The translations under genes were made by a program, and so were the position numbers. From positions 17,546,001-17,610,000 of the forward strand of contig OZ286466.1 in the NCBI GenBank assembly GCA_965644265.1: a DNA stretch of 64,000 bases. The letters run 5' to 3'. Positions 1 to 64,000 of the stretch are shown here, piece by piece. A model generated the notes under the pieces. The model was not told where the DNA came from. It saw only the letters and a program-made list of their open reading frames with translations, and ran no database searches. This DNA is from Glycera tridactyla. Taxonomy: Eukaryota. The first letter of the stretch is position 1. The number at the start of each line of letters is the position of its first letter.

Positions 1-940
1 GAAAGACACATTTTTCGATGAAATTTTGGGGATCATCTGAGCATGAAAGGGTCAAGGGGTGGAATAATCAATGACCTTTATAATGTAAGTATTTCAAGTG
101 ATATCCAAAACGAGCTAAACTTTTATTGGTAGATTTTTTTCACCAAACACTGAGTGTTGCTGATAGATGCTTTTAGGGCGTTGCGGACGGACACTTTTTG
201 AGCGTCGCGGACACTTTTTGAAATCTTAATGGAAAAAAAAGTTGCAGAGATATTCATTCATAACTCGCCACCTATCATCATCTCTGCATTTTTCAAGAGG
301 AACTGAAGTCTTGAAAAAAACAATTTGAAATTTCTTCAAGAAAAGTGAACTTTTGAAGGTTGAGTGTTGCGGACGGACATTATTTTTTCAAAAAATTGAA
401 TTTTTTTCAAAGTTTCCTTAAAATCTGGACCAAAACAATAGTTTTCATAAATAACATAGGTGAAGGATGTCTGTCATCAAATTTGAGACTCGTATGATTT
501 TGCAGATCAAAGTTATGGCAATATGAAATTTGTCCGTCCGCAACGCTCAAAAAGGTGACTTTTTACCCCAAAACCGCTATATCTACCAAAGTCTTCAAAT
601 TCTGACCAAAATGAAGTTGTTCCCTGACACTTGAACTTGTTGACAATGATTTGAAATAAAAATTTCAGCTGACTACTAAGTTTGAAAAATGAAAGTGCAT
701 GTCCGGAATACCATGGAATGACCCTAGTAAATGTACTTAGGTATATGCATGCTAAATATCATGAAGCTAGGCCTTCTAGTTGCCGAGCAAAGTGACTTCA
801 ACATGAACTTAACGCTGACCCTAACGCTGATGAGGACGCCGACGCCAACGCCGACGCTGACACTGACGCCGGAGTGACCGCAATACCTCCCCTCAACTTC
901 GTTGAGACGAGGTAAAAATGCAATGATGGTCACAACAAGA
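1..940. repeat. Repeat-derived region with recurring GTTGCGGACGGAC motifs in both orientations, plus a HINE-like (GACGCC)n fragment at about 790-940
   Basis: The motif occurs at about 180, 365 and (inverted) 535. (GACGCC)n-like repeats are followed by a short hairpin. No termini were defined. Confidence 0.4.
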
Positions 941-1359
941 AAGCCCTACATGATCAAGTTTGCCAACAAAACAGATAGTCGGTCTATTGTCAGAGGGTAA
1001 TGCCTCATATACCCAATATAGTATATGTTGCGACAAGATACTGCCATAAATATTACTAAATTGCAGTCTTAGAAAGGAGCTGGTGTGTATATTGTCTAAC
1101 TCAAATGTTCATTATTCCCCAACCCCTTTCCAAAAATGTAAAACAAGGAATGGGAATCATATTCAGCCTGGGAATGTAGAATACAAAATATCTGAAGCTA
1201 CATATAATATATGTAAATCTTTCTTTCTTAAGATTAAATTCACAACAATATTTGGTGAATCTCATAATTACCTGTGATCCACACAATCTGATCTCATGTT
1301 ATATTTGCAGGAAAATCCCAATAGAAGGGGGGAATATTAGAGCTGTTGGTGAAACCTAC

Positions 1360-1498
1360 CTGTGACATGACAAAGAGTAGTTCGCTCAAGAGGAGTCGGA
1401 GTTTACGGGCAGCATCACTTCTCTCAAACTCAAGCGCAACACTCTGATCCAGCTGTGAGATCAGTACTGAATCTTTCTGAGTATTCCCCATCTTTGTC
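1360..1498 (-). CDS. INTS2: Integrator complex subunit 2, coding exon 2 (R-TKMGNTQKDSVLISQLDQSVALEFERSDAARKLRLLLSELLFVMSQ)
   Basis: Acceptor TTTCATAG|G and donor CAG|GTAGGT; phase 2 matches exon 1. Continues the INTS2 motif LxSQL...LEFE.SD..RxLRLxLSELL. The gene runs off the left end of the window. Confidence 0.92.
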
Positions 1499-2797
1499 CT
1501 ATGAAATGAAATGCGAAGGAGAGATATTAGATTCATGGAACAGTATGGATATTCAAACAGCTCGATCCTTCAGCAGCATCAAACCAGGCGACCTTGCATC
1601 AGGGGCAGGGGGGTTTGTCTGGATCTGAAAGCCATGAAACCCTGAATTCACTATATCCTTTCAAAGATAATGAATTCAGTCGATAAACAGCTATGGTGTA
1701 ATTTACTGAGTACAGAACAAATTTTGAGTTGCTCCTCTTGGTTGGATCCATGCTCTGGTATGACTACACTAAGAGCAGCCCTTTTTGCACACGCAGGTGG
1801 ATATGTAGTTGGGGCAGGTGATTTCATCAGTATGCCAGCCCAATGGGCAGGTACCTCACTATACGGGACTCTTAATGACTCTACTGAATTATTCATGAGC
1901 AGCCAGAACGAGACCATCCTGTCCAAACATACCCAAGCGCACACAGAATGACTACCAACTATAGTGACCATGACTAATGTTTGGTGCTTCAAAACATTTT
2001 CCTTTGTTGATGAATATGTCAAATTGGTATCAAATTCATCTTGAATTAGGCATACATCATAAGGTGTGATGTGTGAGGATGAAGTGCATTTTCATGTTCT
2101 AAAAGTTGAACGGAAATAATTTACCTCACCTCCCTACTAACTTCACAATATCTCCTTCAGTCTTCCACCAAATTTGGAAAAAAGGGGAATATGATTCAGA
2201 GCATGCACACAAAACTATCCGTCACCAATGATCCAGGATTAGGTATATATTGTCTGTGGTGGCTGAATCAACAATGTATTACATTGGTTAAAAACTGAAT
2301 CAAATTTGAGGTTGATGAGAGACAAATGTCATGAGTGTGGGATGAGGATGACCAGCTATCAGGCTGAGCCCGCCGCATGTAGGTAGGAGAGAGGATCGTC
2401 ACCGCTCTAGTCTTATGCTAATCTGTGGGATGACCAGTGTAAGGGTGGAAGCAGCGAGGTGTGATAGGCTTGGACACCAGCATCCCTTGTTTCCTCAGCC
2501 CGCTGCTGCTCACCCTGGTGATACCGCACATATCCAGCCCATCTCCTGAGCCTGCTCCACCTTCATTGCAAATATTCACACAGTAAGCCATTATTTTGTA
2601 CTCACAGCCATAGCCAAACTTTATAACCATGTCTCCCATCTACATTCTTGTCCCTATATTCTCAGTTTTATGGAGGTGTAAATGTTTTGCATGGAATATA
2701 AGTCAAAGTGATTTCTGAAGTGATCAGCCTTGGATGAATCACAGTGCAGGGCACAAATCCACTCATTTCCCTCTAAAGATACCAGAAAAAAGATATA

Positions 2798-2975
2798 CAG
2801 TGAAACCTGTCTTGGGAGACCCCTCTTTTGGGAGACCACCCTCTAATGGTAGACCGCTCTTTACTGGCTCTTCTCTATTTGACATAGTCAAATATACCTC
2901 CAATGAGAGACAACCTGTCTTGAGAGACCGCTTTTCTTTGGCATTTGGGGCGGTCTTCCAAGACAGGTTTCACTG
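2798..2975. mobile_element. Tc1/mariner-type MITE (178 bp)
   Basis: TIR CAGTGAAACCTGTCTT...AAGACAGGTTTCACTG flanked by TA on both sides. Related copies or fragments at about 9970-10065, 32848-33100, 40610-40700, 44080-44130 and 46770-46880. Confidence 0.85.
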
Positions 2976-3768
2976 TACTTGCTTTGGGAGTGGAATGCGG
3001 AGCATGTATAAATTTTGAGAGTCCCATATTATTCATCTATGATCAGGGTTTTCCCAGACAGTGATGCCAATAAGATGAGGCTGGATTTTCGGAAATATGA
3101 TCAGAATTTCTTAAATTACCCTCACATAATCTCAAAAGTACATGTATATCTCCTGATACATCGAGCAAGTTTTCAGCAAGTTTTGAATTTTTCACCAAAA
3201 ATTTTTCACCAAAACTTTCAGAATTCGAAAAAAAATTGGAAAATTGACAACACTGCACAGAGAAAAATCACAGCCGACTGCAAATTTTGTATACCAGGTG
3301 GCACCATGTCTTGTCTTGTCTTGGACTCTGCAAACACAGTCACTGGAGGCTAAATGGGCATTTACATTCTCCTAATCAAAGGATGATATTCTTTTCCGTA
3401 CATGACATGTCTAAACACCTTAACAGAGTACAAATCAAATAACATTCAAGCCGACAAAGTTTGCTCACAACTGAGAAGGCGAGGGATACAAATGTAACTG
3501 CATGTCAAGACTTTCAGGCATATACAAATTCAATTACACATTTAGTCATCCAAGCATTTCTCTCCTCCCCCGTGTTAAGGAGTCCTACAAAAACAGGGAG
3601 TGTCGGAAAAGGATGACTGCTACATCTACAACACACACACAAAGGGACACAATTAGTGAGACACACATTAATGGTTAGCTATCTCCTCCCCCCATGGAAA
3701 AGTTTTTCATGGCAGGGAAAAACTGAACAGTCTGGATTGTGTGTTGTATGCGAAGTGGAGCCTGAGCA

Positions 3769-6280
3769 CTAGTCCATGGAGCTGGGTCTGTTCTGTCGAG
3801 CCCTGCGTGGTGCCAGCAGTTCCAGATTCCCGGGCTGGTTGTGGGGGCGCAGGCGCGCCAGGGCGCGTGGGACCTTGCCAGCAGCACGGGAAGTGACTAC
3901 AGCGGGTGGACCAACAGAAGGATGGCTCGGCGAGTCGAAGTCCAGGCGCCGAGGGGTAGCTGGTGGTGACTGTGCGGCATTGTCAGGCACAGGAAACCCG
4001 GGGGTCAGCACAGCGGGCTCTGGTGAACATGGTCCCCGGGGCATGGGGGATCCATCAACGTCGACAGGCCGCTGGGTCATCGCAGGTGGCATGGTCACGG
4101 GTCGGGCATGCGCAAGGGGAATCACAGGAGAATGAAGACCAGCATGCCCACGCGTGGGGTCCGGGGTGCAGCGATCCTGCACACCCTCTGATGATACAAT
4201 GCCATGTGCAGGGGTGGTGTGAAACGGGGTGAAACGACGGAGGTGTTGTCGATTACGCAGGGTGACCCGACCAGAACCGTCCACTCGGACCACATATTGG
4301 TGATGTTGCCGCACTTCAACGACGGTGCCAGTCCGCTCCCATCGAAGAGGATGATTGCCTGTCAAGTTCTGAACATACACGCGGTCTCCGACATGCAATG
4401 CAGGCAACCTGTGGGTATGCTCACTCCAGCGCTCATGTTCTCTGGAATGACGCTTAGCGAGGGCTGCCTCACGGTGCGACATCAGTTCTTTCCATGTTTC
4501 ATGGGGTGAGTAACGACCTAAGGGGATGGGGATGGCATCACGTATGGGTCTACCAAACAGGACCAAGGCAGGTGAAGCCTTGGTCGCAGGGTCCACTGTA
4601 TTCCTGTACATTAGCATGGCTCTCTGGAAGCCGTCAACATCGAGACAACCAGTCGGGCTAACGTTGTCCACTAGCATGCGTTTGACAGTCTTGACAGCCA
4701 GTTCAGCCCGGCAGTTCGCATGCGGGTTGGCTACTGAAGTGATCCGGTGTCTGACACCCCAATCACGTAGGAATGTCTGAGTCTTGCCAGCTGTGAACTG
4801 CGGGCCACCGTCGGAGGTCAATTCCTCTGGTATACCAAATGTCACAAATGTTTCGCGCAGACGCTTCACAAGGCCATCAGCTCCGGATTCCGACCTGTAT
4901 ACGATGGGCCAGTTGGAGTATCTGTCCACCAGCACCAGATAATCCCTGCCATTGTAAGTGAAGTAGTCACTGCAGATCTGCTGGAACGGGTAATCAGGAG
5001 GTACGATATCAGCCGGGGGTTGCATCGGGTTCGATTTGGCCATCTGATGGCAGTGAGCACACCGGTCCCTCACACGAGCAATGTCCACAGTGATGTCAGG
5101 CCAGTACACAGAGTCCATGGCCCTGGCCCGCATAGCGTTGACGCCTTGGTGAGCAGCATGTAATGCATTGAGGATAGAGGGGCGGAGCGCAGGGGGGACC
5201 ACAACACGCTGGCCCATGAGGACTACGCCATCCACAACACAGAGGCTTGCAGCAAAGCGGTGATAAGGGCGCAGGTTGGTAGGCAGCAGCCTGCAGTCAG
5301 CAGGGAATCCATCCTCAAGGTGCCGAACAAGACTGACAAATGTATCATCAGAGGAGGTGGCCTCTCGAACCATGTCCCAAGTGACCACTGTGTGTGCAGC
5401 ATTCAGAGCCGCCGTAGCAGCTGCTACAGTAGAAGAGTCTCCAGCTGTGTCAGTGTCAATCTCATATTGGCTGAGGCCTGCTAGGAAGTCACCCATGAAG
5501 TCAGCCTCATCTAGATCACACGGAAGCTGTAGGCGATCAGCCCGGCCAGAGGGGTGTCGCGAGGCAGCATCAGGTCCCAGGTTCCTTTTGCCAGGCACAT
5601 GCACCAATGTGAATCGATAGGGTAAGGTTTTCTCCTTGAGGTTGAGTAGGCGACGGTTGGTGATTTCTGTCAGTGATCTGTCGTTGAGGATCTGCAGCAA
5701 TGGTTTGTGGTCAGTGGCAACTGTCAGATCTGCACAGCCTAGAACATAGTAGCGCGTCTGGTGAAGAGCGTATGCCACAGCCAGGGCCTCACCTTCGATG
5801 GGCGCATACCGGCTCTCTGCCGGGTGTGTGAAGCGGCTCCCGACCAGGCAGAGTTTCCAGCCATCATGGCAGCAAGTTGGGCCCCTGCCAGGGCACCGGC
5901 AGTACTTCTGTGTCAGGAAGAAGCCTATTCCATCAACGGACCAGTCAGTTGACAAACATGTGGGACGGGAGGGGTCGAACAGTCGCACACCGTCCTGCAT
6001 CTCCCTGATGATGATCTCCTTCGACCGGTTGAACAAGTCGTCTAGTTCATCTGTCCATACAAAAGGAGTCGATGGCTTCAGCAACTGACGGAAAGGCTGC
6101 ATCTGCTTTGTCATGGCGAATGCGTATGCTCCCTGATTGACTAGTCCAAACCAGCCTCTAGCACCAGATATGTCCACCGGGGTGGGGAAGTTGCGAACAG
6201 CATCCAGGAACTTCTGGCAAGGCCTGACATTGGTTGGAGTCACAGTGAGCCCCGCAAAGTCAACTGTGTCCTGCGCGCGT
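3769..6280 (-). mobile_element. 5'-truncated Ty3/Gypsy LTR-retrotransposon pol (RT C-terminus, RNase H, integrase) in INTS2 intron 1
   Basis: The ORF has the RT end (AQDTVDFAG...FPTP), RNase H (TDWS, YAPIEGEALAV, TDHKPL, DAASR), integrase HHCC (HAAH...CAHC), DDE core (SDYF, SDGGPQF, AEL) and a C-terminal LHVGDRV. Domain order RH-INT indicates Gypsy. The N-terminal ~46 codons (6280-6417) are unrelated sequence. PPT-like GGGGGAGGAGA occurs twice downstream (about 3681-3691 and 3562-3572). Confidence 0.92.
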
Positions 6281-6421
6281 GGTGACAGGCGGGCCGACGA
6301 GCGAAGCAAGAAGTTACTTAACTCCCGCAGCTGGCGTGCTGCCTGCACCGGCAATGTTGCATCACTTTTTGCATTAAATCTAGCTCCAAAATCAATGTCT
6401 GACCAAAAACAAGGCATGAAT

Positions 6422-6641
6422 CAGGGCTTGACGTTAGGGTTGCCCTATTGCCCGGGGCAAGTAAAATTTGTGTTTGGGCAAGTGAATTACCATTACTACT
6501 TGCCCAAAGGGCAAGTTCATCTCAGGAATATTTGTATTCATCAAATAAGTAAGGCAAGTACATTTACTATTCGGGCAAGCTTACCTCAATGAGTACTTGC
6601 CCAAAGGGCAAGTGAGCTAAAAACCTCAGCGTCAAGCCCTG
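6422..6641. mobile_element. CAGGG-ended hAT-type MITE with 5-bp TSD
   Basis: TIR CAGGGCTTGACG...CGTCAAGCCCTG. TGAAT is duplicated on both flanks. Internal repeated (TT)GCCC/GGGCAAG motifs. Confidence 0.85.
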
Positions 6642-7225
6642 TGAATGTGTAGAGAAATGGATAATTGAATTGTGATATGGGTTTGATGTGGTTCTGATCG
6701 TTCGTTATTAAGAAATCCACAAGTTTGTGCATGAATGCTGAGAACGTTGAAGCATAACTAGATATCTAGGTATGCTTCAAAGTTCTCACAGATCTGTGAG
6801 ATTATCACCTTATTAGAGTGTTCAAACAAACAAAATTAATTATACAGTTTGATATGCTGATTGTCATATAAGGTGATTTAATGAAGATTTATGGGGCAAA
6901 AGGACACAGCAGCGCGGGTGTTGACATTGCGCCACCGCTGGAGTTAGATAACTTCTCCTCGCCTCCCTCGTCGGCGGGTCTGTCACTACGCGCGTATACA
7001 GCTGCCCCCAGCGACTGTGTCTGCAAACTCCCGTAGGAATATCGCCTCAATGTCGTCAGTTCCGCAATTTGACACCAGGAGGCTATATTTCATTTTGTTC
7101 CAGATTCTGCCACAAAGTGTTAACCACAAAGATGAAGAATTACAATGAGAAATGTACTTGATGCTTACAGAGAGACCAACGTGCCACGTAATAGGGCGAA
7201 GAAGAATACAACAACAACAACAATC

Positions 7226-7243
7226 TGCCACTAGATGGCACTT
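7226..7243 (+). promoter_or_regulatory. CTCF-consensus-like motif near the INTS2 5' end
   Basis: TGCCACTAGATGGCACTT resembles the CCACYAGRKGGC core. This is a motif match only. Confidence 0.4.
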
Positions 7244-7379
7244 CTTGATAACGGATATATTTCAAAGTTTCTTGGTGTCTGAAGAAAAAACACTCAGGTG
7301 TTGTTGTTGTTGTACAACAATCCTCAGATGTGAGCGATAATAGATGCTACTCAAGTTATTGGATCCACTTCAAACTCAC

Positions 7380-7663
7380 CGTAATTGTTGCTCCTTTCGT
7401 GAATCTTGCTCAAGAGCTTGAAAATCGATAGACAGAAGACCTACGAGGCTGTTCACGACATCTATACCAGACAAACATTTCAGGATCGTCTTTCTCATCA
7501 CGGTCCATCTGTCACTTGTGTCAAGTGGAGCACAAAGTGACATCCTCACCAAACACGGCAAAATTGGTCGGATTGCCGCTTCAGAAAGCGACGACAGTGC
7601 GTCAACATCCACATTCTGGATAGCCAGAAATGTGACACACTCTACTGGAGGAGTACAGGGCAT
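7380..7663 (-). CDS. INTS2: Integrator complex subunit 2, coding exon 1 (MPCTPPVECVTFLAIQNVDVDALSSLSEAAIRPILPCLVRMSLCAP...DFQALEQDSRKEQQLR)
   Basis: Translation matches the INTS2 N-terminus as I recall it (LPCLVRMxLCAP, LLSxDFxALEQD, KEQQLR). The exon ends at a CG|GTGAGT donor (phase 2). A CpG-rich upstream region lies at about 7700-7900. Confidence 0.93.
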
Positions 7664-8516
7664 CTTGACGGGTAATGGGAGGTAAATATGCGGAAAAATC
7701 AAGTTTTCATGGCCAAATTCGGCTACCGGCCATTTTGTTTTCAGGTTCTCCGTCGGCCAGTCTTAGGAGTGTTTGGCGGAGCGATCCGTGGGTGTGTCGC
7801 TCGGATGGCGTGCCGCATTCCTAGGAGAGGGACTATCACTCGTTCCATGCTCGCGCACGTGTCTCGTGCGTGACAGGGGCCAATGACGGGGGCTTTCACT
7901 TTGGGAATAAATGACGTGTCATGTTCAGTCCTACGTGAATTATTCTGGCAGAAAACACAATCTCCTCCATTCAGGGAAAAATGATTGGAACATTTAATCT
8001 CATTTAATCACTGAACTTTCCAGAGGGGGCACCAAACATGCCAGAGTGTGGGGGGGGGGGGTGATAAAAAATAAATAAAAGGACATGGTCAGGCTGAAAG
8101 GGGGCAGGGGCCCCATGTGCCATGCCCTGTATCCGTCACTGGTTATATAGTAAGTAGTTCATCGGTTGTTCGCAGAAAACTGCTGCTATTCAGTGTTTCT
8201 GGGAGAGAAAAAAGAACAGCAACAATTCTTCTACGTGCTCAGAATAATGTGGGATTCTCTCCAAAAACACTGTTCCAGTTTTTAATTAGATTGTATGCTA
8301 GTAGTTTGGAAATCTGATGGATTTGAATTGTATCACGTGATGGATTTTAGGGGGTATTCAGCTTAAGCGAATTTTCATGAAGCATTAGTGCTAGGGGGGA
8401 TTTATCATTTCAGCTGCCCAACCGTACTTTGGAACTTGACTGCTGTAATCATTCGCATAGCCTCCTAGCATTGTTTATGACAACCAGTGATAACATGACC
8501 AGTTGTATTAACGATT

Positions 8517-8682
8517 CACCAAAGTATCAACCAGTGCGTATAAAAGAACCACTGCTGTCCTTCGCAAAGAGTGGGGATGTCCCGGCAGTGGTACCTCATT
8601 ACTTCAGCATTTTCGGGTTTTCACTCTGATATAAACCAAGAAGTTTGAAAGGGTGTTAAAATCAACCAAACAAACAAACCAC
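8517..8682 (+). repeat. SINE 3' fragment with (CAAA)n tail
   Basis: Core TAAAAGAACCACTGCTGTCCTTCGCAAAGAGT resembles conserved SINE central domains. Ends GTTAAAATCAACCAAACAAACAAAC. Confidence 0.5.
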
Positions 8683-9849
8683 CTGCCGAATAATACAGTG
8701 ATCATGTGAATGATGTATCCATGGCGATTTTGAGTTCGGGTAGGTCGGTTGATGGTTCTGCTTCAACATCACGTCAGCTCCATTTGTGCTATATTGTGAC
8801 GCCATGGCATGGCTGGGCTCATTCACGACTCCTCCTTCTGGGTCCCAAACAGAAAGTGAAAATCCATGAAATTCACAGACATTGAAGGTGCCATTCCTGG
8901 TTAGGCGAGTTTGAGTAAACTTTTAAACGAAATCGTGCTAATGTTACCGGATGTCCATTGATTTTTGATCATGAGGGACACGAATGATATTTGTTTCCTT
9001 GGCTCGGAAACATTCGTACTGCGCGAAAATAGTGCAGGAAAGCAGCCATTGCTATTCTTATTAGGAAATGGAACATGCGAAACATGGCGTCATGAGTGAT
9101 CATGATTTCCTTGCAGTGATCACATGATTTTCTCAGCGTATGGCAGAACATATTTCTGCAGAAAAAAGCAATGACAAGTTTAATTAGAATTGCAGAACCG
9201 CATCCTTGGACTATGATTGAATTTTTATTTTCTTCTTCAATGTGTTGCCACAGCTACATATATTGCCGGCTTGGATTCAGTCAAAATTGATTGCAAATTA
9301 AACAGGATTTCAAATTTCTATTGGCAGATAAAACACAGTTGCTGGAATAATCATGCAGAACATGCCAGATTATAACATGACTATTTCAAGAGCCCTGTAT
9401 GTGGCGAAACATTCCATGAGTCAGAACATACAAGTCAGGCAAGGCAAGGAGGTTTCTCATCCGACTCTCTGGCATTAGAGGGGAGAATATGGGGTCCACT
9501 CTGATTGGGCTTCATTTAGTTGCTTATATTCTTGCTGGAAGAAAGATATACCAACATCAATATTAGCAATGAAATAACAGAAGTGTTTTCTTGCCATCTG
9601 TTTGATACTAGATGTTCACATCTGAGTAACAATCTCCATACCTTTTATTTTCTATTTTTTGATTGATTGATTTGTACTATCTGGAATTGAGAGGTACGTG
9701 CGATGCTCTTGATTGTCCATGATCGTCACACATTGTCACATAAGTTTGTACTCATGCTATGCTTGTTCGGATAACTGATCCCATGTTTTCAGCACCCAAA
9801 ATATATCTAACCCAGTGGAGGCCATGTGAATCATCCCCAGGTTGCAGAA

Positions 9850-9950
9850 ATGACACATTGAGTGTCTGTGAATTTCATAGATGTTTAGCTTCCTTTGGGG
9901 ACCTAGAAGGAGGAGTTTCGAATGATTCAACCCATGCCCAATGCATGACC
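9850..9950 (+). repeat. Dispersed SINE-like family 2 (AATGACAC(A/C)TTGAGTGTCTGTGAA...)
   Basis: The same sequence recurs at about 52420-52500, 56388-56530 and 57255-57285; a related 3' end (CATGCCCATTGCATGGG...GACGTTAAACCAG + (AACC)n) lies at 53580-53660. Confidence 0.7.
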
Positions 9951-10244
9951 GCCTCAATATACAGTCTAACCTCATCTAAAGACCACCTCTCTATAAAGAC
10001 CACCTCCCCATAAATGCCATTTTTTATGCCACCGAAGGCGGTCTATATAGGGAGGTTCGACTGTAGTCCAAAATATACTCACGAAAGTAAAACAAACAAT
10101 CAGCCAACTTGCCATCAGAATCTCCTATATTTCCGTCTTTCTCTGATACATTTTATATAGCACAGGATGAAAGATCGCAACATCATTTGATGGTGGCATT
10201 TGGAGGATCGTTCGTTTCTGTACATGGTCCCAAGTTTATTTAAC

Positions 10245-10823
10245 CAGGGCGCGAAGAGATCGCCTCCCGAACGTCCCGGGCGTGTCAGAATCGCGGTCGG
10301 GCGGGTACATCTCAAAGTAACACGGCTTTTTCGGACGGGTTCTTTTGGCCATATTTCTGTTAGATCGCATCTAAAAGTCGCGAAAACGAAGTTTATTTGT
10401 CAAATTCGCTGGCGAGTTTTGTCACTTTCGGAAGACCCAGCGCCATCTTTAACGCTGGAGGTGAGAAAGAACCGAAACAGATATCTCTCGCGATCCCTGA
10501 TTGGCCAAATTGCCGAAATCACGGCGAAATCCACCAATCAGCGACCTGATTTCATGGGGCTCTCGTCGCGAGATGTCAACAATGTGCGCAGAAGACAATT
10601 TCTGACCATCTGCGCAGGTTTCGGAACCACGAGGGAGCTGATCTTACGAATGAATTTATCACGTTTCATGTGTTTTCTACGTACATTTTGCGTATACATA
10701 CGAGTATTTCCTCGATCCAGTCGGTAATCGTGTACGGACGGGTTGTTTTTCGTGGTGGGCGGGTGATATTGAATTTCACCCGCCCGTCGGGCGGGTGACA
10801 TTTTCCGATGTCTTCGCGCCCTG
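10245..10823. mobile_element. CAGGG-ended hAT-type MITE (579 bp) with 5-bp TSD
   Basis: Perfect 13-bp TIR CAGGGCGCGAAGA. TTAAC is duplicated at 10240-10244 and 10824-10828. Internal 10488-10660 is homologous to 21281-21450. Confidence 0.85.
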
Positions 10824-11399
10824 TTAACCCACACTATCCTCGCTGTTCACATAATGCATGGTGGGTCGGTTGAACTTGATCGTGTATACAATTTAGTGAT
10901 GCAAGTTCACTAAGATAGGATTTCCTGAAACCTGAACAAATTTCCTAAAACTACCCGACATGCCATGGACAAGCCCGAGAGGGGTGTGGCACATCCAGCC
11001 CATAACTGGCTTGAAGTTTGGTTTGGTTTAGCATGTTCATCCCAGAGGTCCATGCACGCCGTGAGTTCCTGGTCTTTGACAGCTGGATGCTCACTTCACT
11101 TGCAGGCATCACTTTCACAAACCCTGAGCTGGCCCTCAAGCCTAGTCAGACAGAATGCGGCACTTGAAACAAGAAAATGAAGCAGCTTCCAAGGATATTC
11201 AACAACGTTAAGTGTGGATCAAATTCTGCCAAACATTACAGGGAACCTAGGAGATCTTGACTGACAGGGAGGCCCACAGACTCCTGACCGCATATGCCCA
11301 TCTTCCCCAGTGATACGTGTTTGCCCTATGGGATTAGGGGGAAGGTCCTCTTATCTTCTCCGACCAGTCCTCCCATATCTTACTGACCGTATTTTCTCA

Positions 11400-12470
11400 A
11401 CAGTGTATCTCATTGGTAGGTCCATGTAATGAATAGCAGCTCGAACCACTCTGACTGCCAGTCTGTCAAGTGCTAGATTATGCCTCCTCCCCAGGTATAT
11501 AGTTGAATGGCTATAAAATCTACTAGTTTTGAATTGCCGAGCGATGAAAGAATGAGTAGTCCATAACTTATCTTATCTTAGCATATTATGAGCCATTGGG
11601 GTATATGGCTTTATGACATTGATAAGCTTATCTGATCTCAAGATATTTACTTTAGTACACTGACGGCTTGGTTGGTTCCTTCCAAAACAGTCCGACCAAG
11701 GTGGACGAATGGAGGTTTGTGATTCCACACAGAGTATCCGACTGGGCCCATCTGTGAAACAGGCATGCCTCGAATTTTGACTGCATCCATGTTTTTTCTC
11801 ATTCAGATTCTCTCTGGGGGAGCGAGCTTTTTGCCATCCTGCGAATGCATCATTTGACATTAATCTAATGCAGTATTGTGATGCCAATTCCTGTCTTCGG
11901 TAAGCCAGTGGTGGTTCTCTAGCTCCGTCACATGGACTTACTACAGAAGATGTAGAAGAAACAAAGTCGGAAATCTTGATTTGCAATAGGGTCAAGCAAT
12001 TTTGAATTGGATTTTTGAGGTGTAATCCATGTACTATGTTCCCATATCTAGTTTCGATCTGATTAGAAATCTGTATAGCATGAGAAGTGTCTTTGGATCT
12101 GTTCCCCAGTCCATATGGGGTACGAGTGATGGTTTTATTGTAAGAGTGCATACAAACTGTTTTTGTTCTGGGTAATCTAAATCCATTCTCATCTGCCCAT
12201 GATTGAAGTTTGTTGAGGCACAATTGTGATTAATTTTCAATCATCCTTATATTTCGGCCCTTAGAGCAAAAGAGGAAGTCATCCACACAGAGGGAGCACT
12301 GGGTGTTTCTAATGAGGCATTTAACAATGCAATTTATGTTAATGCTGATCACGGTGACTGACAGGACGCTTCCCTGGGGGAAAACCCATGACTTGTTCAG
12401 ATTCGTCCGAGATCCATTATCTCGGATGAAGATTGAAGGAGCGATCCTCCCTCTGAAATCCATATCCTAG
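11400..12470 (-). pseudogene. Decayed non-LTR retrotransposon (I-group-like) reverse transcriptase, with a probable RNase H remnant
   Basis: Fragmented frames: FPQGSVLSVT, CSLCVDDFLF (decayed YxDD), LQSWADENGFR..KTVCMH, LIRSKLD. Multiple frameshifts and stops. Confidence 0.8.
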
Positions 12471-13905
12471 AGGTCTCACATAATACCATGCTTCCATGTA
12501 GTACCATGTGGTACCATGTGGGGCAGGTAGATTTGAAATGTACCTGACCGCTGGGCAGGTGGATATTTTTTATGTTGTTGCGCCCTCAGCCACATCATCC
12601 CTGATGGCAACACTTCAAAGAAAATGTCCCACTCCCATCTGTGGCTCCCACCCCTCCCACCTTCTCCAGTTTCCCAAGAGTGATCCAGTGAAATGTCGGG
12701 ATGACAGATGGAAAGGCCTATTGATGTGAAGGTTCCAGTGCTTGCGGGTAAGTCGGGGTGTTATTATTTCAAAGGCATAGAATAATGTCAGCAAGAAACG
12801 GTTCTATTTGGCACCCTCTTCTATCTTTTTGATTCCCCCTCCATAGTGTACCATGTACATTGGAGTCTCCAAGGATTATTGTAGGCATTGTATCAATGAA
12901 CTGGCTAGGGGGTAGGTTTAGTAATCAGATGACCCGTTCTATTCAGTGTTAAGAGAGAAGCAGCAGCTTGTAATTCAATTCTTACTGTCACAATGGATTG
13001 AGGAATAACTTATCATTGATCTTGATCTACCATGGCTAGATGATTATAACTGACATTAACATGGAGGTTTATATTGATGGCATAAATGTTTTTCGAATGC
13101 ATATGGCTGGAGGATTCTTTTTCGAAATCATTATACCAGGTTCATGTTCATTTGAACGATATCCACGGATGTCCCATTGTATTAGCGAAGAAAGCAGTGG
13201 GGTATACTTTGCTGTTGTTGAATGCCCACATCGTTCGTCAGGTCTGTCATGCTTTTCCGATGTGAATGTGATTGTTTGTTTGTTTGAGGTTTAACGGCAT
13301 GTATCAACACTAGGGTTATGTATGCTGTGTTCCTGGTCAATGAAAGCTAGGTGTTCTCTCCCCTGCAGACATCTCTCTCACAAACCCTGAACACAAGATG
13401 ATGGGGAAAACTGAAAGGTTGTCAAGTGGAATTAGCTGACTGTTCAGTCAAGCCTCTACCTACTTTTCATGAACAAACTGAATCTAATGATGGCATATCT
13501 GACCACGTGACTGGCTGGAAGCTACCACTCTAACCTGATAGCAATGCTTGACACAAGAAAAGCATTAGATTTGGAGAATACTGGACCTAAGCAGGGTTCC
13601 AGATAGCCTGGAAATGTCCAGTAGCCAGCTGGGCCCCTAAGAAAATAAAATTAGGGGCCCAGCCTCAAATTCAGGGGCCCAATATTTTGCGTGAAATAGA
13701 AATCATCGCCACGTCCCACATGCACGCGTGTACAAATTCTCTGTTCAAACATAGAGTAATACAAAAAAATGCTTTTTTAAGAATAAATCTTTATTTGAAA
13801 AAACTGGATAAATCTGCATATAAAAAGTAGACCAAAATGAGGGTCCATACAGCAAAAAAAGTCTGTTCAGTCAGCAATACTGTTGTGGATCATTGACAAA
13901 ATAAA

Positions 13906-14195
13906 AAGAAGCCTGTAACAGAACAGGAATCAGATGGCTTCATCACAGAAAATAATACTGAGAATATTATTGCTTGCACAAATCACAGAAGAAAACTACA
14001 GCTGAATGAGAAAGCCTGTAACAGAACAGGAATCAGATAGCCTCATCACAGAAAATAATACTGAGAATATTATTGCTTGCACAAATCACAGAAGAAAACT
14101 ACAGCTGAATGAGAAAGCCTGCAACAGAACAGGAATCAGATAGCCTCATCACAGAAAATAATACTGAGAATATTATTACTTGCAACAAATCACAG
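13906..14195 (+). repeat. Tandem repeat, about 103-bp unit, ~3 copies, in the hAT subterminal region
   Basis: AAGCCTG(T/C)AACAGAACAGGAATCAGA... begins at about 13909, 14013 and 14116. Confidence 0.85.
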
Positions 14196-14688
14196 GAGAA
14201 ACCTGCATGTGGTTTAAATTTTTCAAAATTGAGCTGATTTCAACCCTGTCACTTTTTGTAATTCGTCACTGAACTCAGACATGTCCCTGTTGATAATCGT
14301 TCAGTTATACACTCATTGAATACTAAATGAAATCAATTGAGATCATTCATCATGCAATTCAAACAAAAAAAGAAACATATCTTGAGAATCCCATCATGTA
14401 CAAGCAAATTTGGACCCTGGCAGATGAATTGCACAAACTCCCACTACTTGTATATAATTCATCAATGCTTAATACATGTGTACTCACAATTACAAAATAG
14501 CTCTGACTGATATTTCCCACATGCACTTGCACTGGCTGAATATTTGTTTCTTCACCCCCCCCCCCCCCCCCCCCCCCCTCTGTCTCTCTCAGAAAAAAAT
14601 GACGGATTACTCAAACAAAATTCAACATGCCCCCATCTAGCTACTGCGAATGATTAATTGATTGATTGATTAGGCAGCGTGATTACAT

Positions 14689-14841
14689 CAGGGCGAGAAG
14701 ACAACCTGAAAATCCACCTGCCCCCCTGGAAAATCCACCTGCCCTGCCTATATATGCAAGTCATTTATGCTCATTTTCCACCTGCCCACCTGGAAAATCT
14801 ACCTGCCCCGGGCAGGAGGGCGGCTATCTCTTCTCACCCTG
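14689..14841. mobile_element. CAGGG-ended MITE (153 bp) with 6-bp TSD, nested in the hAT element
   Basis: TIR CAGGG(C/T)GAGAAGA. TTACAT is duplicated on both flanks. Internal AAATCCACCTGCCC repeats. Confidence 0.85.
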
Positions 14842-14930
14842 TTACATAGAATTTCACCAGTAGAAATAAATGACATGAAATTGCAGCAGCTCTCAGGATA
14901 AATTTGCCAACTGCTCATGGCATGGTCACC

Positions 14931-17203
14931 TTAACTAAGTAGTTTTTTGAAGATGGTGTCCTCATTCAGGTCAGATTCATAGTCTGAGTCTCCCGTCTCA
15001 GAGTTACCCTCAACATCTGAGTTCTCATCATAACCAGCATCAGCTGCCACCAGCACCTCCCCCACACAAACTGACCCCATGGCATCGTTAACACTGGAGT
15101 CCAGTAATTGCATTGTGTGAGTGGGATTGTCCCCTTTGCAATCACGAAAAGCAGGTCGTCTCTTAAATGTAGATGACTGGTTCCAGTGATAGATTGAGCT
15201 TTGTGGGTCAAAATCGGCAATGTCTGCTGACAGCAACTTGATAGCAAGGCAGTTGTTCAGAAGTTGTTGTCCAAGGCGACTACGAAGATTTGTTTTGAGA
15301 AGTTTCAGCTGGGAAAATCCTCTTTCTGCTTCAGCAGTAGACGGTGCCATGGTGAGAACCAAATCCATCAAAGCCAGGCAATGAGGGAAACGTTGACCAT
15401 ATCTATGGTGCACTGCAGGCCAGCTGGGTGTTACGTCTCGTTGTAGATCCTGTTCATGTATTTCCTTCTTTAGCAGGCTCCACTCAAGCTCTACCTCCTC
15501 TCTGTCAACATCAGCATCGGTTAGGATGTGCCTGTAGTGCTGCAGTAGGATGTGGATTTCCTCATCTCCATAATCGCTGAGAACATCCCACTCCTGTGGC
15601 CACATCTTTATATCAGCAATCTTTGTTGCCTGTATGACACTGATATCACTGTTAGGGGTGAAATCGGAGAATCTCTTCACCAGTGCCTTTTCAATGTTGT
15701 CCACCAGCAGTGCACGTGCTGCTGCAAACTCAACGTTGTTGCACTGAGTCAGTTGAACTCCTTGGAATTCAGATTCATCAAGAACCTTGCGTAAATGTGG
15801 ACCATTGGATCTCCGATACTTCTTGATAACTTCCAATGTTGATTCTATTGCAGCATGTTGCTGAGAGATGACGGCAGTTTTCTCTTGTAGTTGTAGTGAC
15901 AAGCGACGAAGAGGTGCCAGGACATCAATCAAGAAGTGGATGAATGAGATGACATTTTTGTTTTTCAGTAATGCGAGGAAAGCAGATGCTTTGCTTTTTG
16001 CATCCACTGAAACACGTTCTATTGGTTCGGTGAGCTGGCCAAGATGAGCCACAATGAACTGGAATGAGGCGACAATATTTGTCATGGCTTTCATGAGATG
16101 CCCTACCCACCTTGTTCCACACACTCTACTAGGAACATAAAGCTCCTCAGTACCATCACTCAATGCTGCGAAACTACGACGTAGCATGGCTCTGTTAAGT
16201 GCACTATTATGGTAAAAATAGTACAGCCCTTGCCCAAGGATATTCACAGTTTTGTCATAAAGTTTTACTTTCTTGGATGCATCCTTAAGGGCAAGTTCAG
16301 TGCGGTGTGCCATGCAGTGAAGTGTGATAAGCTCAGGTTGGTCAACTCGCAGGAGAGCTGCAACTCCACCTTTGACTCCAGCCATCACACTTGCTCCATC
16401 ACAAGCCAGAGCTACACACTTTCTCAAAACAGAGGACCATTCAGTTTTCAGATTGTTTTGGACAACATCCTTGAGTCCTTCGATGATGTTGACTGCTGTG
16501 GCCTTCTCAGTGGAGTGTACTCCTATGAATTTCACATTGATTATGCCTCCTGTGCAGGTTCTCACAAACCACATTTCTTGCTCTCTGATAGAGGAGTCCA
16601 TACTACCATCACCCATCAATGGTAAAAATTTGCATTTTTAACAGTTTCTGAAACCTGAAAATATTCAGTTTCACCAATTGAGTTCACAAAGCATTTTGCT
16701 GCCTCAGCATTTCGATATGTACTTCCAATACTCAAACCTTTGAGTTCATCGAGATCACATATCCACAGAAAATCAGTCAGGGGTCTGTTTTTTAGAACCA
16801 AGGCATGGCATGAGCGAAACATTTTGACTAGTTTATCAAATATGTCTTTATTCAAAGTCTGCACAATCTTGGCTGCTTGTGATTCAGATGCAGGCCTTTC
16901 TTTGGCTTTCGCTACCAGTATAGCTTTCTCGTGTTGTTTGGACCGCGCATGTTTCACCACACTATCCAACTTGTAGCTGACACATCCACTTGTAAACATT
17001 GATGGTTCACCATGTTCTTGGCAGACAGTACACACCATACCATCATCACTGTCTTTCAACCATGGATGATCTTTCATCCAGTGTGTGCTGAATCGACGGG
17101 CTCTTTTTGATGACTCATATTCGTGCTGATACTGGCGTTTTTCTTGCGATGTTTGATGCTGGTTCTTTGCTGGATTTTTCACACCTTCGATGAACCGCCA
17201 CAT
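14931..17203 (-). pseudogene. hAT transposase (ZNF862-like: TTF-type zinc finger, DDE core, dimerisation domain) with one frameshift near 16620
   Basis: 16616-17203 has RRFSTHWMKDHPWL...CTVC...H..SKQH. 14931-16619 has DGSMD, CDGASVMAG, HCMAHRTELA, GTRW, PSTAEAERGFSQLK.LKTNLRSRL. The junction reads KNANFYH* in one frame and LMGDGS in the other, consistent with a 1-nt deletion. Confidence 0.92.
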
Positions 17204-17224
17204 GTTGACCAGGTCACTACCCCA

Positions 17225-17860
17225 ACAACAAAAGAGAAGATTGAATTTAGTACATTGCTAACAAGGTCACTGAAAATAAAACAAAAAATAATTCACATCT
17301 TGCCCCTGCAATAAAAACTGAGAGTTCAACTGGTAGCTTTTCAAATTCAATTCTTACCAAAAGTTAATGGAAAAACATGACATGGATCCATCTCAAATTC
17401 TGTACATTCTTCTAAAGAAATACACAATAGTCATAGGCAATTTTGGCAGATTAAGTTTGAATAGCTGGGGTATCTTCTGCACATCATGATGAAAGAATGC
17501 CTATGGGTGAAGATTAGTCAAAAGATTGCATCAAGTGCATTGGTGAACAAAGGTCACTGAAAAAAATTAAATCACACCTTGCCCCTAAAATATTTATGCA
17601 TGGCAGATCCAATATTTGACATTGTGCAGGAATTGCTGCAATAAAAACTAAGGGTCTATGCATCTGATAGCTTTTAAAATTCAAATCTAACCAAAGGCTA
17701 ATGGAAAAACATGACATGGGTCCAATTTCTCAAATTCTGTACATTCTTCTGAAGAAATACACAATATTCATGGGCAATTTCGGCAAATTGATCATAGAAT
17801 GCTGAAGTATCTTATGAAAGACATGATGAAAGATTGCCTATTGGGTGAAAATTAGTCATA
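17225..17860. repeat. Two-copy tandem duplication (about 315 bp) upstream of the hAT transposase
   Basis: AACAAGGTCACTGAAAA...TTGCCCCT...AATGGAAAAACATGACATGG...TCTCAAATTCTGTACATTCTTCT occurs twice. Confidence 0.7.
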
Positions 17861-19144
17861 AGTACAAAAAATGTACTACATGGGCTGAGGAGGGTGCTGC
17901 TGATGATTACATCATCTGAAAACATCCCTCCACTCGAGTAGATGGGATACACTGGCTAGTCGGAGCTTTGTTTACACACCTACACTGTTGTTTCCAGGTC
18001 AGACATGTAATCGGTAACCTCAATTTGTGGTTAGGATGGGCCACTCACAGGAATAAAACTGTAGAGAACTACAAATCTGGTAGGGAATTGCCAATATCAG
18101 GTCTACATGCGCGGCATTCTGTTACCGGGCCCCTATTATCGCCCAAACTCGAAAACACCACATGGGAGGCAGGCATCTCCGATATCTACCAATATTTGAT
18201 TACTTTACCTGAAGTGTACCCTTTGATAAATAAAACTGCCGGAAATCCGGGGTTCCTATCCAAATTACGGCAAATGATAAACAAAAGCTCAAGGGTACTA
18301 ACCAGTTCAGGCAGTTGGTCACCCGGCACTCCGTCAACAGATTAATCACTGCACTCTTCTCCCGTTCATCACCGCATTCTTCCCACCTTCCAGTCACATG
18401 CCATCATCACCAGAAATGAGATTAGGAGTTAAACTATGAGAAATGTGGAGGATAGCAAGCTATGATCACTAACAGCTGACTGCGTTGTTGTTGTTGTTTC
18501 AGCTTCTCTGAAGAAAATGATGCTGGTTATGATGCAAGCTACAGTGTGATTGGTTCAGGATGGCAACATCCGGCCTGAGCAGCCAATCACAATAACCGTT
18601 ACGGCCATTGTTTGGCTCTCACACAAAGTGGCGATCCCGGGATGAGCTGGCAACTAATAGCCTCATAACCTTTGGGCGGGAAAAATAACAGCTTGCCCAG
18701 AATGCATTCGCCACCTGGGCAAGCCAATTTAGGTCAGGCATTCGCCCAGCACATGTTTTACTCGCCATTGGCGAGTGGGCCACCGGCAATCTTGAACCCT
18801 GGACCTATGTGTTCAATTACAAACTGCCAACTTCAAGCCAGCTTCACAATCATGTATGCCCTATGCTCACAGTACAATGCCATCACACAACCTAGTAAAC
18901 CTAGTCGCAGCCCTAGTAACCCAAAAACTGGTGTCGTGTGCCTGGCACCCAATTTTTGCATAGTGACAATATCTACAAAAAGCAAAGCATCAGCGACCTA
19001 CAACTGAGACCATTTCGCAGAAGAAATATGAAATAGCTGAGAGATAGAAAAGAGGTGAAGAAACCCGGTGATAGTGTAATTTTGGTAGAAAACGCCTGAA
19101 GACAGATGACAGAAAATCTGAGGGTATGTTTTCATATACAAACC

Positions 19145-20620
19145 ATCACATTTACATGATCTGATCCAATCAGGACTGCTGCTAATATAAGCGTGCTCTT
19201 TGTAGACAAACACTCCACATGACTTCGCTGATGTTCCTGGGTGATCTGCTGACAATTCGTCAAATTTGCCATGGTTGATGTTGTAATTACCAGCGAGACT
19301 GCGAGGTGCCATTTGGTGCGGACAACAAGATAAGCAGCATTACTAGACAAGCCTTTATTGGCGGATTTTTTTCATCTTGGCTCGTTCTTCATATATACCT
19401 GTTCCGGTTATCATATTCTGCCTGTGATGTGTCACTGATGTAGGCCACTAGAGAAGCAGCATTACTAGACAAGCCTTTATTGGTTGATTTCATCGTGGCT
19501 TGTACTTCATATATACTTGTTCCGGTTATCATATTCTGTTTGTAACCTAACCATATTTTCTTCTGTGACTGACCAAGAATCCTTTCCCCAATTCCAGCCT
19601 GTTGACCATCTGTGATAAATAACCTTTCAATGAAATGTGTCACATTAGCCATGTTAATAGGGTGATGAGTGTTTTATAACTTTCTGTCAGTTGTGTTATA
19701 GTTGGTGGGAATCATACTGTTGGTAATTTGGCAATCCCTGAACTTGCTCATGATCATATAGAGGCTTTATAGCACCGAAGTTTCCAGGATCAGCAACTGT
19801 TTGAAACGCATTCCCAAAATATGAATCAGTTCTCCGAGCATAAACAGCCTGCAGAGCTTGAGGAACAGGATTGGATGTGTGCAGTCTTCTTACGACCCTT
19901 TATTGTAAGGTTATCATGACCACTAGGATATGGCTTCGTGATCTCCTCCCTCAGAGGCCTTACGTCAGATTTCATTGTGCCAGAAACCCCCACTATTGTC
20001 TCATTTGTTTCCAAACCATATTTTCTGGTATGACATCATCATCGACTTGAGATAGCTGGGGTATCTGTACATGCTTCACCTTTACCAGAGATGCATAAAC
20101 ACATAGATTCACCTGGTTTCTCAGATTACTCGATCTATAGCAATGATGCATTCATATACCGAACCAAATGTAAACCAAGATGGATTGCACCTAAATCGAA
20201 CACCACAGAAATCCGATGATACTGTTTTCAAGAACACCTGCATCGAATAGTCGGTAACTTCTCACTGTCGTGTCCCTCTTCATTGCATTCTCAAGATTTT
20301 CAATATCACCTGACCCAGTTGCTACGATAGTGTCATGAACTCTAATGAGACATTTCATGATGGAATTCAGTGTGATAAGTAGCATTTCTGAAACGCTTTC
20401 CGTCCAACCATTCGTTGTATGTGCCCAAGCTGGCCATTCTTTGTATGCAATAGCACTCTCTGGAAGTCTGTAACATCCTGCTGTATCCCAAGAACTTCTC
20501 GGAATACGGTGAGCTTGTGAGTCCGCATTCCTGTAATGCTCTTACCATTAGCTTTCAACAATTCATTTATCCTGTTTGTTGGTCGTGGTGGGATGGGGGT
20601 GGTCGGGGGGGGGGGGGGAG
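19145..20620 (-). pseudogene. Decayed SAP-SWIM-YqaJ (lambda-exonuclease-like) ORF typical of ISL2EU-type DNA transposons
   Basis: Fragments in shifting frames: ELLKANGKSITG (SAP-like); YRLFDAG...VRFRCNPSW...YEC and CLCISGKGEACTD (SWIM, His lost); IGERILGQSQKKIW...MITGTSIYEV and CGVFVYKEHAYISSSPDWIRSCKCDG (YqaJ). An internal ~122-bp duplication lies at 19334-19540. Confidence 0.7.
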
Positions 20621-21684
20621 GGGGGGGGGCTTGCAGTCCTCCTCTGTCTGAAGATGCACGCATTCCCTACTTCAATGTGTATTCCTAATAGTTTCTGGGT
20701 CAAAGCTTCTCAAAAAAGGGCCGTGGCACAATTATAAAATTACAACATTTCTTTCTGAGAGACTGTGACTCACATCTCAGTTTGGCCTTAGCAGCTACTT
20801 AGGGAAAGATAAGCAGCAGATCGGAGATGGTTTTGTGGGAAGATTTTTTTCCGTCGGAGACGGTACTGTTTTCACTCTGGGATTCCCTTTCAATCTAGAC
20901 GATAAATTCGCCCAGGTTTGTGGAGAACGCCGCAGAGAAATGAGAGAAAGTCGGCGAAAGTAGACATTAATACCTGACACAATGTGCGTACGACCCTTTG
21001 TAAAAGATGCTTCTTGAATTATCAGAATTAGATCGGCCTTGCCAGAAAAATATGCGATTTGTGTGAAAAACTTTACTTATTATGTGAAATATAAAGAAAT
21101 CTTGATAATATCGATAAATGACTGCGTGAGAACGTTTGAAACGAAAAATATGACGGAGAAAGCGACACTTACGGATAGAGAAGGCGGAATTTCTCGGGGA
21201 AGCCCTTCCGGTGACGTCATTATATCGATATGCAAATGAGGCGGCGATCCATCCCATAATAGTTTATAAATAATTTATATCTGTCGCGTTCACTGATTGG
21301 CCGAATTGCCGGGATCGCGGCGAAATCCACCAATCAGCGACCTGCTTTCATGAGGCTCTCGTCGCGAGATGTCAACAATGTGCGCAGAAGACGATTTCAG
21401 AGCGTCTGCGCAGGTTTCGGAACCACGAGGAAGCCGAACTCACGAATGAAACAAGGAGGCCAAACCTAACATGGCCCGCTTGACATCTCCACTGTTTCTG
21501 GCGAATATTCGACGGATTCTCGGAATTTATACATGGGAGTATATACAATCGGATATCCGTGATTTAATCGTGTAATCGTCTTCACCGTCTGTTCAATATT
21601 TCTTTGACATTTTAGCCTTGATAGGCGATGTGAGAATTCGCGGAACCCACGTGTTTGACAAGCTGTCAACAAAGCCGGCCAAAG

Positions 21685-22600
21685 TTTCTTCATGTTGCTT
21701 TACATGAAGAAAAATACGTTTAATGGCGAAATGAGGAGGAATCACTTCGAGCTAGTTCACGTGGGGCAAGATTTCGATGTTTTCTTTCGTTATATATGCA
21801 GTTTGAGAGATGACAACCAGTCTATTTCTTCGTTGGAGGCGAATTCCGTCATCATATGATTCGATGGTAGAAATACCAAGATGGCGATCGGGAGTTTCTT
21901 CATGCTGCTTTACAAGTCGAAAAATACGTTCTATGGCGAAATGAGGAGGAATCACTTCGAGCTAGTTCACGTGGGGCCAGATTTCGATGTTTTCTTTTGT
22001 TATATACGCAGTTTGAGAGGTGATAACCAGTCTATTTCTTTGTTGGAGGCGAATTCCGTCATCATATGATTCGATTGTAGAAATAACAAGATGGCGATCG
22101 CGAGTTTTCATGCTGCTTTACAAGTTGAAAAATACGTTTTATGGCGAAATGAGGAGGAATCACTTCGAGCTAGTCCACGTGGGGCAAGATTTCGATGTTT
22201 TCTTTCGTTATATACGCAGTTTGAGAGATGGCAACCAGTCTATTTCTTTGTTGGAGGCGAACTCCGTCATCATATGATTCGATTGTAGAAATACCAATTC
22301 AAACTCTTTATTACAGCCTTATCAAATACATTTGACATCAGCACTACATATGTAATAAAGGTACTACAAGAACAGGAAAACACACATACATTTACAGTGG
22401 AACAAGCAGTATAATTCGATTGTAGAAATACCAAGATGGCGATCGCGAGTTTCTTCATGCTGCTTTACAAGTCGAAAAATACGTTTCATGGCGAAATGAG
22501 GAGGAATCACTTTGAGCTAGTTCACGTGGGGCGAGATTTCGATGTTTTCTTCCGTTATATACGCAGTTTGAGAGGTGATAACCAGTCTATTTGTTCTTTG
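21685..22600 (+). repeat. Satellite-like tandem array, 210-bp unit, ~3.7 copies
   Basis: Unit starts (TTC)CATG at 21691, 21901, 22109 and 22456. Each unit contains CAAGATGGCG. Confidence 0.9.
22297..22413 (-). mobile_element. 117-bp 5'-truncated non-LTR retroposon 3' end inserted in the satellite, with 20-bp TSD
   Basis: ATTCGATTGTAGAAATACCA is duplicated at 22277-22296 and 22414-22433. The minus strand ends AATAAAGAGTTTGAAT. The unit spacing of 347 equals 210+117+20. Confidence 0.8.
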
Positions 22601-23767
22601 GAGAACACAAACACAGGCTCTCTCTCTCTTTCTTTCTCTCCACTTCATTCATTTTTCCTTTTAAATTACCACTTCTCCACTGTAAATCGACGACCATTCT
22701 TCTTTTTGAAGAAATTTCTTGTTTCAAATTGATTGATTTCACAAGGAAGTTCTCATTTCATTGATTCAAACATGTATGAGAGCAAGCCATGCCAAATGAA
22801 CAATTGGCTGCTGCTCGACCGTTTCAGGTCTGCTTCTTATAATGTTTCCATTAGCTTGCATGGCCAAACTGAAATGTGGTTGGGCGGGGAGCCTTTCCCC
22901 AATTGATTGATTTCACATGGAAGGTGTCATGCATTACAGGCCATTCCATCAATCTACAGTTACTATTCATGAGAATTATTATAAATGAATTGTGGAGCAG
23001 ATTCCTTCTTAGTATTTCTTCACCGGTAATTTATATGGGAATACCAGCACCACCCCAGAGGAAGCGTTCAATCAAATACGTGGACAATTGACTCGATACT
23101 ACTAGTCACAACAGATTGTTCCAGGTGAGACTTGAGGAGTCTATGTATTGGATACCTGAGTCGAACAGTTTGGTTTGCCATACTACAATGACTGACACAT
23201 TTTTTGCCTTACTGCATTAGCACAAGCCATCATTGTTACACTCTGTCAAATCCCAACGTGGCGTTTTTCGTCTGATCAGAGTTTTAATGGCATGAATGTA
23301 TAGTAGGCTATAGGTCTTCCGGCGATTATCGAACTTGGTTTCAAGTAAAGTCTGCAATCCTTTGAATAGGATACGCCATCATTTCATTGTATTCATTCGG
23401 CGAATCGTCCGGAATTATCATTGACTATTTGTATGTGGAACAGTGGAGATACAACCCCCGCACTTTTGTCACCGGAGATGGCAAGAGAGAGAAAGAGACA
23501 GAGACAGAGAGACAGACAGAGAGAGAGACACACACACAGACAGACAGACGGGACAGAAAGTGGGAGACAGACANNNNNNNNNNNNNNNNNNNNNNNNNNN
23601 NNNNNNNNNNNNNNNNNNNNNNNNNNNNNNNNNNNNNNNNNNNNNNNNNNNNNNNNNNNNNNNNNNNNNNNNNNNNNNNNNNNNNNNNNNNNNNNNNNNN
23701 NNNNNNNNNNNNNNNNNNNNNNNNNNNNNNNNNNAGATATAATCAGCGAGCGGTAGACTATAAGTTA

Positions 23768-23946
23768 ATAGCCATTGTGCAACAAAGGGCATTTGCTGAG
23801 CAAGACGGAACCCGTGGGGGAGAAAGTGGTGTCCCCGGCGGAAAAATTAACGATGCGCGCATGCGCAGTCGGAACAAACGGTCACGTGACCGCCTCCCTT
23901 TCGCCCGCCGCCATTTTACCAGCCATACCGCAGGTCATTTTAGTGG
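23768..23946 (+). repeat. Ngaro repeat A1 (179 bp), identical by eye to A2 at 30727-30905
   Basis: Direct sequence comparison. Contains TGCGCGCATGCGCA, GGTCACGTGACC and CCGCCATTTT motifs. Confidence 0.95.
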
Positions 23947-23962
23947 GGATTTATTGGCGGAA

Positions 23963-24718
23963 ATGGTGGTGCCGAAGCGTGTGCAGAGGCAGAGGAGGCG
24001 CCTGAATAAGGCGAAGAGCACGAGGATCCGCTATGGACGTAAATTGAAGTGTGTAGTGGTAGGCCACTCCTTTATTAGGGGGGCGAGAGACAGATTGTTG
24101 CGAAGGGCGGAACGGCGGGCGAATGTGGCCGGCTGTGAGAAGCATCAGCCCGAGGGGCGCAGATTGGTGACTGCGTTTGACGTTGGTGACGTGGTGGGGG
24201 ATATGAAGATGATCTATACACCGGTATTGTGCCATGACAATTTTCTTAGCAGCCTTGATGTTGTGCGTGGTTTTGCGCCAGATGTTGCGGTGTTGCACGT
24301 TGGGTCAAACGACTTGGCCAAGGGCAGCACATCGCCATTCAAGCTGGCGAAGTTGGTAGCCAGTGCGGCGGACAAAATGATCACGTACGGGGGCGCTAAG
24401 GAGGTGGTGATTATGTCATGTGTACCACGGAGAGGTGGGCTGCGTTGCACGGCAAGGCAGTTCGAGTATCGGAGGAAGGTGTATAACAGAGAGCTCAAGC
24501 GGGTTGTCAAGGACACGCCGCGGGTCTGTTTCCATGTAGTCCGAGGGTTTGAGCGAATGCCAGATGGCTCGGCGTTCCTGCCAATATCTGCGTTGTCCCG
24601 GGATAATATACATCCTAACACACCGGAGGGGGCACGCAAATATATGAGGTCGCTGAGGGGGGCGGTGTTGGCGGCGGCGGGAGCGTACCGACATCATCTG
24701 ACAACCACGGCTGCGTGA
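23963..24718 (+). CDS. SGNH/GDSL-type hydrolase ORF (251 aa) of the Ngaro element, with an Arg/Lys-rich N-terminus
   Basis: Block I VVGHSF, block III HVGSND and block V RDNIHP, so the Ser-Asp-His triad is intact. First ATG downstream of repeat A; the longer ORF call from 23387 runs through a microsatellite and an N gap. Confidence 0.88.
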   Translation: MVVPKRVQRQRRRLNKAKSTRIRYGRKLKCVVVGHSFIRGARDRLLRRAERRANVAGCEKHQPEGRRLVTAFDVGDVVGDMKMIYTPVLCHDNFLSSLDVVRGFAPDVAVLHVGSNDLAKGSTSPFKLAKLVASAADKMITYGGAKEVVIMSCVPRRGGLRCTARQFEYRRKVYNRELKRVVKDTPRVCFHVVRGFERMPDGSAFLPISALSRDNIHPNTPEGARKYMRSLRGAVLAAAGAYRHHLTTTAA

Positions 24719-25926
24719 GTCAGTGTGCAAGTAGGGGAGTTGGCGTAGTTGGCGCGGACGCCCGGCAGATGTGGTTGGATGTGATTATTGTGTGAATATT
24801 GTGTTGTATGTGGGGCAGTTGGTGCAGTTTGCACGGATTCCCGAATGGAAGAGGCGAAGGGCGTTAGTGTAGTTTGCACGGACGCCCGGAGCAGGAATGC
24901 ACGTGTTTGTTCACGGTTTGTTTTGTTGTGGGGACGCCATTTTGGATAAGACAGCGGCTCGGCCAATCAGCGGCCAGATAGGGATCATGTGAGCGGGGAG
25001 CCTCGGGGTCGTCGCGATGTCACGTGACTGGGGAGGCAGACGAACTCTCTGACCGGGAGGCTGATTGATGCATTGGTGCTGATTGCTAGAATTATTGGCT
25101 GATTGACGGAATTTAGTGTGTGGCGTGCATAATTTGTGGTAGAAGATTGACACATTGTTGGGGTGAGTGATGCTCTTGGAATTTGTGTGATTTTGGGATT
25201 TTAATGTGTAGTTTGAAAGGTAATTGGATTTGAAGGTGTAATGTGAGCTGGATGCTGTACCCTGATTGGGGGCATCAGGTTGTGGTGTGATCAGGGATAG
25301 ACGCACTGTAGAGATGAGATTGTGATTGTGATTTGATGATGTTTGATGTGTAATTTGTGTTGGATGCTGTACCCAGTTTTGGGGGCATCAAGTCAGTTGA
25401 CAATAGTGTTGACTTTCACCACTGTGGTGATGTTGTGCAGCCATGTTGGCACTTGGGTGGTAAACAGAATAGGTTGGATTGCAGCTGTAACATTTTGGAA
25501 TAATTTGGAATACATGACTATTGGGGAAATATTTTGGTTTACGAAATGGTTGGTGTTATAACTTCAGCCTGTAACAGTGACTGAGGTGTGTAGTAGTTGC
25601 TTGGAATGCTGCACTTGTTGTGGGCAGCGGTTGGCAACAATGTGGATTGCATCAGGGTGGTGATGCTGTGCTGGTGGCGTATGCTGTGGCAAGGGAGCTG
25701 AGTGGTTCCAACAGACAAGGTGGAATATTGTTGGTAATAATTGTAATTGTAAGTGTTTTAGATCATGAAATATTGCGGTGAAATAATTTCAACTGGTGGG
25801 GGAAGTTGGAATGGAGGTTATGACTGTACAATGGTTGCAGGGAGGTTATGTTGTGTGTGATGGAGGAGGTGTGTACTATGTGCTTGTTAGGATATTTGTT
25901 ATTTGGAAGATGGTTTCTTAAATCAG

Positions 25927-27438
25927 ATGGCTGAAGAAGGTGAAAGGCAGCGGCCGAAAAGGCAGATCATCAGATCGCAGAAGGGCCGCGAGTATGATGA
26001 GTTCATGGAGTCAGAGGAAGGAAGTGATGGTGAAGGGTTCGTTACGCAAGTGCCACAGAAGAGAATGAAGGAGGATGCTGGTGCACCACAGGTAGCAGCC
26101 CCGAGTGATCAGAGTTGGTCTGACGTGATAGCCACCATAATGGACAAGTCAGGACAGCAGGTGCAGATGATGGCAGCGTCTATGGACGCCATGCGTCAGT
26201 GGATGACAGTGCAACAGCAGAAGTCGCAGGACTTTATGGAGAGGTTGGTGATTGGCAGACGGGAGCCTGAGGTGGTAGCAACAGGATGGAGCTCACCAGC
26301 ATCAACGCAGCAAGTAGCGCCCGTGATCAGGCAACCCATGGCTGGTGTTAGTGGAGTTTCCACGGATACTGGTGGTGGGGGGCTGGTAACGGGGCAGGTC
26401 AAAGATACGGCAGGTCACAACAAGTCTTCCAAGGGAAGTGTGGCCAAGGTTTCAGGTAATTTGAATGATGTTGTTGATAAGGGCCATGTGGACCTGAGTG
26501 AAGCGGAGGCAGTTGGCTCAGTTCGAGCGGACTCCAATGTGGAACCAGGAAAGCAGGGCAACCAGTATGTACCGTTGTTACCATCGATTGGCGATTTGGG
26601 AGTTGCCCAGCCTGTATCTGATCCGGTGCCTAGTACATCTGGGCAGAGTGGAGTAGTGGGGTCTGGTAAGCTAGAGGCCAATTTAGGTTGTTTCAATATT
26701 GGTGATGCGCGGGTTGAGAAGCCGGTTAGGCAAAACAATCTCAGTGCGCCCTTGGGGAAGAGAGTACCCATGAAAATTAAAGAAAAGATTTGGAAAAATG
26801 AATTCATAGAACTGGCTGTTCTGGTGCACCCTACCAATTTCACAAAAATAGGCTGGGCACTAGATCCTGATGAGGAGGGTAAGGTCAGCTTAACCCAGTC
26901 AACCAAGAAAATTACCAACATTGGACAGTGGTCCAAAGCTTTTGAAATATTTACGGCGGTTTATTGTGAGAAGGTGGAAAATTTGGGAGAGGTGCAAGGT
27001 TTGTGGTCTTATGGAAATAAGATTCGCAAATTGGCGTCAAAGGGAGGTGACTGGGATGAGTATGATCGAGCTTTCCGTTGTGCCAGGGAGGAGGATGACC
27101 CGCCTCAACCTTGGGATGTATTTGACTCTGAGTTGTTCTGCTTTGCAATGGCGGGAGAGCTGAAAGTGAAAAATGGTAATTTTGAGAAGGGCAACAAGCA
27201 GAAGCAGAATGCTGTGGATGCTGAGGTGGAGACACCTAAGACCTTCTGTTTTGATTTTCACTCGCCAACTAAGAAATGTATCAGGGACAAATGTTCCTTT
27301 AAACATCTCTGCCCCATATGTAAGAGGGGGCCTCACCCAAAGTATGTCTGTCGAGCGAAGTCTGGTAAATCCTGGAAACCCAAGAATGATGGGAAGTCAG
27401 GAGGACAGGGTGCTGCCGACTCCGGTCAGGGCAAATGA
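25927..27438 (+). CDS. Ngaro gag-like ORF (503 aa)
   Basis: KEKIWKNEFIELAVL, ITNIGQWSKAFEIF, WDEYDRAFR, and a C-terminal Cys/His finger CFDFH...C.RDKCSFKHLCPIC..GPH, as in DIRS/Ngaro gag. Confidence 0.88.
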   Translation: MAEEGERQRPKRQIIRSQKGREYDEFMESEEGSDGEGFVTQVPQKRMKEDAGAPQVAAPSDQSWSDVIATIMDKSGQQVQMMAASMDAMRQWMTVQQQKSQDFMERLVIGRREPEVVATGWSSPASTQQVAPVIRQPMAGVSGVSTDTGGGGLVTGQVKDTAGHNKSSKGSVAKVSGNLNDVVDKGHVDLSEAEAVGSVRADSNVEPGKQGNQYVPLLPSIGDLGVAQPVSDPVPSTSGQSGVVGSGKLEANLGCFNIGDARVEKPVRQNNLSAPLGKRVPMKIKEKIWKNEFIELAVLVHPTNFTKIGWALDPDEEGKVSLTQSTKKITNIGQWSKAFEIFTAVYCEKVENLGEVQGLWSYGNKIRKLASKGGDWDEYDRAFRCAREEDDPPQPWDVFDSELFCFAMAGELKVKNGNFEKGNKQKQNAVDAEVETPKTFCFDFHSPTKKCIRDKCSFKHLCPICKRGPHPKYVCRAKSGKSWKPKNDGKSGGQGAADSGQGK

Positions 27439-28987
27439 GTTGGAGTTTTATCTAACTGGATATGCTAAGTGTCAGTATATTGTTCAGGGGTTCCGTCAGG
27501 GGTTTGATATTGGATGTGATGAACATGAGATTGTACAAGCAAGTCATAATGCCCGGTTGGCTGTGGAAAACCCTGTCATATTGAGGAATTTGCTACAGGC
27601 TGAAATTGAATTGGGGAGATTCAAAGGTCCGTTTGTGGAGAAGCCGTTTGATGTTATGCAAATCTCTCCTCTTTCCCTTCGGGAAAAGTCCACTCCAGGC
27701 CGTTATAGGTTATTGCATAACCTCTCCTATCCTTATGACCTCAGGTCAGTTAACGGGGCCATACCTCGAGATTGCAAGTCTGTTAATTATCAGACGGTAA
27801 ACGATGCCATTTGCAGAATTCTCGAGGTGGGGTCTGGTTGCTATCTTGGGAAGATAGACATAAAATCAGCATTTCGTATTATACCGGTCAGACCCTCACA
27901 GTATCACCTTTTGGGGGCATATTTCGAGGGACATTATTATTATGACACCACTTTGGCTATGGGGTGTGCCTCGAGCTGTAGAATATTTGAAGAATTTTCA
28001 CATGCACTTATTTGGATTTTAGAACACAAATTTGGAATTACTGGAGTCATTCATATGATAGATGATTTTCTCTTTGTCGAGCCCACATTGCAAGAATGTC
28101 AGTATGTCATGAGTGTTTTTCAAGTGTTGGCAAAGAGGATTGGTGTGCCCATAGCTGAGGAGAAGACGGAAGGTCCTGCCACAACTTTGACATTTTTAGG
28201 ATTTGAACTGGATTCAGTGGCCATGGAGTCCAGAATACCTCAGGTGAAGCTGGGAAAGTATGTGACTGAAATTGAGTCCATGCTATCACAGTCTAAGGCC
28301 ACTTTGAGGGAATTTCAGGTCATGGTTGGGCGGCTTCAGTGGGCTACTGCTGTAATTGCAGCAGGAAGACCGTTTATCCGTCGTTTAATAGACAGAACTG
28401 TGGGTATATCTAGACCTTTCTATTATCTGAGAGTGACAGAGGAGGTGAAACGAGACCTGAAGGTGTGGTGGAAATTTTTCAAAACCAGTAATGGGAAGGT
28501 GTTTTTCCGGCCGCGTAGAGCATTAGACTCACGGCGGTTGGCGATGCACACTGATGCATCTCCTAAGGCGGCTGGTGGTGTGTTCTGGAAAGACTGGTTT
28601 CGAATTATTTTCCCTGAGTCTTGGGCCAGCAAGAATATCATGTTCCTGGAACTGTATCCGATTGTCGTGGCACTTGTAATGTTTGTTGATTGGCTGGCTA
28701 ATCATTCAGTCATATTATATACTGACAATATGGATATCGTTCATGTTTTGCGTAACCAAACATCGAAAGAGAAAGAGGTGATGGTGCTGGTACGGAAAAT
28801 GGTCTTGTGGTGTCTGAATCATAATATCAAATTCACGTCAGAGCATATACCGGGTAAACAGAATATTTTACCGGATGCTATATCTCGTTTTCAGGACACG
28901 CCAGAGATGCTGAGCCAATATGGAATGAATCCAGTGCCAAGGGAAGTCCCCAAGGCTTGGTTGCCAGAGCACTTTATGGAGGATTGA
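27173..28987 (+). CDS. Ngaro reverse transcriptase / RNase H (604 aa), overlapping gag
   Basis: YRLLHNLSYP, KIDIKSAFRIIPV, LAMGCASSC.IFE, HMIDDFLF, TFLGFELD; RNase H TDAS, ELYPI, YTDN, HIPGKQNILPDAISR. No stops. Confidence 0.95.
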   Translation: MVILRRATSRSRMLWMLRWRHLRPSVLIFTRQLRNVSGTNVPLNISAPYVRGGLTQSMSVERSLVNPGNPRMMGSQEDRVLPTPVRANELEFYLTGYAKCQYIVQGFRQGFDIGCDEHEIVQASHNARLAVENPVILRNLLQAEIELGRFKGPFVEKPFDVMQISPLSLREKSTPGRYRLLHNLSYPYDLRSVNGAIPRDCKSVNYQTVNDAICRILEVGSGCYLGKIDIKSAFRIIPVRPSQYHLLGAYFEGHYYYDTTLAMGCASSCRIFEEFSHALIWILEHKFGITGVIHMIDDFLFVEPTLQECQYVMSVFQVLAKRIGVPIAEEKTEGPATTLTFLGFELDSVAMESRIPQVKLGKYVTEIESMLSQSKATLREFQVMVGRLQWATAVIAAGRPFIRRLIDRTVGISRPFYYLRVTEEVKRDLKVWWKFFKTSNGKVFFRPRRALDSRRLAMHTDASPKAAGGVFWKDWFRIIFPESWASKNIMFLELYPIVVALVMFVDWLANHSVILYTDNMDIVHVLRNQTSKEKEVMVLVRKMVLWCLNHNIKFTSEHIPGKQNILPDAISRFQDTPEMLSQYGMNPVPREVPKAWLPEHFMED

Positions 28988-29883
28988 GAGGTTGGCTTGG
29001 TAAAGTGTTGGCGGTGTCTACTTTGAATAACTATTCCCGGAATTGGGAGAATTTTAATGAATTTATTGTGCACCAACTGGGTGCGGCCATGACCATGCCG
29101 GTGCCAGTGTTGTATGTGGCATTGTATGATGTTAAATTGGAAGAGCAGGGGCTGAAAACCAACACTATTGTCAATGTAAATTGTGCCATAAGCTATGCTC
29201 ATAGGGTGAGAGATTTGTATGATCCTACATCGGCTTTTATCATTAAGAAATTGTTGGCAGCTATGGCCAAAAAGCCACAAGCTGATGATCCAAGGATTCC
29301 AATTGACCAGGTGTTACTGGTTAGAATGCTTGATGCTATTCAATGTGTGGGGCTGACGATGTCGGAAGCCTTGATGTATAGTACTTTGTTTGTGGTGGCC
29401 TATCAGGCCGCTTTACGAGTTAGCGAGTTCGCATCAGTAAAGCGAACTGAGCATACCATTTTGAGGCAGGCTGTAAAACCTGTCATTGAGGAGGGGGTGG
29501 TGATTGCATATGATGTGAAACTATTGTCTTTTAAGCATTCCAATAAGCAGGGTGCTGAATTGCGGTTACATAGGAAAGGCGGCAGGATTTGCCCTGTAGC
29601 CTGGTTGAAGGATTACCTGACATGGAGGGGGGTGGAGGTTGGCCCTTTGTTTGTGAAGGACAACCGAGAGCCAGTTACCAGAGAAGAGGTGGTGGTGATG
29701 ATAGATAGGGTGAAGAGGAAGTTGGGCATGGGTGAGGTGTGTCTGAACACCCACAGTTTCCGTATCGGGAAATGCACAGATATGGCTAGAGAGGGAGCCT
29801 CAGTGCTTCAGATACAGCAAGTGGGAAGATGGAAGTCCTTTGCATTCCTGCGATATGTCCGGCCCCATAGGGTCGATGTTTAA
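28957..29883 (+). CDS. Ngaro tyrosine recombinase (YR); start codon uncertain
   Basis: STLNNYSRNW (N-terminal domain), AALRVSEF (R), FKHSNK (K), HSFRIG (HxxR), GRWKS.AFLRYV (W...Y). The first in-frame ATG is only at 29089. Confidence 0.93.
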   Translation: MVARALYGGLRGWLGKVLAVSTLNNYSRNWENFNEFIVHQLGAAMTMPVPVLYVALYDVKLEEQGLKTNTIVNVNCAISYAHRVRDLYDPTSAFIIKKLLAAMAKKPQADDPRIPIDQVLLVRMLDAIQCVGLTMSEALMYSTLFVVAYQAALRVSEFASVKRTEHTILRQAVKPVIEEGVVIAYDVKLLSFKHSNKQGAELRLHRKGGRICPVAWLKDYLTWRGVEVGPLFVKDNREPVTREEVVVMIDRVKRKLGMGEVCLNTHSFRIGKCTDMAREGASVLQIQQVGRWKSFAFLRYVRPHRVDV

Positions 29884-29949
29884 TCCAACCATGGTAATGG
29901 GGGGGGGGGATTGCGATCCTTTTGGTGACACACACGTAACGTGTGCTAT

Positions 29950-30726
29950 GGCGCTCTCTGAGGTCACCTGCTTGGATTGAGGGAGGGGGGACACTCCAGA
30001 CTATTGGAGTATAAATCATGGTTGGGTTTTGGCATCTTCCATGTATTTTCTGAATTTTGCAAATTCTGGTTTGGAAAACCTCATGTGAGGGGGAGCCTAA
30101 TTTTGGGCTAATTTTGGGATATTGTTCATTAAATTGGTGGGGTAAACCCGCATGGAAACTATTTCCAATTGCCCGGGGTGCCACCTTGGGGTGACCATTG
30201 CATTGCAATTGCTGGTATGCAATTAGGATCAATTGCATAATCTTTACATTGTGGTGCCAATTGCCGTGTGGCATTGGCTAGTAGACTAAGTGCCTGCAAT
30301 ATTCAATAGCTCAGGGGTGCATGCTGCAATTGGCAGCAGCAAATAGTTGTTGAATTCAGCTGTATAACAGCTAGGTTGTTATGTGATTGAGTTGGGTTGA
30401 CATGGGGAGCTAATTCCTCATGATAATATGTACAAGTAATTTATTGTTGGTTATTGTGTGTTAGTATTGGTGTTTTGTCAGCATGATGGACATCTAGGGC
30501 AACCAGGAGCTGATGTGGGGAAATTGGACACAGGCTGTGGTAGGGTTGTTTGCCCGGTCCACACCTGTGTAAAGTTTTCTCAGATAAGGAGGTAGAGTGG
30601 TTTGCTCGGCTTCCAAGTCATGATAAGCAGAACCTGGGATGTTGTGTTCCATGTATACTGACACAGTGGGGGAGGAAATAAAATACCATATTTGAATATT
30701 TATTTGTTGGGTCTTGTGTCAGCAAA
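29950..30726 (+). repeat. Ngaro repeat B1 (777 bp), identical by eye to B2 at 30927-31703
   Basis: Direct sequence comparison from GGCGCTCTCTGAGG to GTGTCAGCAAA. Confidence 0.95.
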
Positions 30727-32139
30727 ATAGCCATTGTGCAACAAAGGGCATTTGCTGAGCAAGACGGAACCCGTGGGGGAGAAAGTGGTGTCCCCGGCGG
30801 AAAAATTAACGATGCGCGCATGCGCAGTCGGAACAAACGGTCACGTGACCGCCTCCCTTTCGCCCGCCGCCATTTTACCAGCCATACCGCAGGTCATTTT
30901 AGTGGCCACCACCCGCCCCACCACCAGGCGCTCTCTGAGGTCACCTGCTTGGATTGAGGGAGGGGGGACACTCCAGACTATTGGAGTATAAATCATGGTT
31001 GGGTTTTGGCATCTTCCATGTATTTTCTGAATTTTGCAAATTCTGGTTTGGAAAACCTCATGTGAGGGGGAGCCTAATTTTGGGCTAATTTTGGGATATT
31101 GTTCATTAAATTGGTGGGGTAAACCCGCATGGAAACTATTTCCAATTGCCCGGGGTGCCACCTTGGGGTGACCATTGCATTGCAATTGCTGGTATGCAAT
31201 TAGGATCAATTGCATAATCTTTACATTGTGGTGCCAATTGCCGTGTGGCATTGGCTAGTAGACTAAGTGCCTGCAATATTCAATAGCTCAGGGGTGCATG
31301 CTGCAATTGGCAGCAGCAAATAGTTGTTGAATTCAGCTGTATAACAGCTAGGTTGTTATGTGATTGAGTTGGGTTGACATGGGGAGCTAATTCCTCATGA
31401 TAATATGTACAAGTAATTTATTGTTGGTTATTGTGTGTTAGTATTGGTGTTTTGTCAGCATGATGGACATCTAGGGCAACCAGGAGCTGATGTGGGGAAA
31501 TTGGACACAGGCTGTGGTAGGGTTGTTTGCCCGGTCCACACCTGTGTAAAGTTTTCTCAGATAAGGAGGTAGAGTGGTTTGCTCGGCTTCCAAGTCATGA
31601 TAAGCAGAACCTGGGATGTTGTGTTCCATGTATACTGACACAGTGGGGGAGGAAATAAAATACCATATTTGAATATTTATTTGTTGGGTCTTGTGTCAGC
31701 AAATTATTGATGACGGACGGACGGACGAACGGACGAGCAACGAGTGGCTAGCGTTGCTGATACGACTAACCGACGTACTTGGTGCCCTTACCCTGTTACC
31801 AGAGGGTTCACCCCACTAATTTAACCCTCCCGTCCTTAACAACTTCGGCAGGGCAAAAAGGTGGTGGGGAAGTCGTTGCCGAGATTGAGGTCGGAGTTGG
31901 GCACAGACGCGTGTACGGGCGCTTAGCGGCAGATCCGAGGAGGAGGAGGAGGGCGGGGGCCCGGCCGGCGGGAACAGCGACGGCGCCGACCTGAGTGGTA
32001 GTCCGTGCCGAGCAGTCAGTCTGCGTTCTACCGGGCGTTCTACTTCGCATCACAAGCTGCACCGCACTTCCTCACCGATAGACGTACGCAGTCTCCCCGT
32101 ATCTGTGTCACACTCACTACAAACAGCCATCCGATAAAC

Positions 32140-32158
32140 ATGGAGAAACAGCAAGCAG
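32140..32158 (+). CDS. Putative coding exon 1 (MEKQQA + G) of the His/Met/Cys-rich protein gene
   Basis: Strong Kozak-like AAACATGG, then the donor CAG|GTGAGT (phase 1), inside a CpG-rich region (31704-32400). The phase is compatible with the acceptor at 47285. Confidence 0.65.
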
Positions 32159-33482
32159 GTGAGTTCTTCCCGATGGGGTCCTGATGATTTGGACAGGGTT
32201 GCAGAGGACGCGAAAGTCTTGAGAGGACGCATGTTGAGCACGTGGTGTCCCGGGGCACGAGCCTGTGTCTGTGGCGGGAGTTAATTTGAGGGGAATGTGA
32301 GGGTTGACACGTTCGGCTTCGCTTGTGTACGTGATATCAGAGTTGCGCTGCTGCAAAAACATACACTGTGGTTTGAAACAACAACATTCGTGACATATTT
32401 AAATCCATGCATTGCGCTCAGCGAGGGGCGGTGGTTTCAACCAGGTGAAAATGAGATGGTTGATTTATTGTTCAGTGTTTGTGCTATATTGAGATGCCCA
32501 TGGGTGGGACATTCATGACTCCTCTCTCTGGATCATGGAATCATGTGTTAGGAAGGTGAACAAGACAGACAATTCTCATGTTTATTCATCTCCAACCATG
32601 GCCTATTTTCGAAGCTAATGTACAGATGACTGCATGGTCAAACTAGACCGGGAGGCCTCAAATGGTATTTAACAAACCATATCATGATAAAGAACATGCA
32701 AACTTTTTATCAAGATCCACATTAATTCTCACAGCAAAAACAAAAGGAATGTGTGCATGAATTATATTGCCTATGTTTCACTTTGGGGTATAATGTATGA
32801 AGATACTAACACCATAAAGCCTGGATTGCTGGAGACCATAATATATACAGTGAGTGTGGTCTCCCAAAAGAGGGGTCTCCCAAGACAGGTTTCACTGTAT
32901 ATGTATTACGGTCTCCTGCTTGATTTGACAATCAAACCAAGCAGGAGACCATAATATATATACAGTGAAACTGGGAGACCGCTCTTTATCGGCTCTTCTA
33001 TATTCGACATCGTCAAATATACCTCCAGTGAAAGACCACCTGTCTTGAGACCGCTTTTCATTGGTGTTTGGGGCGGTCTTCCCTGACAGGTTTCACCGTA
33101 TAACATATCTATATGGAGAACCTGAGAGTTTCTGACTGGGACAGAACCTTTTGACGTACATTATATCTTTTGTCATTTTAATCTGCTTGTCTGTTTCAGT
33201 CTCCAGCCCCTACCCCACTCCTTGCTTTCAGCACCCCCCCCCCCCCCCCCACCTTGACCATCCCTCACCCCATGTTCACTGACACACCTATGTTGCATGC
33301 TACGAGCTAGATCCTTGCTGGTGAGACATAGTTGCTGTGCAGTGTCCATGTGGAAGGGGGACAGTACCACAAATTCACAAACACACCTCACCTTATCATA
33401 TGTGAAACACACACCACACACAGGAAAGCCCAGTGTGACGTGTTCACCATGCAATACAGCCAAGAATATTTAATGAGAAACT

Positions 33483-33535
33483 GTGTGTGTGTGTGCCTGC
33501 ATGTATGTATGTATGCATGCATGCATACATGCATG

Positions 33536-33583
<48 letters not shown>

Positions 33584-33715
33584 CGTGTGTGTGCAGAGAT
33601 ATGTGTGCTGGCTTACATTTGCATACAAGGAGGCCTGCTCACTTGCCCCTGGACATGGACGCATGGCATGGACAGATATACAGAATATTGCAAGCACGAC
33701 TGCACAAGATCTCAT

Positions 33716-33778
<63 letters not shown>
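33483..33778. repeat. (TG)n and (CA)n microsatellites in inverted arrangement
   Basis: (TG)n at about 33483-33595 and (CA)n at about 33717-33778. Confidence 0.9.
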
Positions 33779-33779
<1 letters not shown>

Positions 33780-35499
33780 TGGAGGTTCACATGCATGAAT
33801 GAGTTAGAGCAATTCATGTCCTGATGAGGTCTGCTAGTAATTGCCTATCTTCACCTGTGGCCATCAAACCCTGGCAAAAAAGATTATTACAGGTGTGTCC
33901 TGGGAACATACCTCATGGAGCTACTCTCCTGTTAACATTAGCAGTGGTGCCAGTTTAATAAAGAATTTGGAATTCCAAAAATTTGGTGAAAAGTAGGAGA
34001 CGAGAAATTGTCTTAAATCTTGCTGGAAGTGTGAGGATTAATACTTTTGAGAGAATTTTGGGGTAGGTTTGCGGGTCAATTATGTGTCTGTCTATGACTC
34101 TATAGGAACTCATTGTTGCCGCTGAGCATCGCAGGTCAAGTGGATGATCAGTCCCCCAGACACGTATGGATTGTATTATTGTTGCAATTTGACCAACCAC
34201 ATGAATACGTGAAGGAATTAATTCCATATGTATTTGTGCCTATAACTACAGTGGTCGCGCTAGGAATTTGTCAAGTGGGGTCCCGGGACCCAAGCTCATT
34301 GCAAAAATGGGGTCCCCACTCAGATTTTGGGGTCCCATTTTCACTTTGCTCAAAAAAGAGCATGCCCGTGTGTGTGTGACCGACATATTTTTCACTCTAT
34401 TTGACTCTGTATTTCAATACATTCACTTACGCATCCAACCATCATCTGAATAGCATCAGTGTTCTGCTCGATCAGGGGGATATTTCTGATGATCCGAGTG
34501 AATCATGTTCAGAATAGTGTTGATTATTCAAATATATTAAATCCACTGAACTAATCATTCTGCCAATGAAGGACTAATTAATATGCACCAGATAGGTGAT
34601 TTTGAGATAAAATATCATTCATGTTGAATGACAACTTTGTCCTTTTTGGTCAGTTCTCATCACCCAGCCACACCAAACTTGACCTAGATGCATTTCATAG
34701 CATTCTCTTATGAATTCTGGCCATGATTCTCTCAATGAGGCGTATCAATTTTGGGGACAGTAATGCTTTTCAGAATTGGAATTTTCTAGAGGAGGTAGCT
34801 GTCACCCCTCTCTGGAAAATAGAGGGCATTTTCAGGAAAATAGGGGGTTCTTGGAGGGAGGGTGATTTTTTTCACGCAATGCCATGATGTTTCAATAAAG
34901 ATAAGCTTGGTAGTGTGGCCAGGTGAAAGCAACTACCCAGGAAACATAATAGACAATGTCATAATAATGAATCAATCAGGCTTAATGATGAGAAGAAATG
35001 TGCCCCTCCATCCAGAAACAAAGAGCTGAGGGCCTATGCCCCTTTCTTCATATTCAGTGAAATGCCAATTCAGCAAAGTTAGAACCACTGACAAGAGCCT
35101 ATTTCTTTTGAGAGGTCACATTTCGATCACATACACAGGGATGCCAACTTCTGATGACCAAAATTAGTACTGATGGTGATCTCCGAAAGTAATGATGGCA
35201 ATGATTGCAGTACTGAAATAAGAGGATCCTCAATATCTTATCTATCAATATTACACATATTATTGAAAAATCTTTGCTCTTAAAGGGGAGTTGGCCTTGG
35301 AGGGGATGGGGTGTTACTCAAATGACAATATGCAACCTGTTCCCTCGGAACTTTTATCCCCCCCTCCTCAGGGGCATAATAATGCGTCCCTAGGACGCAC
35401 ACAGGATGTTATTTTTGCGTCCCTGCCGATAAAATTGCGTAGGGACGCAAGATTTTTGCGTTAACGCGATCACTGAACTATATACTGTTACATACTGTA

Positions 35500-35743
35500 A
35501 TGCATTATTTGTGTATATTACCTGAACCAGTCGACTTAAACCTCGATGTGCTCTATATATTTTGCTTTCTTTAATTACTCATTCAAAGTGCTATGCCTTT
35601 TTAGATCGGTGAGTTGTTGAGTGTTTGCATAAGCACTTAATATGACCCTTCGGGGTCATGTGTAACAACTGTATACTTGTTCCCTTGTATATATGTTCAA
35701 ACTTATGCAATAAAGTTATTTCTGATTCTGATTCTGATTCTGA
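35500..35743 (+). mobile_element. LINE/SINE 3'-end fragment with stem-loop and (TTCTGA)n tail
   Basis: Hairpin ATGACCC-TTCG-GGGTCAT (35642-35659), AATAAA at 35709, then four TTCTGA repeats. Confidence 0.7.
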
Positions 35744-36719
35744 TAGGTTCAGAAAAATTATAATTCCAAAAATTCTGCATCATGTCATTGGCATCCCTGT
35801 ATTAGGCCTTCAGAATAATTGATTATGTACCATGAAGGTGGTTGGTGATTCAATAATTGTGGCCAACAGGATCACTGAAAAATGGAAGTTTGCGACCCTG
35901 GTACAACCCCATAAAGTGCCTAGTTTCAGGAAGTGGCCAAAAGCCAGATAAGTTTAGTGACACAAAGTTTCGAGGGTCATACTAAGAGTCGAAAAGTCAA
36001 ACATGATTTTGTGATATAATTTGTTTACAACCTGTGGAGGAAAAAACAGGAAATTTTGCACTTGTGTGATAAGTTATGGTGTGTTTTAAAGATTCTTTTT
36101 AGATTTTCCTGGCATGCTGGCTGTCAAATATCGCACTCGTTGAACATTATTTTTGGCTCGCATGCGAAGCTAAATGCGAGTCTTTGTGATCACGCAGTTG
36201 GTCCGGCCGTCCGGCGTGAAGGTCTGAGGTTAAGGTTTTGGTTAAAGTTTTTCTTTGAAGCCCCACTCGGCTAATATTGCACCTACATTCTTGAAATTTG
36301 ATATACATATGCATCAGTAGTTGGACAACAACGTAGGAGCATTCTTTTCATAATCCATCTCATATAGTTGGGAAATTCTGAGAGAAAAGAAGACTTTTTA
36401 TTTGTGAGTTTGGAATTTATTGAGACAGCTGGACCCATTCATTCTGCCTGAGTTGCATAAGACACCACGGAAATCTACATGATTCTCCGCCTGTCCTTTC
36501 ATTGTTGGGGAAGGCTCTCCCGGTGACTCTATTGTTCTGGCTCTGTTACATAACCGTCTAATCAGTTTCATGCACCAACTGCTACATCAAGCGCTGTATA
36601 AATAGATGGACCTAAGTTCACTTTGTCATACATACACTAGTATGCATATCTGATTATTTGCTCCCTCGAGCACAGTATAGATGGACCTCATTTCACTTTC
36701 TTATACATACACATGTATG

Positions 36720-37085
36720 GGTGGGGGTGGGACCACGGTTGAGGGGAAGTGTTGGGCAGGGGGGGGGGGCAGGGAAGGGGGGGGCTGGGGATGGGTGATT
36801 GGTGGGGTGAGTTCTGTGGTGGGTGTGGGGTAGGGTTGGTTGGGATTGGTTGGTTGGTTCCGGGTGGGGGGGGGGGAGGGGGTAAGGGCCAGGGATGGGT
36901 AGCAGTAGGGGTGGGGGTGGGGAAGATGGCTGGGGGTGGGGGAGATGGGTGGTGGTGGGCTGCAGATATGGGGGTGTGTGTGTGTGTGAGGGGGAGGGTG
37001 GGGGATTGGTGGGGTGGGGGTGGGGTAGGTAGGGCCTGGGGTGGGTGAGTGGGGGAAGGGTGGGGTGGTGGGGCACACACACACA

Positions 37086-37115
<30 letters not shown>
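36720..37115 (+). repeat. G-rich low-complexity tract plus (CA)/(CGCA) microsatellite
   Basis: Dense GGG runs with G-quadruplex-forming potential; the ORFs called here are compositional artefacts. Confidence 0.85.
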
Positions 37116-37118
<3 letters not shown>

Positions 37119-38585
37119 AGATGTGTCCCCTTTCGACAAGCGGCGTGCATGCGAGCCTTTTGTGCATTTATGCCTTGTTTTTGAATGGACTAACTAAAGT
37201 TGCCATGTTTGGTGGTCTAGGTTTTCAGCAAATATTGCCATAGTACAACCCGCTATTTTATCTAGATTCAAGTTTATGATGATAGTGTCACGTTCGCCCA
37301 TGTTACTGGCTCTATCTCAAGTGGAGAAATGTCCCAGATAATTATTAGCTGACGTATTTAGAGGTTGAGAATCACCTCATGATAAATAGAGATGTCAGCG
37401 CACCTCTTGACATTGATTCTCCGTCTCCAGCTCCTGTATCCTAGCAAGGCCTAGATGAATGGAAATCCTGGCCCAATGACCCCATGCTGTAGCAAGTTAA
37501 TAAGTAATAACATTATTGTCTCTGATGATGAGATATCTCAAATCATTAAAAAAAAATACTGAAAACCATCAAAATGTGTTGATAGGGTCATTTCGTTGAC
37601 CTATAGTTATTTCGTCTCCATTGGATATTGCGTCATGTTGTGTGGATGTGACTCAGTGGTGAGGGTCTCTGCCTCATGTTCCTGTTACATCTGGGCCATA
37701 GCCCGGGGCAGAGGGGGGGGGGGGGGGGGGGGTGGACATGTAATTATGCCGTTAAATACTTGCTTTATCACACTTCTTCCCTGCTTTGTTGAGAGAATCA
37801 CCCACAGATGTCACAAACTTCAGTTTGCATTGGTTCTAAGAAGGACCAATGTGGACAAATATATCAAATAGATTCAAAACCATTTTTCACTTCTTATTAT
37901 TGCATTGTTGACCATCAATGGTGCTGTTCATGTATGGATAATTTTGCCCCCTTCTCTCAAACGAGGTATCTCTCCTAATCAATCAATCAATCAATCCATT
38001 TTTCCCAGTAATCTTAATTTTTAAAGTTGTCTTTGTACTGCATCATCTGGGTGTGTGGGCAAAAGGTCTGCACCATCCATTCATCTGAGAGCAGAAGATT
38101 TCCAGTGGAGCTGAGCTGTGAAAATCACCATATGTGCTACATCTACCCTCTTTTTTAAAGACACCACACTGTGGACTGACTCCTAATTAGGAGGCGACCA
38201 TATGGACCAGCTCTAACTTCATGTATTCATGCTAAGATGTGAACCTTAACACCTTAGGTGCTGTCACAAGGGGGAGTCCTCCTTTGAGACTGACTCATCT
38301 GGAACTTTTTGGTCCCCATGATCTTATGCTCAGGGTTTGTGAGAGTGATGCCTGCAGGGAACAGAACATCCAGATTTCATGAATCAGGTGGATATGGCAT
38401 ACATATTTGGGGTCAATACCTGATATTAAAGTAAAACCAAAACTATTAATCAGGATCTTTGTTAACCACAAGCTTAGCGAAGACTTCAAGATACTGTCAA
38501 ACTTGTCTTGGGCATGAAGCCTTGGAATGAGAGATGTGACACAATTGTGTGATTAGAGCAAGTTCTGGCTTAGTACAGGTCAAGT

Positions 38586-39340
38586 TTGTTTGTTTGTTTG
38601 TTTGTTTGAGGCTCAACGGCATGTATCACCCCACAGGATTATGTATGCCGTGTGTTCCAGGTTAATGAAAGCTAGATGGTCTCTCCCCTGCAGACATCAC
38701 TCTCACAAACCCTGAACACAAGATGATGGGGAACTCCCTGAAAGGTTGTCAAGTGGAAGTAGCTGATGGTTCAGACACACCCCTACCAACTCTTAACTCT
38801 ACAAAAAAGACATATTGAACCTGATGATGGCATATCTGAATATGTAACTGGCTGGAAGCTAACACTCAAGCCTGATAGCTATGCTTTTTTTTTTTTACGC
38901 AAAGCGCAGTACTTGAAACAAAGAAAAGCATTAGGTTCAGAGAATACTCAAACAATGTCTTCAATCACGAACTGTCAACTTCAAATCAGCTTTACAATCA
39001 TGGCTTGCCCTATGCTTGCAGTACAATGCCATCACACAACCTAGTAAACCTAGTCGCAGCCCTAGTAACCCAGAACTGGTGTGCCTGGTACCCGCGTTTT
39101 GCATAGTGACAATATCTGCTACAGGCAAACCATCAGCCACCTACACCCGAGACCATTTCACTGTAGAAATAAGAAATAGCTTAGAGGGATAGGAAAGAGG
39201 TCAAGAAAAAGAAATCTGGTGATAGTGCAATTTTGGTAGAAAATGCCTAAAGATAGATGATAGAAAATTTTTAAGGTATGTTTTCATTCAACCCCCCATT
39301 CCAAAAGATATTGAGAAGAAGAGAAGGGATGATGCTACAC
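38586..39340 (-). repeat. Dispersed SINE-like retroposon family 1 (about 750 bp, (CAAA)n tail)
   Basis: A near-identical inverted copy lies at about 50990-51780. Further copies or fragments at 11060-11160, 13272-13591+18802-19140, 38290-38350, 51780-52270, 55910-56200 and 57570-57660. Confidence 0.85.
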
Positions 39341-40960
39341 CTAGGCCACATCATCCCCGATGGCAACACTTCAGAGTAAAAGTCCCGCGCCCATTGGTGG
39401 CTGCCATCTATAGAGACCCTGGACTCCCACCTCGCGACTAGTACAGGTCAAGTATAGTGAAACATATTCTGGTGGGATCAATAGAATATTTTCGCCAAGA
39501 ACTAGTTCCCGAGTAGGACACTTTTAACTGTAGTCATACCAGACTGTAAATTAAAACATTTACATATGAAGGTTTACAATAATTCAGAGCCATTTTGGAC
39601 GATGACCTCAACAGGTGGCTGTTATGTACCATTGTTCTTGACGCTTGGTATCTACATCGGCTGACTCGGGGCATTGTTGACTGACACTGTGTCACAAGAC
39701 CAAGCTCCAGCTCTTTCACGAATGTTGCTTGGTGAATATGAAGAAGTTTGAACTAGAAACTTGAATATGGATAAACTTGCACAAGATCACCTCTCACCAA
39801 GTAGGGGTAGAAATCGGTTGCAAGTCCGCAATCGATCATCTGTTGGGCCTTTCCAACCGATGATCGGTCGAAATTGGTTACGGGAAAGGTGAAATTTTCC
39901 AACTAAGCTTGGAATACTTTATCAAGCCCCAACCAAGCTTGAATTAAAAAGCAACGCAAATATCAGCATATCAACAGTTCAACTGATCAAGCGCTGGGTC
40001 GCCATCAAATTACATCGATTATCTCATTTCATCAAGAGAAAACCACTGAAAACGTGCGATTTACGATGACACCACACTCGCCGAAAAATTCGTATAACGA
40101 AATATCAAATGACTATGGCTTCTCGCAACATTCCTACCCACTACGAACAGACGAACGTATATTTGAATTCATCTTGCGTGCCGATGTTGACAACATGGCT
40201 TCTCGGCGAGACTGATTCCTCTTGCGCAGACACCATGTGGCACTGCAAAAATACATTTAAACTCCGCCATCTCACGGATTTTCTTCGAACTGCGCTTCTC
40301 GTTTTCGTTTGCAAACACGCAGGTTTCGCCCAGCAAGATGGCGCGACGAATAAATGAACGAATGCCGCATTTTTCTCTCTCATTTTCGCGAATGTAACGT
40401 TTGATGACAGATCTGCTCTGGTTCCTATTTTGTCGATTACCGATTTTCGCAAGTAAGCGCTTGATTCGTCACGGCAACCAACCGACTTTCGACTAGATTC
40501 GATCATCGTTCTACCACTATCACCAAGACATCCATTTTTGATGCAATCTGTGGGTGGTCTTTGTAGACAGGTTTGAATGTACATTGGTTTACAGGCAGAG
40601 GCAGTGAAACCTGTGATGAGAGACCACTCTGAATTTCACTAAGAAGTGGTCTCAGTAGAGGTGGTCTTGTTTGAGGCATATTTGACTTATGTCAAATGAG
40701 AGAATTATGTCTCCGCCCTGATGGGGAAGACATATAGAATTCGTATTGTCCGTCTGTCCGTCTGTCTGTCTGTCTGTCTGTCAAAAAAACCTTGTGAGCA
40801 CGATTGCAGCAAAACTACTCATCCGAATTGGATGAAATTTAGAGGGTATATCCCTTGGGATAGTCTAATGAACTGATTAGATTTTGGTCCATGTGACATA
40901 ATTTTCAAGATCACCAGAGGCCCAAATTTCACCCAAATTTCACCAAAGAGGTACCAACCT

Positions 40961-42727
40961 TAATTATACCCCCCCAAACGAAGTTAGGGGGGGTATACTG
41001 GAATCACCCCGTCCGTCTGTCCGTCTGTCCGTCCGTCCGTCTGTCTGTAGACGGAGTCGTTTCCGGATGATTTCTCAAGTTTACCTTCACTCATTGATTT
41101 CATATTACATATACACATCACCCAAATAGAGAGGAGGAACCCTATTGTTTTTGGGGTCACTAGGTCAAAGGTCAAGGTCACAGGAGGTCATTTCATGGGA
41201 AATCACATTTTCGGCTCCTCTGACCTCAATTTTCGAGTACCGTATTCTCCCTAATTAGCGCCCCGGGGCGCTTGATAATTGAGAAAGGGGGGCGCTTATT
41301 TGTTCGAGATCTGTCAAAATTGCCGATGGGCGATAATCGGGTATTTTGGCGTTCATAACGCCAATGGCCGGCGAAATATGAACGAAACATTCGATAAACG
41401 TATTACTCGGTATCTATTTGTGTCACATAAGAGAAAAAACGATAAAACTACAAGGATATGACAAAAATTTGCCGAATAAACATTGATAAATAACAGCATT
41501 TGCTGCCGTCTGCATAACCAGTCCCAATTTGACAAGTCAATCCCTTGTTTTTAGACGTAGTTTTCCGCGATTAAAACCCACGAAATATCGAACTCACAGT
41601 AAAAACGATGGTGTGAATGAATTCCTAGGTATAAAATTGTGTGGTATCCATGCATAAATCTCTCAAATCTGTCGAATATTCGCCGAAAACGGCGGAAATA
41701 TCGAGCGGCGATGAGTGGCATCTTCATCCACGTGCGCGCCGCCATGTTGGATCTGGCTTCCTCGCTGGCTCAGAAAGGGCGGGAAATTCAAACGTCCGGG
41801 AGTATCAAAGCCGATCGGCAACTACTCCCTCCCACGGGAGGGGGGGGGGGCGCTCATGAGGGTCGGGGCGCTAATTAGGGAGAATACGGTAATTGCTTTC
41901 ATATTTGGTATGTGAACAGTGTGTCAGTATCTATTTCACATAAGTTCCGGGTTTTATGATGCAATTGTTACTTTTGGCGTCATGGGGCTGAATGTTAAGG
42001 TCACCAATACAATCCATTTATGTACAAGCTGCCAGTGTGTAGGCAGAATGGTTTCCGGATGATTTCTCAAGTTTGCCTTGCCTTATTGATTCCATATTAC
42101 AGGGACACATTACCCATACTAGGCAAAAGAACCCTATCGATTTTGGGGTCACTAGGTCAAAGGTCAAGGTCACGGGAGGTCACATCACTGGAAATCACAT
42201 TTTTGTCTCCCCTGACCTCAATTCTTGAGCAATCGCTTTGATATTTGGTATGTGAACAGTGTGTCACTTCCTATTCCGCCTTAGTTCCGGGTTTTATGTT
42301 GCGATTGTTACTTTTGGCGTCATGTCACAACCCATTTATAAGCTGCCTGTGTGTAGGCGGAATGGTTTCCGGATGATATCTTGAGTTTGCCTTCCCTTAT
42401 CAATTCCATATTGCAGGCACACATCACCCATACTGAGCGAAAGAACCCACTCGATTTTGGTTTCACTAGGTCAAAGGTCAAGGTCACAGGAGGTCACTTC
42501 ACTGGAAATCACATTTTCGACGCCCTGACCTTAATTCTTGAGCAATTGCTTTGATATTTGGTATGTGAACAGTGCGTTGCTATCTATTTCACATAAGTTC
42601 CGGGTTTTATGATGCGATCGTTACTTTTGGCGTCATGAGGCTGAATGTCAAGGTCACAGGGCACAATTCGCCTTCATTGATAGCGGCGAGGGGGGGGTAT
42701 TAATTTGCCTCTGGCAATAGCTCTAGT
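40961..42727 (+). mobile_element. Helentron-associated non-autonomous element (HINE/DINE-like)
   Basis: 5' hairpin TATACCCCCCC-N10-AGGGGGGGTATA, a (GTCC/GTCT)n microsatellite, internal tandem units with GGTCAAAGGTCAAGGTCAC, and a 3' end ...GCAATAGCTCTAGTT. Related elements at about 36130-36350, 40705-40950 and 42890-43300. Confidence 0.75.
41240..41889. mobile_element. TA-flanked Tc1/pogo-type MITE (650 bp) nested in the HINE
   Basis: TIR CCGTATTCTCCCTAATTAGCGCCCC at both ends, with a TA duplication. The flanks rejoin into the HINE unit CTCAATT..GAG-TA-ATTGCTTT. Confidence 0.9.
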
Positions 42728-44790
42728 TAAACTCAGTCTCTATTGTGACCTTCCGGAAATGAACTACTTCTGTTGCCTCTCCATTAATGGTTATGTAAGA
42801 GTCTTCCGGTCATACAATGCTCCTTGGTCATGCTTCAATGACTCCTCGTTGATTTCAATTCCCCTCTCTCCTCAAACAAAAGCCCAAACTTAATTAACTT
42901 CCCTGTTGGTGTGTGTGTGTGTGTGCGAGCGCACACACATGTGTGTGCGCCTTGTTGCTACCTGTGAATATCCAATGGCTATTATACTTGGCATATTGGT
43001 ATATAATTGCTGTTAGCAATTTGACAGTCATACCCCCCCCCCCCCGGTGTTGGTTCACAGGGGGGGGGGGGGGGGTATGTGTGTGTGCATGTACATGCTC
43101 CATGTTGCCAAGTGTGAATACCCCATGGCTACCATACTTGTGATATTGGTATCCAATTGCTGTTAGCAATTTGAGAGTTATGAATACCCCCCCCCCCCCC
43201 CCCACCCCCTGTTGGTTGGGTGGGTGAAAGAGATGATGGTTTCCGGATAACTTCATGAATTTCAGGGCTAGCTGTCTCAAACTTTGTGTGCCTCCTTTCC
43301 TAGACTATGGATTTACATCTTGAATTTCAAGGTCACTGAGTCCAAAATGGTTTCTTCATGAGTTTCGCAGGTAGCCTTCTCAAACTCTCATAGATTATGG
43401 CAACACACCCATCGATTTCTCAGTGGCCAGCTTCAATTTCAAGGTCACTTGATGGAAAAAAAGGTCAAAAGAGTTTCTGGACAATCACTTCATAAATTAC
43501 AGGGGTGGCTTTGACAAACTTGGTGTACAGACATTCCCAGGCTATGGCAAGATTTTGGGGTTGCCATCTCAGTGTGCATCTACAGGCTAGTGGTGATACA
43601 CTGGTATGGTGCCAACAGGTCAAAGGTCAAGGTCACAGGAGCTATTTTCAGAATTTGAGAATATGGACAAATCTCACTTGGTGAATTGATCTAGTTTCCT
43701 GGGTCACTGATCAAGACCTGATCAAGATCTTCCCTTGTCAGCAAGATTCCACTCAAACCCCTGACCCAAATTCAACTGAATTTCTCTGATGCCCAGGCAT
43801 ATTCTTGAGGACAAATCCTACACAAAGAGAGCCCCCCCCCGTACCCCAGTACACCTCATACCCCAGGACACATTTTCATACTCATGACTAGGTATACTAC
43901 ATCATTGGTCACTCAAAGGATAGTTGTCAACCAATGTCTAGCGTTTCAGTGAGCATGCTCACTTGAAGATGAATAAACAAGCAGGTGGACCCAGGCATGT
44001 ATGCGGGTAGTGAATAATTACAAAGTCTGGGGGAGACATATTGAGTGAGGAGGTGCCTCACTGAAATTCTAGTTGCCATTTGAAAGAGGTCTCCCAACAG
44101 AGGTGGTTTCTCATCACAGGTTTTATTATATCTTTCAGGCAAATCTTGTCTCACTTGTCATTTGTATAGTCTGACCTGTTTACAAAGACCTCCTTGATTC
44201 TGGCAAGTAGTGTTCCATGGACAGATGGTCTTTGTTACAATGTTTTTTGTTTACAATATACTATACACATTGATCACTTATTTAGGTGACCTTTGTATGC
44301 AGGCGTACTCTCAAGATTGTCCGGATGTACCAGTGCTGAGCCACGACACTGAGACAGACAGGTGGCTCCTGACACTACACAATATAGCACATATGGCACC
44401 GAAATGAATTGAAACCAGAACTAACCTACCAACGACCATAGTCACACCACTTGGTGTGTGTGTGTGTGTGTTTGCTTGTGCTTGTGCTGCACTTGGTGCT
44501 TTGAACATCCTGTATCCAGGCATGCCATGCATACTCACTGACAGATGTATACATCTCCGGCAACTAGAAATGTAATATTGTTGAGGTTCCCTTGTATATT
44601 CCACCATTAAGCTCCGAATATGTCAAAGGCGAATGTGGCGGCCTGACAGATATTTACCAATAATTCCAGCAAATTCACCAAAGACATACAATGAAATGAT
44701 GGCGTATCCTCTTCAAAAGCATGCGAATCACCTGAAAACAGGTTCAATGATCGCCGGAAGATCTATACATTCTATTTGTGCCATTAAAAC

Positions 44791-45182
44791 TAGTGTTAGG
44801 ACGATTCACTCAGAAATCGATTTAATCGATCAAATTCAGTTTCGATTCTACTAATCGATGTTACTTTGTCAGAATCGATTTTTTGGCTTTCATTTCCACC
44901 AGGACAGATTTCGTCATTAAATGTATTTTTTTTTCAGAATAATCAGGTTCTAGTTATCATTTTTCAAGATTTATTAGTCTATCTTTCACTCTCCAGCATC
45001 TTTTGACTCTTTTCACAGATGAACTCTTGCCTTCTCTCTTCTCAAGTCATGTCAGTCACCATCCTCCATGCATCAAATCAGTCTTCTTTGACACTTGATT
45101 AAACATCAATTATAATCGATAAATCAATCAAAATAAATTCTGATTAATCGATTCCTAAAATAGGTACCGATTCCTAACACTA
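44791..45182. mobile_element. hAT-type MITE (392 bp) with 8-bp TSD
   Basis: TIR TAGTGTTAGGA...TCCTAACACTA. ATTAAAAC is duplicated on both sides. Subterminal AATCGAT repeats. Confidence 0.9.
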
Positions 45183-47285
45183 ATTAAAACTAAAACCAGA
45201 AGAGAAATGGTGAAGGAGAGTGAATTGGGTTTCGGGAGAGTGAAAAGACCAAGCTGACTCTCCTGATGGGAGAATGGTAATTTTCCTTTGATCAAAAAGT
45301 CATGAATTCATTGTGAGGACAGGACACCACCATTTCAATCCCACCTACCAAAAGAAAATCATTCTCCATGATATTAAGTTGTACATACTCGGACATGTAT
45401 GATTCTGTCGATCAAACATCAGCAAAACATGGGTTGGTGGTACTTGAGGAGTCACTCCCGAGACAGATGAGGTGAAATTCACATCTAGATAAGGCATTTA
45501 CTCACACAAATTTCTTGGCCTCAAAATAACGAAGTTCAAGTTTGATTTCCTAATCATGCTCAGATTCGGCAGAGTGAATTTATGTTCTGGAGAGTGATTT
45601 TTCCTGTTCGCTCTCCTGATGGGAGAATGGCTGAAGAAGTTTTTCCTGAAGACTGGGTAAAAGTGTTTAATGGGCTTGTGAAAATATTGAGTAGAACAGG
45701 TCAAGCTGAAAATCCCTTTTCACCTGTCTGAAGAACAGATGGTGTGAGAACTTGACGTAGAGCCCACAACATTGAGATGTTAATTGAATGGATGTATTTT
45801 GCTTCCTGTCATACTCTAGCTGTCAGTGAGAAGTGGCAGTTAAACTTCACACAGCGCACATGTTACAGTGTTGTGTTACACACCTCCCACCTTGATATAA
45901 TGGTCACCACCTGGCTTACTGGGTGGACCTGGTAACGCCAGCACGCTAATTTGGTATTTTTTAAAGCTGATAACAAACATGCATGCGTTATTGTTCCTTG
46001 CCATTTTCTTCCCTTTATAGCAGTGGAATGAATCTCATATTATCCCCATTCAAGAGACTGTGGGAGCTAATCTTGTATGGATTTTTAGTTTGACTCTTGT
46101 AGAGTTGAGCTTGAACTGAGCTAGGGCTCTACATATTCCTTCAGCTGTCCTTTGGGCAGGGGAAGTGGGATATTCACCAGCCCTCCCTACCTTTTTTCCT
46201 GCCATCTTGCATAAAATCATGAGACAGGGCTCTACATCGCTACTTGCAAATAGCAATTGCTATCAAATATACCCTCTGGCTACCATATCTTATGTTAGGA
46301 GCCAGCTGCCCCTTGAATTTTGAGAGATGGTGATTGGCAATGTATTCACTGGCTACGAAATTTTTTGAGAGCCAGCTTGCTCATAAATATTTTGTCCAAC
46401 CTAGAGCCCTGATAGACTAAATAATGCTTAGAGTAGTTGCCTATCAGGCAGGCAGATGAATAAAATCATCAGCGCTGATAACTAATCTGCCTGTTAGTGC
46501 CAGTATGGTGTGAGCTAGCGATCTTCCTTCCAACTTGTTTCTATCCCCCTTTCCGATTTTACCTGTGAAGAATGAGTGACTGTCTTGAGAGACCAAATTT
46601 CATGCCAGTGCAAAATTTTGGTAGCCAGTGTATATATTGCCAATTACAATGTCAAAATTTAAGGGGCAGCAAGCTCCTAACTTTAAAAAGATGGTAGCCA
46701 GTGGGTAATTTGGTAGCGACTTCAGTGCTTGCTCATCAGATTCCTCTGCAGGGAACCTGTGGCACGATACCCCAATGAGGGGCCACCTTGGACTGAAGAC
46801 CCCATTTTTAGCAGATTCTCTATTTGACAGTCAAATATACCTCTGTCGAAAGATCACCTCTTCAGAGACCACTTGTCGACCCCAACAACAAACAATGCAT
46901 CTGTCTCTCTGTCCATATGTCCATCCATCTATTCACCTCCCCTATCCATCCATATACCGGGGTATTTACCTCCCCTGTTCATCCATCTGTCCNNNNNNNN
47001 NNNNNNNNNNNNNNNNNNNNNNNNNNNNNNNNNNNNNNNNNNNNNNNNNNNNNNNNNNNNNNNNNNNNNNNNNNNNNNNNNNNNNNNNNNNNNNNNNNNN
47101 NNNNNNNNNNNNNNNNNNNNNNNNNNNNNNNNNNNNNNNNNNNNNNNNNNNNNNNNNNNNNNNNNCATCCATTTTTCAGGACAATTGAGAATGAATGGTT
47201 GAGTGATACTGGTGGTGATTACAACCTATGTATATTGACAGCCAGAATACAAGTCTCATCTAATACTGCTGTTTGCTTGTTACAG

Positions 47286-48026
47286 ATCCCCCTGCGGCTA
47301 AGCCGGCAGCAGAAGAGGAAGAGAATGGAGCAGTTCCCGATTCTGCCGAGAAGAAGAAGAGAACACGCGGTCGTCGTGGTCAAGGCAAGGGGAAGGGCTG
47401 GGGCTGTCCACTTGCCATGTACTGCCCGGCTTATAACCCGATGGCTTCGAACATGCTCTCGATGATGCATCATGGTCCGATGATGGGTGGACCGCACGGC
47501 ATGATGGGCGGACCGCACGGCATGATGGGAGGACACCATGGCATGATGGGATACCCCATGATGGGCGGGTATCATGGGATGATGGGTGGATACCATCCCG
47601 GGATGATGGGTGGACCGATGGGTGGATGCCCTGCCATGATGTCATCTGGCTGCCCAGCCATGCAGTGTCCAGCCATCTCTCAAGCCATGATGATGCATCA
47701 CTGCCCAGAAATGATGGGAGAGATCTCCGGCGACAAGAAATCGGGAAAAGGCCACAAAATGTCCGACTGTCCCAAGATTTCGGAGTGTCCAATGTTCTCG
47801 GGATGCCCATACTTCAGTGGGGAGAAGAAAGGTGGAGCCAAAGCATCCGATTGTCCGATGATGTCTGGCTGTCCGTATTTCGCTGGAGGTTCATCAGAAG
47901 GTGAAGAGTGCTGTGAAGAGGGAGAGGAGTGTTGTGAAGAAGGTGGAGAAAAGAAGGAGAAGAAAGAAGGAGAGGAGAGTGTGAGTGACGAAGCTGAGGA
48001 TGATGAATCCGGAGTGCCAACACTCG
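47286..48026 (+). CDS. Exon 2 of an uncharacterised low-complexity protein (basic patch, Met/Gly/His tract, 11 Cys-Pro motifs, acidic CC tract)
   Basis: Acceptor TTGTTACAG|AT and donor CTCG|GTGAGT, both phase 1. 741 nt open, with synonymous variation among the GMMGG repeats. Confidence 0.88.
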
Positions 48027-48838
48027 GTGAGTTGGCTAAGAAAATCAGGACCTTTTTTATTTGTACAGCTGAAAGACTATGTTGACACACATGATGCTAG
48101 GGCAATAGGGACATGAATCATGTCAATTGCCCAAGCCCAATTTCTTATGGGGTTGATCCTGACACCTTGATAAATACCCACAGCAAGTAACATACTGTTG
48201 CTACCCATGACTGAATTTTGAATTGGTATCACCATTATATATTATTGTATTGCAGGGCATGGGTAAAATGCTTTTTGGGTACTTTTTCACTTCATGTAGC
48301 CTAAGCATCATTTAAACAAGACGGCGGGACCAGTCACATGATTATATATGCCATCTTTAGTTTCAACATGTTATTGTTAAGATAGGGGTGTGTGTCTGCT
48401 ACTTCCTCTTTACAACCTTTCACCTCATGTGCAGGAATTGTGAGAGTGACATCCGCAGGGGGAGAGAGCATCTAGCTTTCATTTACCAGACATGGCATGC
48501 ATAATCTTAAGGGTTGCTTCATGCCATTTAACCTCAACCAGACTGAATAAAACCCGAACTTCATGTCAGTGCGAATTGATTCAGTTTCTTAGAATCTGAA
48601 CATGCGGACAAATTCAGGTCCTACGCTGTGACCAGGGTAGGATGCGAAATGAATTCCAGTTCAATCACATTCACTGTCCAGATGCCTTCCACAATCACTG
48701 ATTCGATGCCATTCGATCAAAACCTATCCATTCTTCAAATGGGGATGATGTCTAGATCCAAAAGTCCTTGGTAAAGTATTTATAAGCCAATACATATTCA
48801 GGATGTTTGTGAGCGTGGACACTACTTTCTTGTTGCAG

Positions 48839-49092
48839 GTACCCGTGGTAAAGGATATAGTCATCGCCGTGGCGGACACGGCCGTGGTGGTCACGGTCAC
48901 GGCCATGGTCATGGTCATGGACACGGTCATGGTCACGGACACGGTCATGGATTCGGACACGGTCATGGATTTGGTCATGGATTTGGTCACGGTCATGGAT
49001 TTGGACATGGATTCGGGCACCCACACGGGCGTGGAGGTCGTGGAGGCTGGCGTGGAGGTCGTGGCGGGTGGGGACCATTTGGCTGGTTTTGA
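48839..49092 (+). CDS. Terminal exon 3: GTRGKGYSHRRGGHGRGG(HG)n..GFGH..PHGRGGRGGWRGGRGGWGPFGWF*
   Basis: Acceptor TTCTTGTTGCAG|GT, phase 1 matching exon 2. Gly/His codons vary at third positions (GGT/GGA/GGC, CAT/CAC), a signature of coding selection. Ends in TGA at 49090-49092. A possible polyA signal AATAAA lies at 50694. Confidence 0.88.
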
Positions 49093-51088
49093 GACGTCCA
49101 ACATTTAATTCCTGAATGGCTGCGAGGCAAATGTATCATTCCTTGAATTTATCAAGCTTTGTCAGGAATCAAAACTAATTACACAAATTGCAATGTCTTG
49201 GTCGCAATCAATTTTGCCATCATCTCCATGAAGACTCTCTGTCATTCCATCTATCTACTTCTGGGAAATTCCAAATCATGATTGATCTTGAAAGTCACAG
49301 GTGACTAGCTTTTCTATACCAGATGTGTGAAAGTTTGAGTACACAGTTTCTTGGGAGAGGTCATTAATAGGATGTTCATTGCCCAAACCATGAGAGTATC
49401 GTCAAATGGGATTGTAAAGCACCAAATCTAGCCACAATGAAACAATCAGATTCATGCTTGGAAATTCTACTGTTCAGATGTGCCTTTTTGTTTCATCAGA
49501 TCCTTTCATCATTCTCATCTACACTCGTCACCTCTGAGATGTCATTGGAAATTTAGAAATCCCCATGGTCTGTGATCTGTCATTCTTGAGATCGTAATTT
49601 TGTTGTCATTAAATGTTTCCTGCACTCAGACAGACATTTAGACAACCTGTGAAATTGTGATCACTTAAATATTGTGTGAAATGCCCTCTTGTGTTCAGTT
49701 TCATTTGTTAACAGGATTGATCACTAGATGTCAGTCAGAGCATCATAGATTTTGTCCTCACCGCCAGGTCTGGTGCATCAGTTTGTGATAGCGCCCTCTT
49801 GTGTTTGATTGCAGTGTGGAGAAATCCATTCTCCTCCAGGTGTCACACTTGTCAAGAGTTTGTAATGAGTGGTAAAGGCTGGTTCCTCACTATTTGTACA
49901 TTAATTTGGTCAGCGTCTCAAAATAATTTGTTGATTTTCACTTGAATCGTTGTGCATAAAAATATGAGACTCGGCAACTCTATCAATATGACTTTCCTCA
50001 GATGTGACGATCAAGGTTGTGAAATATGTCCAAATGACACTCAACTGTGTATGTTGTATAATGAAAAAATTGAATCGAATTTGATATATTTGTATGTTAG
50101 TGGTGGATCCAGGGGGTGACACAAGTGTCCCATGCCCCCCCCCCCTTTCAACCACATCATAACCTTTTGATTATTTTTCTATCCACCCCTCCCCTCCACT
50201 CAGCCATGTTTGGTGCCCCATTTCCACAATTTCTGGATCTGCCACTTTTTGTGGGATGACTGTGTAATTCGCACTTTCTCTTGCTTCTTGAGAGCCCCCA
50301 CCAAACTGCAGCAGTCCAGCTTTTTTGTGAGACATGATATCGGGATTCATCCTAAAGTCTATTCTTCGCTTCTTGTTGATCTGGATTGGATCCAATGGTC
50401 AGTGATGATGAACAAAATACAAAAGATGCCCAAGTTCATCTAGAATTTGTGGCCGCTTCTGTGAATGAAGATGGAGTAACCGCCTTATTTGCTGTGGAGT
50501 ATCACTAAAACACAGTTGTGATAATGTTCAATATGAATGTGATCTTTCTCGGGTGGTAGTGTGTTAAATGGTTATTAGAAGAAAATGGTTTTCTGCATGC
50601 AATGCATATAATTGAAGATCTTTTTCTGGTTTGATATATCAATGTTAGCAATGGATGTATCATGTTGAGTTATTTGCCTTTTGATGGTGTTGGAATAAAG
50701 CCAGCCTGCTCTATTTGAGTTGTTGTTTTGCTCATTATTGACACAATTCCTTTAGGGATTTTGTCTGGATTATTTGGTCAGGGTTTAACATTAGGCTTGA
50801 GTGTCAGTCAGTTAGATATGTCATCATTCGACTAAGTGTATCCATGTGAGATTGGTAGAGGTGTGTCTGAGCTGTCAGCTACTCTCATTCTAGTGAAATG
50901 GTCGCAGGTGTAGGTGGCTGACCATTTGCCAGTTCTAGGTTACTAGGACTGTGACTAATTCTATCAGGATGTATAAGGGCATCGCACTGCAAGAAATGGC
51001 TTAGAGGGATAGGAAAGAGGTCAAGAAAAAGAAATCTGGTGATAGTGCAATTTTTGGTAGAAAATGCCTAAAGATAGATGATAGAAAA

Positions 51089-51216
51089 TTTTTAAGGTAT
51101 GTTTTCATTCAAGCCCCCATTCCAAAAGATATTGAGAAGAAGAGTGTAGCATCATCCCTTCTCCTCTTCTCAATATCTTTTGGAATGGGGGCTTGAATGA
51201 AAACATACCTTAAAAA
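51089..51216. repeat. Perfect 52-bp inverted repeat with a 24-nt spacer in a rearranged SINE-like copy
   Basis: 51089-51140 is the reverse complement of 51165-51216. Confidence 0.85.
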
Positions 51217-53019
51217 TTGGTCTCAGGTGTAGGTGGCTGATGGTTTGCCTGTAGCAGATATTGTCGCTATGCAAAATGCGGGTACCAGGCACACCAGTTC
51301 TGGGTTACTAGGGCTGCGACTAGGTTTACTAGGTTGTGTGATGGCATTGTACTGCAAGCATAGGGCAAGCCATGATTGTAAAACTGGTTTGAAGTTGACA
51401 GTTCGTAATTGAAGACATTGAGTATTCTCTGAACCTAATGCTTTTCCTTGTTTCAAGTACTGCGCTTTGCGTAAAAAAAGCATAGCTATCAGGCTTGAGT
51501 GTTAGCTTCCAGCCAGTTACATAGTTAGATATGCCATCATCAGGTTCAATATGTCTTTTTTTGTAGAGTTAAGAGTTGGTAGGGGTGTGTCTGAACCATC
51601 AGCTACTTCCACTTGACAACCTTTCAGGGAGTTCCCCATCATTTTGTGTTCAGGGTTTGTGAGAGTGATGTCTGCAGGGGAGAGACCATCTAGCTTTCAT
51701 TAACCAGGAACACACGGCATACATAATTCTGTGGGTTGATACATGCCGTTAAGCCTCAAACAAACAAACAAAACAAACAATCGCACTGCAAGCATGGGAC
51801 AACCATAATTGTGATGCTGATTTGAAGTTGACACCTTGTAATTGAACACTTAATGTGTTCTCCAAACCTAATGCAGTCAGGTACTTCCACTTGACAACCT
51901 TTCAGGTCCCCCATCATCTTGTGTTCAGGGTTTTGTGTATGTGATGCCTGCAGGGGACAGAACATCTAGTTCACATTGATAGGAACAGTAAACATATCTG
52001 ATCCTCTGGGTTGTTACAAACTCTAGCAATCAACCAAACAACCGCATCAGAGTATCATTCTTGATACCTGCTGCACAGGTGTCCATAATCTGGGTCTATG
52101 ATGAATGTGAAATCTTACATCAATTTCATCAATCAATCGACTTCCAGGTTCCCCATCATCTTGTCTTCAGGATTTGCTAGAGTGATGTCTGCAGGGGAGA
52201 GAAGATCTGGCTTTCATTGACCAGGAACACATCATATATAACTCCGGATTGATACATGTCATTGAACCCCAAACAATCAATCACCCAGTTTGGTGGCTAA
52301 CATGATGGAATTACCAGGAAACACACTCCGAAGCTACCAATTGGGTCGCCATGTACAAAACTCATGGATCCCATGTATGGCCATTACATGGGCATCTCCA
52401 CCATATCCCAGATGGTAACAGAAATGACACCTTGAGTGTCTGTGAACTTCATGTATTTCCCGACACAGAAGGAGGGGTCCTGAATGATCCACTTATGCCA
52501 CTGCAGAGGCGTAACAATATAGCACATATGGCGTGAGGTTAAACCAGAAGCAATCAATCAATCACATCCCAGGTGGCGCTCTCAAAATGTTGGCCAACCA
52601 ACCAACTACCTGCCTAGCGAACGAACACTCCAGAGCAGACCCAAGTCAAGCATTGTTGATATTGGTGGATGGGCAATCAATTTCAACCACATTCAAGACA
52701 ATGGAGTACATTAGGGCCAAGATCTGTCACCCTCTCTGCTAGGATGCAACAGCACAATCATGCGCAATCGTGGCTGACTGATTGTGGTAAGTCGTTGAGT
52801 GTGTCCTATGCAAAGTCTGTTGTGCATTATTACCATGGTAGAGAGTACCTGACGCCGCTCACCTAATCGATTTCAATCAGAATCGGCGCTGGTTGCAACA
52901 ACGGCTTGTGCTTCCATGTGCAGACTTCTCACAGACGGTAGGTCGTATTTCCTTGCTCATATTACGTCTATATCATGAAGCAGGCAGTCTTTCACCCCTC
53001 CTTCTTCTCCACTCTGTCT

Positions 53020-53149
53020 GTTTTATGCCTGTCTGTCTGTCCCTCTCTCTACCCCCACCCTCTCTCTCCCTGTCTGTCTGTCTGTCTGTCTGTCTGTTCC
53101 CCCTCTCCCCTCTCTCCCTCTCTCTCCCCCTGTCTGTCTGTCTCCCTCT

Positions 53150-53216
<67 letters not shown>

Positions 53217-53230
53217 TCTCTCTCCTTGTC
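53020..53230 (+). repeat. (CT)n/(CTGT)n microsatellite
   Basis: Direct reading. Confidence 0.95.
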
Positions 53231-55789
53231 TCCACATCTGCCGTCTGCACTGATGTAAGACGTGAATTTCTAAGCCGAGCCTCTCGAATGAAGTTTGTCT
53301 TCCAGACTTCACCCAGTGAATCTTACTCCCCACTTGTGCCTCCAACATAGATATCGATGACACCTCATGAATCACATCGATCAGTATTACTTCCTGATTG
53401 ATTGAGTAGTGTTTTACACCTCCCTCGGCCCATGCTGGATGCCACTGCAAACAAGAGCGCCAAAGCGCACTGGATAATTCACCTATCGGGTGTCATCTTA
53501 TCCTGATTTCTACGGGACCATCTCCATTCCACACGGAGATTAGGTGCATCACTTCTTGTCTATATTGTATCCATACGTGCCATGCCCATTGCATGGGCGT
53601 TACACTATGGCCCAGATGGTGCTGACGTGACGTTAAACCAGAACCAACCAACCAACCAACCGCGTCATCAGCAATTAAGAGCACTACTTCCACTCAGTAA
53701 AAAGAAGTCCGTACAATTGCCCACTCATTTTTCTGTGGCATAAAAGCAAAAAAGCACGGACATCGAATAGAATAGTGTATGCTTCATTTGGTGTCCTGTA
53801 ATGAAATATGATGAGACTATTTCCAAGGAGCAGTGGCGCAATTTGAAAGAGCTTTGTTTCTCGGTTATCAGCATAAAAACTAGATGTCCAGATTGTCATA
53901 ATTGCTTGATTGATCGGATCCAGAATCGCTCAGACATATTTGCTTGGATACAAATATAAAAAAGATCATTCCTGATTATTGAACCGAACCTAGATAGCTG
54001 TAATTGCTTGAAGGAGAGAATAGACAATCATGACATACATGTATGAGAATTTGCTCCGGCAAATTGTCCATAAATGGACTGGAATTGGGAGTCGTCTGTG
54101 GACGGCAGAATATATCTGAACTCCACAACGAACTTGAGTTGCCCCCGCTTGCAGCCCGAAGATCTAATCATGAATTAATACATGTCAACAAAACTCTGAA
54201 TGGTTTTTTTACTTGTCAGCCAATATGCGAGTTAAATATATGAGAACATCTTCACGCTACACGTGCAAGGGGAAAGCTTTTTTTGGAAAACTAGTCGATT
54301 GAGGTACAAACTGGGCGAAAGAAAGTTCCATCATCGGGCAGCATGCAACTGGTACCAGCTGGGCGTCATGCCGCCAGATTCTATTAAAGGCTTTATTACT
54401 GGATTATAGAAATGTTTCAACGATGGCCATCACTTATCATCATCTCACCCATCTCAGTCATTCATTCTTCACCTCACTCCGTTGTATATTCCACCTCATC
54501 ACTCGCCTTGTCGTATGTCAGTTTTCGTCATGTTATCGTCAAACTGAAAAAGGACACTTATCTGTATATGTGTGTAACTGTTTTATTTGACGATGGAAGA
54601 TCAAAGTTTTAAAACAAAGTTTTAAAGCAAAATGTGTTGCCATCATGTGAATTGATTGTGATTTCCTGCGAGTGGGCAGTGAGTGTAGGGGGGTTGGTGT
54701 TATGCTGTTATTGTGTATATATACAGGTGGCTGATAAATCCTTTGTGTAATTTGGCACTGTACCCAGAGCTTGTGTTCCGTTGTGCTCTGGCTTCCATCA
54801 GAGTGTGATAATTCCCTCTGTTCTCATTTGTGTGTGATCATGGTGACGACATTCATTATCAGGACTTTTCCCCGCCCATTTTGTCCCTTCTCTACTGAGA
54901 TATCTTAGATATTCTGAAGTATCATTTCTACTGAAACATCTGATTTGTTTTTAACATCTTTTTATTCTCGTCAAAACATTTGAATACCATTAGCAACATA
55001 CTCATTTTCAGGATGACATAATCAGCAGTCAGTCTTTACTGTTGACTTTTACGATCCCACACCACTGATGTTTATAAAGTCTGTTAAGTTCAAATGTGAC
55101 CGGCACGTGTTTATTGGAAGTGTAGCTCACCATATTATGATCGATGTGGCGGCTAAGGCAGTAAGGGCACGGCCAAATTGAGCGACATGTGATCATTCTG
55201 AACTCTATGTAGGGCAGTTTTCATAGATAGAAGATATATTGCTTGATTCAGGCCAAACAATTTGGCTGTTATTGCATCAGTGTGCTGTAAAACAGAAACA
55301 GAGGGGGGTAGGGATTGTTGACTATTGTGGGCTTGCATCAGAGTGCTGTAAAACAGAAACAGAGTGGGGTTGGGATTGTTAACTATTGTGAGCCTCCATA
55401 ATCTGATATGGAAGAGTGAGAGTCATTGAAACTCTCCATCACCTTAAACTACTCATCTGTACAGCTGAGACAGACTACGGTGTAATGTTGCTTGTTACAT
55501 TGTTTGTACAAATAGCAGCAGTCGGCGGAAATTCATCCGGAATCATAACCAAGATGGATCATGGAATGATACCATGGAATTAGAGCTTGCCATTGGCGCG
55601 GTCTGCCCTCAATCACTGCCTCGTCGGTGCCAAAAATAGCCATTGAAATATGACTGTTTGTTGGACAAGCATTCCTTTGTCCGTTGCGGACGAGCGTGTC
55701 AATTTCAGTTGGTGCCTTCCGTGAGCTGACATCCCCAGTCGGGATACCAAACGTGCATGTGTTGCCGCACCCTAAATCTTCCTATTTAC

Positions 55790-57010
55790 TCACCTACCAA
55801 CCCATCCACCTACCCATCTACATACCAATCTAGCTACGTACATACCCACCTACCTACCAACCCTACCACCTACCTACCCAGCCACCTACCTACCCAAATC
55901 TAATGCTTTGCCTTGTGTCAAGTGCTGCGCTTTGCAAAAATAAAGCATTGCTATCAGGCTCGAGTGTTGGCTTCCGGCCAGTTACATAGTTAAATATGCC
56001 ATCATTAGATTCAATTCGTTCATGAAGAGTAGGTAGAGGTGTGTCTGAACTGTTAGCTACTTCCACTTGACAACCTTTCAGGTTCCCATCATCTTGTGTT
56101 CAGGTTTTGTGAGAGTGATGTCTACAGGGGAGAGAACATATAGCTTTCATTAACCAGGAACACACGACATACATAAGCCTAGTGTTGATACATACCGCTA
56201 AACCTCAAAGAAAAACAAAAAAAACCTACCTACCTACCCACCTTACCGAAATACCTAATCAGCTACCTACCTACCCATCTTCTCACTCACCTACCCATAC
56301 ACACCCACCAAACACCCAGCCACCCACCTACCCAACACCACCCACAGGACACCCACCCACCCAGGACTTACCCAACCACCCAACCACCAATGACACCTTG
56401 AGTGTCTGTGAATATCATACATTTTCGCCTTCTGTTGGGAACCTAGGAGTTGTCTTGAATGACCCACCCATGCCCATTGCATGGGACTCACAAGTTAGCA
56501 CGAATGTAGCTGACTTGACGTTAAACCAGATTGGTAGGTAGGTGGTTATGTAGGTAGCTGGATAGGTGTGTGTGTGTGTGGGGGGGGGGGGTGGGTGTGT
56601 ATGTGTGTGTGTGTGGGGTGGGTTGAACCAGAGCCAACCAACCCAACCACCAAAACAGCACCCACCCACTGACACCAAGCCACCTATCCAGCACTCACCC
56701 AACCAACCACCTACCTAACACTCACCCACCCTCCCAACACTCACGCAACACCCACCTGCCTATACCAAGCACCCACCCAGCGCCTACCCAACCATCGGCA
56801 CCCACCCAAAAACCACCCATCAACCCATCAAGCACCCACACAATCAGCACCCACCTACCCACCCAGCAACCACCTGCCCACCCACCCAACACCCACCACC
56901 AAGCACGCACCAACCCTCCCATCAACCCAGTACCTACCTACCTACTTACCTACCTACCTACCCTCTGTCTGTCTGCCTGTCTGTCTGTCGGTCGGTCGGT
57001 CGGTCTGTCA
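55790..57010 (+). repeat. (CCTA)/(CCCA)-rich low-complexity region interleaved with SINE fragments
   Basis: Direct reading. Confidence 0.8.
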
Positions 57011-59004
57011 GTCTCCCTTATTTTCACCCTCTCGCCGCTGACCATTTTAGGCCTACAGGACTAGTTAACCATAGCATCTTTGCCATCTTTGGTGACTAGA
57101 AATGTGATCGCGAGTTCAGTGATATATTACCAACTTTGCGGATTATTGCGGTCTGGTATCCATCATGGAGTGTGGACAAGTGAAGCAATCCAACCCACTA
57201 AATTCTCCAGCCTGCACCGTGATGCTCTTGTTATGGCTGTTTTTCCTCATATGACAACTGGAGTGTCTGTGAATTTCATATTTCGACAGTTTACACATGG
57301 AGTTCTGTCTGCCCCATCCTCAGGTGGATTTTACAGTTCTGTCATGAAAAAGGAGAACTCGATCGGACGTGAAGTGAATAATTATATGTCACCAGTTGAG
57401 ACATGATTCGCAACAAAGTTAGACTTAGGGTTGGGCAGTTGAAAGGATGCAGGTCCTCTCAAACTGGAGTAGCTATATTCTATTTTCAATTCTGCCAGTG
57501 TACTCATAATTAATTGCATAAGTGCTCTCAATTGTCATGATTTCGATTCAATAACCAATCTGGTTCCACATCATCTTATTTTAGGGTTTGTGAGTGTGAT
57601 GCCTATACAGGGACAGAGCAGCCAGCTGCCATAGATCAGGAACACACAGCATAACAAATCTTAGCTGCGACAAAAACACATCATATGGATTTCAAAATTG
57701 CTGCTTGTCATAAAACCCTGACCAGTTTGCACTTGGAGGAAACGATTATATGTCACCAATTGAAAGGTACATTTGCACTTGAGTTGACCTCTAGCCTCGT
57801 GGCCTGCGTGGTGTCGGATTAACAAAGGGCCAGGAGCATTGGGACATTGTAAGGGGTCGCAGAATGGTTTGAATTTTGTCAAAATGATATTGGAATTCTG
57901 GAAATAGCAGGAGAGCCCTCAAAACAAGCGTTTCACATTACTCTGTTGTCTGCCTCAGTAGGGGTCCGGGCATGCCGAGATAGCCTGATGATTCTTGTTC
58001 CAACGGCAAAGACTCCTCACTATAAAACTATTGCACCCATTTTTCATTGTGAATATATAGCTCAACCGGGTGATATGGTTGTCCCCCCCCCCCCCCCCCC
58101 CCCCCGCTGAGCTACATTCACAATAAAAAAATTGGTGCAATACTTTGTATGTCATTATCAATGGTACCAATTTTCCGAAAATCGGACGGAAATACTGATT
58201 TTAGAAGTCACTAAAATCTGGTTGGGAGTTTCAGTGCAAATACTTTTGATAAAATGTGGGGGGTAATTTCAGAGCATTTCCATTTTTCCGAAAATGTAGC
58301 TTCATCTCATTGCTATCCCTGCATTATTCATGTTGATTCATCCTTCATGGTCTCTTCACAGCTTTCATACATTTCAATGAGATGATCAATCACAAATTTG
58401 CAGAACGTGAGAATGAATGTGGGAGAGTGAACTAGGTATGAAATTAGCAATTTTTCTGGATGTCTGCTCTGGGTAACCACAGGCAGAGTGATAGCAGTAT
58501 TCCCTCAGTATTTCTGAGTAAATGTGCCAATGATAGCTTCAGATCTATGTGGAGTTTGTAATATATATCTGAACTGTCAGCTGCTTCCTTTTCATTTTTT
58601 CAGGCTCCTCATGATCTTCTGTTTGGGGCTTGTGAGAATGATGCCTTTGAGTGGCTTTAAATTTCATAGTTGAACGATCCCTTATGCAAGATTTACTGCT
58701 TGGATGGAGCTGATGATCAAGTATGGCACAGTCATAAACGTCGTGCTTGGTCGTAATAATAGTTCGGTTTTCCCACACTGAGTGCCCCCTGATGCTTCAT
58801 GTTTCTGAACTTGAAATATATAGATCCACTGCGATTCAACGGGTGACTTTTTCACTTCAGCGCCGATCCATCTCTTTTCAAGGTATCCGGAACGCTGGGT
58901 CATCCCTCCCCATGCGCATTGCCTGAACGACACACTGACATTTGACACCACATAAGCACACATCTCTTACGCAGTTTAGGTTGCATCATCGTGGATGAGA
59001 GAGG

Positions 59005-59077
59005 ATGGAGTATATCGTCAAGTTCAGCATCTTTCTCACCTGTTTCTGCCACATCTCTGCTGTCATCAGTGATTATG
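59005..59077 (+). CDS. Putative exon 1 encoding a signal peptide (MEYIVKFSIFLTCFCHISAVISDY + G) of the LamG-like gene
   Basis: ATG, a hydrophobic core, then the donor TATG|GTGAGT (phase 1), matching the 61794 acceptor. A CpG-rich upstream region lies at 58780-58990. Not in the ORF track in this frame. Confidence 0.78.
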
Positions 59078-61793
59078 GTGAGTACCCCGCGCCATTATTC
59101 ATTAGTTAGCTTCATTTTTGGAGGATTTGCTTGCAAATTCTTTTATGCCATCACCGTCAAATCTATTCTAAATGAAACTGCCACATTCTGAGCGTTTTAA
59201 TGAATATTTATCAATGTGAAATTATCGTTGGGGTACCTGTATCTAATCTGAAGGGTCAAAAGTAGTCGAATTACCATAGAAATATGGGGAATGGGCTATT
59301 GAATTAAATCCACTGACCATCTCGTTTCTGGTGCCGATAACTGAAGTACACAGCTTTTACAAATAGTGTCACTGCTCATAATACCAACATGATTAGGGCC
59401 TCACAAGATCCAATCGTAGAACAACTGAGTGCAATAAAACTTGTTCCATTTGACCTTTATTCAATCTTGCCTTTATACCACATGTAACACCAACATTTTG
59501 CATAGGTGATGTGAAGAAACAAATATATATATAGGGATTTCATTTAGTGAAATTCGCGGAATTTCTTTCGAGTCCCTCAGCACTAGTTTCCGCGTTCCGG
59601 CGGGGGAGGGGGGGGGGGAGTGGCGGAGAAAAGCTCTCGGAACGGATTTCACGACGAGTATGTAGTAGGCCCCGTTTCCTAGGGATTTGGATGTACCTAT
59701 TAGAAAAGCACGTTTGGCTGCGGATCTCCTAGAGAAATTCAGATAGAGAGCTGAGGGTTTCACATATTTTGGTCACTGACTAGGGCAAATCGATTTCTGA
59801 ATATGAAAGTTGTAGCTATCATCCACGAAAGATGAGGGTGTTGGGCGTACCGTGGAGTTTTGGTACTCAGCATCATTTCTGTTCCTCTATAGTAGTGAAG
59901 CCGACCCCGAAATTGATTATTCGGTGTCGGCTCGACGTCATTGAGCACGGAAATGGGAACGGTTTTCCCAAAAAGTAGATGAAACCATACATGATTTAGC
60001 CAGAAAAAGCTGCGGTAGAGCACAGTGATCTGGAGTGGTTGGTACCTGGATTCCCGCTCTCAGCTCCCGCCCTTTCTAACTGTCCAGGGCAGTAACATGA
60101 AAGCGACTAAACTCTTAATCAGAATATGTGATATTTTGTATCTGCCCGAGGTATTTTGATTACTGCTGTGTCTAATATGGTATTGAAAATGATACTTGTG
60201 ATGTGTGAAGGTTATGATTCTTGTATTATCATGATCCGGTGTTCACTGATCTATATTGATCTCCATTATTTTATGATGGTATGTATCACTATATGATACA
60301 ATTAAGTGATATCACTTGGTATCAGAATAAAAGTGAGACTTTGTCTCTTCCGGTATATATTTCTTTATGATTTCATATACTGCCATATTTACTCACTCTA
60401 TATGTATGGTAGAAATGACAATTGTTATCAAAAGGTGACAATAAATATATATTTGCTACTCTATTTACGTTCTGTCCTTGTAGTCAAGAACTCTGACATT
60501 TGAGAAGTGAAATAGAATTGTTGACAATCATTGGGTTTCACCAGAATTGAATAGGATATCCAAAAGAAATCAGCATGTAATACTGATTGCACATCCATCT
60601 GCTGCTAGGCAAACGAAATACAGATAACAGAAGTTCCACAGGTGCAGTACCATTAATTATTCAGTGGAGAAAAACTACCCGGTCACCTTTGTTATACTGC
60701 ATCCTGCTGTTTTGATTTGGAACTTTGAATCAGATAGAACCTTTAGCCAGAGACTCTCATCTATTGGAAGAGGATAGATACTCCTACAAAATCGTCGGAT
60801 GACTGGTTCAGATTACCACTTCAATTTGGAAGGGTCACACCACAGATATATCGTATGAGGGTAGATTTGTATGCCTATTTCAACTGAGTAGAGGGAGCCA
60901 ATGATGTTGCAATGATGTACCCATGAATACAATAACAATAAGCAAAACACATCCCTAGTCCTTCGAAAAAATCAAGCTTTATCATTGGACAAGGAGTTGG
61001 ATGGGTGGGGTGAGTGGCGGGATATGAAGTCAAGTCTTAGTGCTGATGATTTCATGGAAGCATGTCAATTCTGGTGGACCATGTGCGAGGGTTCGGAATA
61101 TGACAGGCAGCGAATTCTCCAATGTGCGGATTGGTGCTCCTGTCCCAAACTGTGACCATCAGTAGTGGCTGCTGGAGTATAATTGGTTATACAATACCAG
61201 ACAGGGGTTCAATATTCCTGGCTGAAGGGCTGTCGTAGTCACAAAATAATCGGTAGCTAGCTACCCCACATTTCCCAACAGTGACTGTTTGTGACAGAAC
61301 ACCATTTGCCAGGCTTTTGCCTTCTGTAACTTGACAGTCATTGATTTGAACTATGCCCAACATTGGCTTATAATAGCCGAACCTTAGTTGACAGATGCCA
61401 GGAGGCAGGCAAATGTATCAGTGATTGGCTTTCATCTAATGCACATGATTTGATGACTTTGTGTTGCTGTGAGTGGGAGTGTGAAGCATAGGAATCTTAG
61501 TAGTGTGAAGCATAGTAATCTTGAAAGAAAGGTTTTATTGAGGAATTCCATCTATCGGATGTTCAAGTCATCAAAATGTCGTCGTTATTGTGTGTGATTA
61601 TTGTCATTTAGTACAACACTGATGTCAGAATGTAACAAGTCTTCACCTTGAATCATCATGTGTGTTCTTTGATACGTTTTCTGAACATTGAGTTAATCTA
61701 AGACCTACCCGAGATTTCACACTTCATGAATAATTCCTTGTTGTCATATTCCCGTTCTTCACCAATCACTTCTTCCATGTCTGTTGTTTGCAG

Positions 61794-62453
61794 TGTATTT
61801 TCCGCTGGATGAAGCAGTTGGTAATAGCATCATTGGTGGCCCTGTTAATGGAACATCCCATTCAGCCAAGTCATCAGCATCACCAGTGTTCATAGATGGC
61901 CAGCGATGGGAGGGTTTGTACATGAAAGGCGCCGATTGGGTTGACTTTGGCGACTGGAGCGATAAATCCTATGGTAACCCATCCCTGAATAATCAATTCC
62001 TACTGGATGTCTGGGTCAAGATGATATCAACACCTTCACAATTTTCAACGGTTGTATATGTCAGCAGTGGATTGTTAGAAGGAGATGATGGCTTCGCTGT
62101 GATGAGTTATAAAACAATTTACTATTGTGAGATGCGAGTGAATGGGGACTTGATACGCTGTAACCTTGGGAATGTCCAACTGGAGGAATGGACACATCTT
62201 GGCATCTGGCTCAACAACATGGGTGGCAATCTGCAATGTGTTAATAATGGTGATATCATCGAGGAGGTGCCTGTGGACGACACACAGAGTCACAGCCTCG
62301 CTGCCAATCTTCCTTCCAGTCACCTCAGTATTGGACCTGAGCTGGATGTGGATGCTGGATTTGAATCTGAGTATGGTGTGGATGGACTGCGTATTCAAAC
62401 TAATTTTGGCTGGCTTGGGGCAAGGATTGTGACAAACCTGTATGAAAATGATT
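61794..62453 (+). CDS. Exon encoding a concanavalin-A/LamG-like (pentraxin-like) extracellular domain
   Basis: Acceptor TGTTTGCAG|TG and donor GATT|GTAAGT: a symmetric phase 1-1 exon of 660 nt. Motifs YFPLDE, DFGDW, LDVWVK, WTHLGIW and LSIG fit LamG-like folds. Confidence 0.82.
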
Positions 62454-62469
62454 GTAAGTTGCATCATCA

Positions 62470-62886
62470 TCCCCAATCGCCATCGCTATCATTGTCATCG
62501 CTCTCATTGTCATCGCTATCATTGTCATCGCTACCATTGTCATCGCTATCATTGTCATCGCTATCATTGTCATCGCTATCATTGTCATCGCTATCATTGT
62601 CATCGCTATCATTGTCATCGCTACCATTGTCATCGCTATCATTGTCATCGCTATCATTGTCATCGCTACCATTGTCATCGCTACCATTGTCATCGCTACC
62701 ATTGTCATCGCTATCATTGTCATCGCTATCATTGTCATCGCTATCATTGTCATCGCTATCATTGTCATCGCTACCATTGTCATCGCTATCATTGTCATCG
62801 CTACCATTGTCATCGCTATCATTGTCATCGCTATCATTGTCATCGCTACCATTGTCATCGCTATCATTGTCATCGCTACCATTGTC
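62470..62886 (+). repeat. Intronic 15-bp minisatellite (CATCGCTA(T/C)CATTGT)n, followed by an N gap and (ACC)n
   Basis: Direct reading; it lies just after the GTAAGT donor at 62454. Confidence 0.95.
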
Positions 62887-63235
62887 NNNNNNNNNNNNNN
62901 NNNNNNNNNNNNNNNNNNNNNNNNNNNNNNNNNNNNNNNNNNNNNNNNNNNNNNNNNNNNNNNNNNNNNNNNNNNNNNNNNNNNNNNNNNNNNNNNNNNN
63001 NNNNNNNNNNNNNNNNNNNNNNNNNNNNNNNNNNNNNNNNNNACCACCTACACCACCTACACCACCACCACCACCACCACCACCACCACCACCACCACCA
63101 CCACCACCACCACCACCATCACTACCACCACCAACCATCGATCATCAATCGTCGTCGTCGTCATTATCATCTTACTCCCCCTGCTCCTGCTCCTTCTCTT
63201 GCTTCTGCTCCTCATCGTCTTCTGTGTTGTCACAG

Positions 63236-63418
63236 ATCTATGGTGGGATGTCGATGGCGCATCTCCCACTGGGGTTGGACTGCAAGCACTGCACGATGCC
63301 AGCTTTGACACCTGCCTGCCACTAGAACATCTGATCGGCGTCACTCCCAGCACCATCCTCAACATCCTTTCTCACTTCTACATCTGGAAGTTCCAAGAAG
63401 TCAATGTTGACATCTATG
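63236..63418 (+). CDS. Next exon of the LamG-like gene (LWWDVDGASPTGVGLQALHDASFDTCLPLEHL...EVNVDIY)
   Basis: Acceptor TGTCACAG|AT and donor TATG|GTAAGT: phase 1-1, 183 nt open. The gene probably continues beyond the window. Confidence 0.75.
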
Positions 63419-63826
63419 GTAAGTGCCATGATCATCCATTGATCCCACAGGAGTTAACAAATATCCGAGAATCATGCGGGTATAGCAGAAAAATAATTCC
63501 CATCATGATCTGCAATAACAAGAATGACACCGTGAGGGCCTATGAATTTTCAATTTGGATAGGGATCTAAAGGAATGAGTCTAGAATTATCCCATCCTTA
63601 CCTCATTCCGTGGGCATCTCAATAAACCGCAAGCGGTGCTCACAGGATGTAAAACAAATAAGCATTCAACCGAACCACCCTGAATGTCAGTAACCTTCGT
63701 ATTTTCCCACCCTCCATTGTGGGCCCGGGTAGTAGGTGCACACAAATCAGATCTGGTTCATTGAAGACACCATCTCTGGTGTTTAGGAGTGTCAAAAGTC
63801 TCTCCAGAATCGAGTAAATGATACAC

Positions 63827-63972
63827 CGGAGCTAGGGTTTTCAATACACCAGAACTGGGGTATCGAATACACTGGACCTGGTGTTTTGAATACTCCAGAC
63901 CAGGGGTTTGGATAAACTGGACCTGGCATTTTTAATGCACTGTACCTGACGTTTTCAATACACTGGACCTGA
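63827..63972 (+). repeat. Degenerate ~23-bp minisatellite (CTGGACCTGGTGTTTTCAATACA-like), ~6 copies
   Basis: Direct reading. Confidence 0.75.
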
Positions 63973-64000
63973 TATAACCAAAGATGGTTGAAAGGACGTT

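Follow-up and report, generated by a model that had tools for sequence, protein, structure and literature searches.

The window, a 64,000-nucleotide stretch of Glycera tridactyla DNA, carries a genuine, expressed, spliced and protein-coding gene with three exons that is unannotated. Its product of 337 residues is built around paired Cys-Pro (CP) units. These modules are not unique to the worm: the same CP-x4-CP-aromatic grammar fills a chytrid-wide, predicted ER-retained protein family. As the best explanation of the worm protein, to which we give about an even chance, we propose a soluble, largely disordered, ligand-rich modular protein that would bind haem and soft or borderline metals as a buffer, carrier or sensor. 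We infer both the ligand binding and the buffering or sensing role from the residues that the protein carries, and it is probably located in the nucleus or cytosol.

The exons 32140–32158, 47286–48026 and 48839–49092, all on the plus strand, join to 1014 nt that translate into 337 amino acids followed by TGA. The splice sites read CAG/gtgagt...ttacag/AT and CTCG/gtgagt...ttgcag/GT, with GT..AG in 2/2 introns and phase 1 throughout, so that the three-exon model of the first-pass annotation stands. The two junctions that it had named, 32158/47286 and 48026/48839, were checked in public runs and both were confirmed by transcript-like contigs, which were drawn from four runs with two organism labels and from two studies. 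In all four runs the contigs cover exons only, and intron depth is zero except at an interspersed repeat (about 48431–48545). Intron 2 is joined in 4/4 runs at 48025/48838 as GT..AG with a skip of 812 (moving the cut by +1 gives 48026/48839). Ahead of 47283, the contigs of the four runs have loose ends of 129–215 nt. The last 30 letters of these ends, GCCATCCGATTAACATGGAGAAACAGCAAG, equal positions 32126–32155 but for one change (32136 A>T). As the CAG at 47283–47285 fits both sides, the 32158/47286 junction is exact. That the four runs are RNA is a guess, with which their small size (27–85 million letters) and the exon-only coverage agree; a processed DNA copy may be an alternative source of such contigs.

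Exon 1 (31941–32158, 5' limit approximate) consists of about 200 nt of 5' UTR, the ATG at 32140 and 19 coding nt, which encode MEKQQA and the first base of D7 ahead of the donor CAG/gtgagt. This ATG is the first of the transcript and the only one within 31900–32160, and an in-frame TAG lies upstream at 31999. Intron 1 (32159–47285, 15.1 kb) contains microsatellites, interspersed repeats and an assembly gap at 46993–47165, and the contigs join the letters of exon 1 straight to 47286. The gap, inside the intron, stops 121 nt short of the exon 2 acceptor and leaves the reading frame untouched. Low-complexity tblastn matches at 33473–33786 and 36700–37120 were rejected as exons, being microsatellite or G-rich DNA with stops. 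Exon 2 (47286–48026, 741 nt; residues 7–254 in part) has unbroken contig cover over 47283–48025 in the four runs and carries every CP unit together with the Met tract and the acidic Cys-Cys segment. Intron 2 (48027–48838, 812 nt) holds an interspersed repeat at about 48394–48553, of which diverged copies occur elsewhere in the window. The coding part of exon 3 (48839–49092) ends with TGA at 49090–49092. It is followed by a 3' UTR of at least 1.5 kb (49093–50600) that extends further; a poly(A) signal, AATAAA, lies at 50694. One X1 contig (2056 nt) spans 47501–48025 and 48838–50320 without a break, which gives continuity with the coding part to 50320; the remainder to 50600 is covered by shorter, separate contigs with small holes. 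The locus is a clean example of a strongly supported animal gene overlooked by gene predictors, which miss it because exon 1 codes for six residues, an ATG is lacking in the last exon and the protein is of low complexity.

Differences between the window and the alleles in the runs point to selection on the protein. Within the coding sequence, 16/18 are synonymous, against an expected fraction of 0.23 (P about 6e-9): 11 of the 12 listed in exon 2 and five of the six in exon 3. All four coding indels are multiples of three, and those in the UTRs mostly are not. The synonymous excess and the in-frame indels therefore place the protein under purifying selection, which is strong. Alleles of the four runs have 18 nt inserted in frame behind 47846 or 47851, which amounts to one extra CP unit; the window allele is one six-residue CP unit shorter than the alleles in 4/4 runs. 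At 48888 exon 3 varies in length by +6 nt and at 48961 by −12 nt, both in frame. This polymorphism in repeat number indicates that slippage is ongoing, and the CP units retain all their Cys and Pro residues among the alleles seen.

The translation contains the CP motifs, basic patch, Met heptads, acidic Cys-Cys segment and His tail just as the annotation had described them. A basic patch, KKKRTRGRR (residues 29–37; 47351–47377), read from the sequence, resembles a classical nuclear localisation signal and may act as one. The first CP pair, GCPLAMYCPAYN (residues 46–57; 47402–47437), aligns with chytrid unit 1, GCPLAEKCPWYE. It is followed by a Met/Gly/His/Pro/Tyr tract (residues 58–119; 47438–47623) of about seven HGMMGG(P/Y) heptads, with 19 Met, 20 Gly and 8 His. 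The DNA of this tract is tandemly repeated with a period of 21 nt at 47480–47551 and 47558–47614, and the heptad array is a local slippage expansion. CP units 2–5 (residues 120–205; 47624–47881) are GCPAMMSSGCPAMQCPAIS, HHCPEMM, SDCPKISECPMFSGCPYF and SDCPMMSGCPYF, and the two main modules are internal duplicates of each other. In all there are 11 CP dipeptides, at residues 47, 53, 121, 129, 134, 146, 168, 174, 180, 196 and 202. An acidic Glu/Lys-rich segment (residues 206–254; 47882–48026) has 20 Asp and Glu and 4 Cys in 48 residues and contains two Cys-Cys pairs (EECCEEGEECCEE). The tail encoded by exon 3 has RGG boxes, (GH)n and GFGH repeats and an RGGRGGW...GPFGWF end, and its DNA is repeated with periods of 6, 12, 18 and 30 nt. 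Its 84 residues include 20 His, 40 Gly (48% Gly, 24% His) and 11 aromatic residues. The whole protein has 15 Cys (4.5%), 31 His and 22 aromatic residues.

A signal peptide had been reported as missing, and this was borne out: the N-terminus, MEKQQADPPAAKPAAEEEE..., is hydrophilic (mean hydropathy of the first 30 residues −1.43), with the same exon 1 in 4/4 runs. No hydrophobic or membrane segment was found in the 337 residues, for which the maximum Kyte-Doolittle mean over 19 residues is 0.63. AF2 with the family alignment gave a mean pLDDT of 50 and only short helices after CP motifs; the protein has no confident predicted fold.

Searches of Pfam, PDB and Atlas with the worm protein returned no match. 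An exhaustive phmmer search of 1.84 billion proteins gave six matches (E 1.2e-26 to 2e-4), of which five are hypothetical proteins from chytrids and the sixth is an unnamed protein from a metagenome. All the look-alikes are uncharacterised, in keeping with the earlier statement that the protein belongs to no described family. They form a single coherent family rather than a mixture of Cys/Pro-rich proteins. No animal relative was found, including among the 1.84 billion proteins. An HMM built from chytrid sequences only gave the worm protein 40.5–44.5 bits; 1000 plain shuffles reached at most 7.2 bits, and 2000 shuffles that kept the CP dipeptides at most 19.0. The best stretch against this profile is residues 143–220 (29.8 bits), and the C and P columns are invariant in worm–chytrid alignments. 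The grammar common to the two is a significant likeness at the level of motifs.

The likeness could be convergent or coincidental. The worm protein would then be a lineage-restricted, fast-evolving low-complexity protein whose modules have no specific ligand function and serve as filler or spacer or belong to a young gene. MAFFT aligned the worm protein along one five-unit super-unit, and the native order of its five CP blocks scored 43.4 bits against a median of 38 but ranked only 9th of 120 permutations. On the tree the worm protein sits unplaced on a branch of 6.1 substitutions per site. The duplication of the two main modules, the ongoing slippage and the lack of an animal relative among the proteins searched fit this reading too. 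It sits poorly with the strong purifying selection, with the CP units that keep every Cys and Pro and with matches that fall into one family, and we consider it unlikely.

The chytrid proteins include Batrachochytrium dendrobatidis BATDEDRAFT_24269, Spizellomyces punctatus SPPG_08063 and Quaeritorhiza haematococci KAJ3091548.1, which are uncharacterised and have no Pfam family. Like the worm protein, they have repeated CP-x4-CP-[YWF][YF] units, an HHCP unit, a DCP(V/M)(L/M)xGCP(H/Y)(F/Y) unit with CPxxSxCPY(Y/F) ahead of it at equal spacing, and a His/Gly-rich tract C-terminal of the array (of the PHPHGxAHGHGHD type in chytrids); neither has a confident predicted fold. They differ from it in having a signal peptide, one to four super-units with Lys-rich spacers and a C-terminal HDEL, KDEL, HNEL or SEEL, whereas the worm protein lacks the signal peptide and ends in ...GWGPFGWF without a retention signal. 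The signal peptide and HDEL-type end suggest that the chytrid relatives reside in the ER lumen, where their paired cysteines may simply be disulfides. They lack the Met tract, the acidic Cys-Cys segment and the RGG boxes, and the 62-residue Met/Gly/His tract of the worm aligns as an insertion against every chytrid sequence. A more far-reaching scenario, which we regard as quite improbable, is that the CP array is a new cofactor-dependent domain for binding haem or metal, confined to chytrids (ER lumen) and a single annelid lineage (nucleus or cytosol). Exon 2 of the animal gene would descend from a fungal coding region without introns that was acquired by horizontal transfer. Splicing to a new first exon, 15 kb upstream, would have removed the export and retention signals, and slippage would have added the Met and Gly-His tracts.

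In the ligand-binding protein that we favor, the modules run from the NLS-like patch through a CP-x4-CP pair, the HGMMGG tract (offering thioether and imidazole groups) and the CP units to the acidic segment with its two Cys-Cys pairs and, between RGG boxes, the (Gly-His)n/GFGH tail. The four later CP units are of the CP-x4-CP-aromatic-aromatic form with His nearby. The Cys-Pro thiolates would provide multivalent, reversible haem binding, and Met, His and Cys would bind Cu, Zn, Ni and Cd. The paired cysteines could alternate between thiol and disulfide, as in the haem regulatory motifs (HRMs) of haem oxygenase-2. Low-complexity Met, Gly-His and RGG tracts are known also from proteins without a metal role. 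The protein could instead be an RNA-binding scaffold or a condensate that responds to redox state or stress. Its RNA binding and phase separation would be driven by the RGG boxes together with the Gly/aromatic tail, and its Met tract and cysteines would be oxidation sensors and not metal or haem ligands. The predicted disorder, the NLS-like patch, which suits a nuclear role, and the RGG boxes flanking a tail that has 11 aromatic residues and ends in RGGRGGWRGGRGGWGPFGWF agree with such a scaffold. So does the finding that Met oxidation regulates phase separation of Met-rich low-complexity domains (reviewed in PMC8394241). It leaves unexplained the strict Cys-Pro pairing at a fixed four-residue spacing followed by an aromatic pair, and the same grammar in ER-lumenal chytrid proteins without RGG boxes. 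We give it a low probability as the main explanation, and the scaffold and haem/metal readings are compatible with each other.

If ligand binding is correct, the worm and chytrid proteins together represent an as yet undescribed ligand-binding repeat, in which paired Cys-Pro motifs stand at a fixed spacing and each is followed by two aromatics. The HRM idea, one of single regulatory tags, would then widen to an entire multivalent scaffold. The family extends across Chytridiomycota, including the amphibian pathogen Batrachochytrium. The soluble 337-residue worm protein and the chytrid proteins of about 200 residues make a cheap and concrete test set. The odd phyletic pattern, chytrids and one worm lineage, poses transfer versus convergence as a testable question.

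Metallothioneins have about 30% Cys in C-x-C, C-C and C-x-x-C clusters and few aromatic or His residues. We rejected this class for the worm protein, which has 4.5% Cys, 31 His, 22 aromatic residues and no Pfam match. Met-motif Cu(I) sites occur in the Ctr1 ectodomain, CopC/PcoC and CueO. The worm Met tract resembles these proteins, and the Met-rich redox sensor yeast Pbp1, in its clustered Met and His and its flexible Gly-rich character, but has no sequence relationship to any of them.

Zn is bound by Nvjp-1 and Nai11527, Gly/His-rich jaw proteins of nereid annelids (PMC13120676, PMC9465683). Compared by features, they and the worm protein are Gly/His-rich, intrinsically disordered and of a metal-binding type (PMC9465683, PMC13120676), and their host phylum is that of the worm if the annelid assignment holds. 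The Gly and His content of the tail would suit a structural protein of a metal-hardened jaw or chaetae, Nereis-jaw-like and exported non-classically. Proteins of the Nvjp-1/Nai11527 type are secreted, have signal peptides (PMC13120676) and are Gly/His-rich over most of their length, whereas the worm protein has a hydrophilic exon 1 in 4/4 runs and such richness only in residues 254–337, its last quarter. We consider this role very improbable.

A known parallel to the CP units is the HRM, in which, by definition, basic residues precede a Cys-Pro core and a hydrophobic residue follows it (PMC2742820). CP is the commonest transient haem-binding motif, and a nearby His alters coordination (PMC10377097). 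A CP motif does not equal haem binding, because the HRMs of haem oxygenase-2 are reported as a redox switch rather than haem binders per se (PMC2742820); where HRM cysteines are paired, they can switch between thiol and disulfide (PMC2742820, PMC10377097). In the worm protein the CPs are followed by L, A, A, A, A, E, K, M, Y, M and Y, hydrophobic or aromatic in 9/11. Lys lies within 4–5 residues before four CPs (47, 168, 174 and 196), and the other seven have none there. Pfam Preseq_ALAS, the HRM-bearing part of ALAS, scored below threshold in 10/25 family members (best E 0.12) and gave no match to the worm protein at E ≤ 1. The residues that follow the CPs and the scores of the family against Preseq_ALAS lend circumstantial support to the annotation's proposal of an intracellular metal/haem buffer or metal-responsive condensate. 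The worm CPs share with the HRMs of haem oxygenase-2, ALAS, haem lyase, IRP2 and others a Cys-Pro core with a hydrophobic or aromatic residue after it. In HRMs basic residues often precede the core; a nearby His or Tyr and multiple copies in flexible regions are common to both (PMC2742820, PMC10377097). The fixed CP-x4-CP spacing of the worm is absent from the HRM descriptions in PMC2742820 and PMC10377097. Known HRMs occur as one or a few motifs attached to a folded enzyme or regulator, whereas in the worm 11–12 CPs form the core of a disordered protein.

The segments 32140-32158, 47286-48026 and 48839-49092 of the forward strand join into 1014 nt, which is 337 codons followed by TGA. Both introns have a gtgagt donor, a pyrimidine-rich acceptor ending in cag, and phase 1. 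The joined sequence and its splice sites bear out the model of the first-pass annotation, which had three exons, all in phase 1, and 338 codons including the stop. The ATG at 32140 is the sole ATG within 31900-32160, and an in-frame TAG lies upstream at 31999. An assembly gap (N run) is present at 46993-47165, inside the 15.1-kb intron 1; the exon 2 acceptor follows 121 nt downstream of it. The coding sequence is not interrupted by it.

A search of public runs returned 11 runs holding matches, from four studies. None of the 11 is recorded as RNA, and their RNA nature is a guess. Contigs of four runs, with two organism labels and from two studies, were compared with 47166-50600. In all four, contig depth is unbroken over 47283-48025 and present over most of 48838-50600; it is zero over 47166-47280 and over intron 2, except at an interspersed repeat (around 48431-48545). 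In every run, a contig leaves out 812 nt bounded by GT..AG, at 48025/48838 (equally 48026/48839). Each run also has a contig in which the letters before 47283 are foreign to the compared stretch and read GCCATCCGATTAACATGGAGAAACAGCAAG, which is 32126-32155 of the window with one substitution. The CAG that follows can belong to the exon 1 end as well as to the acceptor, and the junction is therefore exactly 32158/47286. Both junctions, which had been set as a check on the model, are thus confirmed in contigs of four transcript-like runs. Since exon 1 is joined straight to 47286, the length of the gap is irrelevant to the reading frame. By the length of the loose ends, 129-215 nt, the transcript starts near 31941. 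One contig of X1, one of the four runs, extends without a break from exon 2 into exon 3 and on to 50320, and separate contigs lead onward to the end of the stretch; a 3' UTR of at least 1.2 kb is therefore continuous with the coding part. Another first exon that supplies a signal peptide, named at the first pass as a finding that would refute the model, was not seen in the contigs of the four runs, which may miss rare forms. The small size of the runs and their exon-only coverage fit transcriptomes; a processed DNA copy is formally possible.

The predicted product, judged by its sequence, is outside every described family. It has a basic patch (KKKRTRGRR, residues 29-37), around seven heptads of the HGMMGG type, 11 Cys-Pro (CP) dipeptides, the segment EECCEEGEECCEE, and an 84-residue C-terminal tail that contains 20 His and 40 Gly and has RGG boxes on either side. 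These modules are as first described. The DNA of the Met tract is a tandem repeat with a period of 21 nt, and that of the Gly-His tail consists of tandem repeats with periods of 6, 12, 18 and 30 nt. Exon 3 by itself encodes nothing but Gly/His/Arg repeat. No hydrophobic segment is found in the protein, so it has neither a membrane helix nor a signal peptide, the latter as already claimed at the first pass. The statement that it belongs to no known family is also upheld: Pfam gave no family for either coding piece, the word-index protein search with exon 2 gave no match, the ESM Atlas search by features gave no usable neighbor, and a profile made from the family alignment found nothing in the PDB at E <= 1. 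A TrAA12 (Pfam) match with an E value of 0.32 was set aside as chance. AlphaFold2 with a 25-sequence alignment gave a mean pLDDT of 50.3, with only short helices after the CP motifs.

When the exon 2 product was compared exhaustively by phmmer with 1.84 billion representatives, six proteins matched, with E values from 1.2e-26 to 2e-4. Five are hypothetical chytrid proteins (Quaeritorhiza, Clydaea/Lobulomyces, Kappamyces, Chytriomyces, and Batrachochytrium), and the sixth is an unnamed contig product. A profile search extended the set to 31 proteins. All the named ones are from Chytridiomycota, in many genera including Spizellomyces, Powellomyces, Rhizophlyctis, Geranomyces, Rhizoclosmatium, and Obelidium. 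One member is SPPG_08063 of Spizellomyces punctatus, a chytrid that can be transformed and is not a pathogen. The typical member has about 200 residues and starts with a signal peptide. Its core is made of five CP-x4-CP-[YWF][YF] pairs; after these come a His/Gly tract, for example PHPHGQAHGHGHD, a final CP, and an end of the HDEL/KDEL type. In longer members this full set of units (the super-unit) is present in up to four copies. Pfam has no family that covers the members, and no mention of the locus tags or of Cys-Pro repeats in chytrids was found in the literature. When the family alignment was scanned against Pfam at a permissive threshold, one member matched Cyto_heme_lyase (E 1.6), and several gave weak CCCH zinc-finger matches. 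The AlphaFold2 fold of one chytrid member (P0024, the same 25-sequence alignment) is not confident, with a mean pLDDT of 52.2. Two Kappamyces models (P0004 and P0016) have a Ulp1/SENP-type protease domain (PF02902) fused to the CP-repeat array, with the HDEL end kept; this is either a real fusion or a merger of neighboring genes. No animal relative was found in the word-index, phmmer, and profile searches, and a metagenome scan with the worm protein gave no relative. The worm protein itself is absent from the libraries searched, so unannotated orthologues could escape likewise.

The chytrid-only profile gives the worm protein 40.5 bits, compared with 7.2 bits for the best of 1000 residue shuffles. 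The CP region alone scores 44.5 bits against a maximum of 19.0 among 2000 shuffles in which every CP dipeptide was kept. With scores so far above the shuffles, the shared grammar goes well past composition: the spacing of four, the aromatic pair, HHCP, and DCP(V/M)(L/M)xGCP. In the MAFFT alignment the worm protein follows one super-unit, and its Met tract forms a single insertion. A collinear domain of 150 residues, as this suggested at first, is no more than a possibility, as the native order of the five worm blocks ranks only 9th of 120 permutations (43.4 bits, median 38), which is not significant. Seven of the eight best orders have in common merely that blocks 4 and 5 are adjacent; these blocks are internal duplicates within the worm protein. 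In a maximum-likelihood tree calculated from 24 units, the branch leading to the worm protein has a length of 6.1 substitutions per site, its composition is deviant, and the backbone is without resolution, so that no donor or placement can be named. Given the permutation rank and this tree, only motif-level relatedness between the worm and chytrid sequences is counted as shown. Common descent has about an even chance. Horizontal transfer from a chytrid to the worm is an open possibility only, and a genuinely new cross-kingdom domain acquired in this way is improbable.

The gene lies within a transposon-rich region, and no other host gene is recognizable in the 64 kb. On the minus strand, 3769-6417 and 14931-17203 hold a pol ORF of the Gypsy type, which includes RNase H and integrase domains, and ORFs for hAT-like transposases (hAT dimerisation domain, C17orf113-type zinc finger). 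The nearest relatives of the pol ORF are from marine invertebrates (Mytilus, Priapulus, Batillaria) and from host DNA in symbiont genome bins, which bears out a marine-invertebrate setting. Intron 2 holds the interspersed repeat of about 160 nt (48394-48553), with copies at 51599-51774 and 56056-56208 on the plus strand and at 38600-38766 and 13278-13440 on the minus strand; copies in the window are about 73% alike. Contigs of the four transcript-like runs pile up on it to a summed depth of 4,000-20,000 and have many differing flanks. Its appearance is that of a SINE/MITE-like element which is abundant and transcribed widely. Rfam gave no match over the gene span including this repeat (31000-51500). 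Weak tblastn matches to the tail in intron 1, at 33473-33786 and 36700-37120, were rejected as spare exons: they are full of stops and consist of a (CA)n-type microsatellite and G-rich low-complexity DNA that mimic the Gly/His tail. Upstream, 31900-31990 is G+C-rich (ggaggaggaggagggcgggggcccggccggcggg), like a CpG-type promoter, and 24001-32000 has a strong GC skew (0.22-0.39).

The contigs differ from the window at 18 coding positions, of which 17 are third codon positions and 16 are synonymous, against an expected synonymous fraction of 0.23 for this coding sequence (P = 6e-9). The nonsynonymous differences are M198K and H314Q. The four coding indels are of 18, 18, 6, and 12 nt, and those in the UTR are of 3, 1, 1, 8, 3, 19, 5, and 1 nt. 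All four runs carry an 18-nt insert (at 47846-47851) that adds one 6-residue Cys-Pro unit, in two versions (SDCPKMADCPMMSGCPYF or SDCPMMAECPMMSGCPYF). The window therefore carries the short allele. The modules SDCPKISECPMFSGCPYFSG and SDCPMMAECPMMSGCPYFAG of the longer alleles duplicate each other in parallel over 20 residues. The tail is also polymorphic in repeat number (48888 and 48961), with one extra Gly-His pair and a GFGH block shorter by 4 residues in two runs.

Among the established ligand sets for Cu, Zn, and Ni are Met-rich tracts that include His, and repeats of Gly-His. Preseq_ALAS is the part of 5-aminolevulinate synthase (ALAS) that bears haem regulatory motifs (HRMs). It was the model matched most frequently in the Pfam scan of the family alignment (10 of 25 members), with all matches below threshold and the best at E 0.12; the worm protein gave no such match at E <= 1. 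For the chytrid family, these matches may serve as a lead toward haem and not as a test. An HRM is defined as a Cys-Pro core that basic residues usually precede and a hydrophobic residue usually follows (PMC2742820). CP is the commonest transient haem-binding motif; it forms five-coordinate thiolate complexes from which haem can be transferred to a nearby His (PMC10377097). In spectra, the five-coordinate Cys-Pro thiolate is recognized by a band near 370 nm and the involvement of His by one near 420 nm (PMC10377097). In the worm protein, the residue after CP is L, A, M, or Y in 9 of the 11 cases, several CPs have a His or Tyr a few residues away, and Lys shortly precedes four of them. On the HRM-like CPs, the Preseq_ALAS lead, and the known Met and His ligands, we prefer the reading that the protein would be a multivalent scaffold binding haem and soft metals in the nucleus or cytosol, and we place about half of our confidence in it. 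The RGG boxes and the Met tract speak for one main rival of this reading, a redox-sensing condensate or RNA-binding scaffold (PMC8394241). Another main rival is an orphan low-complexity protein in which the motif is convergent. Worm jaw proteins are a case of Gly-His metal ligands (PMC9465683, PMC13120676); a jaw-type structural role is disfavored, as the protein lacks a signal peptide.

Among known systems, the chytrid family is closest to the worm protein by sequence, yet the worm protein lacks the export signal and the ER retention signal, which are two of the defining features of that family. In its mode of working, the putative haem and soft-metal scaffold would be most like an HRM protein. 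HRM proteins carry one or two such tags on a folded enzyme, whereas here 11-12 paired motifs are the core. The worm protein is grouped with the known kind of disordered proteins rich in Cys-Pro, His, and Met ligands.
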